The position numbers and the translations under genes are program-made. The notes beneath the pieces are model-generated. The model was not told the origin of the DNA, did no database searches, and saw only the letters and a program-made list of their open reading frames with translations. Source: Candidatus Omnitrophota bacterium (lineage in GTDB: Bacteria > Omnitrophota > Gorgyraeia > Zapsychrales > Zapsychraceae). Taken from it: a DNA stretch of 64,000 nucleotides. The DNA lies in the NCBI GenBank assembly GCA_020053475.1, contig JAGVNC010000028.1, positions 551 through 64,550 of the forward strand, written 5' to 3'. How positions within the stretch are numbered: position 1 is the stretch's first letter; each line of letters begins with the position of its first letter. Shown here piece by piece: positions 1-64,000 of the stretch.

Positions 1-1835
1 ATATCCGCCGAGAGTTTGGCTTCATACTGAAGGACCGACTTGTATTGGTCAAGATAGGTGTCATTCCGGGACTTTAATTCCGTTTTATTTAAGACTCCCT
101 GTTTTTCAAATAGCTTAGCCACATTAGGATCATCATTAAGGGCCGCTAAGGCTTCGGGCGTGCTAACTAAATTAGGAAGGCCTCTTTTCTTGGCTTCTTT
201 GACCCATTCTTCGGTGTAGTTATCACCGTTAAAGATGACCCGTTTATGTTTTTTGATAATGTCTGAAAGCGTTTTTTGAACAGCTTTATTAAAATCTTTC
301 TTATCTTTTTTGGCTTGTTCAAGTTCGTCACAGATCTCATCGACGGCCTCAGCAACGATCGTATTTAATATAATGTTGGCACCCGCTAAACTCATCCCGG
401 ATCCGACGGCTCTAAACTCGAATTTGGATCCCGTAAAAGCGAACGGGGATGTTCTGTTACGATCCGAAGCGTGGCGAGGTAACGCCGGTAGCGAATCAAC
501 GCCGACTTCCAACGAACCGCCTTGTTTCGTGCTCTTCGCTCCGCCTTTTTCGATCTGTTGGATAATATCCATCAGCTGTTCGCCCAAATAAATGGAGATG
601 ATGGCGGGAGGCGCTTCATGCGATCCTAAACGATGATCATTGGCAGCCGAAGCGACAGAAGCTCTTAACACATGAGCATACGTGTCGACAGCTTTGATCA
701 CGGCACATAAAAAGATTAAAAATCTCTCATTTTCATGAGGATTGTCGCCGGGAGATAACCAGTTCTTGCCATCGGGACCGGTCATCGACCAGTTGCAATG
801 TTTTCCGGACCCATTAATCCCGGCAAACGGTTTTTCATGCAAGAGACAAGCGAGCCCGTGTTTTTCGGCCACTTTTTGCATCACTTCCATGCATAACATG
901 TTGTGATCAACGGCCAAGTTTTGATTTTCAAAAACCGGAGCGACTTCATACTGCGAAGGGGCGACTTCATTATGGCGCGTTGTCGTCGGAGAACCAAGCC
1001 TCCACATTTCGCGATCTAAGTCTTCCATAAACCCGATGATCCGCGTTTTAATGGCCCCAAAATAATGATCCGCCATTTGCTGATGCTTGGCTGGTTCCTT
1101 ACCGAACAATGTACGGCCGGTTTGGATCAGGTCGATTCTTTTATTGTAAAATTTACGATCAATTAAGAAATATTCTTGTTCTCCTCCCAATGTTGAATAA
1201 GCTTTGTTGGTGATTTTTAATCCCAACAACTTTGCCAACCGTTCCGCTTGGATGGCGAGAGCCTTGATGGATCGAAGGAGGGGTGTTTTCTTATCCAGCG
1301 CTTCTCCCTTCCAGCCGATGAAATACGTCGGGATACAAAGAGTGGCGCTTTTCACCCCTTCTTTAATAAACGCAGGGCTTGTGGGATCCCATCCGGTATA
1401 TCCTCGAGCTTCAAATGTCGGCCTTAATCCGCCGGAAGGAAAACTAGAGGCATCAGGTTCGCCCTGAATCAGCTCTTTGCCAGAAAAATCAAGGATACAG
1501 CTGCCTTCCCCGTCCGGCTTGACAAAAGAGTCATGTTTTTCAGCCGTAAGGCCGGTCAGCGGCTGGAACCAATGGGTAAAATGTGTTGCGCCCTTGTTCA
1601 GCGCCCAATTCTTCATCGCATCGGCAACTTCATCGGCAATGCTGGGATCCAGTTTCCCGCCATTCTTGATTGTTTCACTGATCGATTTATAGGCTTTTTC
1701 GGATAAATAATTACGCATCGTCTTCAAACTAAAAACGTTTTGACCGTAATATTCCGTTATCGAATTCGCACCTTCCATGCCCTTTTCTCCTTTGCTTGTT
1801 GTAAAATCAATTCCTTGCAATCTCGATGGATTCAT
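1..1835 (-). CDS. glnN: Glutamine synthetase type III (GlnN), N-terminal ~610 aa; 3' end of the gene lies off the window. Start ATG at 1833-1835 with RBS GGAGAAACG.
   Basis: Minus-strand translation from 1835 reads [95 protein letters not shown]..., which is typical of the GS type III N-terminus. It has no stop inside the window, so the ORF track omits it. Confidence 0.8.
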
Positions 1836-1880
1836 ACGTTTCTCCTTATCTTTTGAACCTTAACCTCCGGCGGGGGCCTG

Positions 1881-1922
1881 AAAAACAAAAATCCTCTTAA
1901 CATACACGACATGTCGAAGAGG
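1881..1922 (-). terminator. Leader intrinsic terminator (attenuator) in the glnN 5' UTR: stem CCUCUU...AAGAGG followed by AUUUUUGUUUUUC on the minus-strand RNA.
   Basis: Inverted repeat cctctt (1893-1898) / aagagg (1917-1922) with an A-tract at 1881-1891 on the plus strand, which is the U-tract on the minus RNA. It lies between the predicted promoter and the glnN ATG. Confidence 0.6.
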
Positions 1923-1934
1923 ACTTCAATGCCC
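1921..1934 (-). promoter_or_regulatory. ANTAR-type target hairpin GGGC-AUUGAA-GUCC (hexaloop with A1 and G4). Its 3' strand overlaps the downstream terminator stem by 2 nt.
   Basis: Minus RNA reads guagGGCAUUGAAGUCCucuuc. The same 14-nt module recurs at 4028-4041 and, with an AUCGAA loop, at 4127-4140. Confidence 0.6.
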
Positions 1935-1990
1935 TACATCTGATTTCGTTGAAATCTTAAAAGCGTCATCGCTTTTTAAAGAATGGTTGA

Positions 1991-2019
1991 AGTATACAAT
2001 TAGCGCCTTTTCTTGTCAA
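1991..2019 (-). promoter_or_regulatory. Sigma70-type promoter of glnN: -35 TTGACA (2014-2019), 17-nt spacer, -10 TATACT (1991-1996).
   Basis: Minus strand reads tttcTTGACAagaaaaggcgctaattgTATACTtcaacc, with a perfect -35 and a near-consensus -10. Confidence 0.6.
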
Positions 2020-2074
2020 GAAATTTTTCTGGAGACACCTAACAAATTTATGGCCATCAACCATTTGTTGATGA

Positions 2075-2117
2075 TTTTTTAGAGGACAGAGGCCGTGAAT
2101 CTCTGTCCTCTAAAAAA
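2075..2117. repeat. Perfect palindrome TTTTTTAGAGGACAGAG-N9-CTCTGTCCTCTAAAAAA (17-nt arms) between glnB and the glnN promoter. A second palindrome ATCAAC-cattt-GTTGAT sits at 2055-2071.
   Basis: Read directly from the sequence. The U-tract precedes and the A-tract follows the stem on both strands, so it is not a canonical terminator in either direction. Confidence 0.7.
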
Positions 2118-2128
2118 CTTTCTTGAAC

Positions 2129-2470
2129 TTACCCGATGGCTTCAGAACCTTCTTCGCCGGTGCGAATGCGGACACATCGCGACATGTCAAGAACGAAAAT
2201 CTTACCATCGCCGATGTTCCCCGTCCTAGCTCCACGAACAATGGCTTTGACGGTTGGCTCAACGAAGTCTTCGTTGACACCAATTTCCAAGCGAACTTTT
2301 CTCAACAGGTTTCCTGTTTCCTTGGCCCCACGGTAAAGCTCCGTGACCCCTTTTTGCTTTCCGTGCCCTAAAACAGGGCTGACGGTAATCAGGTTCACAT
2401 CCGCCTTATAAAGCTCTTTTTTAACATCCTCGAGCCTATGGGGTTGAATAATAGCGATCACTAACTTCAT
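2129..2470 (-). CDS. glnB: Nitrogen regulatory protein P-II (GlnB/GlnK family), 113 aa.
   Basis: MKLVIAIIQPHRLEDVKKEL...GVTELYRGAKETGN... The T-loop Tyr51 lies in the RGAKE context, and the gene is immediately downstream of amtB (the amtB-glnK arrangement). Confidence 0.9.
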   Translation of the reverse strand: MKLVIAIIQPHRLEDVKKELYKADVNLITVSPVLGHGKQKGVTELYRGAKETGNLLRKVRLEIGVNEDFVEPTVKAIVRGARTGNIGDGKIFVLDMSRCVRIRTGEEGSEAIG

Positions 2471-2527
2471 ATGTCCTCCTCCGATGTTTCCTAATGTTGA
2501 TTGTTGAAATCGGTGGTTTCTTAACGA

Positions 2528-3766
2528 TTAGTCTAGAACGGTATAAGCAACCTCGTGATGTTGGGTCAAGTCAAGGCCGATGGCTTCATCTTTATCAGCC
2601 ACTCGAAGGCCCATAACGACATCGACGACCTTGGCGATGATAAACGTCGCAACGAAGCAGTAAACAACCGTAATGCCGACAGCAATAAGCTGTTTAGCCA
2701 CTAGCCCAGCGTTGCCGTAAAATAACCCATCGGCTCCGGCGGGATTAATCGTTGTTGTGGCAAATAATCCGGTTGCAATGGCCCCCCAGGCTCCTCCAAT
2801 GCCATGGACGCCAAAGGCATCCAGAGAATCATCGTAGCCTAACTTAGGTTTCACCACACCTACCGCAATAAAGCAGAACACACTAACTAATAAACCAATC
2901 ACAATGGCGCCCATCACGTTGACAAAACCAGCGGCCGGAGTGATCGCAACCAATCCTGCGACAATGCCAGTAACGGTCCCGAACATCGTCGGAGAACCAT
3001 TAAACTTCCATTCCAACAGCGCCCAACTTAACCCCGCCGCAGCAGCAGCGGTATTGGTAACGACAAACGCGCTAACGGCAAGGCCATTGGCGGCCAAGGC
3101 ACTTCCGGCATTGAACCCAAACCAACCGAACCAAAGAAGCGCGGCGCCTAAGACCGTAAAGGGAAGATTGTGCAAGGGCATTGGTTTATTTTCATATCCT
3201 TTTCTTTTGCCTAAAACGATCGCCATGACCAAAGCAGCAATCCCAGCATTGATATGGACAACAGTTCCGCCGGCAAAATCCAAAGCTCCTAAATTACGGA
3301 TAAATCCGCCCACGGCCCAAACCATATGACAAATCGGGGCGTAAACAAACGTTGCCCACAAGACGATGAAGACCAAAAAGGCCGAGAACTTCATTCTTTC
3401 CGCAAAAGCCCCAATAATCAACGCAGGCGTGATGATGGCAAACATGGCCTGGAAGATCATGAAGGCCTGATGGGGAATCGTGGCTGAATAATCCGCATAA
3501 GGTTCTAAGCCGACACCGTTCAATCCCGCCCAGCTCAATCCTCCGATAAAAGAATTGCCCGGACCAAACGAAAGGCTATACCCAAAAAGCACCCACTGCA
3601 GGCTCAACACGCATAATACGGTGAAGCATTGCATCAAAACACCTAAAACATTTTTCCGTCTGACCATGCCTCCATAAAAAAAGGCCAATCCCGGCGTCAT
3701 CAACATGACCAGCGCTGTCGACGCGAGCACCCACGCTGTATCCCCGCTATTAATCACTGCTTCCAT
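2528..3766 (-). CDS. amtB: Ammonium transporter AmtB, 412 aa.
   Basis: Polytopic membrane protein with Amt-family motifs (FGFNAGSA, GAIAERM-like AFAERMKFSAF). A strong RBS AAGGAGGAGG precedes the ATG at 3764-3766. Confidence 0.9.
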   Translation of the reverse strand: MEAVINSGDTAWVLASTALVMLMTPGLAFFYGGMVRRKNVLGVLMQCFTVLCVLSLQWVLFGYSLSFGPGNSFIGGLSWAGLNGVGLEPYADYSATIPHQAFMIFQAMFAIITPALIIGAFAERMKFSAFLVFIVLWATFVYAPICHMVWAVGGFIRNLGALDFAGGTVVHINAGIAALVMAIVLGKRKGYENKPMPLHNLPFTVLGAALLWFGWFGFNAGSALAANGLAVSAFVVTNTAAAAAGLSWALLEWKFNGSPTMFGTVTGIVAGLVAITPAAGFVNVMGAIVIGLLVSVFCFIAVGVVKPKLGYDDSLDAFGVHGIGGAWGAIATGLFATTTINPAGADGLFYGNAGLVAKQLIAVGITVVYCFVATFIIAKVVDVVMGLRVADKDEAIGLDLTQHHEVAYTVLD

Positions 3767-3797
3767 TGGTTACCTCCTCCTTTTTATCCCTGTTCAT

Positions 3798-3929
3798 TTA
3801 TTGTTCGTTTTTGTTTTTCAACGATGAGACAAACCACTTAAAAACAGCATAAAAACAAACCGCATTCAACATTAAAAGAGAGAATAATAATGATGCTCCG
3901 ATTTTACCCATATGCCCGGCGATAAACAT
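3798..3929 (-). CDS. Small hydrophobic leader ORF (43 aa, one predicted TM helix) ending 31 nt upstream of amtB.
   Basis: Sequence MFIAGHMGKIGASLLFSLLMLNAVCFYAVFKWFVSSLKNKNEQ, with RBS GGAG 7 nt upstream of the ATG. It sits inside the long amtB leader. It is below the ORF-track length cutoff. Confidence 0.3.
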   Translation of the reverse strand: MFIAGHMGKIGASLLFSLLMLNAVCFYAVFKWFVSSLKNKNEQ

Positions 3930-3978
3930 GTTTGTTCTCCTATCGTTAAGTGACATTATCATCGCTTGCAGGGGGCTT

Positions 3979-4029
3979 TAAAAAAGAAAAGCCCTCTTTG
4001 AAAGCTACCCACAGCTTTACTCAAGAGGG
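3979..4029 (-). terminator. Intrinsic terminator/attenuator 1 in the amtB leader: extended stem CCCUCUU-gagu-AAAGCU...AGCUUU-ca-AAGAGGG followed by CUUUUCUUUUUU.
   Basis: Plus strand reads aaaaaagaaaagCCCTCTTtgAAAGCTacccacAGCTTTactcAAGAGGG. Confidence 0.6.
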
Positions 4030-4041
4030 ACTTCAATGCCC
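4028..4041 (-). promoter_or_regulatory. ANTAR-type hairpin GGGC-AUUGAA-GUCC overlapping terminator 1 by 2 nt.
   Basis: Plus strand ggacttcaatgccc, identical to the glnN leader copy at 1921-1934. Confidence 0.6.
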
Positions 4042-4085
4042 ATCTTCAAGGCCATTCTTTGTATCGTGATGTTATATCCCGACGA

Positions 4086-4128
4086 CAAATAAAAAATCCC
4101 AACACTTGATCCATTTCCATGCGTTGGG
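4086..4128 (-). terminator. Intrinsic terminator/attenuator 2 in the amtB leader: stem CCCAAC...GUUGGG followed by AUUUUUUAUUU.
   Basis: Plus strand aaataaaaaatCCCAACacttgatccatttccatgcGTTGGG, read directly. Confidence 0.5.
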
Positions 4129-4168
4129 ACTTCGATGTCCTTGCTTACTTGAAACCTTCTTTGGTTTC
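4127..4168 (-). promoter_or_regulatory. Canonical ANTAR dual-hairpin target. P1 is GAAACC-AAAGAA-GGUUUC (4151-4168), then a 10-nt linker, then P2 GGAC-AUCGAA-GUCC (4127-4140). P2 overlaps the 5' strand of terminator 2.
   Basis: Both hexaloops have A at position 1 and G at position 4 on the minus-strand RNA only. On the plus strand the loops would read UUCUUU and UUCGAU. Confidence 0.6.
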
Positions 4169-4198
4169 GTAAGACGGCTTTGTCTTTAGAACAGAAAG

Positions 4199-4227
4199 AG
4201 TATACTATCTAAAAAATTGGGTGTCAA
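4199..4227 (-). promoter_or_regulatory. Sigma70-type promoter of the amtB-glnB operon: -35 TTGACA (4222-4227), 17-nt spacer, -10 TATACT (4199-4204). This leaves a leader of about 420 nt.
   Basis: Minus strand reads ttttcTTGACAcccaattttttagatagTATACTctttc, the same architecture as the glnN promoter. Confidence 0.6.
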
Positions 4228-4251
4228 GAAAATTTTTAAAATATCCGTTTT

Positions 4252-5493
4252 TTATTTCTTTTGATGCTGAAGCTCATCCATCAGGATAATCGATTCGGAG
4301 ATATCTTTCATGGAACGGCAGGAATCCATGCTCTTTTTGTGAATCAATTTGTAGGCCGCTTCTTCCCCCAGATTGTTTAGCCGCATCAAAATCCCCTTGG
4401 CGCGTTCAACAATTTTACGCGTTTCTAAGGCTTCCTTCGCTTTAATGGCTTCTTCCATGAGTTTAGTGTTCTCAACGGCCACGGCCGCTTGGTTGGCGAC
4501 CATCTGCAAGATATTGATTTCGTCTTCGATAAAGGCATGGGGCGCCTTGGTATAAGTGCTAATAACCCCAATGGCCTTATTCTTCACGATCATGGGGACC
4601 GCCAACATGGATGTCAAATTTTCGCGCACCGCCAATTCACGAAATCGATATTCCTTTTCCTGGCGGACGTCATAAATCGAGATTGGTTTTCGTTCCCGAA
4701 TGACCTTGCCGCTAACACTGTCGTTGACTTTTAAATTAGGCTTCTTTTTATATTCTTCGCTTAAGCTCTGGGTGGCTTTAATGACTAATTCGTTGCCCTT
4801 TTCGTCCAACAACATAATCGAGCAAATCTTGGAATTGAGCATTTCCGCGGTCACAACGACAATCAGATTAAGAATTTCATCCAAATAATCCGGCGAGGTG
4901 ATGGATTGACTGACTTTGTTGAGACTATCAAATTGAAGGGCCTTTTTTTTCGTTTCTTCATAAAGATGGGCATGGGCGATGGTTCCGCTGATCTGCTTGG
5001 CAATCAGGGAAAGCAAGCTAATGCTGCTGGGGGTATAATCATGGGGCTTTTTGTGCTGGACGGTAACAACACCAATGGCGTTTTTTTTATACACAATCGG
5101 TACCGAAAGAAAGGCTTCGTAGCGATCTTCCGGCAGCACATCAATCTTTTTAAAACGTTTGTCACGATAAGCGCCTTTCTTGATAGCCACAAATTCATTT
5201 TCTTGGGCCACCCAACCCGTGATCCCTTCTCCCGCTTTGAGGATCACCTTGCCCAACTCTTTCTGGTGAGGGATTTTAGACGCCCGCAAAACAAGATTTT
5301 CTTTTTTCTCGTCGAAAAGATAAATAAACACCGAATCCGCCCGTGTCACTTCATTAACGACTTTGACAACTTCATTTAAAATAAAGTCCAAATTCAGCTC
5401 AGAATTGGTAATTTCCACGATCCGTCTTAACACCTTCAATTCTTCCGGCTGGCTGATGCTTAATTTTTTACTTTTTGTGTTTTCTCGGCCCAT
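4252..5493 (-). CDS. GAF-GAF-ANTAR RNA-binding response regulator (transcription antiterminator), about 413 aa. ATG at 5491-5493 with RBS AAGGGG. The ORF track begins 5 codons earlier at TTG 5508.
   Basis: The C-terminus ETRKIVERAKGILMRLNNLGEEAAYKLIHKKSMDSCRSMKDISESII matches the ANTAR consensus (ERAKGiLM, EeAY, smD). Two GAF-like domains lie upstream. Confidence 0.75.
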   Translation of the reverse strand: MGRENTKSKKLSISQPEELKVLRRIVEITNSELNLDFILNEVVKVVNEVTRADSVFIYLFDEKKENLVLRASKIPHQKELGKVILKAGEGITGWVAQENEFVAIKKGAYRDKRFKKIDVLPEDRYEAFLSVPIVYKKNAIGVVTVQHKKPHDYTPSSISLLSLIAKQISGTIAHAHLYEETKKKALQFDSLNKVSQSITSPDYLDEILNLIVVVTAEMLNSKICSIMLLDEKGNELVIKATQSLSEEYKKKPNLKVNDSVSGKVIRERKPISIYDVRQEKEYRFRELAVRENLTSMLAVPMIVKNKAIGVISTYTKAPHAFIEDEINILQMVANQAAVAVENTKLMEEAIKAKEALETRKIVERAKGILMRLNNLGEEAAYKLIHKKSMDSCRSMKDISESIILMDELQHQKK

Positions 5494-5502
5494 CAGTACC
5501 CC

Positions 5503-5531
5503 TTGCAATTCCTTGTCGACTATCCTATACT
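5503..5531 (+). promoter_or_regulatory. Promoter of the nqrM-like gene: -35 TTGCAA (5503-5508), 17-nt spacer, -10 TATACT (5526-5531). The ATG at 5538 is only 6 nt after the -10, so the mRNA is probably leaderless.
   Basis: Read directly from the plus strand. Confidence 0.4.
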
Positions 5532-5537
5532 AAGTTA

Positions 5538-5738
5538 ATGAATATCCTTCTCGCCATTGTCATCGTTGCCGGATGCTTTGCCTTCATGGGCATCGGCCTG
5601 CTGTTGGCCAAAAAATCCCTGAAAAGAGGCTGTTCCGTCGATCCTGATGCCTGCGCTTGCCGCAAAGAGGGCAAGGATCCCGCCTCTTGCGATCAAGAGA
5701 CAACAGCGAATTCCCCCAAAACAAATCCCTCAATCTAA
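5538..5738 (+). CDS. nqrM: Small membrane protein with a C-terminal 4-Cys motif, NqrM-like (DUF539, Na+-NQR maturation), 66 aa. The ORF-track start at 5475 would overlap the ANTAR regulator gene and was not used.
   Basis: MNILLAIVIVAGCFAFMGIGLLLAKKSLKRGCSVDPDACACRKEGKDPASCDQ... One TM helix plus four conserved Cys, adjacent to the nqr operon. Confidence 0.5.
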   Translation: MNILLAIVIVAGCFAFMGIGLLLAKKSLKRGCSVDPDACACRKEGKDPASCDQETTANSPKTNPSI

Positions 5739-5798
5739 TATTGGTCATTATACGTCCCTTTAAAAAGATTGCAAGAAATACATCGACGCAACGAGTCA

Positions 5799-5850
5799 AA
5801 AAAACAAACCCCGCTAGAGAACGAGTCTCGGGCGGGGTTCATTATTTTTC
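5799..5850. terminator. Bidirectional intrinsic terminator between the convergent nqrM and nqrF genes: A-tract, stem AACCCCGC...GCGGGGTT, then T-tract.
   Basis: Plus strand reads aaaaaaacaAACCCCGCtagagaacgagtctcgGGCGGGGTTcattattttt. Confidence 0.75.
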
Positions 5851-5860
5851 GAGAATCGGC

Positions 5861-7096
5861 TTAACCAAACGAGTCAAAGGCGATCATTTCTTGAGGCACG
5901 CCCAGGTCGCTCAACATTTTTTGGACGGCCGCGATCATCAGGGGCGGCCCGCACAAATAGTACTCAATCTCCTCCGGCTCTTCATGGTTCTTAAGGTATT
6001 GCTCATAAACGACTTGATGAATAAACCCTTGATACCCTGTCCAATTGTCTTCCGGTAATGGTTCGGAAAGAGCGACATTATATTTAAAATTGGGGAAATT
6101 CTTCTCAATATTCTCAAAATCTTCCGTATAAAACATTTCACGTTTTGAACGGGCCCCGTACCAATACGTCACTTTGCGGTCACGCGTTTTTAATGTATGA
6201 AACAGATGGAATAAATGGCTGCGCATCGGCGCCATCCCTGCCCCGCCGCCGATATAAATCATTTCGCGTTTCGTGTTTTTGATAAAGAATTCCCCGTAAG
6301 GGCCGCTGATCGTCGCTTGATCTCCTGGTTTTAAATAAAAGATATAAGACGAAGCCTTCCCGGGGGGAAGCGACATATCGCGCGGAGGAGGTGTCGCAAT
6401 GCGGACATTGAGCATGACAATGCCCGGCTCGGCGGGATGACTGGCCATCGAATACGCCCTGAAAATAGGCTCATCATTATGGGCCTTCAACGCCCAGAGA
6501 TTATATTTATCCCAATCGGGACGGAATTTTTCTTCGATTTGAAAATTTTGAAACAAAAGGTCTTTATATTCAGGGATGTCAATTTGAATATAGCCGCCGG
6601 CTTGAAAATTTAACGCTTGCCCGGCCGGAAGCTCTAAGACTAATTCTTTAATAAATGTCGCCACATTGCGGTTTGACCTCACCCTGCATTCATATTTTTT
6701 AATATGAAATATTTCATCGGGAATGCGGATTTTAAGATCATTTTTGACCTTCACTTGACAGGATAAACGGTAGTGTTGTTTCTGCATGGCCCGGTTGATA
6801 TGCCCTGTTTCCGTAGGCAAAATATTCCCGCCTCCCTCAAGAACTTGGCATTTGCACATCGCGCATGTCCCGCCACCGCCGCACGCGGAAGGGACAAATA
6901 TTTTATTTTCTGCCAACGTGGATAGAAGCGTTCTTCCGGCAGGAACAACAATCGGCTGAGGATCATCATTAATGAAAATCTTGCAGTCCCCCGCGGCCAC
7001 CACCTTCACCTTAATGAAAGCAATGATTGCGACTAAAAAAAGAATAATCGCCGTAAAGACAACGGTGCTAATGATGACATACTGGTAAAGTGGCAT
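5861..7096 (-). CDS. nqrF: Na+-translocating NADH:quinone oxidoreductase subunit F (2Fe-2S ferredoxin plus FAD/NAD-binding domains), 411 aa.
   Basis: N-terminal TM helix, the [12 protein letters not shown] 2Fe-2S motif and a ferredoxin-reductase-type domain. It is the last gene of the nqrA-F operon. Confidence 0.9.
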
Positions 7097-7114
7097 CCAA
7101 TAATCCTTGAGCGC

Positions 7115-7729
7115 TTATAATCGAATTCCGGCAAAACACATAAATCCCATCGACATTAACCCCGATAAAAGCATGGTAATGCCCAACCCTCTTAAAGGAG
7201 CGGGAATATTTGAGTACCAAAGTTTCTTGCGGATGGCCGCCATGGAAATAATGGCCAGGGCCCAACCGATGCCCCCGCCCAATCCAAACACGATGGATTC
7301 AAGCAAATTATAATTTCTCTGATCTAAAAATAACGCAGCCCCCAAGATGGCACAGTTGACGGCAATCAGTGGCAAGAAAATCCCTAAAGCGTTATACAGC
7401 GCCGGAGAAAATTTTTCCACCAGCATCTCGACGACCTGCGTCATGGCCGCAATCACGGCAATAAAAGAAATAAAAATAAGGAAACTTAAATCAACGTTCG
7501 GCAAGCCCGCCCATGTTAAGGCTCCTTTGGCCAAGAAAAAATGCTTAATCGCCCAGCACGCCGGTGTACAAATGAGCATAACGAAAATAACGGCAATGCC
7601 AAGCCCCGTGGCTGTTTCGATCTTTTTCGAGCAGGCGATATAAGAACAATTCCCTAAAAAAAACGCCAAAAGGATATTTTCAACGAATATGGCTTTAATG
7701 GCTAAATTCACATAATGAACGACGTCCAT
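7115..7729 (-). CDS. nqrE: Na+-NQR subunit E, about 204 aa. Start at ATG 7727-7729 with RBS GGAGGG.
   Basis: MDVVHYVNLAIKAIFVENILLAFFLGNCSYIA..., an NqrE/RnfA-family polytopic membrane protein. Confidence 0.85.
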   Translation of the reverse strand: MDVVHYVNLAIKAIFVENILLAFFLGNCSYIACSKKIETATGLGIAVIFVMLICTPACWAIKHFFLAKGALTWAGLPNVDLSFLIFISFIAVIAAMTQVVEMLVEKFSPALYNALGIFLPLIAVNCAILGAALFLDQRNYNLLESIVFGLGGGIGWALAIISMAAIRKKLWYSNIPAPLRGLGITMLLSGLMSMGFMCFAGIRL

Positions 7730-7739
7730 TTTATCCCTC

Positions 7740-8375
7740 CTAGGCGCTTTCAGCGTAACCGGAAATGGCCCGCTGAATCCACACAATAATGCCTAATAAG
7801 AAAAATGCTCCGGGGGCCAGTACCATCATGCCGTTATTGGCGTAACCGTGGGCATACATCCATTGAGGCACCACATGAAACCCTAACAGCGTTCCTGCCC
7901 CAAAAATTTCACGAATGATCCCAATCATCACAAGGATCGCGCTGTATCCCAACCCGTTGGCGAGCCCGTCCAAAAAGGATTTCCAGGGCGGATTACTCAT
8001 CGCAAAGGCTTCTAAGCGGCCCATCACGATACAATTGGTGATGATCAGCCCGACAAAAACGCTCAACTGCTTGCTGACATCGAACATATAAGCCCGCAGC
8101 ACTTGGTCAATCGAAATAACCACGGCAGACACAACCGTTAATTGAACAATGATCCGAATGCTCGACGGGATAAAATGACGCATTAAAGAAATAATAACGT
8201 TCGACATCGACGTTACGATTGTTAGCCCCAAAGACATAACAATCGCTGTTTTAAGTTGTGTCGTTACAGCCAAGGCTGAACAAATCCCTAGAATTTGAAA
8301 TGTTATAGGATTGGCATCCCATAATCCATCCTTAACAATTTTTTGATTCTTTTTTGATAATAACGCTTCGGGCAT
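7740..8375 (-). CDS. nqrD: Na+-NQR subunit D, about 211 aa. Start at ATG 8373-8375 with RBS GGAGGTG.
   Basis: MPEALLSKKNQKIVKDGLWDANPITFQILGICSALAVTT..., NqrD/RnfE family. Confidence 0.85.
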   Translation of the reverse strand: MPEALLSKKNQKIVKDGLWDANPITFQILGICSALAVTTQLKTAIVMSLGLTIVTSMSNVIISLMRHFIPSSIRIIVQLTVVSAVVISIDQVLRAYMFDVSKQLSVFVGLIITNCIVMGRLEAFAMSNPPWKSFLDGLANGLGYSAILVMIGIIREIFGAGTLLGFHVVPQWMYAHGYANNGMMVLAPGAFFLLGIIVWIQRAISGYAESA

Positions 8376-8412
8376 ATAACACCTCCATTTTAAAAAAGGC
8401 AATCATTCCGCC

Positions 8413-9150
8413 TTAACTGTTCTTTCTTATTTTACTAAAATACGGCTCATAAAGCTTAATATTCTTATCGAGCATGTCCGTCACGCCAGTTCCTGTAATC
8501 GTGGCGGCTGTAATCCCATCCACGTGATAGTTGAGTTCTTCGCCCTGAAACACATCTTTAGCTTTTCCTTTAACAACGACAATCGGCGTCACCTTATTTT
8601 CCTTGACAGAGAAGACCGTCTTGCCTTTAAAGTTGTTTTGAAACCATTCTTTTTCAATTTCGCCACCTAACCCCGGAGTCTCGCCGTGTTTATAAAAAGT
8701 AACCCCTCTTACCGTCGTTCCATCGACTTCAATCGCTAAATACCCATAAAGCACCGACCACAACCCTTGACCGACAATCGGATACGCATAAGCTAGCACT
8801 TTGCCGTCCTCTTGGTAGATATAGACAGGATGCAAATTCTTTTCACTCTCTTGAATATCCTTCGGCTTCTTGCCCTCAACAATGTTGCCATTCTCATCAA
8901 TAACAATTTCTTGGATTCTAGATTCATAAACCTTAAGGACATCTTCCGGCTTCATTTTCGGGCCCAGAGGCTCCGCAAGCTGAACAGCCTTAAGAATGTT
9001 TTTCTTGACATCAAGCTCCGCGTTCAATTCTTGCTTTGCCCGCAAGCCTTCGGAAACGCCGGAAAGGAGCACAGCGCTAACAACACAAATAATGGTTGCA
9101 AAGACAAATGTGTATGTCGTTTGATTCATTTTAGACATTTTTAACGGCAA
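8413..9150 (-). CDS. nqrC: Na+-NQR subunit C (FMN-binding), 245 aa.
   Basis: N-terminal TM helix and the covalent-FMN threonine motif DGITAATITGTGV. Confidence 0.85.
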   Translation of the reverse strand: MPLKMSKMNQTTYTFVFATIICVVSAVLLSGVSEGLRAKQELNAELDVKKNILKAVQLAEPLGPKMKPEDVLKVYESRIQEIVIDENGNIVEGKKPKDIQESEKNLHPVYIYQEDGKVLAYAYPIVGQGLWSVLYGYLAIEVDGTTVRGVTFYKHGETPGLGGEIEKEWFQNNFKGKTVFSVKENKVTPIVVVKGKAKDVFQGEELNYHVDGITAATITGTGVTDMLDKNIKLYEPYFSKIRKNS

Positions 9151-10306
9151 TCCTGGTTAATCTCTTTTTGACGTTGGCTTCAACTACATAATGATCGATC
9201 AACGGGGCAAAGGCGTTCATAAATAAAATCGCCAGCATCACTCCTTCGGGATATGCAGGATTGATCACCCGGATCAGGGTCGCCAAGACACCAACTAAAG
9301 CCCCATAAATCCATCGTCCTAAGTTTGTCGCCGCGCTCGATACAGGGTCAGTGGCCATAAACACGGCCCCAAAAGCAAATCCGCCCATCACCAAATGCCA
9401 ATGGGGAGGAAGGTTGAAAAAAGCTAAACGATCGGGGCCGCGCAGTAAGTAAAAAACAGTAGACATCGCTAACATTCCTAAAACACACCCCAATGTTGTG
9501 CGCCAACTGGCGACACGCGTGATCAACAAAAAGGCCAGCCCAATCAGACACGCTAAGGCGGAAGTCTCTCCAATCGAACCGGGAATAAACCCTAAAAATA
9601 GATTATGGAATGTAAACCCCGCGTGATTAAGGGCCTCGATGGCCGATGAACCTCGGGGAGCTTGAGCGGCAACCGCCAGCGGTGTCGCTAGCGTATAACC
9701 ATCAACAGCCACCCAAACCTTAGACCCCGAAATAGACGCGGGATACGCAAAGAAAACAAAGGCTCGGGCCGTCAACGCAGGATTGAACACATTCATCCCT
9801 GTCCCACCAAAAATCTCTTTGCCAAAAACAACGCCAAAAGAAATCCCCACCGCGGCCTGCCAAAGAGGGATGCTCGGCGGCAACGTTAACGCATATAATA
9901 TTCCTGTGACTAAAAACCCTTCATTGATTTCATGCTTACGCATGACGGCAAACAACACTTCCCAAACACCACCCGCCATATAAGAAACAAGAATAATAGG
10001 AAGAACTTTGAAAGCCCCCAGCTTCCAGCATTGGGCAGGATCAATCGGCAATCCTTTGGCTAATAAAATCTGATAGCCCGTATTGTAAACCGCCATCAGT
10101 GTCGCCGGGATTAAGGCGATCACAACAAAAATCATGACTCTCTTCATATCCACGTGATCGCGGACATGCGGCGCCTTAGGCGTCGTCTTCCCCGGCGTAA
10201 AAAGAAAAGTGTCCATGGCCTCATACAGTGGATAGAGTTTTTCCAATGGCCTCCCTTTTTCAAAAAGTTTTCCGGCTTGGTGCAATGTGTCTTGTAAAAA
10301 TTTCAT
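9131..10306 (-). CDS. nqrB: Na+-NQR subunit B, 391 aa.
   Basis: Polytopic NqrB/RnfD-family membrane protein placed between nqrA and nqrC. Confidence 0.85.
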   Translation of the reverse strand: MKFLQDTLHQAGKLFEKGRPLEKLYPLYEAMDTFLFTPGKTTPKAPHVRDHVDMKRVMIFVVIALIPATLMAVYNTGYQILLAKGLPIDPAQCWKLGAFKVLPIILVSYMAGGVWEVLFAVMRKHEINEGFLVTGILYALTLPPSIPLWQAAVGISFGVVFGKEIFGGTGMNVFNPALTARAFVFFAYPASISGSKVWVAVDGYTLATPLAVAAQAPRGSSAIEALNHAGFTFHNLFLGFIPGSIGETSALACLIGLAFLLITRVASWRTTLGCVLGMLAMSTVFYLLRGPDRLAFFNLPPHWHLVMGGFAFGAVFMATDPVSSAATNLGRWIYGALVGVLATLIRVINPAYPEGVMLAILFMNAFAPLIDHYVVEANVKKRLTRIAVKNV

Positions 10307-11667
10307 TAATGATTAACCGCTTCTTCTTTTTCGATTAAATTTAATCCTTTGCGAATAATCCCGCCCACGTCTGTTTTCGACGGGCAGGCAAAAGAGGCCA
10401 ACGCAAAATCTTCCTCATCACATTCCAAGATTCCTAATTTCTCCATCTCGTCAATATCACCAACCATCACTGCTTTAATCAAAAAATATGTAAAAATATC
10501 CAAGGGGACGTATTGATCATAAATATGATTAAGAACAATCGCCCGGTCGCTGCCGTGTTTATCCGTATCGACAGAAGCTTCGCCTGCCGGTAAGAATGAA
10601 GAAACAAATGCGCTGGAAAAAGTGACGGCGTTAAAGCCGGGCGCCAACCATCCCAGGAAATGGCGCTTTCCGCCTTCGGGAATCACCGTCATCTGGGAAT
10701 CATAAGGCCCAATAAATCCATTGAGCCCAACAATCCTTCCCGATAAAACACTGCCGGCAATACAACGCATGCCGGACAAATGATTCGTTCCTAAAAGATG
10801 GGAAATAGGGGCTCCAATGATTGTTTTTTTATAAACGCGTTCGGGGGCACCTTCCCCTGTAATGGCCACAATTCTCTCAGACAAAGAAACCCCATTAACA
10901 AAAAGATTACCGATTCTCACAACATCCTGCGCCTCGACATACCAAATAAGGTCGCCTTTATTCAAAGGATCCACACAATGGATATGCGTACTGACGTTCC
11001 CTGCCGGATGAGGCCCTGAAAACTGATGGATTTCCACATTGTTTGCCTTGGTCAACGCTTTGGACTTGGGATTAGGGCTTACACATAAATAAACCTTCCC
11101 GGGGGTGAGTCGAGTGAGAGCATCCAATCCGGCCTGGAACAGATCTTCTTTCCCATTCAGGACAAAGTCTATATCCGCAGCCAAAGGCTCTGTATTCATG
11201 GCATGAATAAAAATAGATTTAGGCGTTTGATTAGGATGGGCTATTTGGGAAAACGGCCGTTGACGAATTGTAGGCCACATGCCGGCACCGAGCAATTCTT
11301 CTGTAACCTTATCCCTTGCAAGGGTTTTCAATAAACTTGGGTTATAGCTAGGAAAAATCTCAAAATCCATCTTCCCATCTGTTTCAATCACAATATTAAG
11401 GAGGGCCCTTTTATCGCCGCGATTAATCGCCGCTACTTTACCACTGACCGGGGAAGATATTTTAATTTCGGGGATCCCTTTATCATGAAATAAAGGAGTG
11501 CCGGCTTTAACAGAATCTCCCTGCTTAACAAGAGGATGCGGCTTAAGGCCCCGCAAAAAGCCGATGTCCACCCCCACAAAAGCAGGCAAAGGGGATTCGA
11601 CAACATTAGGGGCTGCAGCTCCTTTTAGCTTAAGATCACGGCCTTTTTTAATCTGGTGAGTTATCAT
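10306..11667 (-). CDS. nqrA: Na+-NQR subunit A, 453 aa.
   Basis: Soluble NqrA-like protein and first gene of the operon. A candidate promoter TTGAAT-17-TATTAT lies upstream on the minus strand near 11755-11786. Confidence 0.8.
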   Translation of the reverse strand: MITHQIKKGRDLKLKGAAAPNVVESPLPAFVGVDIGFLRGLKPHPLVKQGDSVKAGTPLFHDKGIPEIKISSPVSGKVAAINRGDKRALLNIVIETDGKMDFEIFPSYNPSLLKTLARDKVTEELLGAGMWPTIRQRPFSQIAHPNQTPKSIFIHAMNTEPLAADIDFVLNGKEDLFQAGLDALTRLTPGKVYLCVSPNPKSKALTKANNVEIHQFSGPHPAGNVSTHIHCVDPLNKGDLIWYVEAQDVVRIGNLFVNGVSLSERIVAITGEGAPERVYKKTIIGAPISHLLGTNHLSGMRCIAGSVLSGRIVGLNGFIGPYDSQMTVIPEGGKRHFLGWLAPGFNAVTFSSAFVSSFLPAGEASVDTDKHGSDRAIVLNHIYDQYVPLDIFTYFLIKAVMVGDIDEMEKLGILECDEEDFALASFACPSKTDVGGIIRKGLNLIEKEEAVNH

Positions 11668-11811
11668 GAATAGAAAAATAAACGTCCGATCTCGATCGAT
11701 CAGGAAGGGCTAATCAGTCTATTGCGCAATGGCAAGAGAATACAAATAAAATCCTATAATAGTCTCATAAAATCAAGAATTCAATAAGAATTCTAAAATT
11801 TTTTTAAGTGT

Positions 11812-12978
11812 TTAACCCTCCTCCAAGATCATCGCTGAGGCTCCGCCCCCGCCATAACTAATCGCAGCTAGCCCGCGCTTGGTTTTTGAATACCTCATGG
11901 CGGTCATCAATGTCACTAAAACCCTGGCACCCGCCGCTCCCAACGGATGGCCCAACGCGATATCTCCCCCAAGAATATTCAATTTGTTCGAAGGGATGTT
12001 TAACCTTCTCTTTATATAAACCATCTGGGAACCAAAGGATTCCCCTATCTCAAAAAGGCCGATGTCTGATAATGTCAACCCACTTGACGCCACGCATCGG
12101 CGGATGACTTGAGCTGTGGACTCAAATGTTAATTTAGGATGGACGCCGATAGTTGTATAATGAATAATGCGAAATCCTTGTCGGGAATGACGGCTGTCAG
12201 ACGCCAACAAAACCGCCGCGGCCCCATCACAAGGCGTTGAAGAATTCCCCGCTGTCACCGTTCCCTTCTTTTGGAAAGAAGAAGGAATGTCCGCCAATTG
12301 TTTTAAACGAATATTTTCCCGCGGCCGATCATCTTGGACCACGCGCTTAAGTTTGGAAACATTGACAGGAATAATCTCTTGAGAAAGCAACCCCCTGGCC
12401 TGCGCCCGGACAACTTTTTGATGGCTCTCTAAAGCATACGCATCTTGGTCCTGTCGCGAAATCCGATATTTTTGCGCTAAGCCTTCGGCCAAATCTCCCA
12501 TCCATTTTTGCGATACCGAACAAAAAAGCCCATCGACCATCAGGCTGTCGGTGGTTTCAGCATGTTTACTGCCCTCGTCCTTACGATTGATCAAAAATGG
12601 CGCATGGGTCGCGCTTTCGCTGCCCCCGGCAATCATCATCCCTTGGTGATCCAACAAAGAAAGCGATTGGGCCGCTAAAATCACGGCTTGCATCCCCGCC
12701 CCGCAAACATTATTGACTGTATAGGCCGGCACGCTTGGCGAAAGCCCCGCTAACAAAGCCGCCTGCCGGGCGGGATTTTGCCCAATGCCGGCTTGAACAG
12801 TATTTCCTAAAATAATTTCTTTGATCTTCGACTGGCATTGATGGCGCTTCACCAGCCCCTTAATCACGTGAGCGGCCAATTGGACAGCGGAAAGGTCTTT
12901 AAACGCGCGAAAAGGACTGCTGATCGGTGTTCGAACACCGTCAATAATATAAACAGCGGGCAATTTTCTTTTTTTCAT
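11812..12978 (-). CDS. Acetyl-CoA C-acetyltransferase (thiolase family), 388 aa.
   Basis: Thiolase motifs NVCGAGMQAV, the C-terminal GGGGASAMILE and the active-site Cys context. Confidence 0.8.
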   Translation of the reverse strand: MKKRKLPAVYIIDGVRTPISSPFRAFKDLSAVQLAAHVIKGLVKRHQCQSKIKEIILGNTVQAGIGQNPARQAALLAGLSPSVPAYTVNNVCGAGMQAVILAAQSLSLLDHQGMMIAGGSESATHAPFLINRKDEGSKHAETTDSLMVDGLFCSVSQKWMGDLAEGLAQKYRISRQDQDAYALESHQKVVRAQARGLLSQEIIPVNVSKLKRVVQDDRPRENIRLKQLADIPSSFQKKGTVTAGNSSTPCDGAAAVLLASDSRHSRQGFRIIHYTTIGVHPKLTFESTAQVIRRCVASSGLTLSDIGLFEIGESFGSQMVYIKRRLNIPSNKLNILGGDIALGHPLGAAGARVLVTLMTAMRYSKTKRGLAAISYGGGGASAMILEEG

Positions 12979-12979
12979 A

Positions 12980-14104
12980 TTACTTTTTGTTAAAACTGTT
13001 CAAAATCGCGTCCACGTCCACGTATTTTTTGACTAACCGGGCCGCTTCTTCGATTTTATCCTGGTCTGTTTTTTGGATTTTACAAATCAAATTCTCGATT
13101 TTAGCGGCAACGGTGTATGTGTCGTTTTCCGTCACTAACACAGGCATATGGCTTCGCTTTAATAGTTCCACAATCTTAGGGCTTGGAATGAGGCTTCCTG
13201 TCAAGATAATGCCCGCAATGCGGACACCAAACTTTTTCCCCTTCCCCTCGTCCGCCAAATGAGAGGTAATGGCCGCCAAAATATTGTCGACACGATCCCC
13301 GGACGTTAACACAAGCGTTCCATCCCGCAGAGAATGGATCATGTTGTGCGGCTCCATGGCCGCAACAATCGTATTATTGACCCGTCGGGCTAAAGCTTCC
13401 TCTCCGCACAATAATTTCAAATCCAACCGTTCATAAATTTGATCGAGCGTTGGCGCACTGAGCATCGGCTGTACCGGAATGACGCCTAACAACGGAATTC
13501 CTTTGTTTGCCAATCCCTTGCCCAAAATTTTCTTAATTTTCGCGTATTTATCCAACAAGACTTTATTGACGATGACACCGGCAATCTCGACTTGCTTTAA
13601 ATCAAAGAGCGCTTTATTTAAAATGATTTCATCGATGCTTTTGCCGATCCCCCCTTCGCTGACGATGATCGCTTTGGATCCTAAAAGGCGGGCGACATCC
13701 GCGTTGGAAAAATCAATGACCGACCCCACGCCGGCGTGGCCTGTCCCCTCAACGATAATCGCATCTTTACCGGCGGTCAAACGCTGAAACGCCTGCTCGA
13801 TCAATCCTTGCAACTTATCCTTATGCGGATTGAGAATATACTGCTCGGTATACCCGCGGCCGATGGTGACCGGGCTCATGTCTTTAAGTTGTTGCTTGGT
13901 GCGAAACACCTCGCCCATCAGATAGGAGTCTTTGTCCACATCCATGTCCCCCACATGCACATACTGTTGGCCCACGGGCTTCATAAACGTCGTTTTCAGC
14001 CGTCTTTCTTTAAGGGCACGAAATAACCCCAAAGAAATCGTGGTTTTTCCGGCGTTTTGATGGATGGATGACAGAAAAATATTCTTAAAAACTTTTGTTT
14101 TCAT
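12980..14104 (-). CDS. Stand-alone phosphotransacetylase N-terminal-like protein (BioD-like P-loop plus DRTGG domain), 374 aa, with no Pta catalytic domain.
   Basis: N-terminal GKTT P-loop-like region (HQNAGKTTISLGLF) and a C-terminal DRTGG-like region. It is adjacent to sucCD. Confidence 0.5.
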   Translation of the reverse strand: MKTKVFKNIFLSSIHQNAGKTTISLGLFRALKERRLKTTFMKPVGQQYVHVGDMDVDKDSYLMGEVFRTKQQLKDMSPVTIGRGYTEQYILNPHKDKLQGLIEQAFQRLTAGKDAIIVEGTGHAGVGSVIDFSNADVARLLGSKAIIVSEGGIGKSIDEIILNKALFDLKQVEIAGVIVNKVLLDKYAKIKKILGKGLANKGIPLLGVIPVQPMLSAPTLDQIYERLDLKLLCGEEALARRVNNTIVAAMEPHNMIHSLRDGTLVLTSGDRVDNILAAITSHLADEGKGKKFGVRIAGIILTGSLIPSPKIVELLKRSHMPVLVTENDTYTVAAKIENLICKIQKTDQDKIEEAARLVKKYVDVDAILNSFNKK

Positions 14105-14164
14105 CGTGCTCGCAGGAAATTGAGGGATTCAATATGAATCTATTATAGTATTTTGGGGAAGGAA

Positions 14165-15040
14165 TTACTTAATTTTTTGTTTAAAGATGGCAGGCATTTC
14201 GTCAGGAACGTCCACGACCGTCACACCGGCGTCCTGAAGGATTTTACGTTTGGCTTCGGCAGTGGAATCCCCCGAAGAGATAATCGCTCCCGCGTGGCCC
14301 ATACGTTTCCCTGGGGGCGCGGTGCGGCCGGCGATAAATCCGACGACCGGTTTTCGTTTCACGACTTCTTTTTTAATAAATTCTGCAGCGATTTGTTCGT
14401 CTTGTCCGCCGATCTCTCCGACCATCACGATCCCTTTGGTTTCATCATCGCGAAGAAACATTTCCAAAACATCGATAAATCGTGTGCCGATAATCGGATC
14501 TCCCCCCAACCCTACACAACTGGATTGTCCGATATTCGCTAAAGAAAGATTGTAAACAACTTCGTAGGTCAATGTTCCGCTGCGTGACACAACACCAATA
14601 GGCCCAGGCTTATGAATATGTCCCGGCATAATGCCGACTTTGCTTTTTCCAGGGGAAATGACACCCGGACAGTTTGGCCCCACAAGACGGCACGGCTTGT
14701 TTTTCATCGCGCGGCGCACGTCAACCATATCTAACACAGGAAGCCCTTCAGTGATACAAATGATCAACGGAAGGCCGGCTTGAATATCTTCCAAAATCGC
14801 TGCTTTCGCAAACTTGGCCGGAACATAAATCACCGCCACATTAGCGCCTGTTCTTTCTTTCGCCTCGGCAACACTATTAAACACAAGGATGCCTTCAACC
14901 ATTTGGCCGCCTTTGCCCGGTGTCACCCCACCGACAACATTCGTCCCATAGGCCACCATCTGTTGAGTGTGGAAAGACCCGTCGTGCCCCGTAATTCCTT
15001 GGACAATCAGCTTTGTATTTTGGTCAACAAGAATGCTCAT
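14165..15040 (-). CDS. sucD: Succinate--CoA ligase (ADP-forming) alpha subunit, 291 aa.
   Basis: Classic SucD sequence including the phospho-histidine region GHAGAIISSG and the CoA-binding N-terminus. Confidence 0.9.
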   Translation of the reverse strand: MSILVDQNTKLIVQGITGHDGSFHTQQMVAYGTNVVGGVTPGKGGQMVEGILVFNSVAEAKERTGANVAVIYVPAKFAKAAILEDIQAGLPLIICITEGLPVLDMVDVRRAMKNKPCRLVGPNCPGVISPGKSKVGIMPGHIHKPGPIGVVSRSGTLTYEVVYNLSLANIGQSSCVGLGGDPIIGTRFIDVLEMFLRDDETKGIVMVGEIGGQDEQIAAEFIKKEVVKRKPVVGFIAGRTAPPGKRMGHAGAIISSGDSTAEAKRKILQDAGVTVVDVPDEMPAIFKQKIK

Positions 15041-16167
15041 TTAGACAATTCCACAACTTTATTGACCGCTTCACGCATGGTAGAGTAGGTGTTGATCTCG
15101 TTCTTAGCCAAAAGTTCTTTGGCTTCCTTTTCGTTGGTTCCTGTTAAACGCACCACAAGCGGGACAGGAATATTAATTTGTTCTCTCGCTGCCAGAATCC
15201 CTTTGGCAATATCGTCGCAGCGCGTAATCCCGCCAAAAATATTAATCAAAATCGCTTTCACCTGTTTATTACGTAAAATGATTTTTAATGCACTAAGGAC
15301 TTTCTCGGGATTCGAACTTCCCCCAACGTCTAAAAAATTGGCCGGCTGACCTCCGCTTAATTTAATAATATCCATGGTGGCCATGGCCAATCCCGCCCCA
15401 TTAACGATGCAGCCGACATTGCCTTCCAATTTCACAAAACTAAGATTGGATTGTTTCGCTTCTAATTCATCCGCGTCTTCGTATGTTAAATCGCGCATTT
15501 TTTCTAACGCTTCATGGCGGAATAAGGCATTGTCATCAAAATTTACTTTCGCGTCGGCCGCGAGCAAATGGCCCTCCCCCGTGACGACAAGAGGATTAAT
15601 TTCAGCGAGGGAACAATCGTTTTCAAAAAACACTTTAATCAGCCCCTGAAAAATTTTTGTCCCTTCCTGCTGGTGTTTACTGCCGGGGAAAATAGAGGAA
15701 ATAAATGCGGGCCATCGGGCAAGATCGATCGTGTTTTTGCCTCCCAGATAAAATTTCTTGATGGCCGCAGGATTCATTTTAGCAGTTTCTTCGATGTCGA
15801 CGCCCCCCTCGGCGCTGGCGATAAGGACAACATCATCACGGCCACTGTCAACGGTCACCGCAACATAAAATTCTTTTTTAATATCAATGGCTTTAACAAC
15901 GAGGATCTTTTCGACAGGATACCCTTTGATGGATAATTTTTTAAGCACGTTAAAAGCTTCCCCCAATTCCTCTTTCGTGGCAACCTTCTTAATGCCTCCA
16001 GCTTTCCCCCGGCCTCCCACCAACACCTGAGACTTCAACACAACGGGATAGCCTGTCTCTTGAGCGATTACGAGCGCTTCCTTAATTTCGGTGGCCACGC
16101 GACCGTTGACAACAGGGAGTCCCGCACTTTTAAATAACTCGACCGCCTGATATTCATGGATCTTCAT
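15037..16167 (-). CDS. sucC: Succinate--CoA ligase beta subunit (ATP-grasp), about 377 aa. Start MKIHEYQA at 16165-16167. The ORF track extends 18 codons further upstream.
   Basis: MKIHEYQAVELFKSAGLPVVNGRVA... is the canonical SucC N-terminus. Confidence 0.85.
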   Translation of the reverse strand: MKIHEYQAVELFKSAGLPVVNGRVATEIKEALVIAQETGYPVVLKSQVLVGGRGKAGGIKKVATKEELGEAFNVLKKLSIKGYPVEKILVVKAIDIKKEFYVAVTVDSGRDDVVLIASAEGGVDIEETAKMNPAAIKKFYLGGKNTIDLARWPAFISSIFPGSKHQQEGTKIFQGLIKVFFENDCSLAEINPLVVTGEGHLLAADAKVNFDDNALFRHEALEKMRDLTYEDADELEAKQSNLSFVKLEGNVGCIVNGAGLAMATMDIIKLSGGQPANFLDVGGSSNPEKVLSALKIILRNKQVKAILINIFGGITRCDDIAKGILAAREQINIPVPLVVRLTGTNEKEAKELLAKNEINTYSTMREAVNKVVELSK

Positions 16168-16238
16168 TCTTATCCTTTCCCTCGCCCCAAAGGATCGAGA
16201 GAATGCACCTATTTCGATCAATAAAATTCTAAAGCAAA

Positions 16239-16835
16239 TTATTGCACCGGTGATTCATTGTCAACAGAGCTATCCTGGACGCTTTTATTGTCCGGTAAAT
16301 ACTGGGAAAGTTGCATCAATGTTTCATACCCGATTTTCCCATCAACTTTAAGCGAATGGGCTTGTTGAAAATTTCGGATCGCTTCTTGGGTTTTGGGTCC
16401 CAATTTCCCGTCCGTTGATCCGGGGTTAAATCCTTGCTCTTGCAAAATATTCTGGACCAGCTCAACGTTCAATTGCCCATTCACCATCAATCCTGTTTGC
16501 TGAAAAGCTCCTAACTTCTCCCACGTGTTTCGGTCCACAAAACGTGTCACCTCTAACCCATGGTCCTTTTGAAAATCGGCGATCGCCCGACGCGTTCGGG
16601 GCCCTAAAACACCGTCAATTTCCCCCGAATGATAGCCATAGAATTGCAATAAATTCTGTATTTGTTCAACGGGAGGATTAGCCTCTAAGGGGTCACTTTC
16701 CCCAATCACCTCTTTTTCCTCAGCGCCTTCCTTATGCAATAATTGATAAAGTTTTTCGCAGCCGCCACTTGTGACGATCAGCCCGATTAAACTGAAGGCC
16801 AAGATCCATTTGCGACAAAAAATATCCCTCATCAC
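16239..16835 (-). CDS. Lipoprotein with two peptidoglycan-binding (PG_binding_1) repeats, 198 aa.
   Basis: Lipobox LIVTSGGC, and a twice-repeated motif YHSGEIDGVLGPRTRRAI / GFNPGSTDGKLGPKTQEAI. Confidence 0.6.
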   Translation of the reverse strand: MMRDIFCRKWILAFSLIGLIVTSGGCEKLYQLLHKEGAEEKEVIGESDPLEANPPVEQIQNLLQFYGYHSGEIDGVLGPRTRRAIADFQKDHGLEVTRFVDRNTWEKLGAFQQTGLMVNGQLNVELVQNILQEQGFNPGSTDGKLGPKTQEAIRNFQQAHSLKVDGKIGYETLMQLSQYLPDNKSVQDSSVDNESPVQ

Positions 16836-16901
16836 AAACTCCTTGTACGGTACTTATTATAGAATAAAAACGCTGATCGTCTAATCAATCTTCAGCAGAA
16901 A

Positions 16902-17321
16902 TTGATTGTCGCCTTAAAGGGCCTGTGGTATCGTGTGAATATGACGAAAAACCATAAAATGATCGCCGGTGCCATCATTCTTTTTTTAGCCCTTAATTTT
17001 GTCCTGCGTCCCTACTTATATCAGCGAAGTGCGGTCAAATTGGTCCTTCGGGTTCTCGATGCCTGGAACAATGGTGATTTAACAAACGCTTACCCTGCAT
17101 GGGAAGAACCTCAACAAGCTCCCCCTGTTTACAATTTAACATCGTATGAACTTTTGCAGAAAAATTTCTATCAAGACCAGGGAACGCGTCATGCTGAAAT
17201 TTTGACTGAGCTTCAATTTCCCAACGACAACATTACCCCATCAGGGGAATGGATTTTCCATCTTAAAGAAACCCGAGGTGGATGGAAAGTCGTCGATTTT
17301 TATCAACAAAAAAGCCCTTAA
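16902..17321 (+). CDS. Hypothetical membrane-anchored protein, 139 aa. The start is uncertain, with alternatives at 16941 or 16959.
   Basis: ORF with an N-terminal hydrophobic helix and no recognisable family. Confidence 0.35.
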   Translation: MIVALKGLWYRVNMTKNHKMIAGAIILFLALNFVLRPYLYQRSAVKLVLRVLDAWNNGDLTNAYPAWEEPQQAPPVYNLTSYELLQKNFYQDQGTRHAEILTELQFPNDNITPSGEWIFHLKETRGGWKVVDFYQQKSP

Positions 17322-17360
17322 TCAACGATTAAGGGCTGAAGAGCTTACCCTGCCCCCACT

Positions 17361-17555
17361 TTACCAAAGATGTTCCTGGACCCATGCATCGAATCTCTTA
17401 ATCCCCTCGGCGATCTCTCTGACAAGATTCCCTTGTTCGGAAGGTTCACCAGCATGTTCTTCTTGCGTCGCGTTAGTCACTGAAGCCTCGTTTTGCGTGT
17501 CGGTTGTCGCACATCCCTGGATACTTAAGATCATCATTAACCCCAACAATATCAT
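17361..17555 (-). CDS. Small lipoprotein, about 64 aa, starting at the internal Met with signal peptide MILLGLMMILSIQGC.
   Basis: Lipobox SIQGC and an RBS-like GAGAAAG upstream of the internal ATG. Confidence 0.35.
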   Translation of the reverse strand: MILLGLMMILSIQGCATTDTQNEASVTNATQEEHAGEPSEQGNLVREIAEGIKRFDAWVQEHLW

Positions 17556-17626
17556 CTTCTTTCTCACGTTTGCTCCTTTATGGTTCGACTTTCGCCCTGC
17601 CATCCTGATCTTATCAAAGGGCCCCT

Positions 17627-18898
17627 TTATCCAAATGCCTCGTTGAGGCGTTGGACGGTCTTCTCTTTTCCTAAAATGGAAATTGTGTCAAACAACCCGG
17701 GGCCCACTTCTTTTCCCGTTAGCGCAACTCGCACAGGATGAACCAAATCTGATGACTTTAGCCCTAACTCAGCGACGAGGTCACGGAATATTTTTTCCGT
17801 CGATGATGAATCAAACGGTTGAGTGTTTGCCAGCCGTTCACTCAGGAGCTTAAATTCTTTACGAAGATCGTGCGCCAGGTGTTTTTGGCGGATGTTTGCA
17901 TCGATGCGCAGGCTGTCTTCAAAAAGAAAATCTGTCCAGCCCCAAAAATCTTTGAGGGTCGTCATGCGCCCCTTATACAAATCCACGATGGTTCTTAGCC
18001 TCTGACCGTCGATCTGTTCCAATAAACATCCTTTTTCTTGAAGCCCTGGCTTCAACAGATTCACCAAATCATCCGTATTCATTTTTTTAAGATATTGACT
18101 GTTCAACCATTCTAATTTATCCATGGAGAAAATGGCGGCCGCCTTATTGACTTTCTTAATCGAAAATTTTTTGACGGCGCTATCTAAATCAACCACTTCT
18201 TGATTATTGCCCGGCGACCAGCCTAACAACATTAAATAATTGACCAAGGCTTGGGGAAGAAATCCTTCTTGACGATAATCGCTGACCGCAACCGCCCCTG
18301 TCCTTTTAGATAACCGCCCTTCCTCTCCCATGATTAAAGGCAAATGCGCAAATTTCGGCGGGTGAAACCCTAACGACTGATAAATGATGAGCTGCTTGGG
18401 CGTATTGGAGATATGGTCCTCTCCTCGAATGACACAGGAAATTTCCATTAACGCATCATCCACCACGCAAGCAAAACTATAGCTGGGAGAACCATCGGAT
18501 TTGATGAGGACCTGATCTTTAATTGTCGCAGTATCGAAGACGATTTCCCCGCGGATCAAATCATACAGCTTGATTTCTTGCTGCGGCATTCTTAAAATTA
18601 CCGCATCCCCTTCGGCAAAGGCTTTGTCTTCCTTAATCAATCGCTGGGCATATTCGCGGTAAATTCCAAAGCGTTCGCTTTGAAAATATAATTCGTCCCA
18701 TGTAAGCCCTAGCCATTTCATGCTATCGAGAATTTCGTCGACGAATTTTTGATCCGAGCGCTGACGGTCGGTGTCCTCAATGCGCAAAACGAATTTCCCG
18801 TTCTGCGCCTTGGCATACATCCAATTAAACAGGGCCGTTCGGGCACCGCCGATGTGTAAATACCCTGTAGGGCTGGGAGCGAATCTTACTTTAACCAT
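17627..18898 (-). CDS. gltX: Glutamate--tRNA ligase, 423 aa.
   Basis: N-terminus MVKVRFAPSPTGYLHIGGARTALFNW carries a class I HIGH-type motif; KLSKR-like LSKRTG is also present. Confidence 0.85.
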   Translation of the reverse strand: MVKVRFAPSPTGYLHIGGARTALFNWMYAKAQNGKFVLRIEDTDRQRSDQKFVDEILDSMKWLGLTWDELYFQSERFGIYREYAQRLIKEDKAFAEGDAVILRMPQQEIKLYDLIRGEIVFDTATIKDQVLIKSDGSPSYSFACVVDDALMEISCVIRGEDHISNTPKQLIIYQSLGFHPPKFAHLPLIMGEEGRLSKRTGAVAVSDYRQEGFLPQALVNYLMLLGWSPGNNQEVVDLDSAVKKFSIKKVNKAAAIFSMDKLEWLNSQYLKKMNTDDLVNLLKPGLQEKGCLLEQIDGQRLRTIVDLYKGRMTTLKDFWGWTDFLFEDSLRIDANIRQKHLAHDLRKEFKLLSERLANTQPFDSSSTEKIFRDLVAELGLKSSDLVHPVRVALTGKEVGPGLFDTISILGKEKTVQRLNEAFG

Positions 18899-18933
18899 AT
18901 TGGTTCATTGGAATTGAGGGTTCTGATGGGAAT

Positions 18934-19347
18934 TCAGGGTTTTGTTTTGCTGCCGATGGCCATTTTGCGCACAACGTCATTCAAGCGCTGCTGGTCTTTC
19001 TTCTCGACGCTTTCAAATTCAATCCCCAAATCATAACTTTGACCCTTTTGAGGAAATTCTTCCCGGTGCAAAACGTTCCACACAATCCGCCCTTTACAAC
19101 GGATGTGTTCTTGTAAATCCATTAAATCCAATTCCAGGTCAACCTCCGAGAATGTCTTAATATCTTTTTTCAAAATAAGACAAATTCCTCCGACGCCGAT
19201 GTTTTCTGTGTGCGCCAAAATAAATTCTTTTTTTGAGTCACCCTGATGGGCGAGAACCACCATGCACGGGTAATTTGCCCGTGGAAACTTTCTTCGATTA
19301 ATCCCATCCCAACGAGACATCCAGATCTCCTTTTTGATTGCGTTCAT
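18934..19347 (-). CDS. PilZ domain protein (candidate c-di-GMP receptor), 137 aa.
   Basis: RRKFPRANYP (RxxxR) and ENIGVGGICL (D/NxSxGG-like) PilZ signature motifs. Confidence 0.55.
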   Translation of the reverse strand: MNAIKKEIWMSRWDGINRRKFPRANYPCMVVLAHQGDSKKEFILAHTENIGVGGICLILKKDIKTFSEVDLELDLMDLQEHIRCKGRIVWNVLHREEFPQKGQSYDLGIEFESVEKKDQQRLNDVVRKMAIGSKTKP

Positions 19348-19431
19348 CCTCTGTCCTTGGGGAATGTTTTTTCATAGTATAACATACATCGAAAAAGAGA
19401 AAACAGGCATTCTTCATTTTCTTAAAATTTC

Positions 19432-20223
19432 TTATACGCACGCAAAAGGCCGTTGTAAACGCGTGACATTTGTCGCACGGCCGGAACGTTCGTCGATGGC
19501 GACGACAACGCCGCACAACCTTACATCTTTTTCAGCAACGCCAAACCGGACGGGCATGCTTGTCAAAAATCGCTTGATAATTTTCTCCTTATCTTGACCA
19601 ATCACTGAATCGTAAGGCCCCGTCATCCCCAAATCGGTGATATAGGCAGTCCCTCCAGGCAAAATTTTTTCATCCGCGGTCTGGATATGCGTATGCGTGC
19701 CGACGACCGCAGACACTTGACCATCGATAAAATGCCCCAGCGCGTTTTTCTCGCTGGTCGTTTCCGCATGCATGTCCACAATAATGATCGGCGTTTTTTT
19801 TCTAATCTCACCGACAATTCGCTTCAGTTCTTCAAAAGGGCATTTGACCGCGTGGCGCATAAAAACGCGGCCCAACACATTCACAACCCCAACGTTGATC
19901 CCCGCCGCCGTTGGTTTAATGCACCAGCCCTTGCCGGGAACTCCGTCAGGAAAATTGGCAGGGCGCAGGAGAAAGGGTTCGACCGCAAGGGGCACTTCCA
20001 AGTCTTTTTGGTCCCAAACATGGTCTCCCAGCGTAATGACATCACAGCCTGCTTTAAAAAACTGTTTGGCTAAAGAAGCGGTTAGTCCGGAACCTCCTGC
20101 AGCATTTTCGCCATTCACCACGACAAAATCGAGAGAAAATTCTTTTTTAAGATCATTCAACAGGCTTTCCACCGCCAAACGTCCCGGACTCCCGACAACA
20201 TCACCAATGCACAAGATATTCAT
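19432..20223 (-). CDS. ymdB: YmdB-family metallophosphoesterase (2',3'-cyclic-nucleotide phosphodiesterase), 263 aa.
   Basis: MNILCIGDVVGSPGR...VVNGENAAGG... It lies immediately downstream of rny, which is the conserved rny-ymdB synteny. Confidence 0.8.
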   Translation of the reverse strand: MNILCIGDVVGSPGRLAVESLLNDLKKEFSLDFVVVNGENAAGGSGLTASLAKQFFKAGCDVITLGDHVWDQKDLEVPLAVEPFLLRPANFPDGVPGKGWCIKPTAAGINVGVVNVLGRVFMRHAVKCPFEELKRIVGEIRKKTPIIIVDMHAETTSEKNALGHFIDGQVSAVVGTHTHIQTADEKILPGGTAYITDLGMTGPYDSVIGQDKEKIIKRFLTSMPVRFGVAEKDVRLCGVVVAIDERSGRATNVTRLQRPFACV

Positions 20224-21797
20224 TATTTGGCAAACTCCACCGCGCGTTTCTCGCGCAAGACAATCACTTTGATCTGTCCGGGATATTCCATCTCCTGCTC
20301 AATTTTCTGACGGATTTCTCGGGCCAAAACGATGGCTTCGTCATCATTAATTTTATCAGGATCGACAAGGATACGAATTTCCCGGCCGGCCTGAAGGGCA
20401 TAAGATTTCTGAATGCCTTTAAATGAATTCGCGATTCTCTCTAAATTTTCCAATCGCTTAACATACGTTTCTAATGTTTCCGCGCGAGCCCCGGGACGCG
20501 CCGCACTGATCGCATCCGCGGCGGCCACCAACGGGCCATAGACCGTCTTGGATTCGATTTCTTCATGGTGTGACTCAACGGCATTGGCCACCTCTTCACG
20601 CTCACCATATTTTCGCGCTAAATTACCGCCAACAATCGCATGCGTTCCTTCATCAGGATCTTGGCTGGCGACTTTGCCGATGTCGTGCAGCAAACCGGCG
20701 CGCATGGCAATCTTCACATCCAATCCTAATTGCGAGGCGATCGATCCCATCAGCATGGCGACTTCTTTAGTGTGCGCCAATCCATTTTGCCCATAGCTTG
20801 TCCGGAATTTCAATTTGCCGACGAATTTCAACAATTCGGGGTGCATTCCATGAATGTCTAAATCAAAAGCTGCTTTTTCGCCTTCCTCCCTAATAATATT
20901 TTCCAATTCTTTTTTGGCTTTCTCAACGACTTCTTCGATGCGGCCCGGATGGATGCGCCCGTCCGCAATCAGGCTTTCCAATGCAATGCGCGCGGTCTCG
21001 CGGCGGAACATATCGAATCCGGAAATCGTGACCGCCTCGGGGGTGTCATCGATAATAATATCGACACCGGCCGCGGCTTCTAACGCACGAATGTTCCGGC
21101 CTTCGCGGCCAATAATGCGGCCCTTCATTTCATCGCTGGGAAGAGGGACCACGGTCACTGTTGAGCCGGCCGTATGTTCAGAGGCGCATTTCTGAATTGC
21201 CGAGCTAATAATAAGACGCGCCTTCTTTTCTGCCGTTTCTTTAATTTCCTCTTCTGACGCACGGATCCGTGTCGCTTTTTCATGCAAAAGCTCTTCATCC
21301 AGGCGAGACAAAAGAAGCTTTTTAGCATCTTCCTCCGAAAGAGAAGCAATTTTTTGAAGCCGTGCCTTTTCTTCTTCCACAAGGCGAGCTAATTCTTGGG
21401 ACTGCTTGACCACGCCTTCTTCTTTTTCTTGCAAAACAGTCAGCCGTGCACTGATGTCCTTTTCTTTCTTTTCTAATAAATCGACGCGCTTTTCAATATT
21501 TTCTTCTTTAAGCAACAACCTCTTTTCGGTTTCGGTAATTTCATCACGGCGCTGCTTTGTTTCGCGTTCAAAATCTTGGCGCAATTTAATGGCCAAGTCT
21601 TTGCCTTGTAAGTCTAAATCTTTTTTCCCTATTTCCGCTTGTTTTGACGCGGATTCCAATAAACGGCGGGCCTTTTCTTCACTGTCCTTTAATTTTTTAC
21701 CGACAAAAAATCCTCGCAAAAAATAACCTGCCAAAATAAGGGCGATCGCCAAAAATGATAAGGAAAAACTTTGAGTATATGCATTTGCTTCTACCAT
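20223..21797 (-). CDS. rny: Ribonuclease Y (N-terminal TM helix, coiled coil, KH and HD domains), 524 aa.
   Basis: KH motif IIGREGRNIRALEAAAGVDII and HD motif LLHDIGKV. Confidence 0.9.
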   Translation of the reverse strand: MVEANAYTQSFSLSFLAIALILAGYFLRGFFVGKKLKDSEEKARRLLESASKQAEIGKKDLDLQGKDLAIKLRQDFERETKQRRDEITETEKRLLLKEENIEKRVDLLEKKEKDISARLTVLQEKEEGVVKQSQELARLVEEEKARLQKIASLSEEDAKKLLLSRLDEELLHEKATRIRASEEEIKETAEKKARLIISSAIQKCASEHTAGSTVTVVPLPSDEMKGRIIGREGRNIRALEAAAGVDIIIDDTPEAVTISGFDMFRRETARIALESLIADGRIHPGRIEEVVEKAKKELENIIREEGEKAAFDLDIHGMHPELLKFVGKLKFRTSYGQNGLAHTKEVAMLMGSIASQLGLDVKIAMRAGLLHDIGKVASQDPDEGTHAIVGGNLARKYGEREEVANAVESHHEEIESKTVYGPLVAAADAISAARPGARAETLETYVKRLENLERIANSFKGIQKSYALQAGREIRILVDPDKINDDEAIVLAREIRQKIEQEMEYPGQIKVIVLREKRAVEFAK

Positions 21798-21866
21798 GAG
21801 AATCTCCTCTCCAAAAGTAGACTGGTGCGCAACGATTAAAAAATAAATACTGATTTAGGAAAACGA

Positions 21867-22424
21867 TTAATTGACAAGAACATGAGTCACGGCGACATCA
21901 TGGTCCTGGCGGGGAAGTTGCTCAACGATTTGAAAATCAAAGGCGAGACCTACAGTTGGAACGCTTGAAGGTAATTTTTCTAGAAATCGGTCATAGTAAC
22001 CCGCGCCTCGGCCCAAACGGTGGTTTTCTTTATCAAAGGCAAGGGCAGGAACAATAACCATGTCAATTTCATCAAACGTTAGAGGGCTGGATCCCGGGGC
22101 TTTTGGCTGGACAATGCCATAAGGCCCTGGTTCCAAACGACCTTCTAAATTTTCCAATAAAGTAGGAATCAATGTTCGTTGTTGTTGAAACACTCTAGGC
22201 AACCCTATTTTCTTTCCCATTTGGAATACTTTTTTCATCATGGAAAACGTCTCGACTTCCCCGTCAAAAGATGCATAAAACAAGATTAAAGATGCTTGTT
22301 CGAATTCCCGCATCTTAAAAAGCTTATCTTGAATGATCAAGCTTTTTGTTAATCGCTCTTCCTCCTTCTGATTTCTTAAAAGCGTTACGAGCCTTTCTCT
22401 AAGGATTTGTTTTCTATGTTTCAC
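21867..22424 (-). CDS. ygfA: 5-formyltetrahydrofolate cyclo-ligase, 185 aa (GTG start).
   Basis: Motifs GRGAGYYDRFL and DMVIVPALAFD of the 5-FTHF cyclo-ligase family. Confidence 0.8.
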   Translation of the reverse strand: MKHRKQILRERLVTLLRNQKEEERLTKSLIIQDKLFKMREFEQASLILFYASFDGEVETFSMMKKVFQMGKKIGLPRVFQQQRTLIPTLLENLEGRLEPGPYGIVQPKAPGSSPLTFDEIDMVIVPALAFDKENHRLGRGAGYYDRFLEKLPSSVPTVGLAFDFQIVEQLPRQDHDVAVTHVLVN

Positions 22425-22554
22425 TGAAACACTTCATTGTTAATGATTGTGGGTTACACAATTGGGGGTATCTTAGCATTTTTTAAAAAATTAGACAACA
22501 ATAAATTTAGGGGTATAAATACTTGTAAATTAATGAGATAGGGTGGAGGGAATC

Positions 22555-22745
22555 ATAAAAATCCCCGCCTGTGCCGTCGGAGCAGATAAGTGGTGAACCA
22601 GTTCACCAAGTGGGAGCCTCTTTAAGCTGTCCAAGGACAGCCTAAAAGATAAGCGATTGGCGGCTTATAAAAGCCGGCAATATGTCCCTTAACAAAAGTA
22701 TTGGTTCTTTTAATCATGCCCCTAACGTACACTGCAGGGATTTAA
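22555..22745 (-). ncRNA. ssrS: Candidate 6S-like regulatory RNA of about 190 nt. It has its own extended -10 promoter and 5'/3' ends that form an irregular closing stem of at least 20 bp. It is upstream of the ygfA (MTHFS) gene.
   Basis: Promoter TGaTATAAT (22750-22758, inside the 3' end of pheT). The predicted 5' end AAAUCCCUGC pairs with GCGGGGAUUU at the 3' end, followed by UUUUAUG. Three perfect internal hairpins lie at 22588-22603, 22626-22641 and 22657-22676. The conserved ssrS-ygfA synteny comes from established knowledge. Confidence 0.4.
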
Positions 22746-22780
22746 TCGGATTATATCACGGCTGGGAAGGAAATCCAGTT

Positions 22781-24814
22781 TTATCTAATCATGGCGCTGC
22801 AATCACGGGCAAGCGTTTGCACAAGGCCTTCATGGGCCGTATTGACTTCTTGTTCCGTTAGCGTGCGCTCACTGGACTGATAAATGAACGAAATAACGAT
22901 CCCTCGGCGGTCAGGGGCAATCTTTTCTCCTAAATATTGCTCAACAAAACGCACTTTGGACAAGATGGGAATGTGTTGTCGGTGGATTACATTAAGCACG
23001 TCTTGATAAAAAATGCTTTTGGGCACCGCCAAACTGACATCGCGAACAATCGCCGGATATTCTGATAAAGAAGCAAAAGGCGGTGGGGATTGAACTGTTG
23101 AATAAACAGCTTCTAAATCCAATTCGGCATAAAATACGTGGGGCTGTTTAATACCAAATTGCTGCAAAATTGTTTGATTGATTTTACCCAAAAACCCAAT
23201 GTGTTTGTCGTCATCCCGGATAACAGCGCCTTGCCTTGGCTCAAAGATAGGGAGCTCTTGCGGCTCGACAACCCACTGAGGATGTTGAATCGACCCGACA
23301 GACTCGATGAAAGCCCCTTTAAGATCGTAAACATCAACCTCTTCGCCCCCTTGCGGTTTCCGCCAATCTTGAGTACGAGTCCCCGCCATGATCATGGCTA
23401 GCGTTTCTCGCTCCCCTTCTTTCATATAAATCTTTCCTGTCTCAAAAAATTTTAAATCCTTTTCCCCATGATTCATGTTCATCTGGACAATCTTTAACAG
23501 GCTGGGGAATAACGAAGGACGCATCATCTCTTGATCTTGCGAAAGAGGGTTGACAACTCTTAGGCTCGGCAAATGATCTAATTTTGCTTTTGTTAAATCG
23601 CTACGATGGATCATCGAATAACTAACCACCTCATCAAATCCTTGGGCTTGGCACTGGATTTTTAATTGATTTCTAAGCTGACGCCTAGGATCGGGAGCAA
23701 CGTTCGTGGCGCTGATGCAAGGAAGCCGGGACGGGACCTCTTCATACCCGATGATCCTGGCAACCTCTTCCATCAGGTCTTCTTGGCCCACCACATCCCG
23801 GCGAAAAGACGGAGGGCAAACATGCCAGACGCCTTTGTCTCCTTTGTCGACGACAAAATCCAGGCTGGTAAAAATACGTTGGCATTCGGCAGAAGTCAGT
23901 TGTACACCTAAAAAAGAGTTGATTGCTTCGCATGATACAGAAATAACGGGTTTCTCCATGTGTTTTTTCCCGACACGGACGTCCGCCGCTTGGACCAACA
24001 ATCCCCCGGCGTTCTTTAAAATCAACATAACGGCGCGTTCGGCGGTTGTCTTCACGCTGCCGGGGTCGACCCCGCGCTCAAATCGATACGACGAATCGCT
24101 GCTTAACCCTAATTTGCGTGAAGCTCGACGGATAAGAATAGGGTTGAAATACGCGCTTTCCAATAAAATATTTTTTGTTTGGGCTGTCACTTCCGTGCCC
24201 TTGCCCCCCATAATCCCGGCAATGGCCACAGCCTGTCTTGCATCAGCAATGACCAAAATTGACGGATCAAGCGTGCGTTCAACATTATCGATTGTAACGA
24301 TTGTCTCGCCGGCGTGCGCCCGGCGGACAATGATTTTCTGGCCGCTTAATTTATCATAATCAAAAGCGTGCAAAGGTTGCCCTGTTTCCATTAAACAAAA
24401 ATTCGCGATGTCCACAACGTTATTAATGGAGCGGACCCCAATGCTTTTTAATCGTTTTGTCATCCAGAGCGGTGTTTTATCCATATCCACGCCTTCGATC
24501 ACGCAGGCGATGTACTGCTGGCATCCTTCTTTATCCAGGATCGTGACAGGGAATTTTTTTGATGGCCACTTGATTTTCGACAGGGGCGGAAATTCTTTTT
24601 TCTTCCCTAAGATAGCCGCCGCTTCGCGCGCTATCCCTAATACGCTTAAACAATCGGCGCGATTAGGGGTGACTTCAATCTCGAAAATCATGTCGCCATC
24701 GACCGAGTAAATGCGCTCCACTTCCATGCCGGCCATGCTGAATTTATGCGCCAGTGTTTTGCCGGGGATTCCGACGGCAACGTAATCTTTTAGCCAATTG
24801 AGACTTATTTTCAT
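22781..24814 (-). CDS. pheT: Phenylalanine--tRNA ligase beta subunit, 677 aa (short form).
   Basis: B3/4, B5 and FDX-ACB-like regions. Immediately downstream of pheS. Confidence 0.85.
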   Translation of the reverse strand: MKISLNWLKDYVAVGIPGKTLAHKFSMAGMEVERIYSVDGDMIFEIEVTPNRADCLSVLGIAREAAAILGKKKEFPPLSKIKWPSKKFPVTILDKEGCQQYIACVIEGVDMDKTPLWMTKRLKSIGVRSINNVVDIANFCLMETGQPLHAFDYDKLSGQKIIVRRAHAGETIVTIDNVERTLDPSILVIADARQAVAIAGIMGGKGTEVTAQTKNILLESAYFNPILIRRASRKLGLSSDSSYRFERGVDPGSVKTTAERAVMLILKNAGGLLVQAADVRVGKKHMEKPVISVSCEAINSFLGVQLTSAECQRIFTSLDFVVDKGDKGVWHVCPPSFRRDVVGQEDLMEEVARIIGYEEVPSRLPCISATNVAPDPRRQLRNQLKIQCQAQGFDEVVSYSMIHRSDLTKAKLDHLPSLRVVNPLSQDQEMMRPSLFPSLLKIVQMNMNHGEKDLKFFETGKIYMKEGERETLAMIMAGTRTQDWRKPQGGEEVDVYDLKGAFIESVGSIQHPQWVVEPQELPIFEPRQGAVIRDDDKHIGFLGKINQTILQQFGIKQPHVFYAELDLEAVYSTVQSPPPFASLSEYPAIVRDVSLAVPKSIFYQDVLNVIHRQHIPILSKVRFVEQYLGEKIAPDRRGIVISFIYQSSERTLTEQEVNTAHEGLVQTLARDCSAMIR

Positions 24815-24820
24815 AAAAAA

Positions 24821-25831
24821 TTAAAATTGTTTTAAAAATCGCTGGTCGTTCTCAAAAAAAACACGGATATCCTGAATCCCGTAACGCAACATGGCAATCC
24901 GCTCGACTCCTAAGCCAAACGCCAACCCGGTGTATTTCCCCTCAGGGTATCCAACCGCTTTAAAAACGGCCGGATGCACCATGCCGCATCCCATAATCTC
25001 TAACCATTCTTTCTTGCCATGCTTCCACGAAATATCCACTTCGGCCGAAGGCTCGGTAAACGGAAAAAAATGCGGCCGAAAGCGCATTTGGATGTCCGGG
25101 CCAAAAAATCGTTGGCAGAATGTCGTTAACAGCCCCTTGAGATGGAAAAATTTGACATCGTCCGCAACTAACAACCCCTCGATTTGATGAAACATAAACG
25201 AATGACTGGCGTCGACGGCGTCCGGACGGTAGACCTTCCCCGGAATAATGACGGCCAGCGGCGGCTTGTGCGCCTTCATGATACGGACTTGGCCGGGAGA
25301 CGTATGGCTGCGCAGCAATAATTTTTTTGTTTTATCGCCGGGGTCGGCGACATCCAGATAAAACGTATCAAACCCGTCGCGGGAAGGATGATCGGCCGGG
25401 ATGTTTAACCCCTCAAAGTTGTTTTCTTCGCTTTCAATCTCCGGGCCCTCCATAACGGCAAACCCTAATTTCTCAAACAACCCACAAATTTCATCGATCG
25501 CCTGAGATAGAATGTGACGATGCCCGACGGGCCAACCAATCCCGGGCAATGTAACATCAAAAAATGGCGAAGAGGCGCTTTTTTTTGTTTGCTGGACCTC
25601 ATCTTTCTTGGCGTTAATCAATTGCGTTAAAAGATTTCTTAGCTCATTGACCTGCTTGCCGACAAGGGGCTTTTCTTCGGGCGAAAGACGGGGAAGGGAA
25701 TCAAAAATATCCGAGACTAAGCCTTTCTTGCCTAAATATTTAATCCGAAAGGCTTCGAGGGCCTGTAGATCGTGGACGCCTTCAATGTCCTGATGAACAC
25801 CTTGATGGATTTGAGCAAAATCCCAAGCCAT
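24821..25831 (-). CDS. pheS: Phenylalanine--tRNA ligase alpha subunit, about 336 aa, starting at the internal ATG 25829-25831 (RBS AAGGA). The ORF track starts at TTG 25861.
   Basis: Class II aaRS motifs. N-terminus MAWDFAQIHQGVHQDIEGVHDLQALEAFRIKYLGKKG. Confidence 0.85.
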   Translation of the reverse strand: MAWDFAQIHQGVHQDIEGVHDLQALEAFRIKYLGKKGLVSDIFDSLPRLSPEEKPLVGKQVNELRNLLTQLINAKKDEVQQTKKSASSPFFDVTLPGIGWPVGHRHILSQAIDEICGLFEKLGFAVMEGPEIESEENNFEGLNIPADHPSRDGFDTFYLDVADPGDKTKKLLLRSHTSPGQVRIMKAHKPPLAVIIPGKVYRPDAVDASHSFMFHQIEGLLVADDVKFFHLKGLLTTFCQRFFGPDIQMRFRPHFFPFTEPSAEVDISWKHGKKEWLEIMGCGMVHPAVFKAVGYPEGKYTGLAFGLGVERIAMLRYGIQDIRVFFENDQRFLKQF

Positions 25832-25863
25832 GTTGTTTGGTCCTTGTGCGAACGCTAACAAAT

Positions 25864-25884
25864 TGGGCCCTTGTTCACAGGGCC
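25864..25884 (-). promoter_or_regulatory. Hairpin GGGCCCU-N7-AGGGCCC in the rplT-pheS intergenic region, a possible attenuator or partial terminator.
   Basis: Perfect 7-bp inverted repeat read directly. It is followed on the minus RNA by AAUUUGUU. Confidence 0.35.
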
Positions 25885-25928
25885 CTCAATGCAAAATGAT
25901 CACTAGGAATATCCTGAACCCATCGCCT

Positions 25929-26318
25929 CTAATCTTTGGCTTTATCTGTCGCCTTGGCTTGTGCAGATGATGTGTCTTTGGATAGTTTAATCAGTTTTTT
26001 AAAAGCTGCGGGAGAATGGATTGCCATTTCCGACAAAACTTTGCGATCAATCGCTACTTGCGCGTCGATTAGTCCTTTGATAAAACGGCTGTAATTGAGC
26101 CCTTCTTCCCGACAAGCGGCGTTGATCCGAACGATCCACAACCTTCGGATCTCACGTTTTCTGACCTTACGGTCACGATATTGATAAGTTAACCCTTTGC
26201 GTAGGGAACGCAACGCCTGCGCATGTCGTTTACTACGCTGAGCGTATTGCCCCTTCGCTTGTTTCAGGACTCTCTTTTTGCGTCTTTTTGACGATGCTGC
26301 ATGCTTGACTCTAGCCAT
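25929..26318 (-). CDS. rplT: 50S ribosomal protein L20, 129 aa.
   Basis: Basic protein [23 protein letters not shown]... in the infC-rpmI-rplT cluster. Confidence 0.9.
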
Positions 26319-26508
26319 AAGGCAATAGCCTCCTTATTTTTTTCAAATCAGCCGACGAGACATAACTGCTGTGGCGCAGTCGGCGCTTGGCTTTGCGTGA
26401 TTTCTTACGCAAAATATGTCCTCGGCGGGCGCTTCGCTTCTTTAATTTTCCCGACTTGGTGCGCCGGAACCTTTTTGCAGCGGAACGATTCGTTTTTAAT
26501 TTCGGCAT
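26311..26508 (-). CDS. rpmI: 50S ribosomal protein L35, 65 aa.
   Basis: [24 protein letters not shown]..., typical L35. Confidence 0.9.
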
Positions 26509-26560
26509 AATGTAATTTCCTTTCCCATATCCAAGTTAATCCGGCACTTGGCAGATTGAC

Positions 26561-27091
26561 TCACGAACTTTTGGCCGCCTTTTCCGCCTGCGGAGCAAAG
26601 ACAACAGACATCACCCGGCCTTCTAAAAACGGAGATGATTCCGGCTGCCCATATTCTTTCAAGTCAACAATCGAACGCTCCACAATTTTTTGGCCGATAT
26701 CCCTGTACATTAATTCCCGCCCGCGGTAAAACATATTGATTTTAACTTTATCTTTTTTGTTCAAAAACCCGATCGCTTGCTTAATCTTGATTTGATAATC
26801 ATTCTCATCAATATGCGGCTTCATGCGGATTTGCTTTAAGTGGACAACCTTTTGATTGCGGCGCATTTTCCGTTCTTTTTTCTCCTGATCATATTTATAT
26901 TTGCTAAAATCCATGATGCGGCAAACCGGAGGCTTCGCCGTCGGAGAAATCTCGACAAGGTCCAACTCATGTTCTTTGGCCAATTCAATGGCCCGCTTGA
27001 TCATGACAACGCCCAGCTGTTCGGCCTCAGGGCCGATGACCCGTACCTCCGGGGATTTAATACGCTCATTGACACGAATAAATTTTTGGAT
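26561..27091 (-). CDS. infC: Translation initiation factor IF-3, about 177 aa, with a non-AUG start. AUC at 27089-27091 lies 6 nt after RBS AAGGAGGG; an in-frame AUU at 27077-27079 is the alternative. The ORF-track ATG at 27004 truncates the N-terminal domain.
   Basis: The in-frame upstream translation IQKFIRVNERIKSPEVRVIGPEAEQLGVVMIKRAIELAKE matches the IF3 N-domain. Unusual start codons in infC are known. Confidence 0.75.
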   Translation of the reverse strand: MQKFIRVNERIKSPEVRVIGPEAEQLGVVMIKRAIELAKEHELDLVEISPTAKPPVCRIMDFSKYKYDQEKKERKMRRNQKVVHLKQIRMKPHIDENDYQIKIKQAIGFLNKKDKVKINMFYRGRELMYRDIGQKIVERSIVDLKEYGQPESSPFLEGRVMSVVFAPQAEKAAKSS

Positions 27092-27105
27092 AGGATTCCC
27101 TCCTT

Positions 27106-28836
27106 TTAATTTTTGTCTTTAATTTTTTGCTGAATCATTGTTAAAAACTCGTTGAACAACATCCCGCCTTTTTCGCCTTCATGATAAGAACGAACAGCCA
27201 TTTTCTTCTCTTGTTTTTCTTTGTCCCCCACAACAAGAATGTAGGGAATCTTGCGGACCGTGGCTTCACGCACACGCTTGCCTAAACTTTCGTTTCTGTG
27301 GTCAATTATAGCGCGCACGCCATGGCTTTGTAAATTCTCTTTTAATTCTTCTGCATACCCATAATGATTTTCTCTGATGGGAATAATCGCCGCCTGAACC
27401 GGTGCCAACCAAACCGGGAATGCCCCGCCGTAATGCTCGATCAGCGTCCCCAAGAAACGCTCTAGGCTCCCTAAAATCGCCCGATGGATCATGATCGGGG
27501 AGCTTTCCCCTCCGGATTCGTTGATATACCCTAATTTAAACCGCTCCGGTAATGAAAAATCGCATTGGATCGTCGCACACTGCCATTGTCGCTTGATCGC
27601 ATCGCGCAATTTAATGTCAATTTTCGGGCCGTAAAAGGCGCCTTCCCCTTCGTTAATCTGATACGTTAATTTCTTTTCTTCCAATGCGGCTTGCAACGCG
27701 CGCGTGGCCGTTTCCCAATTTTTTAAACTTCCGATATATTTTTCCGGACGCGTACTTAATTCAATGTCTATGTCTTTGAACCCAAAATCATTCATCACCT
27801 CAAACACAAAATCAATAACGCCTTCGACTTCTGCCTTGACTTGATCCTCTCGGCAGAAAATGTGGGCGTCGTCCTGGGTAAATCCCCGGACACGTAAAAG
27901 CCCGTGCAAAACACCGGCCTTTTCTCGACGATAAACAGTTCCTAATTCAAAATAGCGGATCGGCAGGTCACGGTATGACCGCGTCTTGGAGCGATAAATC
28001 AGGATGTGCCCCGGACAATTCATCGGCTTGACCGCAAACTCTTCGTTATCGATTTTGAACAAATACATATTCTCGCGATAATGCTCAAGATGCCCGCTTT
28101 CTTCCCACAATTTATTCTTTAACAAGTGCGGAGTCATGACCAAGTCGTACCCGCGGGCCAAATGTTTTTCACGCACATAATCTTCGATGATCTTACGAAG
28201 CATGGCACCCGCCGGATGATAAAACACAACCCCTGCCCCGGCAGATTCGTGATAAAAATTGAAAAGGTCTAATTGCACGCCTAATTTACGGTGGTCGCGT
28301 TTTTGCGCTTCCTCTAACATCTTAAGATGTTCATCGAGTTCTTGTTGGCTAAAAAACGCGGTGCCATAAATCCGTTGTAATTTGGGCTTTGTTTCATCGC
28401 CGCGCCAATAAGAACCTGCCACTGACAGCAATTTGAATGCCTTGATCTGCCCTGCGTTATCGACGTGCGGCCCCTTGCAAAGATCAAACCATTCCTTGCC
28501 GGTATTAACAATAGATACTTCCTTGTCGGGGATGCCTTCGATCAGCTCAACTTTATAATTTTCCTTCATTGTCGCAAAGAGATTGATCGCTTCGGCGCGT
28601 GACAGGGACGACTGCGTAAATGCCGGCTTGCGCTCAATGATTTGGCGCATGGCCTTTTCAATCTTTTTCAAATCCTCGTCGGTAAATGGCTCGGCGCGCT
28701 CGAAATCATAATAAAATCCGTTATCGATGGCCGGGCCGATGGTCACCTTCACCTGTGGCCAAAGCTGTTGGACCGCCTGGGCCATCACGTGAGAGCAACT
28801 ATGGCGTAATTTGTCTAAATCTGTTTTATATTCCAT
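27106..28836 (-). CDS. thrS: Threonine--tRNA ligase, 576 aa. It begins at the editing (N2) domain and has no N-terminal TGS domain.
   Basis: HSCSHVMAQAV editing motif and class II catalytic motifs, upstream of infC. Confidence 0.9.
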   Translation of the reverse strand: MEYKTDLDKLRHSCSHVMAQAVQQLWPQVKVTIGPAIDNGFYYDFERAEPFTDEDLKKIEKAMRQIIERKPAFTQSSLSRAEAINLFATMKENYKVELIEGIPDKEVSIVNTGKEWFDLCKGPHVDNAGQIKAFKLLSVAGSYWRGDETKPKLQRIYGTAFFSQQELDEHLKMLEEAQKRDHRKLGVQLDLFNFYHESAGAGVVFYHPAGAMLRKIIEDYVREKHLARGYDLVMTPHLLKNKLWEESGHLEHYRENMYLFKIDNEEFAVKPMNCPGHILIYRSKTRSYRDLPIRYFELGTVYRREKAGVLHGLLRVRGFTQDDAHIFCREDQVKAEVEGVIDFVFEVMNDFGFKDIDIELSTRPEKYIGSLKNWETATRALQAALEEKKLTYQINEGEGAFYGPKIDIKLRDAIKRQWQCATIQCDFSLPERFKLGYINESGGESSPIMIHRAILGSLERFLGTLIEHYGGAFPVWLAPVQAAIIPIRENHYGYAEELKENLQSHGVRAIIDHRNESLGKRVREATVRKIPYILVVGDKEKQEKKMAVRSYHEGEKGGMLFNEFLTMIQQKIKDKN

Positions 28837-28850
28837 AAGTTTGTTGCTTG

Positions 28851-28913
28851 TCCCGTGGAAGGCTTCGCCTTCCCGGGATTTAATCCCCGAAATCGCCTTG
28901 CGATTTCAGGGGA
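28851..28913. repeat. Triple-hairpin repeat element, copy 1: GGAAGG-N5-CCTTCC, GGGATTTAATCCC, GAAATCGC-N4-GCGATTTC. It sits 15 nt upstream of the thrS start.
   Basis: Plus strand tcccgtggaaggcttcgccttcccgggatttaatccccgaaatcgccttgcgatttcagggga. Copies also occur at 29151-29213 (inverted) and 34147-34210. Confidence 0.7.
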
Positions 28914-28999
28914 TCGCTTGTCGCTTGTCGCTCGAGAGACGAGAAACCAGCAACTAGCGACAAAATCTGGTGGACCCGAGAGGAGAACCTCAAACCAAA

Positions 29000-29074
29000 T
29001 GGACCCGACAAGACTCGAACTTGTGACCTTTTCCATGTCAAGGAAACGCTCTAACCAAACTGAGCTACGGGTCC
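29000..29074 (-). tRNA. tRNA-Val (anticodon GAC).
   Basis: The reverse complement folds as a cloverleaf: acceptor GGACCCG/CGGGUCC, anticodon loop UUGACAU, T-loop UUCGAGU. Confidence 0.85.
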
Positions 29075-29150
29075 GGATTTAAATTCGAAATCCAAATCTC
29101 GAAATTCGAAACATCTGTTTCGTGCTTCCCCGGCCCGCGGCTTTTAGCCG

Positions 29151-29213
29151 TCCCCTGAAATCGCAGAGCGCTTTCGGGGATTAAATTCCAGAAAGGCTTT
29201 GCCTTTCATGGAA
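29151..29213. repeat. Triple-hairpin repeat element, copy 2, in inverted orientation, between tRNA-Val and tRNA-Leu.
   Basis: tcccctgaaatcgcagagcgctttcggggattaaattccagaaaggctttgcctttcatgga is about 85 percent identical to the reverse complement of copy 1. Confidence 0.65.
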
Positions 29214-29260
29214 CAAAGCGGCGGGGCGGGCGGATTTCGTATTGAGAATTTTTTTACACA

Positions 29261-29343
29261 TGGGCAAGGAGGGAGTCGAACCCTCACAGCCTTACGGCCA
29301 CAGGATTTTAAGTCCTGCGTGTATGCCATTCCACCACTTGCCC
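29261..29343 (-). tRNA. tRNA-Leu (anticodon UAA), class II with a long variable arm.
   Basis: Reverse complement GGGCAAGUGGUGGAAUGGCAUACACGCAGGACUUAAAAUCCUG...GGUUCGACUCCCUCCUUGCCCA, with anticodon loop CUUAAAA. Confidence 0.85.
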
Positions 29344-29449
29344 AGTAAAATCAGCGACCAGTGGTCAGTGCACAGTGATCAGAAAAGGAATATCGCGCAT
29401 GTTCGTATCTTTCTGGCCACTGACAACTGAACACTCTCCACTAAACTTA

Positions 29450-29521
29450 AGGCGCGAATCGGAATCGAACCGATGTATAGTGGTTTTGCAGACCACTGCC
29501 TTACCACTTGGCTATCGCGCC
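29450..29521 (-). tRNA. tRNA-Cys (anticodon GCA).
   Basis: Reverse complement GGCGCGAUAGCCAAGUGGUAAGGCAGUGGUCUGCAAAACCAC...GGUUCGAUUCCGAUUCGCGCCU, with discriminator U. Confidence 0.85.
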
Positions 29522-29536
29522 ACGTTCAAATATCAA

Positions 29537-30079
29537 TCACACAACTCTTGTGACGGCTTGGACAATATCTTCCACGTCGGCGATATGGCCATCATCGGTG
29601 ATGCCGCAAGCCAAATTCCCCTTCACCGGTTCAATAAATTTAATCCCGTATTTTTTAAGCTTAGCGCAATTGTCCTGCACAATCTTATTTTGATACATAT
29701 GGGTATTCATGGCAGGAGCAATCAGGATGGGTGCTTGAGTTCCCAAAAGAATGCATGTCAATAAATCATCGGCGATGCCGCAAGCAATTTTTCCGATAAT
29801 GTTGGCAGTGGCGGGCGCGATCAAAACACAATCGGCACTTTCGGCCAATCGAATGTGGGGCATTTGCCAGGCCGATGCCGCATCCCTCAAGGACGAACGA
29901 TAAACCTCTTCTCCGGCGAGACTTGATAATGTTAAAGGCGTAATAAAGTGTTCGGCCGATTCGCTCATGACCACAGAAACGTTATATCCTTTTTCCTGGA
30001 GTCGGCGCAAAATATCGGCAGCCTTATAAGCTGCGATGCTCCCCGTTACACCTAAAATAATCCGCTTATGTTTATTCAC
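29537..30079 (-). CDS. coaC: Phosphopantothenoylcysteine decarboxylase (CoaC flavoprotein domain only), 180 aa.
   Basis: N-terminus ILGVTGSIAAYKAADILRRL and the PAMNTHMY motif. No fused CoaB domain. Confidence 0.75.
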   Translation of the reverse strand: MNKHKRIILGVTGSIAAYKAADILRRLQEKGYNVSVVMSESAEHFITPLTLSSLAGEEVYRSSLRDAASAWQMPHIRLAESADCVLIAPATANIIGKIACGIADDLLTCILLGTQAPILIAPAMNTHMYQNKIVQDNCAKLKKYGIKFIEPVKGNLACGITDDGHIADVEDIVQAVTRVV

Positions 30080-30097
30080 GACGAACCATCTTTTGGG

Positions 30098-30343
30098 TTA
30101 TTTTTTCTTAGATTCTTTTGAAAGGGCTTCGGTTCGATCAGCGGCGGCTTGTTTGGTCATAACCTTGCCTTTGAGGATTTCTTCAAGGGCAATGGTTGTT
30201 GTTTTCTCGGACATAGACATTTCGACTAATTTCGGTTTTCCCTCAGCCAGTTCCTGCGCACGTAAAGCAGCCAATCGCACTAGTTTATAAACGCTCCACT
30301 CTGCCCTGGGTAACAAATTCTCGATGGGTTGTCTCATCGTCAT
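30098..30343 (-). CDS. rpoZ: DNA-directed RNA polymerase subunit omega, 81 aa.
   Basis: SVYKLVRLAALRAQELAEG matches the omega consensus. Downstream of gmk (gmk-rpoZ synteny). A candidate promoter TTGACA-17-TATATA lies in 30344-30501. Confidence 0.8.
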   Translation of the reverse strand: MTMRQPIENLLPRAEWSVYKLVRLAALRAQELAEGKPKLVEMSMSEKTTTIALEEILKGKVMTKQAAADRTEALSKESKKK

Positions 30344-30501
30344 AAATATTTCTCCTTTTAAAAACCAACGACTTAATAAAATATAGTTTTAGTATTATAT
30401 ATATCCAAGAAATAGGGACTATATATAGCATAAGCCTTTCGTCTTGTCAATCTTCCCATCAGGCGGGCCTGAAAAAGCGAGCTTGGCCCGGGAGTGGCTC
30501 C

Positions 30502-31074
30502 TTAGCGCTGGACGATCCTTAAGATGAGCTTCGCAAGTTGTTGATAACAGCTGGAAAAATTGTCATTCACAATCACATAGTCGTATTCGCGGGCTTGTTT
30601 CATTTCTTCGCTGGCCACTTTCATGCGCAGGGACAGGCTTTGGTTTGTTTCGGTGCCTCTTTGCTTTAAGCGTTCCTTCAAAATAGCCAGGGATGGAACT
30701 TTGACAAAAATAGTGATGGCATGCGGCAGTTTTCGGCGGACGACATTGGCCCCCTTGACATCGATTGTTAGCAAAACGTTTTTGCCTTCTTTTAATAAAT
30801 CCTTCACACCCTTTTGGGGCGTGCCGTAGTAGTTACCAAAAACTTTTTGCGATTCCAGAAAATGCCCCGACCGTTTTTTGAATAAAAAGGCCTTGGGGCT
30901 GATAAAAAAATAATCCCGGCCATGTTTTTCTCCAGCCCGTCGGGAACGTGTCGTGATCGACACACAGCGGATCAAACGCCCGGACAGTCTTTTACTCGCC
31001 AAGATTTTCTGATAAAGTGTCGTTTTCCCGGATCCGGAAGGCCCGGAAAGAATGATGATTTTCCCTCGACGCAT
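30502..31074 (-). CDS. gmk: Guanylate kinase, 190 aa.
   Basis: P-loop IIILSGPSGSGKTTL and guanylate kinase core. Confidence 0.9.
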   Translation of the reverse strand: MRRGKIIILSGPSGSGKTTLYQKILASKRLSGRLIRCVSITTRSRRAGEKHGRDYFFISPKAFLFKKRSGHFLESQKVFGNYYGTPQKGVKDLLKEGKNVLLTIDVKGANVVRRKLPHAITIFVKVPSLAILKERLKQRGTETNQSLSLRMKVASEEMKQAREYDYVIVNDNFSSCYQQLAKLILRIVQR

Positions 31075-31127
31075 GGATGGCGATGAACCCTTCTTCCTTG
31101 GAAGGCTAACAATGACGCATCGAGAAG

Positions 31128-31949
31128 TTACTCGACGTTTTGTGCCTGTTCGCGGATTTTTTCTACTTTTCCTTTCAGGGCAATCACCTGATTGGAAACA
31201 ATTTTATCTTGTAATTTGGACCCGATGGTGTTGGTTTCCCGCTGCATTTCTTGAGCAATAAAGTCAATTTTCTTGCCAATCGCCGCAGAACTTTTCAACA
31301 GAATCTTCATCTCTTCGACATAATGCCTGAGCCGCATCAACTCTTCGCTGACATCGTTACTTTTACGAAAAGAAACGATTTCATCATGCGTTAATATTTT
31401 TTGCTTCTCACGTAAAATATGGCCATAGCGCCCTTGAATTTTTTGGATCCGCTGTTGCATGCGCCGTAAAAGGACATTAATGTCCGCCGCCAAACTCTTG
31501 CCTTCCCGCAGGCGCATGCGTACCAAATCGTTCAAGGCTTGATCGATAGAACGACGGAACGCCGGCCATATCGCATCTGGGTCGATGAATGTTTCCTTGG
31601 CCTCAACAACACCCGGGAGCTTGACGACATCCGACAATGTTAGATCATTTTCAAACCCAAATTCACGCTCTAGTTGATGAATAAACTTTAAATGTTGACG
31701 GACAATATCTTTGTTTAACGATACAGCAATGGTGGGTTTTTCGATAATTTTAAAATTGACCGTAATGCGCCCCCGTTCGATGTGTTTTTGCAACAAGCTG
31801 CGCAAACGATCTTCGAATGCGGCGAATCCCCCGGGAAGATAAAATGTCACATCAAAATAGCGGTGATTCAATGTTTTGATTTCGACCAACGCCCTTAACT
31901 TTCCAACGGCCACTTCTTTGGTACCAAACCCTGTCATCCCCTTAATCAT
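31128..31949 (-). CDS. yicC: YicC-family protein (YicC_N plus DUF1732), about 273 aa. Start MIKGMTGFG at 31947-31949; it overlaps the ndk stop codon.
   Basis: The MTGFG N-terminal motif is typical of YicC. Confidence 0.7.
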   Translation of the reverse strand: MIKGMTGFGTKEVAVGKLRALVEIKTLNHRYFDVTFYLPGGFAAFEDRLRSLLQKHIERGRITVNFKIIEKPTIAVSLNKDIVRQHLKFIHQLEREFGFENDLTLSDVVKLPGVVEAKETFIDPDAIWPAFRRSIDQALNDLVRMRLREGKSLAADINVLLRRMQQRIQKIQGRYGHILREKQKILTHDEIVSFRKSNDVSEELMRLRHYVEEMKILLKSSAAIGKKIDFIAQEMQRETNTIGSKLQDKIVSNQVIALKGKVEKIREQAQNVE

Positions 31950-32434
31950 GAACGTCCCTTCGCTTTTGATTGTTGAATATGTTGAGAAAAGCCGCGCACT
32001 TCCGCCGGGGTAAACCATAAGCGTATTTCCCGTCGCGCCTCTTTCGCATTCGACGAAACATGGACAACATTTTCATAAACGCCTTTGGTCGTGATGCGCC
32101 CAAACGCCCCTCGAATGCTGCGCGGGTTGGCTTCCTCGGGGTTCGTGGCGCCGGCAATGGCCCGGCAGCGTTTGATGGCCTGGTCTCCATAATACACCAT
32201 CACCAAAACACTCCCAATCCCATTTAATTTTCCCGACAAATAATTAATAATCTCTTCGAAAAAAGGCTTGTTCCTTAATTGTTCATAATGCGCCGCGGCC
32301 AACGCCCGCGTAACTTTCGCCATCTTAATCCCGACGAGTCTTAAAAAAGGAGTGTCGTAACGATCCAAGACGGGGCCGATGAGCCCTCGCTGAATGCCGT
32401 CCGGCTTAATAATGACTAAGGCTGATTCGTTCAT
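31946..32434 (-). CDS. ndk: Nucleoside diphosphate kinase, 162 aa.
   Basis: LVIIKPDG... and NVVHVSS (the active-site His region), with a short C-terminal extension. Confidence 0.8.
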   Translation of the reverse strand: MNESALVIIKPDGIQRGLIGPVLDRYDTPFLRLVGIKMAKVTRALAAAHYEQLRNKPFFEEIINYLSGKLNGIGSVLVMVYYGDQAIKRCRAIAGATNPEEANPRSIRGAFGRITTKGVYENVVHVSSNAKEARREIRLWFTPAEVRGFSQHIQQSKAKGRS

Positions 32435-33288
32435 TTGTGCGAAATGGTTCTAACAATGCGATCCAGATCTTCTAGCGAATAATATTCGATCATGATTTTC
32501 CCGCGCTTCACTCCTCCGGCGATCGTCACCTTGGTCCCTAAAAGTTTTTGTAGCCCTTCTTGGAGAGTCGCGATCTGGGGGTGTTGTGCCATCGATCGTT
32601 TTTGTCGACGAGACTCTGGTTTTCCGGCGTTGACCAAGCGTTCCGTTTCACGCACGGACAATTGTTTTTTGACAATCAATTGATAAATCCTCTTCATCTC
32701 GGACGTTGAGTCCGCGGACAATAACGCCCGGGCGTGCCCGACGGAAACAACATCTCCGTAAAGGCTTTTCTTAATCTCTTCGGGTAAATTCAGCAAGCGC
32801 AGCATGTTGGTGATCGTCGAGCGGTCTTTCGCGACCGATTGGGCGACTTCGTCATGTGTGTAATGGAACTCCTCAATCAATTTTTTATAGGCTTCCGCCT
32901 CTTCCATCGGATTTAATTCCTGCCGCTGAATGTTTTCAATCAAGGCAATCACCAAGGCTTCCCTGTCAGTCACATCTTTGACAATGGCCGGTACTTGCGT
33001 TAACCCCAACGCGCGCGCTGCTTTTAATCGTCTTTCTCCGGCAATGATTTCATATCCCGTATCGGTGCGACGAACCAATATCGGCTGCAAAACACCTTTC
33101 TCTTTAATCGACGCTTTTAATTCATCGAGCTTGTTCCCATCATAATTTGTCCGCGGCTGAAGACGACTGTCTTTGATGAGTTCAACTTGTAAAAAATTCA
33201 CCCCATCTTCCTTTGAAGCCGTGGCCTTTTCGGGAATGAGCGCCGCTAATCCTTTTCCCAATGCTTTTGACATGATCACATCCTCCAA
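32431..33288 (-). CDS. parB: Chromosome partitioning protein ParB (Spo0J), 285 aa.
   Basis: ParB-box motif IIAGERRLKAARALG and an HTH. Confidence 0.9.
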   Translation of the reverse strand: MEDVIMSKALGKGLAALIPEKATASKEDGVNFLQVELIKDSRLQPRTNYDGNKLDELKASIKEKGVLQPILVRRTDTGYEIIAGERRLKAARALGLTQVPAIVKDVTDREALVIALIENIQRQELNPMEEAEAYKKLIEEFHYTHDEVAQSVAKDRSTITNMLRLLNLPEEIKKSLYGDVVSVGHARALLSADSTSEMKRIYQLIVKKQLSVRETERLVNAGKPESRRQKRSMAQHPQIATLQEGLQKLLGTKVTIAGGVKRGKIMIEYYSLEDLDRIVRTISHK

Positions 33289-33330
33289 GTGTTCAATAAT
33301 TGAACATTATTTAACATCCCCAATATTCAT

Positions 33331-34137
33331 TTAGGCCTCAGCCTTGACATTTCCCAACTTATTGGTATTAAATGATTTATATTCTTTTAAAAATTCGCGC
33401 GCGAGTTCATCATATTTCTTAGAGCCGATCGATGCTGGATCGTATTGATTAATCGGCTTCCCAAAGCTGGGCGCTTCACTTAATTTAACATTGCGAGGAA
33501 TAATCGCTTTGTAGACTTTATCTTTAAAATGATTTTTAATTTCATTAATCACTTCTTCGGTTAAGTTGGTACGAAAATCGGCCATCGTTAACAAAACGCC
33601 TTCGATGTGTAAATGAGGATTGAGGCTGTCTCGGATCAGACTAATTGTACTTAAAAGCTGTGATACCCCCTCTAGGGCGTAAAACTCACATTGGATGGGA
33701 ACAAGAATCGAATCGCACGCAACTAACGAATTCAAGGTTAAAAGGCCCAAAGATGGCGGCGAATCAATGAAGATGTAATCATATTGATCTTTGATTGAGT
33801 CCAAAGCTCTTTTGAGTCTTGTTTCGCGAGAAATGGCGCCGGCAAGTTCAATTTCGGCGCCGGTTAGATTGATATTACAAGGAAGGATTGAAAGGTTGGG
33901 ATAGGCGGTTTGAAGAATGACATCGGCGATTTGCGATCTATTAAGTAGAATCTCGTAAACAGAGGATCCTAATTCATTTTTGTTGACCCCAATCCCGCTA
34001 GTTGCATTCCCCTGCGGATCAGCATCGACAATAAGCACCTTTTTGCCTAATTCGGCTAAAGCTGCGGATAAATTAACCGTTGTTGTTGTCTTTCCTGTGC
34101 CGCCTTTTTGATTACAAATGCTTATAATCTTGCCCAT
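33331..34137 (-). CDS. parA: Chromosome partitioning ATPase ParA (Soj), 268 aa.
   Basis: Deviant Walker A motif CNQKGGTGKTTT. Confidence 0.9.
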   Translation of the reverse strand: MGKIISICNQKGGTGKTTTTVNLSAALAELGKKVLIVDADPQGNATSGIGVNKNELGSSVYEILLNRSQIADVILQTAYPNLSILPCNINLTGAEIELAGAISRETRLKRALDSIKDQYDYIFIDSPPSLGLLTLNSLVACDSILVPIQCEFYALEGVSQLLSTISLIRDSLNPHLHIEGVLLTMADFRTNLTEEVINEIKNHFKDKVYKAIIPRNVKLSEAPSFGKPINQYDPASIGSKKYDELAREFLKEYKSFNTNKLGNVKAEA

Positions 34138-34146
34138 AGTTTGAGA

Positions 34147-34210
34147 TCCCGTGGAAGGAAAAACCTTCCCGGGATTTTAAATCCCTGAAATCGCAAAGCG
34201 ATTTCAGAGG
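34147..34210. repeat. Triple-hairpin repeat element, copy 3, 10 nt upstream of the parA start.
   Basis: tcccgtggaaggaaaaaccttcccgggattttaaatccctgaaatcgcaaagcgatttcagagga. Confidence 0.7.
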
Positions 34211-34211
34211 A

Positions 34212-34227
34212 TGTTTCACGTGAAACG
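34212..34227. promoter_or_regulatory. parS centromere site TGTTTCACGTGAAACG.
   Basis: 15/16 match to the canonical parS palindrome, upstream of parAB. Confidence 0.85.
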
Positions 34228-34248
34228 TTCATTTATCCAAGATTGGCA

Positions 34249-34264
34249 TGTTTCACGTGAAACA
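34249..34264. promoter_or_regulatory. parS centromere site TGTTTCACGTGAAACA, a perfect consensus.
   Basis: Perfect match to the canonical 16-nt parS, 37 nt from the first site. Confidence 0.9.
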
Positions 34265-34302
34265 TTACCGATAATTCTATTTTCTATGAATTCAGAGAAA
34301 AA

Positions 34303-34509
34303 TCAAGAAAATTGTTGTTTTTCTTTAATGGAGACTTTTATTTTGGCGGGCTTGGCACCCTCCATCCCGAAAAGGCCCTTCTTTTCTTCGCAGACGATCT
34401 TGACGACAATATCATCCCGGGTGACATTAAGAAGCTTAACCGCTTTCTCAATGGCCTCTTCTACGTCACCCCCTTCAACCTCTATGCTTTTGGACACTTT
34501 TTTTCTCAT
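34303..34509 (-). CDS. Jag/KhpB N-terminal-domain-only protein, 68 aa, with no KH or R3H domains.
   Basis: MRKKVSKSIEVEGGDVEEAIEKAVKLLNVTRDDIVVKIVCEEKKGLFGMEGAKPAKIKVSI resembles the Jag_N domain. It occupies the jag position downstream of yidC. Confidence 0.5.
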   Translation of the reverse strand: MRKKVSKSIEVEGGDVEEAIEKAVKLLNVTRDDIVVKIVCEEKKGLFGMEGAKPAKIKVSIKEKQQFS

Positions 34510-36125
34510 GCGATAACCGGTTGATTCTTGTACATCCGATATTGGGTAATCGTGGAAAAAATATAAAACATCGTAAAATATAGCGTCAATCCGCTCGCAA
34601 ATTTATAGAAAATGAACCCCATCATAATAGGCATCATGATCATCATCATTTTTTGCTGAGAAACCTGGGCCGCATCAGTCATTACCATGTTTTTGCTGGA
34701 AATCTTCTGCTGATAGAACATAATAAAAGCCATTAAAAGCGGCAGCAAATTGAGCTCATTGCCTATAATAGGTAAACTGTGCGGAAAAACAAACAAGCGA
34801 TCAGGCTCAGATAAGTCTTTGATCCACAAGAACTTAGCATTTTTAAAGGCTACTGATCGCCATAAAACCTGATAAAGTCCAATAAAAATTGGCATTTGAA
34901 ATAGAAACGGAAGGCATCCTCCAAAAGGGTTGATTTTCTCTCTTTTGTAAATCTCCATCATCTCTTGATTCATTTTTTGGGGATTATTCTTATATTTTTC
35001 CTTTAAACTCGCGATTTTAGGCTGGATGCCCTGAATTTTCTTCATGGATAACATCCCGCGGATCGTCAACGGGTATGTCACCAAATAAATAAGGCTGCTA
35101 ATGAGAATAATGACGATTCCCCAATTGGGGATAAATTTATAGAAGGCATGCATCGCAGAATAAATGATCTTGGCAATCCCATCAAACAAGCCAAAACGGT
35201 AAAACATCTGGATTTTTTCAAATCCTTCTTTGTATTTGCGCAAAAGCCTGATCTCTTCGGGGCCCGTATAAATAAGGCTATCAAAAACAGCCGTCCCTGC
35301 GCTTTCAATATTCTCGTCGGGAGAATGAATCGACACCTTTAGGTGGTGTTCATCCAAGGCATTGATTTTGTAACCAAATGTCTCGTAGCGCGGCTTGATG
35401 ATTGTGCAGAAATATTTATTTCGAAAACCGACCCATTCAATCGCTTCATTGGCTTCTTTATTTTCCTTATCGGAAAATTTAAAAGCGTTGTTCTTCCTTA
35501 TAGTTGAATTTTTAGCGAAGACAACGTATTCATTGAGAGGTTTATCAGTATCCCGTGTTTTGGGATTGTTTTGATTGGACATATCCAATTCATAACCAAT
35601 TGTCGAGCCATTAATCAGTTTGGACATTTCTGACTTATTAATGATCTTGGTCTTTGTTTGGATTATAAATTCTCCTTGGACAATTTCATAAATTCTTTCT
35701 ATTTTAATATCACTTGATTCCCATTCATATTTGATAAAGTTTTCTCTTAACTCACTTGCATTATAAATATTTGAATCAAAGCTCAGCAAATAGTTAATGC
35801 TTGTTAAAGGAAAAGAGACCCGATATTCCTTTAAGCGAATATTTTTAATCGTCCCTCCAATATTAGAAAATTCAACGATCAGCTTGTCCGATTCCAAAGT
35901 ACTTATTTGTTCATTGTCTATTGGCTTAAGCACAACTGTATTTTGCTCAACCGGGAAAGAAGGAGGGCGAGAGGAAGGACTGGTCGCCGTTGAATCCGCA
36001 ACTTGTTTATTATCAACAACTTGTGTTGTTTCTTTTAGCGGGCGCCTAGGCGGAGGGAATAAAACAGACCACGCAAACAAAACAAGAAAAGATAAGACAA
36101 CGGGAATGATTAATCGTTTTTCCAT
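34506..36125 (-). CDS. yidC: Membrane protein insertase YidC, 539 aa.
   Basis: N-terminal TM helix, a periplasmic domain and the conserved C-terminal 5-TM YidC/Oxa1 core. Confidence 0.9.
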   Translation of the reverse strand: MEKRLIIPVVLSFLVLFAWSVLFPPPRRPLKETTQVVDNKQVADSTATSPSSRPPSFPVEQNTVVLKPIDNEQISTLESDKLIVEFSNIGGTIKNIRLKEYRVSFPLTSINYLLSFDSNIYNASELRENFIKYEWESSDIKIERIYEIVQGEFIIQTKTKIINKSEMSKLINGSTIGYELDMSNQNNPKTRDTDKPLNEYVVFAKNSTIRKNNAFKFSDKENKEANEAIEWVGFRNKYFCTIIKPRYETFGYKINALDEHHLKVSIHSPDENIESAGTAVFDSLIYTGPEEIRLLRKYKEGFEKIQMFYRFGLFDGIAKIIYSAMHAFYKFIPNWGIVIILISSLIYLVTYPLTIRGMLSMKKIQGIQPKIASLKEKYKNNPQKMNQEMMEIYKREKINPFGGCLPFLFQMPIFIGLYQVLWRSVAFKNAKFLWIKDLSEPDRLFVFPHSLPIIGNELNLLPLLMAFIMFYQQKISSKNMVMTDAAQVSQQKMMMIMMPIMMGFIFYKFASGLTLYFTMFYIFSTITQYRMYKNQPVIA

Positions 36126-36127
36126 AG

Positions 36128-36334
36128 TTAAACCGGATCGTAACCACCCTTAAAAAGGGGGTTGCATTTCAATATTCGCAAAAAGGCCTTCGTTAAGCCA
36201 CGGCCTAGGCCATATTTACTCACAGCATCGAGGGCGTATTGGGAGCAGGAAGGGGTAAATCGACAAGCTGGAGGGAACAGCTGGCGACTAACGCATTGAT
36301 ATCCTTTGACAAGCGCCCGAAAGATAACGGCCAT
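36128..36334 (-). CDS. yidD: Membrane protein insertion efficiency factor YidD, 68 aa.
   Basis: Cys-rich small protein [11 protein letters not shown] typical of YidD. Confidence 0.85.
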
Positions 36335-36361
36335 GGATTAGTTCTCCCGCTGATGCTTGGC

Positions 36362-36496
36362 TTAAGCGACTCGCTTGCGGCCCTTGGCGCGTCTTCGGTT
36401 CAACGTTTTTCGTCCGCTTTTACTGCGCATCCTCTTACGAAAACCGTGTCGTCTTTTTCCCTTAATATTTGTTCGCGCTTTTAAATGCTTTTTCAT
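36362..36496 (-). CDS. rpmH: 50S ribosomal protein L34, 44 aa. It is below the ORF-track length cutoff.
   Basis: Minus-strand translation MKKHLKARTNIKGKRRHGFRKRMRSKSGRKTLNRRRAKGRKRVA matches the L34 family. Confidence 0.85.
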   Translation of the reverse strand: MKKHLKARTNIKGKRRHGFRKRMRSKSGRKTLNRRRAKGRKRVA

Positions 36497-36991
36497 AGTT
36501 GGACAATTATAACATAGAGCTTTAGGGAGTCAAGGTCTTTCCTTTTTTAGAGGCTCAAAACGTTTGTAAATACAAATAGTTACGGCAATTTTGGAATCAT
36601 CATCCTTCCGACGAGAATCATGGTTGAGTGCCCTTCGGCGCGTTTTGGAAGAAAGAATCTGTCCTTCAATCACTTGCCATCCCGGGGCCGAGGAAAAATT
36701 AATTTGAAATAAAAATTTTCTTTGTTATAATAAAACAACTTTCTGGGATGATCATTCTTTTGTCGCGTAAAATATTGCAAACTTTCCGGATCAATAGAAA
36801 TTTTGCTGTCAACCAAAACATTTTGTGCGCCCTTAAGCGATTGTGAGTCTAAAAAGTTTTGGGCATCGGTTTTGTTTTAGGGTAATTCAGGCTATTCACC
36901 CCTGTGGATAACCTGTGAAAATCTTTTTTAAAAGACTGCAAGGCTATATTTATCAAATATTTACGCTATTAGAATATTTGCATTGCTTTGA
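36497..36991. other. oriC: Candidate oriC region upstream of dnaA. It has a perfect DnaA box TGTGGATAA at 36904-36912, degenerate boxes, and AT-rich stretches around 36695-36745.
   Basis: Consensus 9-mer, the rpmH-dnaA intergenic position, and the flip of gene-strand bias exactly here. Confidence 0.6.
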
Positions 36992-38344
36992 TTGAATGAG
37001 TTCATTATGAGTTTATCCAACGTTTGGAAAAAAGCCCAAGACATGATCAAAGAGAAGGTAGGGACAACCTCTTATGATACATGGTTCTCGACGCTGCAAG
37101 TGAAGGAACAATCCCCGCAAACTCTGGTGATCGAAACCCCGGATGAATTTTTTAAAAGTTGGATTGTCGAACATTATCAACCCTTTATTGATGAAACCAT
37201 CCATTCTTTGCACGAAGGCCCTATTAAGATTGAATATACGGTGAACACCGATTTAATCGAAAAAACCACTCAATCCCGCTTATCGAAATTTGAGCAAACA
37301 TTCGTTGAAGACAAATCGCCGAAAGCGGTATTAAATGCCCGCTTTACGTTTGAAAATTTTGTCATTGGGCCGTCTAATCGATTTGCGTGCGCCGCAGGAT
37401 TAGCCGTCGCCGAGGCCCCGGCCAAAGCATATAACCCTTTCTTTGTGTATGGCCAAGTTGGGTTAGGGAAAACCCATCTGATTCAAGCAATTACCCATAA
37501 AATCCGCCAGCTTAACCCCAGCGCAAAAATTTGTTATATTACCTCGGAGCGGTTCACGAACGAGCTGATTGAGGCGATTCGCCATCAATCCACGCCGAAC
37601 TTTCGGAAAAAATATCGGGAAATTGACGTTTTGCTCATTGATGACATTCATTTTATTGCCGGCAAAGAATCGACCCAGGAAGAATTCTTCCACACGTTTA
37701 ACGCGTTGCATGATAATCGAAAACAAATCATTATTACATCCGATCGGCCGCCCAAAGAAATCACCAACTTAGAAGAACGGCTGCGTTCACGCTTTGCCTG
37801 GGGACTGATTGCCGATGTTCAGCCTCCGGACTTTGAAACGCGCGTGGCAATCTTGCGTAAAAAAATCGAAAAAGAACCCATCCATGTTCCCGACGACGTT
37901 ATTTATTTTATTGCCGAACAGGTGCCCACCAATATTCGTGAACTAGAGGGGGCGTTGATTCGTGTGGCCGCTTATTCATTGTTGGAAGACAAGGTGATTT
38001 CGCTGGAGATGACCAAAGTCGTTCTCAAAGACATGGTGAAGGAGGCCACGAAAATTATTAGTATGGAGATGATCCAAAAATCCGTAGCCAACCATTACCA
38101 GATTTCATTGGCTGAGTTACGCGCCAAACGTCGAAATAAGAACATTGTTTTCCCCCGGCAAATGGCAATGTATTTAGCGCGCCAATTAACGAAAATGTCG
38201 TTACCGGAGATTGGGAACTCTTTTGGCGGGAAAGATCACACAACGGTCTTACATGCCTGTAAAAAGATTGAGCAAGAAATGTTGAAAAGTACCGACATTA
38301 AACACACGATCCTTGAGTTAACTTTAGTTATTAAGAACCCTTAG
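36992..38344 (+). CDS. dnaA: Chromosomal replication initiator DnaA, 450 aa. It may instead start at the Met at 37007.
   Basis: AAA+ Walker A GQVGLGKTHL and the C-terminal DnaA-box-binding domain. Confidence 0.95.
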   Translation: MNEFIMSLSNVWKKAQDMIKEKVGTTSYDTWFSTLQVKEQSPQTLVIETPDEFFKSWIVEHYQPFIDETIHSLHEGPIKIEYTVNTDLIEKTTQSRLSKFEQTFVEDKSPKAVLNARFTFENFVIGPSNRFACAAGLAVAEAPAKAYNPFFVYGQVGLGKTHLIQAITHKIRQLNPSAKICYITSERFTNELIEAIRHQSTPNFRKKYREIDVLLIDDIHFIAGKESTQEEFFHTFNALHDNRKQIIITSDRPPKEITNLEERLRSRFAWGLIADVQPPDFETRVAILRKKIEKEPIHVPDDVIYFIAEQVPTNIRELEGALIRVAAYSLLEDKVISLEMTKVVLKDMVKEATKIISMEMIQKSVANHYQISLAELRAKRRNKNIVFPRQMAMYLARQLTKMSLPEIGNSFGGKDHTTVLHACKKIEQEMLKSTDIKHTILELTLVIKNP

Positions 38345-38494
38345 TCTAGATATCCAAAGGCATTGAACAATTAAAAAGGTTGTAAGTTATTAGAAAAAAA
38401 TATTTTATATTTTTATTAGATTTATCCACAGGCCCTATTACTAAGGCTACTAATTGTTCTTATTAAAATATATAAGTAGGAGGTTGTTAATAAT
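38345..38494. other. AT-rich dnaA-dnaN intergenic region with a perfect DnaA box TTATCCACA at 38422-38430, a candidate DNA-unwinding element and second origin module.
   Basis: Read directly. The 150-nt segment is very AT-rich. Confidence 0.5.
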
Positions 38495-39583
38495 ATGAAA
38501 ATTAAGTGTTCTAAGGATGTTTTAATGCAGGGAGTTCAGGCTGTCCAAAACGTTGTTTCGCCAAAAATTACATTACCTATTCTCTCTAATATTCTTTTAG
38601 AAACAAAAAAGAATACATTGTATTTAACGGCGACCGACTTAGATATTGGGATCTCTTGTGAAATTCCTGTGGAAGTAATTCTGGATGGGGCGATTACGGT
38701 TCCCGCCAAGCGATTTAGCGATATTATTAAGGAGCTGCCTTCCGGAGATGTGGTGGTCCATGCGAAGAAAAATTATCAGGTGGATATTGAAGGCAATAAT
38801 TTTCGATTTAAATTAATCGGGATGCCTAAAGACGAGTTTCCTAAATTCCCCGAGTTTAAAGAAAAAGACATTATTTCTATTGAGCAAAAAACATTAAAGG
38901 AAATGTTGCGGTTAACAAGTTTTGCCGTATCCCACGAGGAATCACGCTATGTCCTCAATGGTGTTCTTTTAGAGGTAGCGGAAAATAAAATCCGCCTCGT
39001 GGCGACCGATGGGAGACGGTTGGCTAAAATTGAAAGAGTCCTTTCTCATCCAACATCCAAAGAGATCACGGTCATCATCCCCATTAAAGCCATTCAGGAA
39101 ATCAATCGTAATTTGAAAGACGAAGGCAATGTGATATTAAGTGTGGGGCTAAATCAAGTGTTGTTTGATGTTGGAGGGATTCTGATTGCCACGCGCATTA
39201 TTGAAGGGGAATTCCCTAATTATCAACAAGTCATCCCAAAATCGCAAGCGGAGAAAATCGTCATGAACCGCCAGGATTTTTTGTCATCGATCCGCCGGGC
39301 GAACCTATTGTCCACGCCGGATTTCCAGGCGGTTAAATTCGAAGTATTTAATAATAAAATGGTGATTTCCAAAACAACACCCGAGGTCGGGGAGTCGCGA
39401 GAAGAGATCCCCATCGAATACGGAGGCTCAGAGCTGGTGGTGGGGTTTAATCCGCATTTTATGATCGATGTGTTAAAAAATATCGAAGAAGAGCAAATTC
39501 ATTTGGAGCTATTGGGGACCGATAAGCCGGGCATCATCCGCCTCAAAGATTATTTATATCTGGCCTTGCCGATGCGTATTTAA
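38495..39583 (+). CDS. dnaN: DNA polymerase III beta sliding clamp, 362 aa.
   Basis: Three-domain beta-clamp sequence with RBS AGGAGG. Confidence 0.9.
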   Translation: MKIKCSKDVLMQGVQAVQNVVSPKITLPILSNILLETKKNTLYLTATDLDIGISCEIPVEVILDGAITVPAKRFSDIIKELPSGDVVVHAKKNYQVDIEGNNFRFKLIGMPKDEFPKFPEFKEKDIISIEQKTLKEMLRLTSFAVSHEESRYVLNGVLLEVAENKIRLVATDGRRLAKIERVLSHPTSKEITVIIPIKAIQEINRNLKDEGNVILSVGLNQVLFDVGGILIATRIIEGEFPNYQQVIPKSQAEKIVMNRQDFLSSIRRANLLSTPDFQAVKFEVFNNKMVISKTTPEVGESREEIPIEYGGSELVVGFNPHFMIDVLKNIEEEQIHLELLGTDKPGIIRLKDYLYLALPMRI

Positions 39584-39602
39584 CCTCAAATGTTGCATTG
39601 CA

Positions 39603-42463
<2,861 letters not shown>

Positions 42464-42580
42464 TGAAGCCCAGAGTTATGGAACGAGCAAAGCGAGTGAA
42501 CATAACTCTGTTGGCTGAATTAACCCCCAGCGTTTTGATTCGCATAGCGAATCAGCAGGGGGTCACTTAATGAAATATCG

Positions 42581-45031
42581 ATGCGTGATTTAACAGCCAA
42601 AGAAAAAATCATTCCTGTTTATATCGAAGAAGAAATGAAGAATTCCTATCTTTCTTATTCGATGAGTGTTATCGTCGGCCGCGCCCTCCCGGATGTGCGT
42701 GACGGCGTTAAGCCCGTGCATCGGCGCATTTTATATGCCATGAAGGAGTTGAACCTCGAGTACCCTAAAACATATAAAAAATGCGCCCGTATCGTCGGGG
42801 AAGTGTTGGGGAAATATCACCCTCACGGGGATGTGGCCGTGTACGATACGCTCGTTCGTCTCGTTCAGGACTTTTCGATGCGCTATCCATTGGTCGACGG
42901 GCAAGGAAACTTCGGGTCGATCGATGGGGACGCCGCCGCGGCCATGCGCTATACAGAGGCCCGGTTAGCGGCCATTTCTAGTGAAATGCTCGCCGATATC
43001 GATAAGGAAACCGTCAATTTTGTCCCCAATTTTGATTCGACGTTAGAAGAACCGAGCATTTTGCCGGCTGTTTTACCTAACCTTCTGGTCAATGGATCCA
43101 GCGGGATTGCCGTCGGGATGGCGACCAACATGCCGCCGCATAATTTAGGCGAAGTGGCGGACGCGATCGTTCAGTCCATCGACAATCCGGAAATGACGAT
43201 TAAAGATTTAAACAAAATCATCAAAGGCCCTGACTTTCCCACGGGCGGGATCATCTGTGGAAAAGAAGGGATCGTCGAGGCGTATACGACAGGGCGCGGG
43301 AAATTGACGGTGCGCGCGAAGGCGGCCATCGAGCGGCAGAAGGGCAATAAAGACAGCATCATCGTCACGGAAATTCCTTATCAAGTCAATAAGGCGAACT
43401 TGATTGAAGCCATCGCCGGGCTGGTCCAAGAGAAGAAGGTCGAGGGGATCACGGACATTCGCGACGAGTCCGACAAAGATGGGATCCGCGTGGTGATTGA
43501 ACTTCGCCGGGATGTTGAGGCCCAGATCATCCTTAATTATTTATATAAACACACTCAGCTGGAAATGACATTCGGCATCATTAATTTAGCTTTAGTCAAT
43601 AACAGCCCCAAGATCCTGAATCTTAAGCAACTCATTGAGCTTTATATTGATCATCGCCGGCTGGTGATCCGTCGGCGGACACAGTTTGATTTGGACCGTG
43701 CCCTCAAACGCGCCCACATTTTAGAAGGCTTGCGCATCGCGATTGATCATATCAACCAAATTATCAAAACGATCCGGAGCTCCAAGAGCGCGCCGCAAGC
43801 CAAAGTCGCGTTAATGAAAGAATTTGGCCTTTCCGAAATCCAAGCGCAAGCGATTCTGGAAATGCAACTCCAGCGATTGACAGGGTTGGAACGCGACAAA
43901 ATCGAAGAAGAATATCAACAGCTCCTGAAAGACATTGAGGAATTCCGCGCGATTTTAGCTTCCGAGAAACGAATTGAAGGGATTATCAAAGATGAATTGA
44001 CGGAAATCAAGAAGAAATATGCCGACGAGCGCCGGACGGAAATTGCCGGAAAAGCCGAAGAGATTGAAGTCGAGGACTTGATCGCCGAAGAAGATATGGC
44101 CATCACCATCAGCAACGCCGGGTATATCAAGCGTTTGGCGGTGAGCGCGTATCGCAAGCAAAAGCGCGGCGGGAAAGGCATCACGGCGATGGAAACCCGT
44201 GAAGAAGATTTTGTCACGCAGGTGTTTGTGGCGTCTTCCAAAGATTATTTGCTTGTTTTTTCAACCGAGGGGATTGTTCGTTGGCTGAAGGTTTACGAAA
44301 TCCCCGTCGCGTCGCGCACGTCCAAAGGAAAAAATATCGCCAGCCTTTTATCGATGGCGAACGACGAGCAAATCAGTTCGATTGTCGCTGTTAAAGAATT
44401 TTCAGACAACACATATATCGTCATGGCAACCTCTCAGGGCCTCGCGAAGAAAACAAAATTGTCCGCATTCAGTAATCCCCGGAAAGCCGGGATCGTTGGG
44501 ATCACCTTGGAAAAGAATGACCGCCTCATCGGGACCGCTCTTAGTAATGGCAAATATGATGTCTTTTTAGCGACGAAGGCTGGTAAATCATTGCGTTTTT
44601 CCGAGAAGAATATTCGGGACATGGGCCGTGGGGCCAAAGGCGTGCGTGGGATCAAGTTAGGCAAAGGCGATGAGGTCGTTAGCATGCAGGCTTTTTCTCC
44701 GGATATTGATAAAACGGGGAGCACGTTATTAGCTGTTACTTCATTAGGGTTTGCCAAACGTTCATCATTTAATGAATATCGGACACAATCGCGCGGCGGC
44801 AAAGGGATCATCAATGTGAAGGTCACGGAACGCAACGGCCATGTCGTCGGAGTGCTTTCGGTTATGCCTGATGATGAAGTCATGACAGTCACCAAACAAG
44901 GAATGATCGTGCGCTGTCCTCCCAGTGATGTCCGTCAAACCGGACGAAGCGCTGTCGGCGTGCGCTTGATTTCCCTCGACAAAGGCGATACGGTAAGCTC
45001 GGTGGCCAATGTTGTGGCCAAAGACGAATAA
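42581..45031 (+). CDS. gyrA: DNA gyrase subunit A, 816 aa.
   Basis: Active-site region [10 protein letters not shown] and a C-terminal beta-pinwheel. Confidence 0.95.
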
Positions 45032-45128
45032 CCTTCGGCGCCCGCAGGAATTTTCTTGACCTCGCCCCAATCTTTACTATAATAAACCATCTTGAGGAGC
45101 GAAGCGACGAAGGATCGGCCTGCTTTGT

Positions 45129-45392
45129 ATGGATAATGAAATTTGGCATGTTTACATTATAGAATGCAAAGATAGCAAACTCTATGTTGGGATTGCTAAG
45201 GATGTTGAAAAAAGAGTTTTATTGCATAACAAAGGGATAGCCTGTAGATTCACAAAATATCGGCATCCCGTAAAATTATTGTATCAAGAGCAATGCTTAA
45301 ATCATGCACTGGCAGCGCAAAGAGAATCCGAAATCAAAGGTTTTTCCAAGAAGAAGAAATTGCAATTGATTAACAAAGATCCTTCGGCCTAA
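45129..45392 (+). CDS. GIY-YIG nuclease superfamily protein (UPF0213/YhbQ-like), 87 aa.
   Basis: WHVYIIECKDSKLYVGIAKDVEKRVLLHNKG is the GIY-YIG core. A promoter TTGACC-16-TATAAT sits at 45053-45080. Confidence 0.65.
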   Translation: MDNEIWHVYIIECKDSKLYVGIAKDVEKRVLLHNKGIACRFTKYRHPVKLLYQEQCLNHALAAQRESEIKGFSKKKKLQLINKDPSA

Positions 45393-45428
45393 AATGGCCT
45401 CAGGATCGAATTTTACTTCGTAAAATTC

Positions 45429-45505
45429 GACCCCATCGTCTAGCCTGGTCAGGACACAAGCTTTTCAAGCTTGCAGCGCGGGTTCAAATCCCGCTGGGGT
45501 CGCCA
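45429..45505 (+). tRNA. tRNA-Glu (anticodon UUC) with encoded CCA.
   Basis: GACCCCAUCGUCUAGCCUGGUCAGGACACAAGCUUUUCAAGCUUGCAGCGCGGGUUCAAAUCCCGCUGGGGUCGCCA, with anticodon loop UUUUCAA. Confidence 0.85.
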
Positions 45506-45735
45506 AGCTGTCCCATAGAGAGGACCTCCCTTCGGACAAGCTCAGGAGCCGATGAGGAGGTTCTTTTGTTTGATGTGGGCAGGGGCAGGCAATACTCGAT
45601 TTTTAATTTTGGACAGTCGATGTAGGTCCGTTTGATAAAATTGCGGATAAAACTTTTCCTCTCCGGTATGGTTCCTTTCATAAGAGTTGCCCGAAGATCG
45701 GCAATGTATGGTTTAAGGCAAGAATCCTCAAACAT
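45484..45735 (-). pseudogene. 83-aa ORF overlapping the tRNA-Glu 3' end. It may be a recombinase remnant or a spurious ORF.
   Basis: It reads into the tRNA, has no recognisable catalytic motifs, and is positioned where an island integrase 3' end would be. Confidence 0.2.
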
Positions 45736-45899
45736 TCACCCTCCGAACATCTTATTTATTGCTTGCATTCCTCATCGGGAATAGGACATTTTTAGTGTCC
45801 GGTTGTCCGATTGCGAAAGTTGGCATGGACATAGAAAAAGCTGTTGACTCGCTGGATAGAATGAATTAAGATGGAAAAAATGGAATATCAAGAAAATCA

Positions 45900-46367
45900 A
45901 TGGATACCGCCATCCAAATAAAAGAGGCTTTCTCTCTGGTTCCAAATTTTTGGTTTTGGATTGTTGTTGGCCTCTTTACAGTCCTTATTCGCATAATTTT
46001 AACTCTCTTTAAAGCATTGGCGATCAACAATGGTGAAGTCGATGAGCCGGACTTAAAGGATGGAATCAAATGGAAAAACGCGGGGCTTAAAAAAATTTTC
46101 CTGTATTCCTTCTTTAGCAATGCAAAAGACATAAAGATTGACGACTACTGGTTGCCCGCAATAATAGGATATTCCGAATTAGCAATCTTCCCTCTTTTTA
46201 TGGCAAAAGGCTGGTTCCCGGCAATAGGTGCATGGATCGCTATTAAAACGGCGAGCTCATGGGGCGGGTGGCAAAAAACTCGTACTGCGTATAATCGTTT
46301 TCTGCTGGGAAATATTTTGTCACTCAGCGCCTCTTTTGTTATTTACAGTTTTTTTATCAAGGCATAG
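45900..46367 (+). CDS. Integral membrane protein (DUF2975-like), 155 aa, paired with the downstream XRE regulator.
   Basis: Four predicted TM segments. A membrane protein followed by a small HTH_XRE gene is a recurrent pairing. Promoter TTGACT-17-TAAGAT at 45818-45846. Confidence 0.5.
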   Translation: MDTAIQIKEAFSLVPNFWFWIVVGLFTVLIRIILTLFKALAINNGEVDEPDLKDGIKWKNAGLKKIFLYSFFSNAKDIKIDDYWLPAIIGYSELAIFPLFMAKGWFPAIGAWIAIKTASSWGGWQKTRTAYNRFLLGNILSLSASFVIYSFFIKA

Positions 46368-46384
46368 CGCAAGGGGTAAATCCT

Positions 46385-46573
46385 ATGGATGAATTTCTTA
46401 AACAATTAGAGCATTACCGTCTTGAAAACAAAATCACGCAGGAGGCGCTTGCGAAGGAACTGGACGTTGCCTTCTCGACCATCAGCCGGTGGCTTAACGG
46501 CAAGGTCAAGCCGAACAAGATTCAGGCGTATCATATCGAGAAATTTTTAAAGAGAAGCCAGGAGGCGAAATGA
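46385..46573 (+). CDS. XRE-family helix-turn-helix transcriptional regulator, 62 aa.
   Basis: ITQEALAKELDVAFSTISRWLNGKVKP matches the HTH_XRE motif. Confidence 0.75.
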   Translation: MDEFLKQLEHYRLENKITQEALAKELDVAFSTISRWLNGKVKPNKIQAYHIEKFLKRSQEAK

Positions 46574-47538
46574 GAAAATTATTAACCACTTTATTGTTCT
46601 TGATCTTTTGTGTGGGATGCGCAACGACTAATCCATTTTATCAATTTTATCAGGATCAAACAGGGGGCGCAGACATAACCACCGTTCCAACCGTTGTTCT
46701 TCCTTCTGGAGAGCCCAAGATTTATTCTGGCAGTAATGTTGACGCAGATGTTCAAAAAATGTTGGAAGAAGGCTTTTGGCTTTTAGGATATTCATCATTT
46801 AATGCGGGAAATGTTAATGAGAGACAGTTAATAGCGAAAGCCAAAGATGTTAAGGCGGAGGTTGTAGTTTTTTATTCGCAATATACGAATACGATTTCTG
46901 GTAGCGTTCCGTTAACCTTGCCAGATAACAAAACCATAACCACGAATACTTCAGGATCGGCTTATGGGTCAGGCAATGTCTATGGTTATGGAGGGTCTGC
47001 ATATTATTCGGGATCGGGCTCCTATTATGGCAATTCCAATACGACCGTCTATGGAACAAAAACAACCTATATCCCATATTCGCAAAATCGCTATGATTAT
47101 CTTGCAACGTATTGGATTAAGATGAAAAAGCCTATTTTAGGTGTATATGCAAATGACCTGCCTTCGGAAATACGTGAAAAAATAGGAAGCAATAAGGGCG
47201 TAATAATATCCGCCGTGGTTAGAAAATCTCCGGCATTTATGGCAGATATATTAAGGGGAGACATTATAAGAAAGGTGAATGATTTAGAAATTACTGATGC
47301 CATAACGTTTCACGAATCGCTTCCACAATTTGCGGATCAGATGGTGTCGATAGAAATATTAAGAGATGGCAAGAGCATTATAAAAGAAGTTAAGCTGAAT
47401 AATGCCGAAATTGGTTCTCAGCAAAATCCTATTTATGAGACGCAAATGACGAGCGAAGATTTAAAAACGCAAAATGATATTATTGCACAGGCTTGTAGCG
47501 ACGGGAGAATATCATTGGATGACCCAGCTTGTAAGTGA
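46570..47538 (+). CDS. Lipoprotein with a G/S/Y-rich low-complexity region and a C-terminal PDZ domain, 322 aa.
   Basis: Lipobox LIFCVGC, the repeat SGSAYGSGNVYGYGGSAYYSGSGSYYG, and the PDZ-like segment GVIISAVVRKSPAFMADILRGDIIRKVN. Confidence 0.5.
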   Translation: MRKLLTTLLFLIFCVGCATTNPFYQFYQDQTGGADITTVPTVVLPSGEPKIYSGSNVDADVQKMLEEGFWLLGYSSFNAGNVNERQLIAKAKDVKAEVVVFYSQYTNTISGSVPLTLPDNKTITTNTSGSAYGSGNVYGYGGSAYYSGSGSYYGNSNTTVYGTKTTYIPYSQNRYDYLATYWIKMKKPILGVYANDLPSEIREKIGSNKGVIISAVVRKSPAFMADILRGDIIRKVNDLEITDAITFHESLPQFADQMVSIEILRDGKSIIKEVKLNNAEIGSQQNPIYETQMTSEDLKTQNDIIAQACSDGRISLDDPACK

Positions 47539-47624
47539 CCGTTCCCCGTCTCATTTTTCTTCAATTAGCCCTTCTCGCCCCTCAAATAATCGGGTATGAT
47601 ATACTTAAACCAAAGAGGCGTAAT

Positions 47625-48074
47625 AATATGCAAAAAGATTATGTTTTATACACAATCGGTTATGAAGGCCGAGGTATCGACGAATTTGTTGATCGCTTGA
47701 AGGAATTTAAAGTCACCCGCCTTATTGATGTCCGTGAAATTCCCCTTTCTCGAAAAAAAGGATTCTCGAAAACGGCTTTAGGACAAAGATTAAACGAAGA
47801 AAATATTGAGTATGTCCATTATAAGGCGTTGGGAAGTCCGTCGGAAATAAGGCATAAATTACGAGCGGATTTGGATTATGATTATTTTTTTAAGGCTTTT
47901 TCAGATTATCTTGCCAGCAAAACGGATGTGATCGAAGAAGTTTATAATCGTTTATCCGATGGTGTAAATTGTTTGATGTGTTTTGAATTTAACCATGAAC
48001 AATGTCATCGCTCTTGTGTGGCTACCAAAATTAAGGAATATAACGGAAGTTATGTTTCGGTAGAGCATATTTGA
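47625..48074 (+). CDS. DUF488-family protein, about 149 aa. Start MQKDYV with RBS AGAGG.
   Basis: YTIGYEGR...EIPLSRKKGFSK...HYKALGSP motifs resemble DUF488. Confidence 0.5.
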   Translation, partial: NMQKDYVLYTIGYEGRGIDEFVDRLKEFKVTRLIDVREIPLSRKKGFSKTALGQRLNEENIEYVHYKALGSPSEIRHKLRADLDYDYFFKAFSDYLASKTDVIEEVYNRLSDGVNCLMCFEFNHEQCHRSCVATKIKEYNGSYVSVEHI

Positions 48075-48083
48075 AAATGAATA

Positions 48084-48863
48084 ATGCAATTTCAAACCAA
48101 AAAAATCCTCGTCACAGTCAAAGCCTACCCGAATCCCAGCAGTAAACACGTTGAAACTGTTTGTTGTGCAGGCATTGATTTAAGTACGAATCAATGGATA
48201 CGGCTATATCCCATTCCTTACAGGTTGTTAGAGGACGAAAAACAGTTTAAGAAATATAGCACTATAGAAGTCGCTTGTTTTAAGGCGACGGACGATCATC
48301 GTCCCGAGAGCTATAAAGTGGATGCCGACAGTATCAAGGTATTCCCGGGAGTCATCGACACAAAAGACAAATGGAAAAGACGCAAAGATATTGTCATGCC
48401 GACACTGGCAGAATCTATGTGTCAGGTTTGCAAGCTGGGAGAGGAAAAAAAGAAAACTCTGGCACTGATAAAACCGCTGGATATTGATTTTGAATGGCAG
48501 GAAGCCAAGATTGAGGAAGCGCCGGAAGAAAAGCAGGACAGCTATAAACAGCTTTCATTTACTCATACTGAAATTGAGCGCATCGAGAAAATCCCGTATG
48601 ACTTCTATTACACCTTCAAGTGTACGGAAAATAATTGCCCGGGACACAGGATGCTGATTATTGACTGGGAGATAAATCAGGCTTTTCGTAAATGGCGTTA
48701 TAAATACAAGCCGGAAGCGCTATTGTTAGAGAAGATCAAAGAAAGATGGCTTCAGTTAATGTGTTACAATAACACCGATCCGTATTTCTTTGTTGGCAAT
48801 GTGCATCGTTTCCCGAAGATTTTTATGGTGCTCGGGACATTTTATCCGCCTAAGGACAAATAA
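48084..48863 (+). CDS. Cys-rich hypothetical protein, 259 aa, with paired Cys motifs CC, CxxC and CxxxxC. It forms an operon with the DUF488 gene.
   Basis: MQFQTKKILVTVKAYPNPSSKHVETVCCAGIDL...CQVCKLGEE...CTENNCPGHRMLIIDWEINQAFRKWRYKYK. No family was recognised. Confidence 0.5.
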   Translation: MQFQTKKILVTVKAYPNPSSKHVETVCCAGIDLSTNQWIRLYPIPYRLLEDEKQFKKYSTIEVACFKATDDHRPESYKVDADSIKVFPGVIDTKDKWKRRKDIVMPTLAESMCQVCKLGEEKKKTLALIKPLDIDFEWQEAKIEEAPEEKQDSYKQLSFTHTEIERIEKIPYDFYYTFKCTENNCPGHRMLIIDWEINQAFRKWRYKYKPEALLLEKIKERWLQLMCYNNTDPYFFVGNVHRFPKIFMVLGTFYPPKDK

Positions 48864-48995
48864 GTTGCGTCAATGTGTTTAAAACGGTATCATGGCCCTG
48901 ATTGTGAAGGTTCGTTGTACTATACAGCTGGGGTCGCTTTTTCTTCCCGCAATAATTTTATCCTCTTTTGGCAAGTTGTACTATAATACCCCATC

Positions 48996-49976
48996 ATGGA
49001 CGTCATTTTTTATGAAGTTTTTGAAGAAGAAGAGGCAGCGTTAAAAAAAGCTTTACCATCCTCGATTAAAGCTAAATTTATTTCTCAAACAATCCAAGAA
49101 AGTAGCCCCGTCGGCGCACCCCCTTGTTCTCTGATCAGCGTTCGGACCCAATCGATCATTCCATCGGATTGGGCCTCGCCGGGTTCGCCGCTTAAAGGCA
49201 TTTTAAGCCGTTCGCAAGGCTACGATCATTTGGTCAGATACCGCCGAGAAACAGGATTTAAGGGCGCCCTGGGATATTTAGATCATTATTGCGATCGAGC
49301 CGTCGCGGAGCAGGCGCTTCTGATGATATTTGCACTTCTGCGAAAGTTTAACCAGCAGATCAATCAATTTAACGATTTCTCTCGCGACGGATTAACGGGC
49401 AGAGAAATTAATGGCCGGCGCTTATTAGTCGTTGGCGTTGGGCACATCGGCTATCAAATTGTCAATATGGCCAAGGGATTGCGCATGGATGTCAAAGGCG
49501 TTGATATCGATCCGCGATTCGGGGATGTGGAGTATGTGCCGCTCGAACAAGGCTTGGGCTGGGCGGACATTGTGGTCTGTGCGTTGCCTCTCACGGATCA
49601 AACAAAAGGATTGCTTAATTATGCGACGTTTGCGCGAGGGAAGAAAGGAGGCATTTTTATCAATATTTCCCGGGCGGAAATCGCCCCGATTGCCGACATC
49701 AAGCGCTTGTTAGAGGAATGTATTCTCGGTGGTGTCGGCATGGATGTTTATGAAGAAGAAAATTTGCTCGCCACGCGCTTACGTGGACGAAAAGAACACA
49801 AGGGCGCGTCTTCGCAGATCGTCTTATCTTTAAAAGACATGCCCAATGTTATTTTCACGCCGCACAATGCGTTTAACACCCAGGAAGCGTTAGAGCGCAA
49901 AGCGGCGTTAAGCGTTGAAGCAATGACAGCATTTTTTGATAAGGGAACATTCCCTAAAACCGTTCCTTCCGAATAA
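48996..49976 (+). CDS. D-isomer-specific 2-hydroxyacid dehydrogenase family protein, 326 aa.
   Basis: NAD-binding motif VGVGHIGYQIV and a catalytic His/Glu region near the C-terminus. Confidence 0.75.
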   Translation: MDVIFYEVFEEEEAALKKALPSSIKAKFISQTIQESSPVGAPPCSLISVRTQSIIPSDWASPGSPLKGILSRSQGYDHLVRYRRETGFKGALGYLDHYCDRAVAEQALLMIFALLRKFNQQINQFNDFSRDGLTGREINGRRLLVVGVGHIGYQIVNMAKGLRMDVKGVDIDPRFGDVEYVPLEQGLGWADIVVCALPLTDQTKGLLNYATFARGKKGGIFINISRAEIAPIADIKRLLEECILGGVGMDVYEEENLLATRLRGRKEHKGASSQIVLSLKDMPNVIFTPHNAFNTQEALERKAALSVEAMTAFFDKGTFPKTVPSE

Positions 49977-50040
49977 AGAAATTGATTTTTCCCGTTCGAG
50001 TGATTAGAATGAGTTTTTAACCTGCCTATAACCAAAGGAG

Positions 50041-50694
50041 TTGACGATGTTAAAAATTTACGGATCAGATTTATCCTCGCCATCCAATAAGGTTCGTTTC
50101 ACCGCTAACTATTTAGGAATTCCCTACGAGTATATCAAGATCAATTTGCGCGCCGGAGAACATCAAGCGCCGGAATTTTTAAAGATTAATCCCGCCGGGA
50201 AGATCCCCGCGATGGATGACGGCGGCTTTATCCTTTGGGAAAGCGGGGCGATCTGCAAGTATCTGGCCAACAAACAAAAGAGTGATCTTTATCCCGGCGA
50301 ATTCAAAGAACGCGCGATCGTCGATCAATGGCTGGATTTTTCGACGCTGCATGTGGGCATGGCGGTCAGCCGCGTTCTGTATAATCGCGTGTTCGCGGCG
50401 ATGAGGAAAGAAGAGGTGGACGAGCGATCCATCAAAGAGAACTTAAAATTTCTAGAAAGATTCTTTCCGGTTGTCGACCAGCAGCTTGGGAAAAACGCTT
50501 ACTTGACTGGGAACAAATGGACACTCGCCGACATCACGCTTCTTGCGGGATTGGATCCCATCGAAATCGCCCACATTGACATCTCTTCTTACAAAAATAT
50601 CGTTAAATGGCGCAACGGCCTTAAACAAAAAGATTTTTACACCAAATGTTATAAGGAATACGGCGAAGCATTAAAGCAAGCAGCTTCTCGATGA
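50041..50694 (+). CDS. Glutathione S-transferase family protein, 217 aa.
   Basis: N-terminal thioredoxin-like GST fold (IPAMDDGGFILWESGAICKYL). Confidence 0.75.
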   Translation: MTMLKIYGSDLSSPSNKVRFTANYLGIPYEYIKINLRAGEHQAPEFLKINPAGKIPAMDDGGFILWESGAICKYLANKQKSDLYPGEFKERAIVDQWLDFSTLHVGMAVSRVLYNRVFAAMRKEEVDERSIKENLKFLERFFPVVDQQLGKNAYLTGNKWTLADITLLAGLDPIEIAHIDISSYKNIVKWRNGLKQKDFYTKCYKEYGEALKQAASR

Positions 50695-51491
50695 AAGTCG
50701 CCGTTATTCAATTGAACGCCGGCAGCGATAAAGAAAAAAATGTCGAGCGCGCATGTTCTCTGGTTGAGAAAGCGGCCCGCCATCACGCTCAGTTTGTTCT
50801 CTTGCCCGAAGTGTTTGTGTTCCGCGGTATTCAGCCTCCCAAAACATTATGGCGGGACATCGCCGAACCGATTCCTGGCCCGACGATCAAGAGATTAGCA
50901 TCCTTCGCTAGAAAACACGCCATTTTTATTTTGGCCGGATCCATTTTTGAAAAATCTCCCATTCGGGGGAAAGTCTATAATACGTCCGTGTTCATTGACG
51001 ACAAGGGAAAGATTCCCGGACGGTATCGCAAAATGAACCTTTTTCATGCAGCCTTGGGCAAGAAAAAATTTGTCGAATCAAAAATTTTCTTGGCGGGGAA
51101 AAAAGAAACGATGGTTGTGTGCGACGGGTTTAATGTGGGTTTATCCATTTGTTATGATGTGCGATTCCCCGAACTGTACAGGACGTACGGCCGTCTCGGG
51201 GCGGACGTTTTATGCGTTCCGTCGGCATTTACATCCAAAACAGGACAAGCGCATTGGGAACCATTGGTCCGCGCCCGGGCGATCGAAAATTTGTGTTATG
51301 TGCTTGCTCCTAATCAAATCGGCAAAGATAATAGGGGAGTGAAGTGTTTTGGCCATAGCCTAATCGTGGATCCGTGGGGGCATGTGTTGGCGCGCGGCTC
51401 CGGCGGCAAAGAAGAAATTTTGTATGCGCATTTGGATAAAACAGCGATCACCCAGGCGCGGATGACGTTGCCATCAATCCGACGCAAATAA
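50691..51491 (+). CDS. Carbon-nitrogen hydrolase (nitrilase superfamily), 266 aa.
   Basis: Catalytic Glu (LLPEV), Lys (RYRKMNLF) and Cys (SICYDVRFPE) triad context. Confidence 0.8.
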   Translation: MKVAVIQLNAGSDKEKNVERACSLVEKAARHHAQFVLLPEVFVFRGIQPPKTLWRDIAEPIPGPTIKRLASFARKHAIFILAGSIFEKSPIRGKVYNTSVFIDDKGKIPGRYRKMNLFHAALGKKKFVESKIFLAGKKETMVVCDGFNVGLSICYDVRFPELYRTYGRLGADVLCVPSAFTSKTGQAHWEPLVRARAIENLCYVLAPNQIGKDNRGVKCFGHSLIVDPWGHVLARGSGGKEEILYAHLDKTAITQARMTLPSIRRK

Positions 51492-51514
51492 TGTTTTAGA
51501 GAGGGAGACTTGAT

Positions 51515-52510
51515 ATGCCAGAAAAAACTGTTCGTGTGGCGGTCACCGGGGCCGCGGGCCAAATCGGCTATGCGTTGTTGTTTCGCATCGCGTCGGGACA
51601 GATGTTTGGCCCGCAAACAGCCGTGCACTTGCAATTGCTTGAGTTAGAGGCCGCCCTTAATAGCCTCAAGGGGGTTGTCATGGAGCTGGAGGATTGCGCG
51701 TTTCCTTTATTAAAATCCATCACGCCAACATCGGATCCTAATTCCGCATTTAATGATGTGGACTGGGCGATTCTCGTCGGCAGCGTGCCGCGTAAAGCCG
51801 GCATGGAGCGAAACGATTTGTTAAAAATTAACGGAGGGATCTTTACGGTTCAGGGCAAGGCCCTCTCCCAGAACGCCAAGCCAACGTGCAAAGTCCTCGT
51901 CGTGGGAAACCCTTGTAACACGAATGCCTATATTGCGAAAAGTGTCGCTAAGAATATTCCGGCAACAAATTTTTTTGCGATGACGATGTTGGATCAAAAT
52001 CGAGCCGCCGCCCAGATCGCCCAAAAAGCCGGCGTCGATGTTGCCGGGGTGAAGAATGTCGCCATCTGGGGGAATCACTCGTCGACCCAATACCCTGATT
52101 GTGATCATGCCACCATCAATGGCAACCCGGTCGCGGACGTGATTAAAGATGAAGCTTGGCTTAAAACAACGTTTATCAGTGCCGTCCAACAACGCGGGGC
52201 AGACATTATTAAGGCGCGAGGGCTTTCTTCTGCGGCGTCGGCGGCCAATGCGGTCATTGATACGGTGAGAAACTTGATCACTCCAACCCCGGCTGGAGAA
52301 TATTTCTCGGTAGCTGTCAGCTCCGATGGAAGTTATGGCATTGACAAAGGGTTAATGTTCAGCTATCCCACTCGTTCTGATGGGAACAATTGGGAAATTG
52401 TCCAAGGAATTAAGCACCATCGCTTTGCTCAAGAGAAAATTGACGCCACGCATAAAGAACTTTTGGCCGAGCGTGAGGCTGTTGAAAATCTGATCAGCGC
52501 GTTTAAATAA
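51515..52510 (+). CDS. mdh: Malate dehydrogenase (NAD-dependent), 331 aa.
   Basis: [23 protein letters not shown]... is the N-terminus of LDH-like type 2 MDH. Confidence 0.85.
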
Positions 52511-52632
52511 TGGAGGAGGAGCAGTTTTTCATGTTTTAGTAAGAATTTTCTTAAAATAACTTGTTTTTTGAAGACCCGCCCATTATACTTATATTTGTAT
52601 CTAAATTTTGTAAATCATTAAAGGAGTCGGAA

Positions 52633-53598
52633 GTGTTAAAAAATAAAAGGGATATGACAAATATCCTGTTTTGCTTATTTTTACTTTTAGGCATTACAGG
52701 CTGCGATCAGATAAGACAAATGAAAGATTATTTTGTAAAACCGCACGAAAAGGCGGCAGAGCCTGTCGCTGTTCCTCAGGCTGTTCAACCTTCCGCAGGT
52801 GTTGTTGAGAAAAAAACCGAAGCGAAAATGGGCCCGGATACGTTGGCTAAGGTGGGCCAGTGGACCATGACCATTGGAGAATTTGAAGATCGTTTAAGCG
52901 CACTCAAAGAGGTGGCACCGGATTTCGACATTGGTAACCCGCAAAACAAAAAAGATATTTTAGAAGAGCTGATCCGCCAAGAACTTCTTGTTCAGGATGC
53001 TGAAAAATCGGGATTGGCATCGCAGAAAGATATTCAAGGCGCCATTGAGGAATTCCGCCGAACGTTGATTATCCGTCAACTGGCCCAACAGCTGACGGAA
53101 GGCGTCGAGGTTACTGATGAAGAAGCCAAAGATTTTTATGAGCGCAATCAACAAAGTATCGTCGAGCCGACGGATTGGCATTTACGCGAAATCGCATTTA
53201 GCGATCAGTTAAAAGCCAACGAAGTTTTAACGGAAATTTTAAAAGGAACGACCGATTTTGCGGAAATGGCCAAAACATATTCCACGAGCCCCTCGGCCCC
53301 TAACGGAGGCGATTTGGGATGGGTTCGTAATGTGGAAGAACTTCCTTTCCCCGAATTGGCCCAGCCATTGTTAACGTTGAAAGCCGGAGAAGTCAGCGGC
53401 GTGCTGAAGCATGAAGATAAATATTACATCGTTAAAGTGGAAGAAATTAAGGGTGGAGAAGCGATTCCTTTTGAAAAAGTGAAAGACCAGATTACGTCAA
53501 ATCAATTACTGCGCAAGCAGCAAGAAATCCTCATCAATTATATTAATAAGTTGCGCGAAGGTGTCTCTGTCGAAGTTAATGAAAGTTTGTTAAAATAA
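52633..53598 (+). CDS. PpiC-type peptidyl-prolyl isomerase (SurA/PrsA-like) lipoprotein, about 321 aa. GTG start with RBS AAGGAG. The ORF track starts 72 nt upstream.
   Basis: Lipobox LLGITGC and the PPIase domain GDLGWVRNVEELPFPELAQPL. Confidence 0.65.
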   Translation: MLKNKRDMTNILFCLFLLLGITGCDQIRQMKDYFVKPHEKAAEPVAVPQAVQPSAGVVEKKTEAKMGPDTLAKVGQWTMTIGEFEDRLSALKEVAPDFDIGNPQNKKDILEELIRQELLVQDAEKSGLASQKDIQGAIEEFRRTLIIRQLAQQLTEGVEVTDEEAKDFYERNQQSIVEPTDWHLREIAFSDQLKANEVLTEILKGTTDFAEMAKTYSTSPSAPNGGDLGWVRNVEELPFPELAQPLLTLKAGEVSGVLKHEDKYYIVKVEEIKGGEAIPFEKVKDQITSNQLLRKQQEILINYINKLREGVSVEVNESLLK

Positions 53599-53677
53599 TT
53601 TTTTATTTACCACGGCGCGTTTGTTAACGGATTTAATATAATGACGATCCTTAAATTTTAGGATCCGGAGGGAGTCT

Positions 53678-54505
53678 ATGAATTTAGAGAATAAAAAACA
53701 AATCGCGACATTGTTGTTAGCGGTGGCACTTGGATTAGCCGCGGCTGTATTTACCAGCGATTATGTGACAAAGAGCATTAATAAACAAACGACCGCGTTG
53801 GCCAAAAATTATGACAAAAAGACGGAAGAGATCAAGAAAGAACTGGCCCTGACACAGAAGGCGTTGGATCAGTTGGCCAAAAATCAAAAAGTCTTGGCCG
53901 ACAGGCCTGCCCAGGTTGCCGCGGGAGGGCCGGAAAGGCAAATGACACCAGCGGGTGTCCTCTCCGCGCGAACACCTCCGGGGAAAAGAGCATTGACCAT
54001 TAATGTCGACACCCTTTCCGCCGTTGGAGGATTATTAAATCCCGGAGACCGCGTCGATATTATCGCTGATTTACAAATTCCCGATTCCCGTGATCCCAAA
54101 GCGGAACCGGATAAAGTCACATCCGTCTTGTTTCAAGATGTCCTTGTCCTTGCCGTAGGAACGAATTTTCAGCCGGTGACAACGGCCGAAGGGTATGATG
54201 CGCGTGCAAAAGCACGTTCGTTACAGATCACCCTGGCCCTAGACCCGGAAGAGGCTTCTTTAATCACGTTTTCCCAGAAATATGGCAAAATGCAACTAAC
54301 GTTGCGCCCACCGTCGGATGAGGGCGTGCAAAATATGGAAGTGGCTTCCTGGGATTCATTGGCCGATTTTGTCTTGGAAAGGCAAGGAACGGAGCTGATT
54401 GTCCCTAGGTCAAAGGCAAGAATTCAAACAGATGATACAGGGAAAAAAGAAACCAAAGACACAGAAGCCTTTATTCAAATTTTTAAGGGAGGCAAAGAGC
54501 AATAA
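53678..54505 (+). CDS. cpaB: Flp pilus assembly protein CpaB/RcpC (SAF domain), 275 aa.
   Basis: N-terminal TM helix and the SAF-like LTINVDTLSAVGGLLNPGDRVDIIADL. Confidence 0.75.
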   Translation: MNLENKKQIATLLLAVALGLAAAVFTSDYVTKSINKQTTALAKNYDKKTEEIKKELALTQKALDQLAKNQKVLADRPAQVAAGGPERQMTPAGVLSARTPPGKRALTINVDTLSAVGGLLNPGDRVDIIADLQIPDSRDPKAEPDKVTSVLFQDVLVLAVGTNFQPVTTAEGYDARAKARSLQITLALDPEEASLITFSQKYGKMQLTLRPPSDEGVQNMEVASWDSLADFVLERQGTELIVPRSKARIQTDDTGKKETKDTEAFIQIFKGGKEQ

Positions 54506-54508
54506 TCG

Positions 54509-56332
54509 ATGGAAACTAAACGAGCGTTTAAAACATTGGCTTTACTGAAGATGAGCGTTGTGATGGGCGCATTTTTCCTTTTGGGTTTATCCGCACCGGC
54601 CCAGGCTCGCGTTGATGCCACAACGAACGAAGTCAACCTTCTTATCGGGGAATTAGAAACCATCGACGTTAAATCATTAACGCGCCTTTCGATTACGGAC
54701 CCCAAAGTGGTTGACATTGTTGAGGCCAAAGAAAGCGAGATTCTGATTATTGCCAAAGCCATCGGGCAAAGCGCTTTATTTGTTTGGGATGAAAACGGGA
54801 AACGCACTGTTCTCGTTAACGTGGCGGCCCAAAACTTAGGATTAATCTCGCAGCGGCTTGAAAAACTTTTTTCCTCGGTCCATATCGACAATGTTACCGT
54901 TGAAGTTAATGGGAAAGAGGGAAAAGTTGTCTTGACCGGTCAAATTTTCGAAGATAAAAAAGATCAGTTTGATCAGGTCATTGCCCCCTTCAATCGAGAC
55001 ATCATTAATCTCGTCAAGGTAGAAAAATCCGAAGATTTAATTGAGGTGGATATCCAGATTACGGAATTAACGACAACCTTGACGAAAGCCATCGGCATCG
55101 ACTGGGCATCTTCCAGCACGGGGCCCTCGATCTCTGGGTTGGGCGCCGGCGGCCTTTTGGCGCCAACATTTTCTGAAAATGTGCCCAGCGTTGATGGATC
55201 AGTGGAAGATCTTTTTAAGATTGGGAATTTTCAACGCACGTATCAGTTGATTGCCATGATTAACGCCTTATTAGAAGAAGGGAAGGCGCGGATCCTCTCT
55301 AAACCGAAGCTTGTTGTCGTCAGCGGAGAAGAAGCCAGTTTTAATGTCGGAGGAGAAATTCCGATCCGTACGACAACCACATCACAAGGTTCTACCCAAG
55401 AAAATGTGACATTTAAGAAATTTGGGATAGGGATGACGATTACGCCTACAATTAAAAAAGGGAAAATTGATTTATTGATGGAAGTTGAAGTTAGCGATAT
55501 TGATTCTGCCAACAAGGTCGGGGACAATGTGGCCTTTACGACACGCAATGCCCAAACAAGATTATATTTAGACAACGGCCAGCCCATCGTCATTGCAGGA
55601 TTGATAAAGAAGCGCGAGTCGGAATTGGTCAAAAAAGTTCCATTTTTAGGAGAAATTCCTATCATTGGGATTTTGTTTAGAAGCAAGTCGACTCCGTCAG
55701 CCAATGAAGACCAGGAACTAGTTATTTCTCTGACGCCGTTAATCCTCAATTCAGAATATAATTCTGCGATGATATCGAAAATTACTCCCCCATTGGAAGT
55801 AGCCGATGAGCCTCAAAAAGAACCAATGGACGATGATGATGTGGTTGCGGATGATGCTGATGATGCTGATGATGTGGATGCCGATGCGGATTTGGATGTG
55901 GATGAAACTGAAGAACCGTTGAGTTGGGATGACGAAACAATGCAAATGGATCCTAGTCCTGCGGTGGCGGCAAATGAAAGTCAATCTTCTACACAAATTA
56001 CTCCTGAAGAAAAATCTTCAGAGAATGATGGCTTTCCTGCGGGGATGAAAGATTATATTCAGGCGATTCAACAGCAGATTTCTAGCACGATCCAATATCC
56101 TCCCGAAGCGGAAGAATATGGTTGGGAGGGAACTGTCAGGCTAGGATTGCTCATCTTACACGACGGGACATTAGCGCTTGCTTCCATCAAGGAGTCCTCA
56201 GGGCATAAAATTTTTGACGAATACGCTCTTAATACGGCCAAAGAATTGGCCCCTTATTTAAGTTTCCCTCCTGAAACAGACCTGCAGGAATTAAATGTTA
56301 CGATTCCCATTGTGTATACCGTGGCCCGATAA
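54509..56332 (+). CDS. cpaC: Tad-type secretin (CpaC/RcpA family), 607 aa, with a polyacidic linker and a C-terminal TonB_C-like domain.
   Basis: Signal peptide and a secretin core (ARILSKPKLVVVSGEEASFNVGGEIPI...LTPLILNS). The acidic run DDDDVVADDADDADDVDADADLDVDETEE is followed by YPPEAEEYGWEGTVRLGLLILHDGTL...SSGHKIFDEYALNTAKE, which matches the TonB C-terminal consensus. Confidence 0.75.
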   Translation: METKRAFKTLALLKMSVVMGAFFLLGLSAPAQARVDATTNEVNLLIGELETIDVKSLTRLSITDPKVVDIVEAKESEILIIAKAIGQSALFVWDENGKRTVLVNVAAQNLGLISQRLEKLFSSVHIDNVTVEVNGKEGKVVLTGQIFEDKKDQFDQVIAPFNRDIINLVKVEKSEDLIEVDIQITELTTTLTKAIGIDWASSSTGPSISGLGAGGLLAPTFSENVPSVDGSVEDLFKIGNFQRTYQLIAMINALLEEGKARILSKPKLVVVSGEEASFNVGGEIPIRTTTTSQGSTQENVTFKKFGIGMTITPTIKKGKIDLLMEVEVSDIDSANKVGDNVAFTTRNAQTRLYLDNGQPIVIAGLIKKRESELVKKVPFLGEIPIIGILFRSKSTPSANEDQELVISLTPLILNSEYNSAMISKITPPLEVADEPQKEPMDDDDVVADDADDADDVDADADLDVDETEEPLSWDDETMQMDPSPAVAANESQSSTQITPEEKSSENDGFPAGMKDYIQAIQQQISSTIQYPPEAEEYGWEGTVRLGLLILHDGTLALASIKESSGHKIFDEYALNTAKELAPYLSFPPETDLQELNVTIPIVYTVAR

Positions 56333-56444
56333 TTCGGATAAATGGGAATTTTCCAATTAGGCAAAAATAAGAAATTATGTTATGATGAAAAACACAGTTT
56401 TTTATCTTTTAAGCCGAACCATTGAATAAGACATCAATCATCTG

Positions 56445-58607
56445 ATGCAGGCAAAAACGATAACAATTTTTAGCAATAAAGGCGGTGTCGGCAAAACATT
56501 TGTCACCGTCAATACCGGCACAGCCATGGCCGTGGCTAACCACAAAGTCTTGATTTTAGATTTTGACTTTCAGGCAGGTCAAGATATGGCGCGGATGTTG
56601 AACATCGCCCCCAAACATGCCTTGGTCGATATTTTCCCCGTCTTGGAATCTTCCGATGATCCGCAGTTGATCTACAAATACGTTTCCGTTCATTCCAGCG
56701 GCGTGCATTTTTTGCCAGCCGTAAAAAATACCCGGCAGATCGGGCATATCACGCCCGACAACATCAAGCCTTTCTTAAAGAAAATAGCCTCCGCTTATGA
56801 TTTTATTCTTATTGACGCGGGAAAATCTTTTAGTGAAACGTTGATAACGGTTTTGGATTATTCCAACCTGATCCTGTTGGTCGCGACGCCGGATATTTTG
56901 GCGGTTTATAACATTAAGTGGTGTTTAGACGTTTTGCAGAGCCTGCAGTTTCCTAACAAAATGGTTAAGCTCGTATTAAACCGTTCCGAAAGCCGCGGGA
57001 GCGTGGCTTGGCAAGAGGTCCGGTCAGCGTTGCCTTGTGAAATTCTGACTCATATCCCTTCCGACGGAAAAACAGTCGGGATGGCTTTAAACCGGGGAAT
57101 TCCTTGCGTGGTCGATGCGCCTAAAAGCCGTGTGGCTGAATCGTTCTTTCGCCTGGCTTCACTTTTCGAAAAAGATGATATGTTTGTTGCGGCGACGGAG
57201 GTTGAGAAACAAAGGACAACGGATGAATTTGCCAAACCCGGGGCTTTTTGGGAAAAATTCGGCATCACCCAAGCCATGGGAATGTCGTTGCCGGGGATTT
57301 CTTTTGCCACGGAAGAAGATGAGGTCATCGTGTTAAAAAGGAAAATTCACGAGAAGCTCGTCAAGCGGCTCAATTTAGACGGGATTACGCCCGAAGCGTT
57401 AAACGATCCGATTGCCGCCCAAGGGATCAAGAGAAATGCCGAAGAGGTCGTGGCCAATATGTTGACGGAAGAGGCGGGCGGGATGCTGGCCGCGCACGAG
57501 GAACGCGTTCGGCTGGTCAAGGATATTGTCAATGAAGCGTTAGGCCTCGGCCCGCTGGAAGATTTTTTGGCGGATCCGGACGTGACCGATATTATGGTCA
57601 ACAGCCGTGATCAGATTTATGTGGAAAAAAGCGGCAAACTTATTTTGACGAATAAAAAATTTATTTCTGATGAAAAAATGCGGTCCGTCATTGAGCGTAT
57701 CATTGCGCCCTTGGGCCGTCGCATCGATGAATCGACACCCATGGTGGATGCGCGCCTTCCTGACGGATCCCGGATCAATGCCATTATCCCCCCTTTGTCC
57801 TTAAATGGCCCGATGATTACCATTCGTAAATTCGGCCAGGAACGTTTGACCGCTGAAGATCTTCAGCACCGATTTCATTCGCTCAATCAAGCCATGCGCG
57901 ATTTTTTGCAAGCTTGTGTTTTAGGCAGAAAGAACATCATTGTTTCCGGTGGAACCGGCGCCGGGAAAACGACATTATTGAATGTCATTTCGGAATTTAT
58001 TCCAGACAACGAACGGTTGATTACCATTGAGGACGCCGCCGAATTGAAGCTGAAAAAAAGCCATTGGGCGAGATTAGAGTCGCGCCCGTCGAACATCGAG
58101 GGCCGCGGACAGGTCACGATCCGCGATTTGTTTATTAACAGTTTGCGGATGCGCCCGGACAGGATTGTCATCGGCGAATGCCGCGGGGCGGAGGTGTTGG
58201 ACATGCTTCAGGCCATGAACACGGGCCACGACGGATCATTAACAACGCTGCACGCCAACTCCACCAAGGACGTTTTAGTCCGGATGCATTCGATGATCCT
58301 GTTAAGCGGGATTGAATTGCCTGTGCGCGCCATCAATGAAATGGTGGCCTCGGCCATTGATATCATTGTCCATGTCGCTCGGTTTTCTGACGGAACCCGG
58401 AAAATAACGGGAATTTCTGAAGTGACGGGGCTCAGTAAAGATTTTCAGTGCGAGCTTGAGGACGTTTTTGTTTTCAAGCAAACAGGCCTCGACAGCGATG
58501 GCAAAATTTTGGGGAGTTATCAGCCGACAGGATATATTCCCATTTGCTATGAAGATTTCGCGACGCGCGGATTACCGATCGATCGAAGTATTTTCTTGAA
58601 GGCTTAA
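56445..58607 (+). CDS. Fused TadZ/CpaE-like ParA-family ATPase (N-terminal) and TadA/CpaF secretion ATPase (C-terminal), 720 aa.
   Basis: N-terminal deviant Walker A FSNKGGVGKTFVTVN. C-terminal GGTGAGKTTLLN plus T2SSE-family motifs (His box TLHANS). Confidence 0.75.
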   Translation: MQAKTITIFSNKGGVGKTFVTVNTGTAMAVANHKVLILDFDFQAGQDMARMLNIAPKHALVDIFPVLESSDDPQLIYKYVSVHSSGVHFLPAVKNTRQIGHITPDNIKPFLKKIASAYDFILIDAGKSFSETLITVLDYSNLILLVATPDILAVYNIKWCLDVLQSLQFPNKMVKLVLNRSESRGSVAWQEVRSALPCEILTHIPSDGKTVGMALNRGIPCVVDAPKSRVAESFFRLASLFEKDDMFVAATEVEKQRTTDEFAKPGAFWEKFGITQAMGMSLPGISFATEEDEVIVLKRKIHEKLVKRLNLDGITPEALNDPIAAQGIKRNAEEVVANMLTEEAGGMLAAHEERVRLVKDIVNEALGLGPLEDFLADPDVTDIMVNSRDQIYVEKSGKLILTNKKFISDEKMRSVIERIIAPLGRRIDESTPMVDARLPDGSRINAIIPPLSLNGPMITIRKFGQERLTAEDLQHRFHSLNQAMRDFLQACVLGRKNIIVSGGTGAGKTTLLNVISEFIPDNERLITIEDAAELKLKKSHWARLESRPSNIEGRGQVTIRDLFINSLRMRPDRIVIGECRGAEVLDMLQAMNTGHDGSLTTLHANSTKDVLVRMHSMILLSGIELPVRAINEMVASAIDIIVHVARFSDGTRKITGISEVTGLSKDFQCELEDVFVFKQTGLDSDGKILGSYQPTGYIPICYEDFATRGLPIDRSIFLKA

Positions 58608-58615
58608 CCCCATCA

Positions 58616-58960
58616 ATGCCGCAGATTTTTAATAAAACAAAGAATACACTCGTTGCTTCCCAGGCCAAAATGGCCCAAAATTTCCTTGCCCGCATGGTCG
58701 GCCTTCTCAACCGGTCTTCGTTGTCCCCCCAAGAAGCCCTGATTATTCCCCATTGCCAATCGATTCATATGTTCTTTATGCGTTTTCCCATTGATGTTAT
58801 TTTCGTGGATAGCGAAAATAAAGTTGTGCATCTTCTAAAGAATATCCGGCCTTTTCAGCTCAGTCCCATCATTTTTTCTTCCTTCTATGCCATCGAAATG
58901 GCTGTGGGCGGCATTGAAACGTCGCGCACAGCGGTTGGCGATTTCCTCTTGCTAGAATAA
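58616..58960 (+). CDS. DUF192 (COG1430) protein, 114 aa.
   Basis: IHMFFMRFPIDVIFVD is the characteristic DUF192 core. Confidence 0.55.
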   Translation: MPQIFNKTKNTLVASQAKMAQNFLARMVGLLNRSSLSPQEALIIPHCQSIHMFFMRFPIDVIFVDSENKVVHLLKNIRPFQLSPIIFSSFYAIEMAVGGIETSRTAVGDFLLLE

Positions 58961-59041
58961 TCCTTCGGTAAAGTGATCGATGGACATTAAAATTGTGCTA
59001 TACTGTATACGAAATGTCCAATCTGAAATAGTTAGGCTCCC

Positions 59042-60898
59042 ATGGGTGTTGTTTATAAACTAAAAGACGAAGTTCTTCAATTCATTATCCAGCAAAAAAA
59101 GGACATCCCTTCCTTGGGCGTGCGCCAATTGGCCGGCCTTGTCAGCACCAAATTCCACCTTCAAGTTTCGAAATCTTCCGTTAGCAATGTTTTAAAAGGC
59201 GCTCATTTAAGCAGCGGGGTGGGAAGAAGGGCCACGCAAGACCGGAAACAAAAAAAATTTAAAATCCCGACGCAGAAGAAGAAAGAGATTTCGGAGCACA
59301 TGCAAAAAATGGCCCTGGGCCGGGAGCCGGTGCTTTCCAAGGCCACGATCAGCGAAAAACCCGTTGAACACATGGCGCCCTCAGCTGAACCTGTCGAAGA
59401 GGTTCTGGCGAATGAGGATGAAAGCGAGATTTTGGAGAAAGAAATTCTTGTTGTCCCGCCAGTCCCGTCGGAGAAATCCCCAGGAATTGAAGCGGCCGAT
59501 CCCTTGAGGGAAGTTTCTTCTCTCCCGCCAACGCAATCTTCCAAAGATGTTTTTTATCAGCATGTTCGGGAGATTCAAGCGCGGCGCGTCGCGCAACAGG
59601 GGAAGCTTTATCAAGGGCTGGGATGTATTTTTCTAAAAGCCGCAGAATGGGAAGGGAATCAACACCCTTGGGATCAATTATTCGCTCAAGAATCAGGAGC
59701 GCTTTCGGATAATTTTTCGGGTACATTTTCCGCCCTCGCGATCGAAGCGTTTTTAACCAAAGAAGGGGCGAGCCGTAAGGACATGTTCAAAGAAGGAATT
59801 TTTGTCCTTAATGATTTAGACCCTGCAGCGCCACAGGCACAACATCGTTTTGATCAAATCGCCGGACTTGTCATCCCTGAGCCTGTTGTTTGGGAATACA
59901 CTGACCATCTTCAACAATTTTTTGCTCAAGCAGACCTGTTTCGTTGGGAATTAGAAGATGCAACGGAATTTTATACCGATCCAGGAGCGACTTTTTTAGA
60001 TGAGCAGGTTTCTTCGGGCGGGCTCGCCTTTCCTTTAAACAAGGCCTTGACGATTTTGTCCCGAGAGATCATTAGCAATAATCATCCGCTGATTTTATGC
60101 CAAGCCCCCGGCCAGCAGGCCATTGACGCGTGTTTCGATGATTTTTTAGGCGCGTTCGAAGGCCACTCGAATAAATCCATTGTTGCGCTCACCGTGCTCA
60201 ATGAGCACCAAGAAGAAGTCGCGATGTTTAACATCATTCCTCGTCGACGCCGAAATTTTATTTGCGGGCTGTGGCCGCACCTGAAGGAATTTAAAGAATT
60301 AACAAAGACCGTCAAGTGGGCCGCGAAACAACCCTTTTATGTTGAGCATGCGGATCGAATTGTCTATTCTGCCGCCACCCAAACAGATTATTTTGCGTCA
60401 CATTTATCGGAGAACCCCCGGCCCATGCGCTTGTTAACGCTTTGGAACGATGAACAAGCAGAGCCCTGCATGAGCATTCTGTGTAATGACATGGACATCG
60501 AGCCGCAAAAAATCCTGGATTTATATACAACGCGATGGCCTTATCTGGAAAGGCCTGCCTTGTTTAAAGAGGCTGGGGAGCCGCTACCTTTGATCCAAAA
60601 TGCGGATCAACATCATTCATTAGAATCGTTGGCGGGAAAATTTGGGGACATCCTCCACCAATACTGTTTAAGAAAGTTCTTTCCTTCATATCGGCGCTTA
60701 CCTTCGGCATCCTTAATTGAAAATATTTATGAAATGCCGGGATATGTGATCAAAACCCCTCAATCTTATCAAATTTTGTTAAAAACAAAGGGGAATGCGG
60801 AAAATCGCTTAGAAGAGCTTAAGGATGCTGTTCAGCGGCTAAATGAACACGGCATTGAGACAGGGGACGGGAAGAAGGTTTCAATCCTTATAATATAA
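59042..60898 (+). CDS. Large hypothetical protein, 618 aa. It has an N-terminal HTH-like segment, a Pro/Glu/Lys-rich linker and a C-terminal region containing the motif YTTRWPYLERP. An upstream TGcTATACT extended -10 lies inside the palindrome GGACATT-N24-AATGTCC.
   Basis: Read directly. No confident family was assigned. Confidence 0.45.
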   Translation: MGVVYKLKDEVLQFIIQQKKDIPSLGVRQLAGLVSTKFHLQVSKSSVSNVLKGAHLSSGVGRRATQDRKQKKFKIPTQKKKEISEHMQKMALGREPVLSKATISEKPVEHMAPSAEPVEEVLANEDESEILEKEILVVPPVPSEKSPGIEAADPLREVSSLPPTQSSKDVFYQHVREIQARRVAQQGKLYQGLGCIFLKAAEWEGNQHPWDQLFAQESGALSDNFSGTFSALAIEAFLTKEGASRKDMFKEGIFVLNDLDPAAPQAQHRFDQIAGLVIPEPVVWEYTDHLQQFFAQADLFRWELEDATEFYTDPGATFLDEQVSSGGLAFPLNKALTILSREIISNNHPLILCQAPGQQAIDACFDDFLGAFEGHSNKSIVALTVLNEHQEEVAMFNIIPRRRRNFICGLWPHLKEFKELTKTVKWAAKQPFYVEHADRIVYSAATQTDYFASHLSENPRPMRLLTLWNDEQAEPCMSILCNDMDIEPQKILDLYTTRWPYLERPALFKEAGEPLPLIQNADQHHSLESLAGKFGDILHQYCLRKFFPSYRRLPSASLIENIYEMPGYVIKTPQSYQILLKTKGNAENRLEELKDAVQRLNEHGIETGDGKKVSILII

Positions 60899-60923
60899 AT
60901 AGATAGTATTTATTAAACCATGC

Positions 60924-60953
60924 TTGACACTAAATAAAAAAATATGTTATACT
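60924..60953 (+). promoter_or_regulatory. Promoter of the Flp pilin gene array: -35 TTGACA (60924-60929), 18-nt spacer, -10 TATACT (60948-60953). It is followed by a structured leader of about 300 nt.
   Basis: Read directly. Confidence 0.55.
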
Positions 60954-61256
60954 CCTTCTATATCATAAGCCACGGGAAAGTTAGTAAAGAAAGAGGCAAT
61001 CTAGGACATTTGTAAATGTCTGAAACATCAATGGATATGATAAGCCTCCACGATTCCTGTGGGGGTTTTTGTTTGTAGGCCGTTCAACAATTTTTAAAAT
61101 GCTTATTACACCGCAAGGTGTCTTAATCCTTGATGGAACTACTTAAGTCAGGGAGGCAAAGCCCTAACAAGGTTTTACTATAGAGGCCCTTAAGGCTTCA
61201 TCCTCATTGTTTGAGGAGGGGTAACAATCATCTGTTCAACACATAAGGACAAGGCG

Positions 61257-61427
61257 ATGAAAGGCTTTTTAAGAATAATGGACCATTTAGACCGCAAAGG
61301 TCAAAACTTGATCGAATATGCCTTCGTCGCCTCTATCGTGATCGCTGCTGTTTTTGTCATGAGTACTTATGTGTTTCGTTCTGTCCAATCCACGCAACAG
61401 ATGATTCAAAAAGAAGCAATCAAGTAA
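61257..61427 (+). CDS. flp: Flp-family prepilin, 56 aa (leader MKGFLRIMDHLDRKG, then QNLIEY).
   Basis: G/XXXXEY processing motif followed by a 20-aa hydrophobic segment. Confidence 0.75.
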   Translation: MKGFLRIMDHLDRKGQNLIEYAFVASIVIAAVFVMSTYVFRSVQSTQQMIQKEAIK

Positions 61428-61511
61428 ACCCTTTAAAGAAATTCTTTAAACGGGGGACTCTTTGTCGTTAGAGCATCAACAAAAGAGAGAATATCTTCAA
61501 GGAGGAATCTA

Positions 61512-61742
61512 ATGTTAAGACGTAACATAAAAACGCCCGCGCTAAAGAAAAAGAAGGGGCAATCGACGCTGGAATATATCATCCTTGTAGCTGGCGTCAT
61601 TGCTGTGTTGATTGTTTTCTTGGCGCCCGGCGGTATTTTCCAGACATCGTTTAATTCGATCCTGTCATCTGGGACGCAAGGCGGAGTGCAGCTGGCGAAC
61701 GCGTTAAAGCTTTCGCACGGGGGCAACGCCGATGCATTTTAA
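61512..61742 (+). CDS. Flp-type prepilin paralog, 76 aa.
   Basis: KKKKG-QSTLEY motif plus a hydrophobic segment. RBS AAGGAGG. Confidence 0.7.
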   Translation: MLRRNIKTPALKKKKGQSTLEYIILVAGVIAVLIVFLAPGGIFQTSFNSILSSGTQGGVQLANALKLSHGGNADAF

Positions 61743-61762
61743 CATTGTGGAGGGAAAAACAA

Positions 61763-62122
61763 ATGTTTAGAAAATTGTTAAAAAATAAAAAAGCGCAAAA
61801 TACCCTCGAGTATGCGATCCTGATCTCTTTGGTCGTCGCGGGGATTGTTGCCATGCAAACGTATGCCCAACGAGCCTTGCAAGCGAGAGTTCGTGACGCG
61901 AGCTCGTATTTGGCGAATCAAACCGGAGCCTTAGGGAATACGCTTCAGTATGAACCTTATTATCTAAGTACCAACTACGCAATCGAGCGGGACGAATCAG
62001 AAACCCAAATACTGGATAACGTCACAACCTTACAACAGGTGAATTCTACTCGTAAACGAGCTGCGGGTGGGTTCCAGAGTTCTGATTACAGTACGGCATT
62101 CGGTATTGTCAATGGCATCTAA
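61763..62122 (+). CDS. Flp-type prepilin paralog with an extended C-terminal domain, about 119 aa. ATG start after RBS GGAGGG. The ORF track starts at TTG 61745.
   Basis: KNKKA-QNTLEY motif. The C-terminal region is paralogous to the 62656 gene (shared YEPYY). Confidence 0.65.
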   Translation: MFRKLLKNKKAQNTLEYAILISLVVAGIVAMQTYAQRALQARVRDASSYLANQTGALGNTLQYEPYYLSTNYAIERDESETQILDNVTTLQQVNSTRKRAAGGFQSSDYSTAFGIVNGI

Positions 62123-62188
62123 GGAAAAGCAAGCCAAGCAGCTTGTTTTCCTAACATTGAGCCATTTTAAATTGAGGAGGATCATTCA

Positions 62189-62518
62189 ATGTTGAGGCTT
62201 TTGAATAAACGAAGAAAAAAAGGGCAAAGTACGCTGGAATATGCCATTCTGATTATTATCATCCTCGGTGCGCTGATGTCCATCCAGATATATATCAAAC
62301 GCGGGATTCAAGGAAGACTGAAAAGCGCGACAGATGATATCGGGGACCAGTTCTCTCCGGGGAATACCAATGTAGTGAAAATTATGCACACCGTCAGTAA
62401 TTCTGTCGATACGTTTGCGTTCGGTAAATCCAAATCCACATTAACAGGTAAGGGGGAAATAACGACCGAACAAATGAATTCTGACATCATGATTGTTAAT
62501 CAGGAATTCTGGCAATAA
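62189..62518 (+). CDS. Flp-type prepilin paralog with an extended C-terminal domain, 109 aa.
   Basis: RRKKG-QSTLEY motif. Paralogous to the 63437 gene (shared YIKRGIQGRLK...GDQFSP). RBS GAGGAGG. Confidence 0.7.
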   Translation: MLRLLNKRRKKGQSTLEYAILIIIILGALMSIQIYIKRGIQGRLKSATDDIGDQFSPGNTNVVKIMHTVSNSVDTFAFGKSKSTLTGKGEITTEQMNSDIMIVNQEFWQ

Positions 62519-62655
62519 GCCCGGCTTTTGATGACAAGATATGGCTTGCTTGGGAGAGAGGTTCTTTTCGGGCAGGCCATATTTTTTTAGCGGGCTCGCA
62601 TTCGCAAGAACGTTAGAACGTTATCATGAGAATGCGGGTTTAATCTTTCTTCATT

Positions 62656-63036
62656 ATGTTAAAGCTTCTAACAAATAGACGCGCTCAGGCTATGATGGGC
62701 GAATATGTCCTTGTTTTTGTGATTGTTTTAAGCGTCATGGGGGCGATGACGGTTTATTTCAAACGCGCCATCCAGGCCCGCATGTACGACGCCCGTAACG
62801 CAATGGTCGGGACCGTCTATGAACGGACGAACGAGATCAATTATGTGGGGGAAATCGGGGTCGCGTACGAGCCTTATTACACCAACACCACGTCATCTGT
62901 GCAGAGGACATCAGAATCAGAAACAAGGTTGAAGCCTGGGCTGACGACGGGGATTTTTAGTAAAACAATTAACGAAACGACAGCTGTTCAGACAGAAAGC
63001 ACGACCGCTCCGCCTAAAGATGTGGACTTGTTTTAA
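62656..63036 (+). CDS. Flp-type prepilin-like paralog, 126 aa, with the variant motif RRAQAMMGEY.
   Basis: Hydrophobic segment after the GEY motif, and a Thr/Ser-rich C-terminus. Confidence 0.55.
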   Translation: MLKLLTNRRAQAMMGEYVLVFVIVLSVMGAMTVYFKRAIQARMYDARNAMVGTVYERTNEINYVGEIGVAYEPYYTNTTSSVQRTSESETRLKPGLTTGIFSKTINETTAVQTESTTAPPKDVDLF

Positions 63037-63037
63037 T

Positions 63038-63391
63038 ATGTTGAGAAAAAGATCATTTCGCCATCAGAGGAAGACACAAAACGCCCAATCCATGCTTGAA
63101 TATGTCATTGTCATTGGCGTTATCGTCACGGTTCTGTTCACGATGAACCCTTTGCTGAAGCGCAGCATCCAAGGGCTTATTAAATTCGTCGCGGACCAAG
63201 TTGGTAATCAAGAGAACGCGGAACAAGATTTCGATGAGATGGGGCATTTACAATCTCAACATGTCAAAACGCAGGCGGACATTCATCGGACAGAAATTGA
63301 TTTTTTGCGCGTGATGAATTATATTTCCGATGAAGTGGTTGTTTCGGAAAGTAACACGCAGATTAATGCGGGATTTACTCAGACCGATTAA
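63038..63391 (+). CDS. Flp-type prepilin-like paralog, about 117 aa, with motif KTQNAQSMLEY. The start is uncertain; an alternative ATG lies at 63020.
   Basis: Motif plus a hydrophobic segment. Confidence 0.5.
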   Translation: MLRKRSFRHQRKTQNAQSMLEYVIVIGVIVTVLFTMNPLLKRSIQGLIKFVADQVGNQENAEQDFDEMGHLQSQHVKTQADIHRTEIDFLRVMNYISDEVVVSESNTQINAGFTQTD

Positions 63392-63436
63392 ATGGTTAAA
63401 ATTTGCTGTGGCATGGATGATAGGGAGACTTAGCAT

Positions 63437-63758
63437 GAAACTGATTGGCCGCAAAAAACGAAGAGGGCAAAGCGTCATCGAATACGTCATTCTGATCACT
63501 ATCTTATTGGGTGCTTTCTTGGCCATTGGAACTTATTTTAAGCGCGGCGTTCAGGGGCGCTGGAAAGAGGCTGTCGACGGATTCGGTGATCAATACGATC
63601 CCCGCGCTGCCGACACGAACATTAAACACAGCATTTTGTCAAATACCAATACGACGATTTTGGCGATGAATAGTGTCGGCGGCTTCTGGACATCGCGCAC
63701 TGATGAATCAAAAACGACTGAAAAAAGGACGGGATATATGTCGTCGGGAGCGTATTGA
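63437..63758 (+). CDS. Flp-type prepilin paralog, about 107 aa. Start MKLIGRKKRRG-QSVIEY with RBS GGGAG.
   Basis: G/XXXXEY motif. Paralogous to the 62189 gene. Confidence 0.65.
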
Positions 63759-63880
63759 TTGAGGTTACAGAAGGTTACGAGAGGGTACGGGATGTTTCGT
63801 AAAGCCATCAGCCCTCACGCAACTTCATGTAACATTACGCAACCTTCCGCAACATCATGTACCCCGCGTAACGTTTAAAT

Positions 63881-64000
63881 ATGTCTTTTTTTAAACAACA
63901 TAAGTTCGCTTCTACCCGCGCCCAAACCGCCATCGAATTGGCGATTTTTGGCGCCATTTTAATCTTTGTGGTCGGTCTTATTGTGAATTCAGCCATGAAC
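63881..64000 (+). CDS. TadE/Flp-like prepilin, 5' partial; the gene continues past the window end.
   Basis: MSFFKQHKFASTRAQTAIELAIFGAILIFVVGLIV, a TadE-like N-terminal motif. Confidence 0.5.
   Translation, partial: MSFFKQHKFASTRAQTAIELAIFGAILIFVVGLIVNSAMN

Follow-up and report, generated by a model that had tools for sequence, protein, structure and literature searches.

A candidate PDC-M19 gene pair encoding a DUF488 protein and a predicted dual-OB protein in a tRNA-Glu-associated islet

Introduction

DUF488 is a very large protein family for which we know of no established function. By comparative genomics, Burroughs and Aravind reportedly described in 2023 an association between DUF488 and DuOB proteins (PF04343, PF22751, PF22557), and they are said to have predicted that this clade processes DNA ends as part of systems that modify nucleic acids.

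The same composition appears in a catalogue of phage-defence candidates as PDC-M19. This two-family cassette, FAM_02799>>FAM_02993, was picked out by its position inside BREX, DISARM and type I RM systems ("guilt-by-embedding") and is listed by its authors as an untested candidate (Payne et al., bioRxiv 10.1101/2024.01.29.577857). In Gordonia phages such as CarolAnn, the slot whose genes are transcribed together with the repressor is proven to serve defence (PMC6426606).

Here we describe a DUF488-DuOB pair in a 64,000-nt stretch of DNA, which is the whole stretch analyzed and is called the window. The A and B HMMs of PDC-M19 match adjacent genes on the same strand, A followed by B, and the pair is a new copy of this catalogued, uncharacterised candidate system. 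A sequence-only reading of the locus had known of no characterised system with such a composition. None turned up in our work either, but the exact composition is already catalogued as a candidate. Our literature search found no experiment on the DUF488-DuOB pair. Text searches gave no mention of PDC-M19 and returned only unrelated words for "DuOB" and "Dual OB", and none of the papers found to mention DUF488 deals with the pair.

Results

Gene pair and cassette boundaries

The features of the locus are listed in Table 1. Both open reading frames lie on the plus strand, as the sequence-only reading had placed them, but the DUF488 gene does not start at 47625, where the in-frame codon is AAT. 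Its start is ATG 47628, which is preceded by AAAGAGG, and the length of 148 aa from this codon is that of the closest homologues. The longest mechanical ORF begins at GTG 47535; this start was rejected since the extra stretch is not conserved as coding. DUF488 residue numbers given below count from the 47625 translation, and numbering from Met-1 is obtained by subtracting 1. The spacer between the two genes is short, as had been noted, and measures 9 nt (48075–48083) instead of 10 nt.

Table 1. Coordinates of the DUF488-DuOB cassette and the surrounding islet in the window.
Feature	Position	Strand	Remarks
tRNA-Glu (UUC)	45429-45505	+	ARAGORN; left boundary (attL side)
Islet, ~3.4 kb	45506-48937	.	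variable cargo, no integrase
5' leader of cassette, conserved	47540-47627	+	likely promoter GGGTATGATAT and RBS AAAGAGG
DUF488 gene	47628-48074	+	148 aa; Pfam PF04343, PADLOC PDC-M19A
DuOB-family gene	48084-48863	+	259 aa; PADLOC PDC-M19B, PHROG 25907
DuOB core, allele lineage apparently unlike flanks	48140-48818	+	sliding-window DNA identity
3' tail, conserved non-coding	48864-48946	+	ends in tRNA-Glu 3'-end repeat 48927-48937, attR-like remnant

The cassette follows a PDZ protein gene inside the islet. This gene ends at 47538, and homology to other cassette copies begins only at ~47540, so that the PDZ gene, which the earlier reading had placed just before the pair, is a neighbour outside the cassette. 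Two bases past the PDZ stop, the DNA identity to three other copies (L008, L004 and L052) rises from ~40% to 75–97%. Within the conserved leader, AAAGAGG and GGGTATGATAT are likely the ribosome-binding site and the promoter, respectively. A strict sigma-70 consensus scan flagged no promoter in this leader, and a scan for a terminator 3' of the second gene found none. Neither terminal inverted repeats nor flanking direct repeats were found around the 1.4-kb cassette, which therefore gives no indication of being a transposon. With moderate confidence, we read 47540–48946 as a self-contained, horizontally mobile two-gene DUF488-DuOB cassette of the PDC-M19 type.

The tRNA-Glu islet

The earlier proposal of a tRNA-associated islet was borne out: tRNA-Glu bounds it on the left and a copy of the tRNA 3' end on the right, the GC content is lower (0.37–0.42 in the islet and ~0.47 elsewhere) and the cargo is variable. 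The islet contains a 155-aa ORF, an HTH_3 gene, the PDZ protein gene and the DUF488-DuOB cassette. The 11-mer GCTGGGGTCGC that closes tRNA-Glu has only two copies in 64 kb (expected count 0.03), at 45493–45503 and 48927–48937. The second copy is 64 nt past the 259-aa gene. This repeat is short (11 nt exact, 12/13), and no recognisable tRNA fragment was found in the 3' tail beyond the last 12–13 nt.

The syntenic genome L052, whose tRNA-Glu region is 91% identical to that of the window, has the same two repeat copies. Its order is gyrA, tRNA-Glu, other cargo (ISNCY-type transposase, DUF3015 and Lnb_N), DUF488, DuOB, the same repeat, GST, CN-hydrolase and Mdh; the flanks gyrA, tRNA-Glu, GST, CN-hydrolase and Mdh are common to both sites. 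No integrase ORF was found in the window, and L052 carries the ISNCY-type transposase and not an integrase. An 83-aa minus-strand ORF beside the tRNA (45484–45735) was considered as an integrase remnant and rejected, as it matches no family and does not resemble the L052 transposase. We give about even weight to a reading in which a decayed islet, inserted at tRNA-Glu, carries the cassette at its right end.

Conserved residues and predicted fold of the DUF488 protein

The first protein of the pair matched Pfam DUF488 (PF04343) with 99.9 bits (E 1.9e-28; gathering cut-off 22.2 bits) over profile positions 2–119 of 121. It also matched PADLOC PDC-M19A (E 1.8e-40) over the C-terminal half of the profile only (positions 146–294 of 294, or 86–234 of 234); the window protein is without the 85–145 N-terminal residues of the PDC-M19A profiles. 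A weak Pfam match to the "Active DUF488-N3 subclade" was also obtained. The motif C-x-M-C-F-E-x5-C-H-R is intact, and C116, C119, E121, C127, H128 and R129 show no or almost no variation among 34 sequences including that of the window.

The AlphaFold2 model (pLDDT 89) is Rossmannoid and superposes on Cys-phosphatase (PTP/DSP) folds, including RNA 5'-phosphatases. The invariant C..C.E..CHR lies between strand 115–119 and helix 128–139, which in the model is the topological place of the phosphatase P-loop. The predicted fold is of the Cys-phosphatase type with the conserved Cys/His/Arg loop intact. The closest fold kin are Cys-dependent PTP/DSP phosphatases acting on non-protein substrates, namely baculovirus RNA 5'-phosphatase (1yn9), PIR1 (4mbb), the mRNA capping enzyme triphosphatase (2c46) and the glucan phosphatases laforin and SEX4. 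These enzymes and DUF488 have in common a conserved Cys that ends a strand and an Arg that starts the next helix. However, sequence identity is ≤15%, and the DUF488 loop is C-x9-R with an extra Cys-His whereas the canonical PTP/DSP loop is C-x5-R. A search of PDB-chain sequences with the DUF488 protein gave nothing meaningful, and NCBIfam has no model covering this or the 259-aa protein.

The DuOB-family protein

The 259-aa protein had been taken to belong to no recognisable family, which is refuted by its matches to PDC-M19B (E 4.2e-61, full length) and PHROG 25907 (E 2.7e-55), by PF22557 hits in its homologues and by two OB folds in its model. Its own score against Pfam DuOB (PF22557) was 21.6 bits (E 2.4e-4), below the gathering cut-off of 27 bits. 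Homologues P0006, P0008, P0010 and P0014, at 59–78% identity, carry precomputed PF22557 hits and tie the protein to DuOB by transitivity. The dual-OB family comprises ~2,600 clusters at 50% identity.

The AlphaFold2 model (pLDDT 85.8) has both OB folds in one chain, linked by a helical, variable segment (residues about 96–170), and it resembles the OB-fold ssDNA binders PriB, RecO, RPA and telomere end-binding protein. The modelled folds are of the kind that binds single-stranded nucleic acid. The multi-OB ssDNA binders compared were PriB, SSB, RPA, RecO, Oxytricha telomere end-binding protein alpha, CST Stn1/Ten1 and baculovirus LEF-3. The match to telomere end-binding protein alpha extends over 132 residues, compared with 70–96 in the other top matches. 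LEF-3 matches are weak, with 283–298 alignment columns against 259 residues (most of the query) and a low TM-score. Searching PDB-chain sequences with the DuOB profile found no similarity to any solved structure.

Unlike these binders, DuOB has a Cys/His cluster and acidic residues that do not vary, and its gene is nearly always beside an enzyme gene. The motifs CC (27–28), CxxC (113–116) and CxxxxC (180–185) are present as the sequence-only reading had reported. Among 32 homologues, however, the invariant residues of the Cys/His set are only C27, C113, C180, C185 and H188; C116 varies, as does C28, so CxxC is not a conserved motif. From the alignment, zinc binding is possible via the four invariant Cys and one His and not via CxxC. 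The basic C-terminus noted earlier exists only as ...PPKDK and is not conserved. Since E24, D71, E75, D194 and E196 are invariant, DuOB could itself be catalytic and not only a binder. Many aromatic and basic residues are also invariant.

Pairing and distribution

The two genes are operon-like as had been suggested, and the pairing recurs across genomes. DUF488 and DuOB were adjacent at all 78 complete genome loci (80 loci in all, 2 of which are cut at a contig end and were left out) and on 46 of 46 viral contigs. Rhizobium plasmid pRL8 and Gordonia phages also have them side by side. Tandem and convergent arrangements both occur, the latter in Actinobacteria and phages, and adjacency is kept despite the inverted gene orientation. 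DUF488 and DuOB are near-obligate partners across many phyla, phages and plasmids. One exception is a DuOB relative on Sulfolobus plasmid pSOG2 that has no detectable DUF488 alongside; the 168-aa gene that follows it was rejected as DUF488 (hhalign probability 0.4%). Clustering of ~1,000 neighbour ORFs from 80 genomes revealed no conserved third gene.

The pair is carried by >560 species genomes. Its taxonomic spread is patchy, with 50–60% identity between unrelated phyla, and relatives occur in 24 plasmid records, conjugative plasmids included, and in 7 phage records. Most immediate genome neighbours have housekeeping roles, and enrichment for defence islands is accordingly weak among the loci sampled; the few defence or mobile neighbours are AIPR, type I RM S subunit, HNH, IS200 and SLFN-type helicase. 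A tRNA lies within ~800 nt at six or seven of 60 scanned loci. Co-occurrence across genomes, a check proposed by the sequence-only reading, gave variable neighbourhoods and strict pairing. The label of accessory cargo also agrees with our data, as neighbourhoods vary and the pair is found on plasmids and in phages.

Mosaic DNA of the cassette

DUF488 and both flanks are 85–97% DNA-identical to relatives, whereas the DuOB core is ~55% identical. Sliding-window identity was 85–97% up to ~48140–48200, dropped to ~55% in the core and was 87–95% at 48819–48946 relative to L052. The core is bounded by two recombination breakpoints, at ~48140–48220 and ~48819. The 3' tail is 87–95% identical to L052 though non-coding, against a housekeeping background of ~70%. 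Similarly, cassette DNA identity to L052 is 85–87%, compared with ~70% for gyrA and gyrB.

These identities indicate that the DuOB core comes from an allele lineage other than that of the flanks. The cassette appears to move and recombine as a unit in which the DuOB core can be swapped. As the enzyme gene and flanks were recently shared and the core is from another lineage, the OB protein is the likely specificity element. An allele-swapped core agrees with the view that DuOB is a specificity element subject to selection of the conflict type.

The pair in phages

In phage Nymphadora, gp43, the DuOB gene, shares one base with gp44, which encodes the immunity repressor, and the pair (gp42/43) occupies the interval between the repressor and integrase genes. 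The annotation "HipA toxin" given to the DUF488 gene in Gordonia phages was rejected, the protein being DUF488. On many viral contigs the pair is flanked by DNA methyltransferases and has terminase genes in its vicinity. Among 146 viral neighbours, 16 were N6/N4 methylases and C5 and MT-A70 types were also present; ParB-methylase fusions, terminases and recombinases were also common. Gordonia terrae phages, in which the pair is beside the immunity repressor, offer a tractable test system.

Discussion

Taking folds, pairing and context together, we favour, at a moderate level of confidence, nucleic-acid-end processing in phage-host conflict as the role of DUF488-DuOB; we infer the substrate, the chemistry and the complex alike. 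DuOB would bind single-stranded DNA or RNA, probably at ends or overhangs, and bring DUF488 to its nucleic-acid substrate. DUF488 would then act on a terminal phosphate or sugar-phosphate, either removing or transferring it. Such end-processing would act in the conflict between mobile element and host, and in a bacterial chromosome or lysogen its most likely role would be defence or superinfection exclusion against incoming phage. A more specific version is tentative: the pair may be a new immune or exclusion class, in which a swappable dual-OB sensor of invader single-stranded ends or replication intermediates directs a PTP-fold enzyme, the DuOB core being the specificity determinant. Removal or transfer of the terminal phosphate or sugar-phosphate would then block replication, ligation or packaging.

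The frequent viral setting between methyltransferases and near terminases agrees equally well with handling of the phage's own DNA, with counter-defence and with defence. The pair may serve the mobile element itself, processing or protecting its own DNA ends or modification intermediates during replication, packaging or entry, and the window copy would be the leftover of a decayed element. This agrees with the 46 viral contigs that carry the pair, with their neighbourhoods rich in methyltransferases, ParB-methylase fusions, terminases and recombinases, with the relatives on conjugative plasmids, with an islet that has lost its integrase and with the DNA-end processing that Burroughs and Aravind reportedly predicted. 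We nevertheless hold it to be rather unlikely. The pair is present in >560 species genomes, where its surroundings are mostly housekeeping genes and lack phage genes, both window ORFs are intact and strongly conserved, and the repressor-adjacent slot in Gordonia points to expression in the lysogen and not to lytic DNA handling. A toxin-antitoxin-like addiction module that stabilises islets, plasmids and prophages, with DUF488 probably toxic and its partner neutralising, would suit a small two-gene cassette that moves by itself to different sites, is frequent in plasmids and prophages and changes partners. The Gordonia phage annotators guessed at a toxin as well, but their "HipA" label is wrong. 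Pfam, NCBIfam and PADLOC assign neither protein to a known toxin or antitoxin family, neither has an antitoxin-type DNA-binding domain, and the convergent arrangement of Actinobacteria and phages interrupts the co-transcription that characterises type II modules, all of which makes such a module improbable.

OB and phosphatase folds are also those of end-healing repair enzymes, and many neighbours of the pair are housekeeping genes, as would be expected of a housekeeping DNA/RNA repair function that lies beside a tRNA gene by chance. The sequence-only reading had said beforehand that housekeeping homologues with a conserved chromosomal context would overturn it; none was found in 80 genomes, where the pair has no conserved context. 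Moreover, its spread is patchy with 50–60% identity across unrelated phyla, cassette DNA is far more alike between genomes than gyrA, phages and plasmids carry the pair, and no NCBIfam model exists for either protein. Housekeeping repair is very improbable and close to refuted. Should DUF488-DuOB turn out to act on nucleic-acid ends in defence or counter-defence, DUF488 would gain a function and a new mechanism would be added. Otherwise, the locus is still a clearly bounded case of a small mobile cassette.

Compared with the association that Burroughs and Aravind are said to have described, the window DUF488 is likewise paired with a dual-OB protein and keeps the active-type motif. That description, reportedly one of prediction, also places the clade in nucleic-acid end processing within conflict systems. 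The window protein itself scores under the Pfam DuOB cut-off (21.6 vs 27 bits). The prophage defence cassettes CarolAnn gp43/44 and Sbash gp30/31 occupy a genomic slot like that of the Nymphadora pair, but the CarolAnn proteins are unrelated to the pair and form a system of membrane channel and sensor (PMC6426606). PDC-M19 and the window have the same two families in the same order. In contrast to the embedding of PDC-M19, the window copy is outside BREX, DISARM and type I RM systems and sits in a tRNA islet, and its A protein aligns solely with the C-terminal, DUF488 part of the PDC-M19A profiles. To the catalogue entry of PDC-M19 we add strict adjacency counts, a mosaic cassette with an apparently swapped DuOB core and the repressor-adjacent slot of Gordonia phages as a test system, together with the tRNA-islet setting also seen here.

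The gene pair and its protein families

Both ORFs claimed in the sequence-only reading are present in the window. Its start for the DUF488 gene, 47625, is the in-frame codon just before the true ATG, and from the coordinates of the two genes the spacer between them measures 9 nt instead of 10 nt.

Features of the window in and around the islet
Feature	Position	Product	Remarks
tRNA genes (Val-GAC, Leu-UAA, Cys-GCA)	29000-29521		minus strand
Chromosomal replication-origin region	32431-45031
GIY-YIG nuclease-domain gene	45129-45392	87 aa	stand-alone; between gyrA and tRNA-Glu
Other islet cargo	45900-47538		155-aa ORF without family match; XRE-type HTH gene; 322-aa PDZ-domain protein
XRE-type HTH gene	46385-46573		stop overlaps start of next gene
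DUF488 gene	47628-48074	148 aa	ATG start, RBS AAAGAGG upstream
DuOB-family gene	48084-48863	259 aa
Repeat GTTGTACTATA	48914-48924, 48975-48985		exact, 11 nt
2-hydroxyacid dehydrogenase gene	48996-49976		between islet right-end repeat and GST

The 259-aa protein, previously given no recognisable family, does belong to one. It matched component B of the PADLOC phage-defence candidate PDC-M19 along its full length (E 4.2e-61) and PHROG 25907 (E 2.7e-55). Its match to Pfam PF22557 (“DuOB, dual OB-containing domain”) scored 21.6 bits, below the threshold of 27 bits; homologues 59–78% identical to it carry the PF22557 match. A word-indexed search gave 515 relatives. At 50% identity the family forms 2,644 clusters (E ≤ 1e-3), and the best 150 of these are stand-alone proteins, mostly of ∼255–300 aa, with some shorter fragments. 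Sequence/profile search of PDB chains found no solved structure of any member. The AlphaFold2 model (pLDDT 85.8, pTM 0.84) has two beta-barrel halves with helices between them. Residues 96–170 are the most divergent segment (∼40% identity) and also partly the least confident region of the model. The reported CC, CxxC and CxxxxC motifs are present, but C28 and C116 are not invariant in an alignment of 32 members; only C27, C113, C180, C185 and H188 are.

The 148-aa partner was assigned to Pfam DUF488 (99.9 bits) and matched PDC-M19A (E 1.8e-40), over the C-terminal half of the profile only. Components of PDC-M45, another PADLOC candidate system, are also matched by DUF488. The motif C-x-M-C-F-E-x5-C-H-R is fully or almost fully invariant across 34 DUF488 sequences, and the DVR and SRK motifs likewise. 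The DUF488 model places the conserved Cys...Cys-His-Arg stretch between strand 115–119 and helix 128–139, the predicted site of a phosphatase P-loop as judged by the secondary-structure string and not by superposition. Such a position agrees with the rhodanese-phosphatase superfamily, in which DUF488 has reportedly been placed.

The tRNA-Glu islet

The tRNA-Glu islet is real. An Omnitrophota MAG (L052) is syntenic with the window through gyrB, gyrA, tRNA-Glu, insert, GST, CN-hydrolase and Mdh. Both inserts end in GCTGGGGTCG(C), which copies the 3′ end of tRNA-Glu, and in the window the 11-mer GCTGGGGTCG occurs only at 45493 and 48927 (expected 0.03). GC across the window insert falls to 0.37–0.42. 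No integrase was found in the window, which argues that the islet has decayed. In the window insert, a 155-aa ORF precedes the pair together with HTH_3 and PDZ protein genes; in the L052 insert, genes for an ISNCY-type transposase, DUF3015, Lnb_N and DUF7840 come before DUF488 and DuOB. The other cargo of the window islet is not shared with L052.

Further differences lie outside the islet. L052 lacks the GIY-YIG gene at the syntenic site, its gyrA and tRNA being just 122 nt apart. L052 also has no counterpart of the 2-hydroxyacid dehydrogenase gene between the repeat and GST; in the window the junction is bracketed by the two copies of GTTGTACTATA, the second of which overlaps a promoter-like box, TACTATAAT. 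This region may be a second, separate insertion. The origin region has parB, parA and yidC on the minus strand and dnaA, dnaN, dciA, gyrB and gyrA on the plus strand. A low-GC gap at ∼36.15–37.0 kb separates the yidC side from the dnaA side and holds the minimum of the cumulative GC skew. The islet lies ∼8.5 kb downstream of dnaA.

Conservation of the pairing

We scanned one genome per species, found a DuOB relative in at least 561 genomes and fetched 80 loci. The DuOB relative has DUF488 as its immediate neighbour in 78 of the 80, and the other two end at a contig edge; the pairing is near-obligate. Most loci have DUF488 upstream of its partner in the same orientation. In a group made up of Actinobacteria, Thermoleophilia and Ktedonobacterales loci (L068–L077) it is downstream and convergent, so the adjacency has outlasted a rearrangement. 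Clustering of ∼1,000 neighbour ORFs gave no third conserved family, the next-largest cluster covering 8 loci.

The two nearest genes on either side mostly have housekeeping functions (HisRS, pyruvate kinase, KARI, NDK, LepA), and a few belong to defence or to mobile elements (AIPR, type I RM S subunits, HNH, IS200, an SLFN-type helicase). Among metagenome contigs, the nearest relatives adjoin a gene for a 1,840-aa YjiV_N/DEAD helicase or a Fic gene. A tRNA gene lies within ∼800 nt of the pair in six or seven of 60 scanned loci, against a rough expectation of about two. These loci, from unrelated genomes (L005, L011, L045, L050, L053 and L058, plus L039), have the pair ∼20–800 nt from a tRNA for Gly, Leu, Asp, Ala or Arg, a pattern suggesting that very small elements have inserted repeatedly near tRNA genes.

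Mosaic structure of the cassette

Compared with L052 and two other loci (L008, L004), DNA identity climbs from ∼40% to 75–97% at 47540, two bases past the PDZ stop. It is 85–97% across DUF488 and the first 55–135 nt of DuOB, and drops to ∼55% in the DuOB core. Relative to L052 it recovers to 87–95% at 48819–48946, non-coding tail included, whereas the housekeeping background is just ∼70%. Protein identity to L008, L004 and L052 is 94, 91 and 89% for DUF488 and just 57, 57 and 53% for DuOB; to L052 it is 79% for gyrA, 72% for Mdh, 59% for GST and 50% for CN-hydrolase.

The DuOB core type of the window was found in three other loci, L085 (96%), L084 (83%) and L081 (82%), whose DUF488 proteins are 91, 74 and 71% identical to that of the window. 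Homology with these begins at 47551–47588 and stops at 48853–48883, indicating a mobile unit of ∼1.3 kb. Overall, pairwise identities of DUF488 and DuOB correlate (r = 0.77). We read the mosaic as probable recent cassette exchange together with replacement of the DuOB core through recombination.

Phages and plasmids carrying the pair

In IMG/VR, 46 viral contigs have DuOB relatives (28–35% identity), all 46 with DUF488 adjacent. Of their 146 neighbours, 16 are N6/N4 DNA methyltransferases, and methyltransferases of C5 and MT-A70 types are present too. Other neighbours are ParB-methylase fusions, DUF3489, terminases, integrases and serine recombinases. One phage lineage (L091, 5326–11129, and related contigs) has a fixed block of DUF6362, ParB-N6 methyltransferase, DUF488, DuOB, DUF3489 (opposite strand) and C5 methyltransferase.

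Twenty-four plasmid records carry a DuOB relative, including Rhizobium pRL8, where DUF488 is convergent with it, and Streptomyces and Sulfolobus plasmids. The archaeal Sulfolobus islandicus plasmid pSOG2 (L133) is the sole clear exception to the pairing. Its 288-aa relative (3995–5355; PHROG 25907, E 1e-36) adjoins a tyrosine integrase, and the 168-aa protein that follows, considered as a partner, is not DUF488.

Seven records of Gordonia terrae phages have a DuOB relative, including Nymphadora and BatStarr of cluster CZ1 (PMC6426606). In Nymphadora this is gp43, whose start shares one base with the stop of the immunity repressor gp44. Convergent gp42 completes the pair, which sits between repressor and integrase. 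Gene 42 (L132, NC_031061, 5825–6277) is labelled “HipA toxin” wrongly; its 150-aa product is DUF488 (Pfam E 1.2e-29). The label is probably also wrong in BatStarr, Eviarto, TimTam and Herod.

Proposed function and comparison with known systems

The analysis established the folds and the intact motif and, at the level of the cassette, near-obligate pairing, mobility and mosaicism. In the mechanism we propose, the dual-OB protein would bind single-stranded DNA or RNA, probably at ends, and would direct the Cys enzyme DUF488 onto a terminal phosphate or sugar-phosphate. What this end chemistry achieves would matter in conflicts between mobile elements and their hosts.

Defence of a host or lysogen, or superinfection exclusion, is our leading reading, at about an even chance. 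Since the pair also travels on phages and plasmids, it might instead serve their DNA handling or counter-defence, which we hold only tentatively and clearly behind. That the two genes form an addiction module like a toxin-antitoxin is unlikely. Housekeeping repair comes last and seems very improbable.

A literature search of limited reach found no experimental work on the DUF488–DuOB pair. Within that reach, nothing we found elsewhere states the adjacency counts, the phage slot next to the repressor, the swapping of the core or the tRNA-islet setting. The sequence-only reading knew of no characterised system with such composition; this stands as far as experiments go, but the composition is catalogued as candidate PDC-M19, and the window locus thus joins a known kind of candidate. 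PDC-M19 is the cassette FAM_02799>>FAM_02993 (count 174), chosen because it occurs embedded within BREX, DISARM or type I RM systems, and in Pfam the pair falls under the entries DuOB and DUF488-N3a. For defence or exclusion, Nymphadora gp42/43 may be likened to a related experimental system, that of CarolAnn, in which genes co-transcribed with the repressor confer prophage-mediated defence (PMC6426606); the defence data are those of the CarolAnn genes.

Follow-up and report, generated by a model that had tools for sequence, protein, structure and literature searches.

Does the pilus locus at the end of this stretch of DNA (64,000 nucleotides, hereafter the window) encode a new type of machine, or a variant of a known one? 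The locus belongs to a member of the Omnitrophota, a phylum of uncultured, nanobacterial organisms, and a preliminary description took it for a distinct, possibly undescribed type IVc-like subtype. The region very likely makes up the opening ~10.3 kb of a Tad (type IVc / Flp) pilus cassette of ~18 kb, the order of which is conserved across Candidatus Omnitrophota. The cassette is a lineage-specific variant of the known Tad machine and not a new machine type, since the platform genes sit just beyond the window end. The non-canonical features that suggested a new subtype are real, but the ATPase is of the CpaF/TadA type, the secretin is Tad-like, and the outline (Tad in Omnitrophota, TadZ fused to TadA, tad loci lacking a peptidase) is already published. 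No description was found in the literature of the TonB_C-tailed secretin, the obligatory DUF192 and HTH/transposase-like genes, the conserved lipoprotein PPIase or the set of ~11 pilin-like genes.

Gene content and gene order

On the forward strand, positions 53678-64000 carry cpaB/rcpC, a secretin, a fused ATPase, DUF192, a 618-aa ORF, seven whole prepilin genes and the first part of one more (Table 1). All of these had been listed before at the same places, with an order and composition correctly described as departing from flp-tadV-rcpCAB-tadZABCDEFG; only some start codons, those of pilins 3, 6, 7 and 8, have been revised to the likely positions tabulated here.

Table 1. Features of the tad cassette within the window
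Feature	Position	Strand	Remarks
PpiC/SurA-like peptidyl-prolyl isomerase, predicted lipoprotein	52654..53598	+	Pfam Rotamase_2 E 4e-19, SurA_N_3
RcpC/CpaB alignment protein	53678..54505	+	Pfam RcpC E 7.6e-25 at aa 94-210
Tad-type secretin (RcpA/CpaC-like) with C-terminal TonB_C	54509..56332	+	Pfam
Secretin, Sec signal peptide	54509-54607	+	by eye
Secretin, pil_N	54626-54817	+	Pfam
Secretin, core	55265-55747	+	Pfam
Secretin, acidic linker	55829-55918	+	
Secretin, TonB_C	56090-56320	+	Pfam
TadZA fusion ATPase	56445..58607	+	MinD/ParA-type aa 1-255, CpaF-type aa 333-699
Fusion, MinD/ParA-like domain	56445-57209	+	deviant Walker A KGGVGKT at 56478-56498
Fusion, linker	57210-57440	+	
Fusion, CpaF/TadA motor domain	57441-58541	+	Walker A GGTGAGKT at 57948-57971
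DUF192 (COG1430/UPF0127) small protein	58616..58960	+	Pfam DUF192 E 1.5e-17
618-aa lineage-specific cytoplasmic protein	59042..60898	+	
Putative sigma-70-type promoter, near-consensus	60924..60953	+	TTGACA, 18 nt, TG-n-TATACT
Leader, ~300 nt	60954..61256	+	two hairpins
Flp-type major prepilin, 56 aa	61257..61427	+	leader MKGFLRIMDHLDRKG then QNLIEYAFVAS...; G↓xxxxEY, hydrophobic helix
Prepilin paralogue 2, 76 aa	61512..61742	+	KKKKG then QSTLEYIILVAG
Prepilin paralogue 3, 119 aa	61763..62122	+	KNKKA then QNTLEYAILIS
Prepilin paralogue 4, 109 aa	62189..62518	+	RRKKG then QSTLEYAILII
Prepilin paralogue 5, 126 aa	62656..63036	+	TNRRA then QAMMGEYVLVF; Glu one residue shifted
Prepilin paralogue 6, 117 aa	63038..63391	+	KTQNA then QSMLEYVIVIG
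Prepilin paralogue 7, 107 aa	63435..63758	+	KKRRG then QSVIEYVILIT
TadE-like large minor pilin, 5' end	63881..64000	+	MSFFKQHKFASTRA then QTAIELAIFGAIL...; cut by window end

The continuation was followed in relatives, exact-sequence searches with the window end having given no match. A contig, L008, with 96.6% DNA identity to the window over 4869 bp, carries beyond this point a pair of TadE-like genes, the gene of a TadG-like protein of 1184 aa, a pilin-like gene, tadB and tadC; the arrangement is the same in L005 and L007. In all likelihood, the full order is PpiC-like lipoprotein, RcpC, secretin::TonB_C, TadZ-like::TadA fusion, DUF192, HTH protein, a strong putative promoter, pilins, tip trio, pilin-like gene, TadB and TadC, and with the same high confidence the pilin part is read as Flp, six pilin-like genes of middle size, a trio (TadE-like, TadF-like and giant TadG-like) and one further pilin-like gene. 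Across 80 metagenome loci the order PpiC, RcpC, secretin::TonB_C, TadZA, DUF192, HTH, pilins, tip genes, TadB/C is identical wherever the flank suffices: the cluster is a conserved cassette. In relatives, synteny extends to the upstream housekeeping genes.

Prepilin genes and their expression signals

The eight prepilin-type N-termini consist of a basic leader, the motif [GA]↓Q-x3-4-E-[YL] (the arrow marks cleavage) and a hydrophobic helix. Scanned in six frames, the 64 kb contained this motif exactly eight times, always on the forward strand between 61299 and 63920 and each time opening one of a tandem series of consecutive ORFs, a clustering far beyond chance; the large set of at least eight prepilins announced earlier is thus borne out, the eighth leaving the window. 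Most pilin-like ORFs had no significant Pfam match, among them the Flp prepilin of the window, the L004 orthologue of which matches Flp_Fap weakly. Paralogue 2 matches Class_IIIsignal with E 9.4e-7 and 29 bits (cut-off 23.7), pilins 4 and 7 do so weakly, and pilin 7 also matches DUF7287 weakly. The AF2 model of paralogue 4 shows nothing but an extended helix at the N-terminus (aa 10-52), with the best confidence at about aa 11-30 and pLDDT dropping to ~50 past aa 40 and staying below 50 elsewhere. The TadE-like gene is 514 aa long in its near-identical L008 copy, followed there by trio members of 99 aa and 1184 aa. Of this tip trio, the window itself holds just the first codons.

Ahead of the pilins lies a putative promoter which agrees with the consensus at 11 of 12 positions, has an extended -10 element and is the top-scoring site of the region. 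It is invariant in five relatives, where the remaining spacer has diverged, and present in 29 of the 60 loci with an extractable spacer. The leader that follows contains a terminator-like hairpin with a T-run (61042-61068) and a second, conserved small hairpin (ACACC-GCAA-GGTGT); it had no Rfam match, even at E ≤1, and its overall fold reaches a z-score of only -1.6. From its sequence, it is a possible attenuator or sRNA candidate.

The richness of minor-pilin-like genes and the TadG-like protein of 1184-1304 aa raise the question whether the product is mainly a long adhesive Flp pilus, or rather a short pseudopilus used mainly for secretion or contact-dependent killing (T2SS / Myxococcus Kil-like), which exports or presents the giant Cys-rich proteins. 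The Kil system of Myxococcus xanthus is a Tad-derived machine of a predator, with KilLMN 'Tip' minor-pilin complexes (PMC8460266, PMC12075869), and such Kil-type systems kill on contact through these complexes; moreover, secretion or pilus loci of Omnitrophota have been tied in the literature to a predatory or parasitic lifestyle. In the Kil trio, the TadE-like member has an extended C-terminus, the TadF-like one is short and the TadG-like one very large and Cys-rich; together with the extra Flp-like minor pilins of Kil, it corresponds in layout to the trio and added pilins of L008. Kil differs in being spread over separate gene clusters and in having a peptidase of its own, KilA, and a T3SS* partner, and a published survey found tip1-4 genes confined to Myxococcota (PMC12075869). 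This reading is unlikely, given that a typical 56-aa Flp major pilin comes first, behind the strong conserved putative promoter, and that the cassette revealed neither effector genes nor T3SS-like or FHA ones; it would in any case change the output of the Tad machine, not the machinery.

Platform genes and prepilin peptidase

A Pfam scan of all but ~20 mostly shorter ORFs of the 64-kb window identified no T2SSF or Peptidase_A24 gene, and the four ORFs for which at least five membrane helices are predicted encode Nqr subunits and an ammonium transporter. The earlier statement that tadB and tadC are missing therefore holds for the window as such, but this absence is a truncation artefact, as both lie downstream in the near-identical L008: its TadB matches T2SSF with E 8e-17, and the next gene is T2SSF by precomputed annotation (TadC). 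Both genes also stand at the cluster end in the more distant L005, L007, L030, L032, L038 and others (Pfam T2SSF E 1e-14 to 1e-17), so that they close the cassette in L008 and at least ten other loci. For the genome studied here, the 96.6%-identical contig makes their presence probable. Followed in relatives, the downstream extension proposed in the preliminary description has supplied the platform, with an operon that is still non-standard, and no peptidase: as stated there for tadV, none was found in the window or in the cassette relatives examined, the A24 probe being one distant sequence of low sensitivity.

A machine truly devoid of platform proteins and prepilin peptidase, and unlike Tad in its working, would account for these gaps, as well as for the non-canonical order and the additional genes. 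It is very unlikely and largely refuted by the tadB and tadC genes of L008 and its relatives; further, the ATPase matches CpaF with E 2e-111, RcpC scores above the CpaB equivalog cut-off, and Bdellovibrio has documented peptidase-less tad loci served by PilD.

Accessory genes

In 59 of the 61 loci with enough flank, DUF192 lies 5' of the 618-aa gene. No signal peptide was recognisable by eye in the DUF192 protein, and conservation of the gene suggests an accessory role in the cassette; in Firmicutes, DUF192 also adjoins tad genes (PMC12786226). The 618-aa ORF is an orphan, as first noted, with no Pfam or NCBIfam match. Its product starts with a homeodomain/Tc3-like HTH (aa 9-53), continues with an acidic/proline-rich, disordered linker (aa 59-162) and ends in helical and alpha/beta domains that weakly resemble Tn5 transposase. 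It is proposed to be a DNA-binding regulator. The HTH and the weak structural similarity could also betray an insertion sequence or transposase which landed in the tad operon without being part of the system. This is highly improbable: the position between DUF192 and the pilin promoter is kept in 80 of 80 metagenome loci, at identities down to 25-34%; the invariant columns include no conserved D-D-E triad; the flanking spacers leave just 81 bp and 25 bp for transposon ends; and the homologues found carry Omnitrophota names only.

The PpiC-like gene, omitted from the preliminary description, is part of the same conserved module. Wherever the flank of a relative is long enough, it is found directly 5' of rcpC, even in L010, which retains only PpiC-RcpC-secretin-TadZA. 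Its product has a lipobox leader (...LLGITG↓C, read from the sequence) and is a candidate periplasmic chaperone of the module.

Alignment protein and secretin

RcpC reaches 94 bits with TIGR03177 pilus_cpaB (cut-off 71), matching model positions 104-259 only. It has an N-terminal membrane anchor (one predicted TM at aa 7) and no detectable SAF domain, a coiled-coil-like stretch taking its place before the RcpC domain.

In the secretin, Pfam recognises T2SS-T3SS_pil_N (aa 40-103), Secretin (aa 253-413, E 5e-42) and the TonB_C tail reported earlier (aa 528-604, E 2.4e-13), which also matches the TonB structure 6sly (E 1e-4). Core and tail share a single open frame in all 34 metagenome loci scored; in the relative L012 the TonB_C module is a separate ORF without signal peptide, an arrangement that agrees poorly with a role confined to the periplasm. 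The best solved relative, 8jvb (E 1.4e-36), carries no annotation beyond 'Type II and III secretion system protein', and P. aeruginosa RcpA, a Tad secretin (8odn), matches with E 3.8e-26; judged by sequence, the protein is closest to Tad secretins.

The fused ATPase

The MinD/ParA and CpaF domains form one ORF, as had been claimed, and do so in 40 of 40 metagenome loci. The motor domain is clearly of the CpaF/TadA type, with E 2e-111 against Caulobacter CpaF structures and ~1e-35 against archaeal GspE2 and FlaI. By HMM and PDB scoring, the N-terminal domain, which has no receiver-like domain before it, is nearer MinD than any TadZ/CpaE model or structure, its top score being archaeal MinD; the name 'TadZ' is therefore given by position and analogy. 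That MinD score and the Class_IIIsignal and DUF7287 matches of the pilins might recall an archaeal-type (Epd/Aap-like) pilus gained by horizontal transfer, the least probable reading of all, as the motor is far closer to bacterial CpaF, RcpC and secretin are diderm-bacterial parts, and Class_IIIsignal does not discriminate, Flp and class III signal peptides having one common motif.

All 120 homologues listed gave E 0.0. The 117 with reported identity (67-100%) are 678-774 aa long and contain both domains, the three others (P0044, P0074, P0084; ~1150 aa) lack MinD/ParA domains, and every organism name given among those listed is Omnitrophica/Omnitrophota. Among the best 150 representatives at 50% identity, 65 are full-length fused homologues with 38-52% identity.

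Proposed mechanism

By analogy with CpaF, to which family the domain belongs, the CpaF-type domain would be the motor driving the TadB/TadC inner-membrane platform, polymerising the 56-aa Flp and probably retracting it too, while the MinD/ParA-like domain would position or couple the motor, as for Bdellovibrio TadZA. RcpC, as in its family, may bridge the platform and the outer-membrane secretin. Through its TonB_C tail, borne on an acidic linker, the secretin is probably anchored or docked in the periplasm; the tail may replace the missing TadD/RcpB pilotin-type partners, perhaps aided by the PpiC lipoprotein. All prepilins have a [GA]↓Q cleavage context and Glu at +5 or +6; they would be cleaved by a peptidase encoded elsewhere, most plausibly a type IVa PilD as in Bdellovibrio. 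The downstream trio, together with the six pilins of middle size, might form priming and tip complexes, with the Myxococcus KilLMN tips as analogue, and these would attach to host or prey cells. The HTH protein, with the conserved promoter and leader, may govern pilin expression.

Comparison with known Tad systems

With canonical Tad/Cpa systems (A. actinomycetemcomitans flp-tadV-rcpCAB-tadZABCDEFG; Caulobacter pilA-cpaA-K; P. aeruginosa RcpA-TadD, PMC10499894) the cassette shares the CpaF/TadA motor, the TadB/TadC platform, RcpC/CpaB, an RcpA/CpaC-type secretin with pil_N, Flp with G↓xxxxEY and TadE/F/G-like pseudopilins. It differs from them in the fusion of TadZ, without receiver-like domain, to TadA; in having no TadV, RcpB or TadD pilotin; in the TonB_C-tailed secretin and the RcpC without detectable SAF; in the extra DUF192, HTH protein and PpiC lipoprotein; and in its ~11 pilin-like genes, set mid-cluster between tadA and tadB.

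Within the phylum, Candidatus Velamenicoccus archaeovorus LiM has been described as expressing a 'complete Tad complex' during Methanosaeta co-culture, and TXSScan found TadB, TadC and RcpA in most Velamenicoccia (Seymour et al. 2023, PMC10066038). The LiM locus (CP019384.1, 12382-29832) is origin-proximal and spans 17.4 kb, against ~18 kb here, starting ~17 kb from dnaA; judged from the published description and not from sequence, both are very probably orthologous. The passages found there treat LiM Tad as a standard complex and leave the TonB_C tail, DUF192, HTH protein, PpiC lipoprotein and expanded pilin set unmentioned; the words 'fusion' and 'secretin' are absent from the main text.

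Finally, Bdellovibrio bacteriovorus HD100 has a TadZA made of a ParA/MinD-like domain without receiver-like domain, a linker and TadA, and its tad loci lack TadV, PilD cleaving Flp1 (bioRxiv 10.64898/2026.07.08.737194). The likeness lies in this fusion build, the missing TadV and the core order rcpC-rcpA-tadZA, whereas the Bdellovibrio tad genes are scattered over several loci. In the Bdellovibrionales locus L009 (RcpC-secretin-TadZA-TadB), unlike in the cassette, TadB directly follows TadZA, and the secretin is plain and carries no TonB_C; DUF192, HTH protein and PpiC are absent, and a Peptidase_A24 gene is present. Among ten fused homologues looked up, the two with organism names belong to Bdellovibrionales and Bacteriovoracia, and homologues so named share 39-42% identity with the fusion of the window.

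Organisation of the cassette

ORF listing and translation of the window revealed a row of genes running in a single direction on the + strand. By ORF, domain and motif evidence, the genes named in the preliminary description are real, lie where it had placed them and were accurately described. Its count of at least eight prepilin paralogues, the last running off the window, was equally borne out, since a regular-expression search in six frames found exactly eight prepilin motifs in the 64 kb, all on the + strand, and the eighth ORF (start at 63881) is cut off by the window end, leaving its first 40 codons, which are TadE-like.

Features of the cassette in the window and of its continuation in the near-identical contig L008 (GCA_030648475.1)
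Feature	Position in window	Strand	Evidence
RcpC/CpaB	53678-54505	+	Pfam RcpC E 7.6e-25; TIGR03177 94.2 bits, cut-off 71
Secretin, 607 aa	54509-56332	+	pil_N, secretin core, acidic stretch, TonB_C at aa 528-604 (E 2.4e-13)
Fused ATPase, 720 aa	56445-58607	+	MinD/ParA-type first ~255 residues; CpaF-type residues 333-699
DUF192 protein	58616-58960	+	
Orphan, 618 aa	59042-60898	+	No Pfam or NCBIfam match
Near-consensus promoter	60924-60953	+	TTGACA, 18 nt, TG-n-TATACT; 11/12 positions plus extended -10
Prepilin ORFs, 8 consecutive	61299-63920 (motif span)	+	Basic leader, [GA]/Q-x3-4-E-[YL], hydrophobic helix
L008 TadE-like protein, 514 aa			N-terminal 40 residues as in the window ORF at 63881, save two substitutions
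L008 TadE-like protein, 99 aa			Pfam TadE E 0.006, under cut-off
L008 Cys-rich protein, 1184 aa			TadG-like N-terminus by eye
L008 protein, 115 aa			Cys-rich, pilin-like
L008 TadB, 286 aa			T2SSF E 8e-17
L008 TadC, 290 aa			T2SSF per precomputed annotation

The prepilin paralogues share 24-37% mutual identity, with the Gln at +1, the Glu and the Tyr invariant. The Flp-type major pilin, of 56 aa (...RKG/QNLIEYAFVAS), corresponds to G/xxxxEY by motif only; it gave no match to Pfam Flp_Fap, a family matched weakly by its orthologue in the related locus L004. For pilin paralogue 4, AF2 with a seven-sequence paralogue alignment gave a pLDDT of 54, and the N-terminal helix alone was modelled.

The same gene order as in the window was found in the related loci L001-L004, with ATPase identities of 68-76% and a shared set of upstream housekeeping genes (2-hydroxyacid dehydrogenase, GST, CN hydrolase, malate/lactate dehydrogenase and PpiC rotamase). 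Moreover, the conserved N-terminal part of the 618-aa protein served to recover 80 metagenome loci, which were scored with window-derived probes. Where the flanks allow, their order is PpiC, RcpC, secretin, TonB_C, ParA-CpaF, DUF192 and orphan, followed by four to nine prepilin motifs, a TadE-like protein, a giant protein, TadB and TadC. The secretin core and TonB_C occupy one open frame in 34/34 loci, and so do ParA and CpaF in 40/40, while DUF192 lies ahead of the orphan in 59/61.

Platform, putative tip genes and peptidase

Look-ups of exact window protein sequences and of P0001, a protein with 100% identity, gave no record, and scanning metagenome and genome collections for exact 31-mers gave no match to the window, so the continuation of the locus rests on its relatives. 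Contig L008 shows 96.6% DNA identity to window 59138-63999, and extension through it and other relatives yields TadE-like, giant TadG-like and pilin-like genes together with TadB and TadC. The TadE- and TadG-like N-termini of the 514-aa and 1184-aa proteins of L008 were recognised by eye, neither protein having a Pfam match. The same cassette end was observed in L005 (T2SSF E 4.6e-17 and 7e-14) and L007, and TadB and TadC were present in 10 and 5, respectively, of the metagenome loci reaching far enough. Because all three contigs continue to TadB/TadC, the "missing platform" formerly ascribed to this locus is a truncation artefact caused by the window end, and the full cassette measures about 18 kb. 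To judge from its relatives, this genome would also encode TadB and TadC. The TadG-like (1184-1304 aa) and pilin-like (115-120 aa) proteins of L008 (6665-10219) and L005 (10001-13915) are very Cys-rich and lack Pfam matches; they are probably disulfide-stabilised extracellular parts of the tip.

As regards the prepilin peptidase, the reported lack of tadV held. Of those window ORFs that were scanned, none matched Peptidase_A24 (TadV/CpaA), and the four with at least five predicted membrane helices are an ammonium transporter and Nqr subunits. The gene tables for L001 to L008 list no such peptidase, and 0/80 metagenome loci matched a probe made of one sequence, which had low sensitivity. As none was found in the window or in the related cassettes, the locus is considered truly to lack a peptidase of its own.

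The fused ATPase

The motor domain (aa 333-699) is of the CpaF/TadA family characteristic of Tad systems: it matches the Caulobacter CpaF structures 8rkd and 9e24 with E 2e-111, as against about 1e-35 for archaeal GspE2 and FlaI and for VirB11, and its best NCBIfam model is the TadA-family TIGR03819 (E 5.5e-98), but under the cut-off of that model. An archaeal origin of the system was rejected on the same comparison with GspE2/FlaI. The N-terminal MinD/ParA-type domain, with KGGVGKT at residues 12-18, begins at residue 1, so that there is no room for a receiver-like domain. It resembles MinD models and structures most closely, and neither the top 25 NCBIfam families nor the PDB matches at E <=1 included anything described as TadZ or CpaE.

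All 120 database matches listed for the fused ATPase have E 0.0, and all those named by organism belong to Omnitrophica/Omnitrophota. Both domains are present in 117 of them (678-774 aa, reported identity 67-100%); P0044, P0074 and P0084 (about 1150 aa), also among those listed, have tandem CpaF domains and lack MinD/ParA. Two to four tandem CpaF-type domains, again without MinD, were observed in P0044, P0135, P0136 and P0138 (950-1600 aa), P0044 having three such domains with 53% identity to the window motor domain; these proteins are concatenated Tad motors.

A wider, exhaustive profile-free search found the fused architecture, aligned end to end at 38-52% identity, in 65 of the best 150 representatives of 50%-identity clusters; of ten representatives looked up, the only two that bore organism names were Bdellovibrionales and Bacteriovoracia. 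Furthermore, an "atypical TadZA fusion" without the receiver-like domain of TadZ has been described in B. bacteriovorus (bioRxiv 10.64898/2026.07.08.737194, July 2026). Like the window ATPase, it joins a ParA/MinD-like domain that has no receiver-like part to TadA through a linker. The two ATPases are indeed joined in one polypeptide, as had been proposed, but the novelty attached to the fusion does not survive: fused homologues are widespread, and the Bdellovibrionales locus L009 and the locus L011 are fused too, so that fusion alone is neither new nor specific to the phylum. Since fused and unfused sequences interleave in a quick NJ tree built from 136 CpaF-domain sequences (346 columns), no single origin is claimed for it.

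Secretin, RcpC and the PpiC lipoprotein

The secretin is of the RcpA/CpaC type, having both pil_N and Secretin domains. Its best solved relative, 8jvb, bears no annotation beyond type II/III secretion system protein; the second is the Tad RcpA 8odn. An acidic stretch of 30 residues, more than half of them Asp/Glu, and a full-length TonB_C domain (Pfam) complete the protein, the latter being an addition outside the RcpA/CpaC family definition. The tail was found in all Omnitrophota loci except the split L012, including L010 (52% ATPase identity), where PpiC-RcpC-secretin::TonB_C-TadZA is all that is retained; it is absent in L009 and L011. Literature searches for TonB_C-tailed secretins returned nothing relevant, and a homologue search with the tail gave only 16 short TonB_C-only proteins (64-170 aa), which say nothing about secretin::TonB_C outside the phylum. 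In at least one Omnitrophota MAG, L012 (7574-9218), TonB_C is a separate 113-aa ORF without signal peptide, 31 nt past the true stop of a 423-aa secretin, and several TonB_C-only proteins of 96-113 aa occur on other contigs (P0290-P0296), those of 96 aa with 60-67% identity. Such short proteins may be splits, pseudogenes or gene-calling artefacts.

The RcpC/CpaB protein falls within its family. No SAF domain was detected in it, in the place of which residues ~30-90 form a Lys/Glu/Gln-rich, coiled-coil-like segment; SAF was found in the RcpC of L009 and L010. Directly upstream of rcpC there is always a PpiC/SurA-like lipoprotein with the lipobox LLGITG/C. This PpiC-like PPIase is the only lipoprotein of the cassette, in which no gene for a TadD pilotin or an RcpB partner was found.

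DUF192, the orphan and the pilin leader

No signal peptide could be recognised by eye in the DUF192 protein. The family has been independently noted at the ends of tad operons in Erysipelotrichales and Helcococcus (PMC12786226), and this recurrence in other groups suggests that DUF192 is a general, uncharacterised accessory factor of Tad systems.

The 618-aa ORF was also considered as an insertion sequence coding for a DDE transposase, a reading rejected because no D-D-E triad is conserved among the invariant columns, just 81 bp and 25 bp of spacer could hold transposon ends, and the ORF keeps one position in 80/80 metagenome loci. The locus L088 matches just the first ~93 residues of the orphan, its HTH part, with none of the other cassette genes nearby, so the HTH module may also occur elsewhere.

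The predicted pilin promoter was found in 29/60 loci, and five relatives that have otherwise diverged carry it unchanged. It is followed by a leader of about 300 nt. At 61042-61068 this leader has a hairpin that resembles a terminator and carries a T-run; a further small hairpin, ACACC-GCAA-GGTGT, keeps its pairing in L007 by compensatory changes. The leader had no Rfam match at gathering score or E <=1, and folding of the single sequence gave no significant stability (z -1.6). Positions 60899-61256 may represent a leader not yet annotated, an attenuator or an sRNA before flp.

Relation to known Tad systems

Tad complexes have already been reported in Omnitrophota, on the basis of TXSScan and with TadB/TadC/RcpA phylogenies; according to that study (Seymour et al. 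2023, PMC10066038), TadB/C of the phylum group with Bdellovibrionales, type IVa systems are nearly universal in it, and the Tad locus of V. archaeovorus LiM (12382-29832, 17.4 kb) is both complete and expressed. The window cassette is probably orthologous to this locus, which it matches in size and origin-proximal position. In B. bacteriovorus there are also tad loci without TadV, whose Flp1 is cleaved by the type IVa PilD (bioRxiv 10.64898/2026.07.08.737194).

With canonical Tad systems the window and its relatives share the CpaF motor, RcpC, the RcpA-type secretin, Flp and, in the relatives, TadB/TadC; they differ in that the cassette has neither TadV/CpaA in the locus nor TadD/RcpB. L011 follows the canonical tad order and L009 runs Flp, A24 peptidase, RcpC, secretin, TadZA, TadB; in the Omnitrophota cassette the pilin block is placed between tadA and tadB. 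The likeness to the KilL/KilM/KilN tips of Myxococcus lies solely in the pattern of size and order in L008 (514, 99 and 1184 aa, Cys-rich).

The locus is a complete and recognisable Tad system. The distinct, possibly undescribed subtype envisaged in the preliminary description stands only in part: the system is a known one, published in the phylum and with a precedent for its fusion, while conserved lineage-specific additions remain new. What is novel is this conserved set of Omnitrophota-specific additions, which appears to comprise the TonB_C tail, the PpiC lipoprotein, the SAF-less RcpC, DUF192 and the mid-cluster pilins with their promoter-leader. A more ambitious reading, which we regard as rather doubtful, is that of a distinct monophyletic Tad subtype whose secretin has its own TonB_C module for anchoring or docking instead of a pilotin. 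The lipoprotein PPIase, DUF192 and an HTH protein domesticated from a transposase-like ancestor would all be obligatory new components; some 11 pilin-like proteins, one of them a tip protein exceeding 1100 aa, would form the specialised host-attachment organelle of ultra-small epibiotic or predatory cells, and a conserved structured leader RNA would gate pilin expression.

Proposed mechanism and significance

Family assignment establishes a CpaF-type motor, the alignment protein RcpC, a Tad-type secretin, a Flp-type major pilin and, in the relatives, a TadB/TadC platform. By analogy with CpaF, the motor would drive extension and probably retraction, and the MinD-like domain may localise or couple it, as has been proposed for Bdellovibrio TadZA. 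Prepilins would be cut by the type IVa PilD, and the TonB_C tail and the PpiC lipoprotein may take over from pilotin/RcpB when the secretin is assembled or anchored. Together, the six mid-size pilins and the trio of TadE-like, TadF-like and giant TadG-like proteins might form priming and tip complexes similar to KilLMN (PMC12075869), which could mediate contact with host or prey, while the HTH protein would presumably act at the conserved pilin promoter.

Omnitrophota are abundant, uncultured and ultra-small bacteria, thought to be predators or parasites, and the Tad pilus is among the few candidate host-contact organelles they encode. Tad in the phylum and the TadZA fusion have both been published before; the ~18-kb cassette, with its fixed order in all of the more than 80 loci recovered through the HTH protein, turns the components into concrete experimental targets. 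The TonB_C-tailed secretin could show how secretins are anchored independently of a pilotin, the recurrent association of DUF192 with tad in Omnitrophota and Firmicutes points to an unrecognised accessory factor, and the enlarged set of pilins and tip proteins parallels the "adaptable tips" of the predatory Myxococcus.

Genomic surroundings

The chromosomal replication origin probably lies within the window: dnaA, dnaN, gyrB and gyrA lie at 36992-45031, the GC skew turns from negative to positive at ~36-38 kb, and there is an AT-rich stretch at 34-36 kb (GC 0.38). The dnaA region and the skew switch place the start of the cassette about 17 kb away from the origin, with its genes on the leading strand.

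In L004, a few kb upstream of the cassette (322-1707), a 461-aa PilZ-T2SSE ATPase gene was observed, with no counterpart in the window; its product could be a c-di-GMP-responsive pilus ATPase. At 2528-11667 (-) the window carries an ammonium transporter, a GAF-GAF-ANTAR regulator and a complete-looking Na+-NQR (nqrA-F) operon, respiratory equipment in the genome of a lineage considered host-dependent. Finally, a 6S RNA match (RF00013) was found at 22558-22743 (-), with 46.5 bits against a gathering score of 46.4, and tRNA genes at 29000-29521 (-) and 45429-45502 (+).

Follow-up and report, generated by a model that had tools for sequence, protein, structure and literature searches.

A secretin with a TonB_C-type C-terminal module in the Tad pilus locus of the Omnitrophota

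Background

The Omnitrophota are widespread as a phylum; their cells are ultra-small and probably depend on a host, and Tad pili are their main candidate organelle of attachment and predation (PMC10066038). The closest solved structures to the secretin described here are those of an A. caldus secretin (8JVB/9WFD) and of the P. aeruginosa RcpA-TadD complex (PDB 8ODN). The solved RcpA ring has 13-14 subunits, and the RcpA C-terminus is a short unstructured tail whose last four residues dock the TPR pilotin TadD (PMC10499894). The S-domains of T2SS and T3SS secretins (GspD-AspS/PulS, InvG-InvH; 5zdh, 6hcg) are likewise post-barrel C-terminal extensions with contacts outside the ring; they are short helix or coil peptides bound by a lipoprotein. 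The type IVa pilus secretin PilQ has N-terminal AMIN domains that bind peptidoglycan and localise the machine (PMC5285504), and these domains together with TsaP are thought to anchor or localise the ring.

TonB-type domains belong to a different setting. The C-terminal domains of TonB and TolA capture their targets via beta-strand addition, and the N-terminal TM helix of TonB pairs with ExbB/ExbD via an SHLS-type motif (PMC12204202). For this fold, no binding mode other than beta-strand addition has been established structurally. That a TonB paralogue can act on a pilus secretin system has a precedent in PocAB-TonB3, which is needed for production and localisation of the type IV pili of P. aeruginosa by an unexplained mechanism; a TonB3-PilQ contact is a speculation of the authors (PMC5285504). 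The main paper on the Omnitrophota Tad system contains the word "TonB" 0 times, and "Secretin" is equally absent (0 times) from the paper on TonB/TolA evolution (PMC12204202).

The secretin gene and its domains

The gene at positions 54509..56332 (+ strand, as are all features below) of the window, i.e. the whole 64-kb stretch of DNA that was analysed, encodes in a single ORF a 607-aa Tad/Cpa-type secretin with a C-terminal TonB_C module. Its product is the outer-membrane secretin of the Omnitrophota Tad/Cpa-type pilus machine: it shares with RcpA/CpaC a PF13629 N-domain, a PF00263 core and CpaB, CpaE/CpaF and Flp-type pilin neighbours, and among solved structures it is best matched by 8jvb (2.6e-36, over residues 18-415), with RcpA (8odn) at 1.2e-26. 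The ATG start lies 3 nt past the stop codon of the upstream RcpC/CpaB gene. A putative signal peptide, read by eye, covers residues 1-33 (54509..54607) and ends in ...APAQA, and AF2 predicts an N-terminal helix at residues 3-26. The N-terminal beta domain (PF13629, T2SS-T3SS_pil_N; residues 40-103, 54626..54817) is matched by Pfam at 3.8e-10, which exceeds the gathering score, and is predicted by AF2 with pLDDT 93-97. A second periplasmic alpha/beta domain, of the ring-building type (residues ~110-190, 54836..55078), has an AF2 pLDDT >90 and a weak YscD BON-like Pfam match, while the secretin core (PF00263; residues 253-413, 55265..55747; Pfam 5.4e-42) spans profile positions 1-168 of 169. No AMIN or N0 family was reported in the Pfam search of the secretin.

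Past the last barrel strand, at the S-domain position, AF2 predicts a short helix (residues 415-425, 55751..55783), from which a tether that appears disordered from its composition and AF2 pLDDT <50 (residues 426-505, 55784..56023) leads to a C-terminal module (residues 506-607, 56024..56329) delimited by Pfam, NCBIfam, conservation and AF2. The module consists of a helix at residues 513-527 followed by a TonB/TolA-type beta-beta-alpha-beta domain, a fold predicted with high confidence, in an AF2 monomer of pTM 0.52 that does not reliably place the module relative to the barrel. A first-pass annotation made from the sequence had assigned the C-terminus to TonB_C, and this assignment is borne out both by the predicted fold and by the Pfam profile PF03544, which matches residues 528-604 at 2.4e-13 (50.8 bits against a gathering score of 24.6); NCBIfam tonB_Cterm (TIGR01352) also matches the tail at 1.5e-12, and Pfam TonB_2 does so weakly.

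The beta-beta-alpha-beta fold is common to the module and to the C-terminal domains of TonB and TolA (PF03544/PF13103; 9DDZ, 5LW8, 2GRX, 6S3W), and the module keeps the terminal beta-strand that serves in beta-strand addition. Unlike TonB, however, the protein has at its N-terminus a putative signal peptide of the cleavable type, then secretin domains, and no TM anchor; its linker forms no proline-rich spacer (8 P in 80 residues), and the ORFs scanned in the 64-kb window include no exbBD neighbours. Because the domain is borne by an outer-membrane protein and not by an inner-membrane motor, TonB-style force transduction is impossible. As in PocAB-TonB3, a TonB-type C-terminal domain is tied to a pilus secretin system, but TonB3 is a separate, motor-coupled inner-membrane protein whereas here the domain is covalently fused and motor-less. 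The short tail known from RcpA is replaced or prolonged by a tether, 16-242 aa long among homologues, with one or two TonB_C modules and no TadD in the locus, and in place of the S-domain peptides there is a folded binding domain. The module resembles TsaP and the AMIN domains of PilQ in being an accessory periplasmic module, present once or twice per subunit and not needed for the barrel fold, with a proposed anchoring or localising role; it differs from AMIN in its fold and in its C-terminal rather than N-terminal position, and peptidoglycan binding has been demonstrated for AMIN only. None of the solved secretins has a TonB_C domain, secretin and TonB matches being separate in the solved-structure search.

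The acidic tether

The run of about 30 Asp/Glu-rich residues that the annotation had described after the secretin core was found at residues 441-469 (55829..55915), where the sequence DDDDVVADDADDADDVDADADLDVDETEE has D/E at 18 of 29 positions and is encoded by imperfect GAT-based tandem repeats. At least 15 D/E occur in just 22 of the 44,007 stop-free 29-aa windows of the six-frame translation of the 64-kb window, and the whole 80-aa linker (residues 426-505) contains 30 D/E, 2 K/R and 8 P. Among homologues the linker varies in length from 16 to 242 aa (median 32, most being 16-35 aa) and in D/E fraction from 0 to 0.35, with a P fraction mostly of 0.03-0.17 (range 0-0.26). A conserved functional role of the polyacidic run is ruled out by this wide variation in acidity and length and by the GAT-repeat expansion. 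To judge from the sequences, the run is a lineage-specific expansion of GAT repeats, and of linker acidity only the trend between length and negative charge appears to be conserved, longer linkers being more acidic across the family (rho -0.79, with a p-value inflated by the relatedness, and hence non-independence, of the sequences). The acidity of the long linkers would suit an extended, non-sticky spacer.

Conservation and distribution of the fusion

Secretin and TonB_C occur in one ORF in 119 of the 120 best homologues, at 41-57% identity and in many independent assemblies, so that the same tail is found across the family and the fusion proposed by the annotation is genuine rather than the product of a frameshift. 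GTDB relatives number 532, and the best 80 of these all align through to residues 603-607. In the homologues the module stops 0-7 aa short of the C-terminus, and 17 of 119 carry a tandem duplication of it. Identity to the query is 51-69% for the module and 49-73% for the secretin core; 13 module residues are invariant among 94 sequences, and the terminal strand (residues 594-603) is conserved. The modules are mostly acidic (median pI 4.9), that of the query having a net charge of -9. The alignments show a module that is under strong purifying selection throughout the phylum.

Every informative name among the matches listed is that of an Omnitrophota member; these match lists, within which presence beyond the phylum was judged, are saturated by the fusion family. 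The labels "uncultured Planctomycetales", "Elulimicrobium sp." and "Hydrothermarchaeota archaeon" were taken as submitter labels or mis-binning, since the loci concerned show the same synteny or lie on small contigs (3.4 kb for "Hydrothermarchaeota archaeon"). Throughout the phylum the TonB_C-tailed form is the standard Tad secretin. The annotation knew of no such fusion among described Tad secretins, and in the literature searched no description of a TonB_C-secretin fusion was found; the architecture is nevertheless phylum-wide, and fusion proteins are already listed in databases, where automatic annotation calls them, for example, "TonB family protein" or "CpaC".

Related modules on other channels

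Related modules are carried by TolC-like channels of the Omnitrophota, in TonB_C-OEP fusions whose 2-6 modules share 25-43% identity with that of the query. Other proteins, TolC-like channels among them, have arrays of 2-7 modules. The modules are placed C-terminally on the Tad secretin and N-terminally on the TolC-like channels. The high rank of the multi-copy proteins in the searches was discounted as a product of summing copies, non-secretin proteins of this kind scoring 26-69 bits per module, compared with a median of 113 bits for modules fused to a secretin. Where a short match scores high but lacks a secretin, it is most likely a fragment of a secretin fusion protein. A homology search with a 6xTonB_C-OEP protein gave three matches, the repetitive query limiting the word index.

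The Tad locus

Gene order was counted in the loci of the best 80 of the 532 GTDB relatives. Immediately upstream of the secretin is the RcpC/CpaB alignment-complex protein (53678..54505; 79/80 loci), with an N-terminal TM helix and a hairpin-like C-terminus, ...FIQIFKGGKEQ, whose role is taken from PMC12307814. It is preceded by a SurA/PpiC-type PPIase (52561..53598; 70/80 loci), a syntenic neighbour of the Tad genes that is probably a lipoprotein, with a likely start at M32 and the lipobox ITGC. Downstream of the secretin lies a fused CpaE/TadZ-like and CpaF/TadA ATPase of 720 aa (56445..58607; 76/80 loci, with ~99% coverage in most), which has a ParA/MinD fold at residues 4-240 and T2SSE at residues 366-646. 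An extra gene between secretin and ATPase in some loci (e.g. L032) was set aside as a partner; by eye it looks unrelated, of AAA-ATPase/DUF4143 type. There follow a DUF192 protein (58616..58960; 63/80 loci), a 618-aa protein without a Pfam match (59042..60898) that is conserved in position and diverges fast (22-31% identity where most of the length aligns), and seven Flp/class-III-signal pilin-like genes with the motif G-Q-S/N-x-[LI]-E-Y (61257..63758). One of these ORFs (61512-61742) matches Class_IIIsignal at 29 bits against a gathering score of 23.7, and both Flp_Fap and Class_IIIsignal are matched in the orthologous locus L081.

The ORFs scanned over the 64-kb window yielded neither T2SSF (TadB/TadC) nor peptidase A24, and nor did 10 kb downstream in L081; the TadB/TadC platform and the prepilin peptidase may be encoded elsewhere in the genome. 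Because housekeeping genes (MDH, GST) are also part of the conserved order, synteny by itself is no guide to function.

Possible roles of the tail

The tail is best explained as a passive, multivalent periplasmic tether or adaptor that holds or positions the secretin, a reading to which we give about an even chance. Ring assembly would give a crown of modules in the periplasm just beneath the outer membrane, with a copy number following the ring size (13-14 subunits in solved RcpA), and this crown would hold or position the secretin by gripping an envelope ligand. As the linkers are short (median 32 aa, minimum 16), the module stays close to the barrel and the outer membrane. The likeliest ligand would be a short exposed beta-strand of a partner protein, taken by beta-strand addition, and the module would take on the assembly and anchoring role that is played elsewhere by the pilotin-binding tail or by N-terminal AMIN domains. 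Since TolC-like channels of the same phylum carry related modules, the ligand probably belongs to the envelope at large and is not specific to the Tad system. Against a tether or adaptor of this kind, arrays of 2-7 modules are more typical of polymer (cell-wall) binders than of peptide-capture domains.

That last observation bears on a possible, though rather unlikely, alternative in which the crown grips the cell wall directly, as a functional equivalent of the AMIN domains of PilQ, and would brace the secretin against the forces of pilus retraction or adhesion, or else direct it to an envelope site. The multivalency is that of a wall binder, with 13-14 copies per ring, a tandem pair in 17 of 119 homologues and arrays of 2-7 that include wall-crossing TolC-like channels. 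The C-terminus of E. coli TonB has reportedly been found to bind peptidoglycan (Kaserer et al. 2008). The acidic modules, with their median pI of 4.9 and the charge of -9 in the query, are however ill-suited to an anionic polymer, most linkers (16-35 aa) are short for the distance from barrel rim to wall, and no peptidoglycan-binding family (AMIN, LysM, SPOR, OmpA_C, PG_binding) was detected in the secretin by Pfam at E up to 1. It is common for secretins to bear peptidoglycan-binding modules or to recruit them, PilQ AMIN being an example (PMC5285504), and no peptidoglycan-handling component is known for Tad machines (PMC12307814), but in the Ton system it is ExbD to which the contact with peptidoglycan has recently been assigned (PMC10771500). 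A built-in pilotin substitute, which would dock only during biogenesis to an outer-membrane lipoprotein, to Bam/Lol or to neighbouring protomers and so dispense with a TadD-type pilotin, seems improbable. The tail does sit exactly at the S-domain position where RcpA binds its pilotin, there is no TPR/TadD-like gene in the 64-kb window or the conserved locus, and the PpiC/SurA-type lipoprotein is a constant upstream neighbour; but a TadD homologue could lie elsewhere in the genome, the TolC-like proteins with related modules need no pilotin, and the upstream synteny runs on into unrelated housekeeping genes.

The annotation had further suggested that the domain could anchor or gate the channel. 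Anchoring is reasonable, but gating is unlikely because the tail emerges outside the barrel, at the pilotin-binding S-domain position, and has no link to a motor. Force transducers have this fold and PocAB-TonB3 is needed for type IV pili in P. aeruginosa, from which it might be argued that the module catches a strand of an inner-membrane stator or of a true TonB/TolA-like partner and that the PMF opens, closes or rotates the secretin. This is very unlikely for a secretin with neither a TM anchor nor an SHLS-type motor-binding segment, with its C-terminus outside the barrel and a disordered tether of 16-242 aa that would transmit force poorly; the ORFs scanned over the 64-kb window included no exbB/exbD, tolQ/tolR or TBDT gene. 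The repeat expansion of the acidic run and the highly variable linker length could be taken as signs of an assembly or annotation artefact or of a decaying, functionless appendage, for which there is virtually no likelihood given a module that is conserved like the secretin core, with its invariant residues and high-confidence predicted fold. A frameshift joining two ORFs is refuted by the continuous ORF, by this conservation, and by the same architecture in the homologues and in the best 80 GTDB species loci.

A broader proposal, to be regarded as a long shot, is that motor-less TonB/TolA-type domains are a general Omnitrophota module that plugs different channels, with 1-6 copies, into one envelope partner. 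Its boldest form would be an inverted Ton, in which the domain on the outer membrane catches an inner-membrane stator strand.

Implications

The TonB_C-tailed secretin is a variant Tad outer-membrane pore that is real and phylum-wide in the Omnitrophota. The widespread database label "TonB family protein" is misleading, since energy transduction is beyond this protein. As a natural Rosetta stone, the fusion connects TonB-type domains with pilus secretins and bears on the unexplained TonB3 (PocAB) requirement in P. aeruginosa type IV piliation, and the small, well-folded module of ~100 aa is a convenient bait for its envelope partner. If the module were indeed a general one, the Omnitrophota could anchor or organise their outer-membrane machines without relying on a pilotin, Lpp or Pal, and if an inverted Ton existed, a predation- or attachment-associated Tad pilus would be force-coupled. 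With a conserved binding domain at the site that serves for pilotin binding in other Tad secretins, this phylum seems to solve secretin assembly or anchoring in another way.

Secretin gene and domain architecture

The Tad/Cpa-type secretin is encoded by a single unbroken ORF of 607 aa (54509-56332, plus strand) that starts 3 nt past the stop codon of the upstream gene. Pfam models above their thresholds identify the Tad-type N-terminal domain PF13629 at residues 40-103 (3.8e-10), the secretin core PF00263 at residues 253-413 (5.4e-42) and TonB_C PF03544 at residues 528-604 (2.4e-13; 50.8 bits vs a cut-off of 24.6), and the NCBIfam tonB_Cterm model also matches the tail (1.5e-12). The secretin-TonB_C fusion proposed in the first-pass annotation is thus borne out, and the frameshift or separate ORF that could have mimicked it is not found: the ORF is continuous, and PF13629, PF00263 and PF03544 occur together in 119 of the 120 top-ranking homologues in the database (41-57% identity), the sole exception being a truncated entry, 99% identical, from an Omnitrophica MAG. 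With each GTDB species represented by one genome, a scan gave 532 confirmed relatives, and the best 80 of these loci all align to the query as far as residues 603-607. Together the homologues and the retained loci rule out an artefact or a one-off.

All informative taxon names among the homologues and loci are Omnitrophota. Other labels are attached to a secretin-TonB_C fragment on a 3.4-kb contig (protein representative P0273, cluster of P0217; "Candidatus Hydrothermarchaeota archaeon"), to one locus, L041 ("Elulimicrobium sp."), and to many of the best 80 loci ("uncultured Planctomycetales"). Full loci bearing such conflicting labels show the Omnitrophota synteny, and the labels likely reflect mis-binning or placeholder names.

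The module (query residues 506-607) is conserved to the same degree as the secretin core (51-69% vs 49-73% identity across homologues), ends 0-7 residues short of the C-terminus and retains 13 invariant residues in 94 sequences. Two tandem modules are present in 17 of the 119 homologues, each copy matching the module profile at 1e-34 to 1e-46.

Predicted structure and the acidic tether

An AlphaFold2 model of the query from a 94-sequence alignment (mean pLDDT 78.8) is confident in the N-domains, the barrel hairpins and the C-terminal module (residues 507-607, pLDDT 93-97); residues 427-506 fall below pLDDT 50, suggesting a disordered tether. Modelled by itself (pLDDT 84.8), the tail has the element order helix, short helix, beta, beta, helix, beta. 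The solved domain closest to it by sequence is that of H. pylori TonB (8.6e-6). The secretin part best matches 8jvb/9wfd (2.6e-36, aligned residues 18-415), followed by P. aeruginosa RcpA (1.2e-26), with GspD and PilQ behind both. In the fold search secretin and TonB matches were distinct entries, and no solved secretin carried a TonB_C-type domain.

The 80-residue segment from barrel to module contains 30 D/E and only 2 K/R, and includes the acidic run singled out in the first-pass annotation (residues 441-469, DNA 55829-55915; 18 of 29 D/E), which is essentially the only stretch of its kind in the six-frame translation of the window. The sequence of the run appears incidental, since it is encoded by imperfect GAT-based repeats and linker D/E content among homologues ranges from 0 to 35%, but its acidic charge is kept in long linkers. 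The longer the linker (16-242 residues, median 32), the more negative its net charge (Spearman -0.79, n = 120, a strong correlation whose nominal p-value is inflated by kinship among the sequences), and independent lineages use D-rich or E-rich sequences; i.e. long tethers are kept acidic though their sequence is free.

The Tad locus and its neighbourhood

Gene order is highly syntenic: GST, CN-hydrolase, malate dehydrogenase, a PpiC/SurA-type protein, CpaB, secretin-TonB_C, CpaE-CpaF, DUF192, an unknown protein of ~600 aa and seven pilin genes. With several loci cut by contig ends, CpaB is present in 79 of 80 and CpaE-CpaF in 76 of 80, the latter mostly at ~99% coverage. CpaE/TadZ and CpaF/TadA, separate proteins in canonical Tad loci, are here one fused protein of 720 aa (56445-58607; ParA/MinD domain 4-240, T2SSE ATPase 366-646). 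The seven successive pilin-like genes (61257-63758; 56-142 aa) have in common a class-III signal motif, G-Q-S/N-x-[LI]-E-Y, only one passing the Pfam Class_IIIsignal threshold; their number and order are kept in ~45 of 80 loci, many of the rest being cut by contig ends. The 618-aa protein between DUF192 and the pilins (59042-60898) is conserved in position and has an N-terminus resembling a helix-turn-helix; it matches no Pfam family, and neither a signal peptide nor a TM segment is evident. Identity of only 22-31% where aligned over most of its length marks it as a fast-evolving component. The PpiC/SurA-type PPIase immediately upstream of cpaB (52561-53598; 70 of 80 loci) probably begins at M32, which would place a lipoprotein signal (...LLLGITGC) at its N-terminus. 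It is a candidate for a chaperone acting on the secretin in the periplasm, yet the synteny runs on into unrelated housekeeping genes.

The window spans the chromosomal origin region, with dnaA (at 36992), dnaN, dciA, gyrB and gyrA to 45031 and, upstream on the minus strand, yidC, parA and parB (32431-36125). This places the Tad locus near the origin, as in the relative L081, where it adjoins gyrA, and agrees with V. archaeovorus LiM, whose expressed Tad locus is reported at 12382-29832 (PMC10066038). In L081 and a second related locus, L082, a further T2SSE ATPase, unfused (458-473 aa), is encoded upstream, where gyrA and the dehydrogenase gene flank it; no counterpart is found in the window. 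Elsewhere, the minus strand carries a complete gene set for Nqr, the Na+-translocating NADH:quinone reductase, at 5861-11667, and a gene at 16239-16835 encodes a small protein with a pair of PG_binding_1 repeats, which implies an envelope containing peptidoglycan.

Related modules on other outer-membrane proteins

A profile of the tail alignment, searched exhaustively, matched 31,752 TonB_C-like proteins at E <=1e-3, of which 72 reached E <=1e-30. About 80 of 143 new top representatives are secretin fusions, complete or fragmentary, nine further full-length double-module secretins among them. The spacer between two modules (10-35 aa) often holds a conserved cysteine (GVCEP, VCPP, GICQGGTCDP), as in P0003, P0005, P0009, P0011, P0012, P0015, P0017, P0026, P0047 and P0108; in the periplasm these cysteines could form intersubunit disulfides round the ring.

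The rest of the 143 include proteins with 2-7 modules, several of them fusions to TolC-like outer-membrane efflux proteins (OEP, PF02321): P0190 with three modules, P0223 and P0258 with two, and P0264 with six, whose cluster representative is annotated Candidatus Omnitrophota; P0283 is another Omnitrophota TonB_C-OEP fusion. The modules are N-terminal, in 1-6 copies (loci L083:6001-8391 and L086:7735-9744; P0190, P0283). At 26-69 bits per copy and 25-43% identity they are more distant from the query module than the raw ranking suggests, but still far closer to it than any solved TonB. Both independent loci have the same layout, the OEP gene following a divergently oriented >2,300-aa gene and a ~100-aa gene; L086 also has an RND transporter (ACR_tran) ~5 kb downstream. 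The TolC-like fusions may represent a secretion or efflux route tied to the giant proteins of Omnitrophota. Motor-less TonB_C modules are thus found on two unrelated outer-membrane channel classes in this phylum.

Function of the TonB_C module

TonB and TolA are defined by an N-terminal transmembrane helix engaging the ExbBD/TolQR motor, a spacer spanning the periplasm and a C-terminal domain whose target is bound by beta-strand addition (PMC12204202). The query has only the last of these: at its N-terminus a signal peptide leads into secretin domains, and its spacer is acidic and lacks proline richness. The motor helix and TonB-type spacer are absent, and the scanned ORFs, from across the 64-kb window, include no ExbB, ExbD or TonB-dependent receptor, which makes "TonB family protein" a misleading database name for the query. 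In P. aeruginosa RcpA the post-barrel segment is an unstructured S-domain whose final four residues are inserted into TadD, the TPR pilotin; rings cannot form without this contact (PMC10499894). The tail of the query, in the same place, thus exits on the outside of the barrel, close to the inner face of the outer membrane, and linkers of the usual 16-35 residues keep the module near the barrel exit. RcpC/CpaB touches the secretin N-domain via a C-terminal beta-hairpin (PMC12307814); the CpaB encoded here has a similar end (...FIQIFKGGKEQ), so this canonical alignment contact appears intact and the module is not needed for it. Neither a TadD-like TPR pilotin nor the TadB/TadC platform or a prepilin peptidase was found among the scanned ORFs of the window or within 10 kb downstream in L081.

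The module most likely acts as a passive multivalent tether or adaptor. With 13-14 subunits per ring, the number in RcpA, 13-28 modules would line the periplasmic rim. As beta-strand addition is the one binding mode of the fold that structures have established, a short beta-strand of an envelope protein is the most probable ligand, and the presence of related modules on TolC-like channels makes a generic envelope component probable. Such a tether would take the place of the pilotin-binding tail or of the AMIN-type anchoring found in other secretins. The main rival, direct binding of peptidoglycan, would suit module arrays, the form in which wall-binding domains typically come, but the acidity of the modules (median pI 4.9; query module net -9), the mostly short linkers and the lack of detectable recognised PG-binding families in the query argue weakly against it. 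A pilotin substitute acting in biogenesis only is less likely than a tether, as is a force-coupled gate; of the roles suggested in the first-pass annotation, anchoring is plausible but gating unlikely. PocAB-TonB3 is required for type IV pili in P. aeruginosa (PMC5285504), and the fusion may, speculatively, be its covalent counterpart.

Literature searches found no published mention of a secretin-TonB_C fusion; the sequences are public and automatically annotated, and every part comes from a well-known family. What emerges is a Tad secretin architecture conserved throughout the phylum, whose accessory domain is undescribed.
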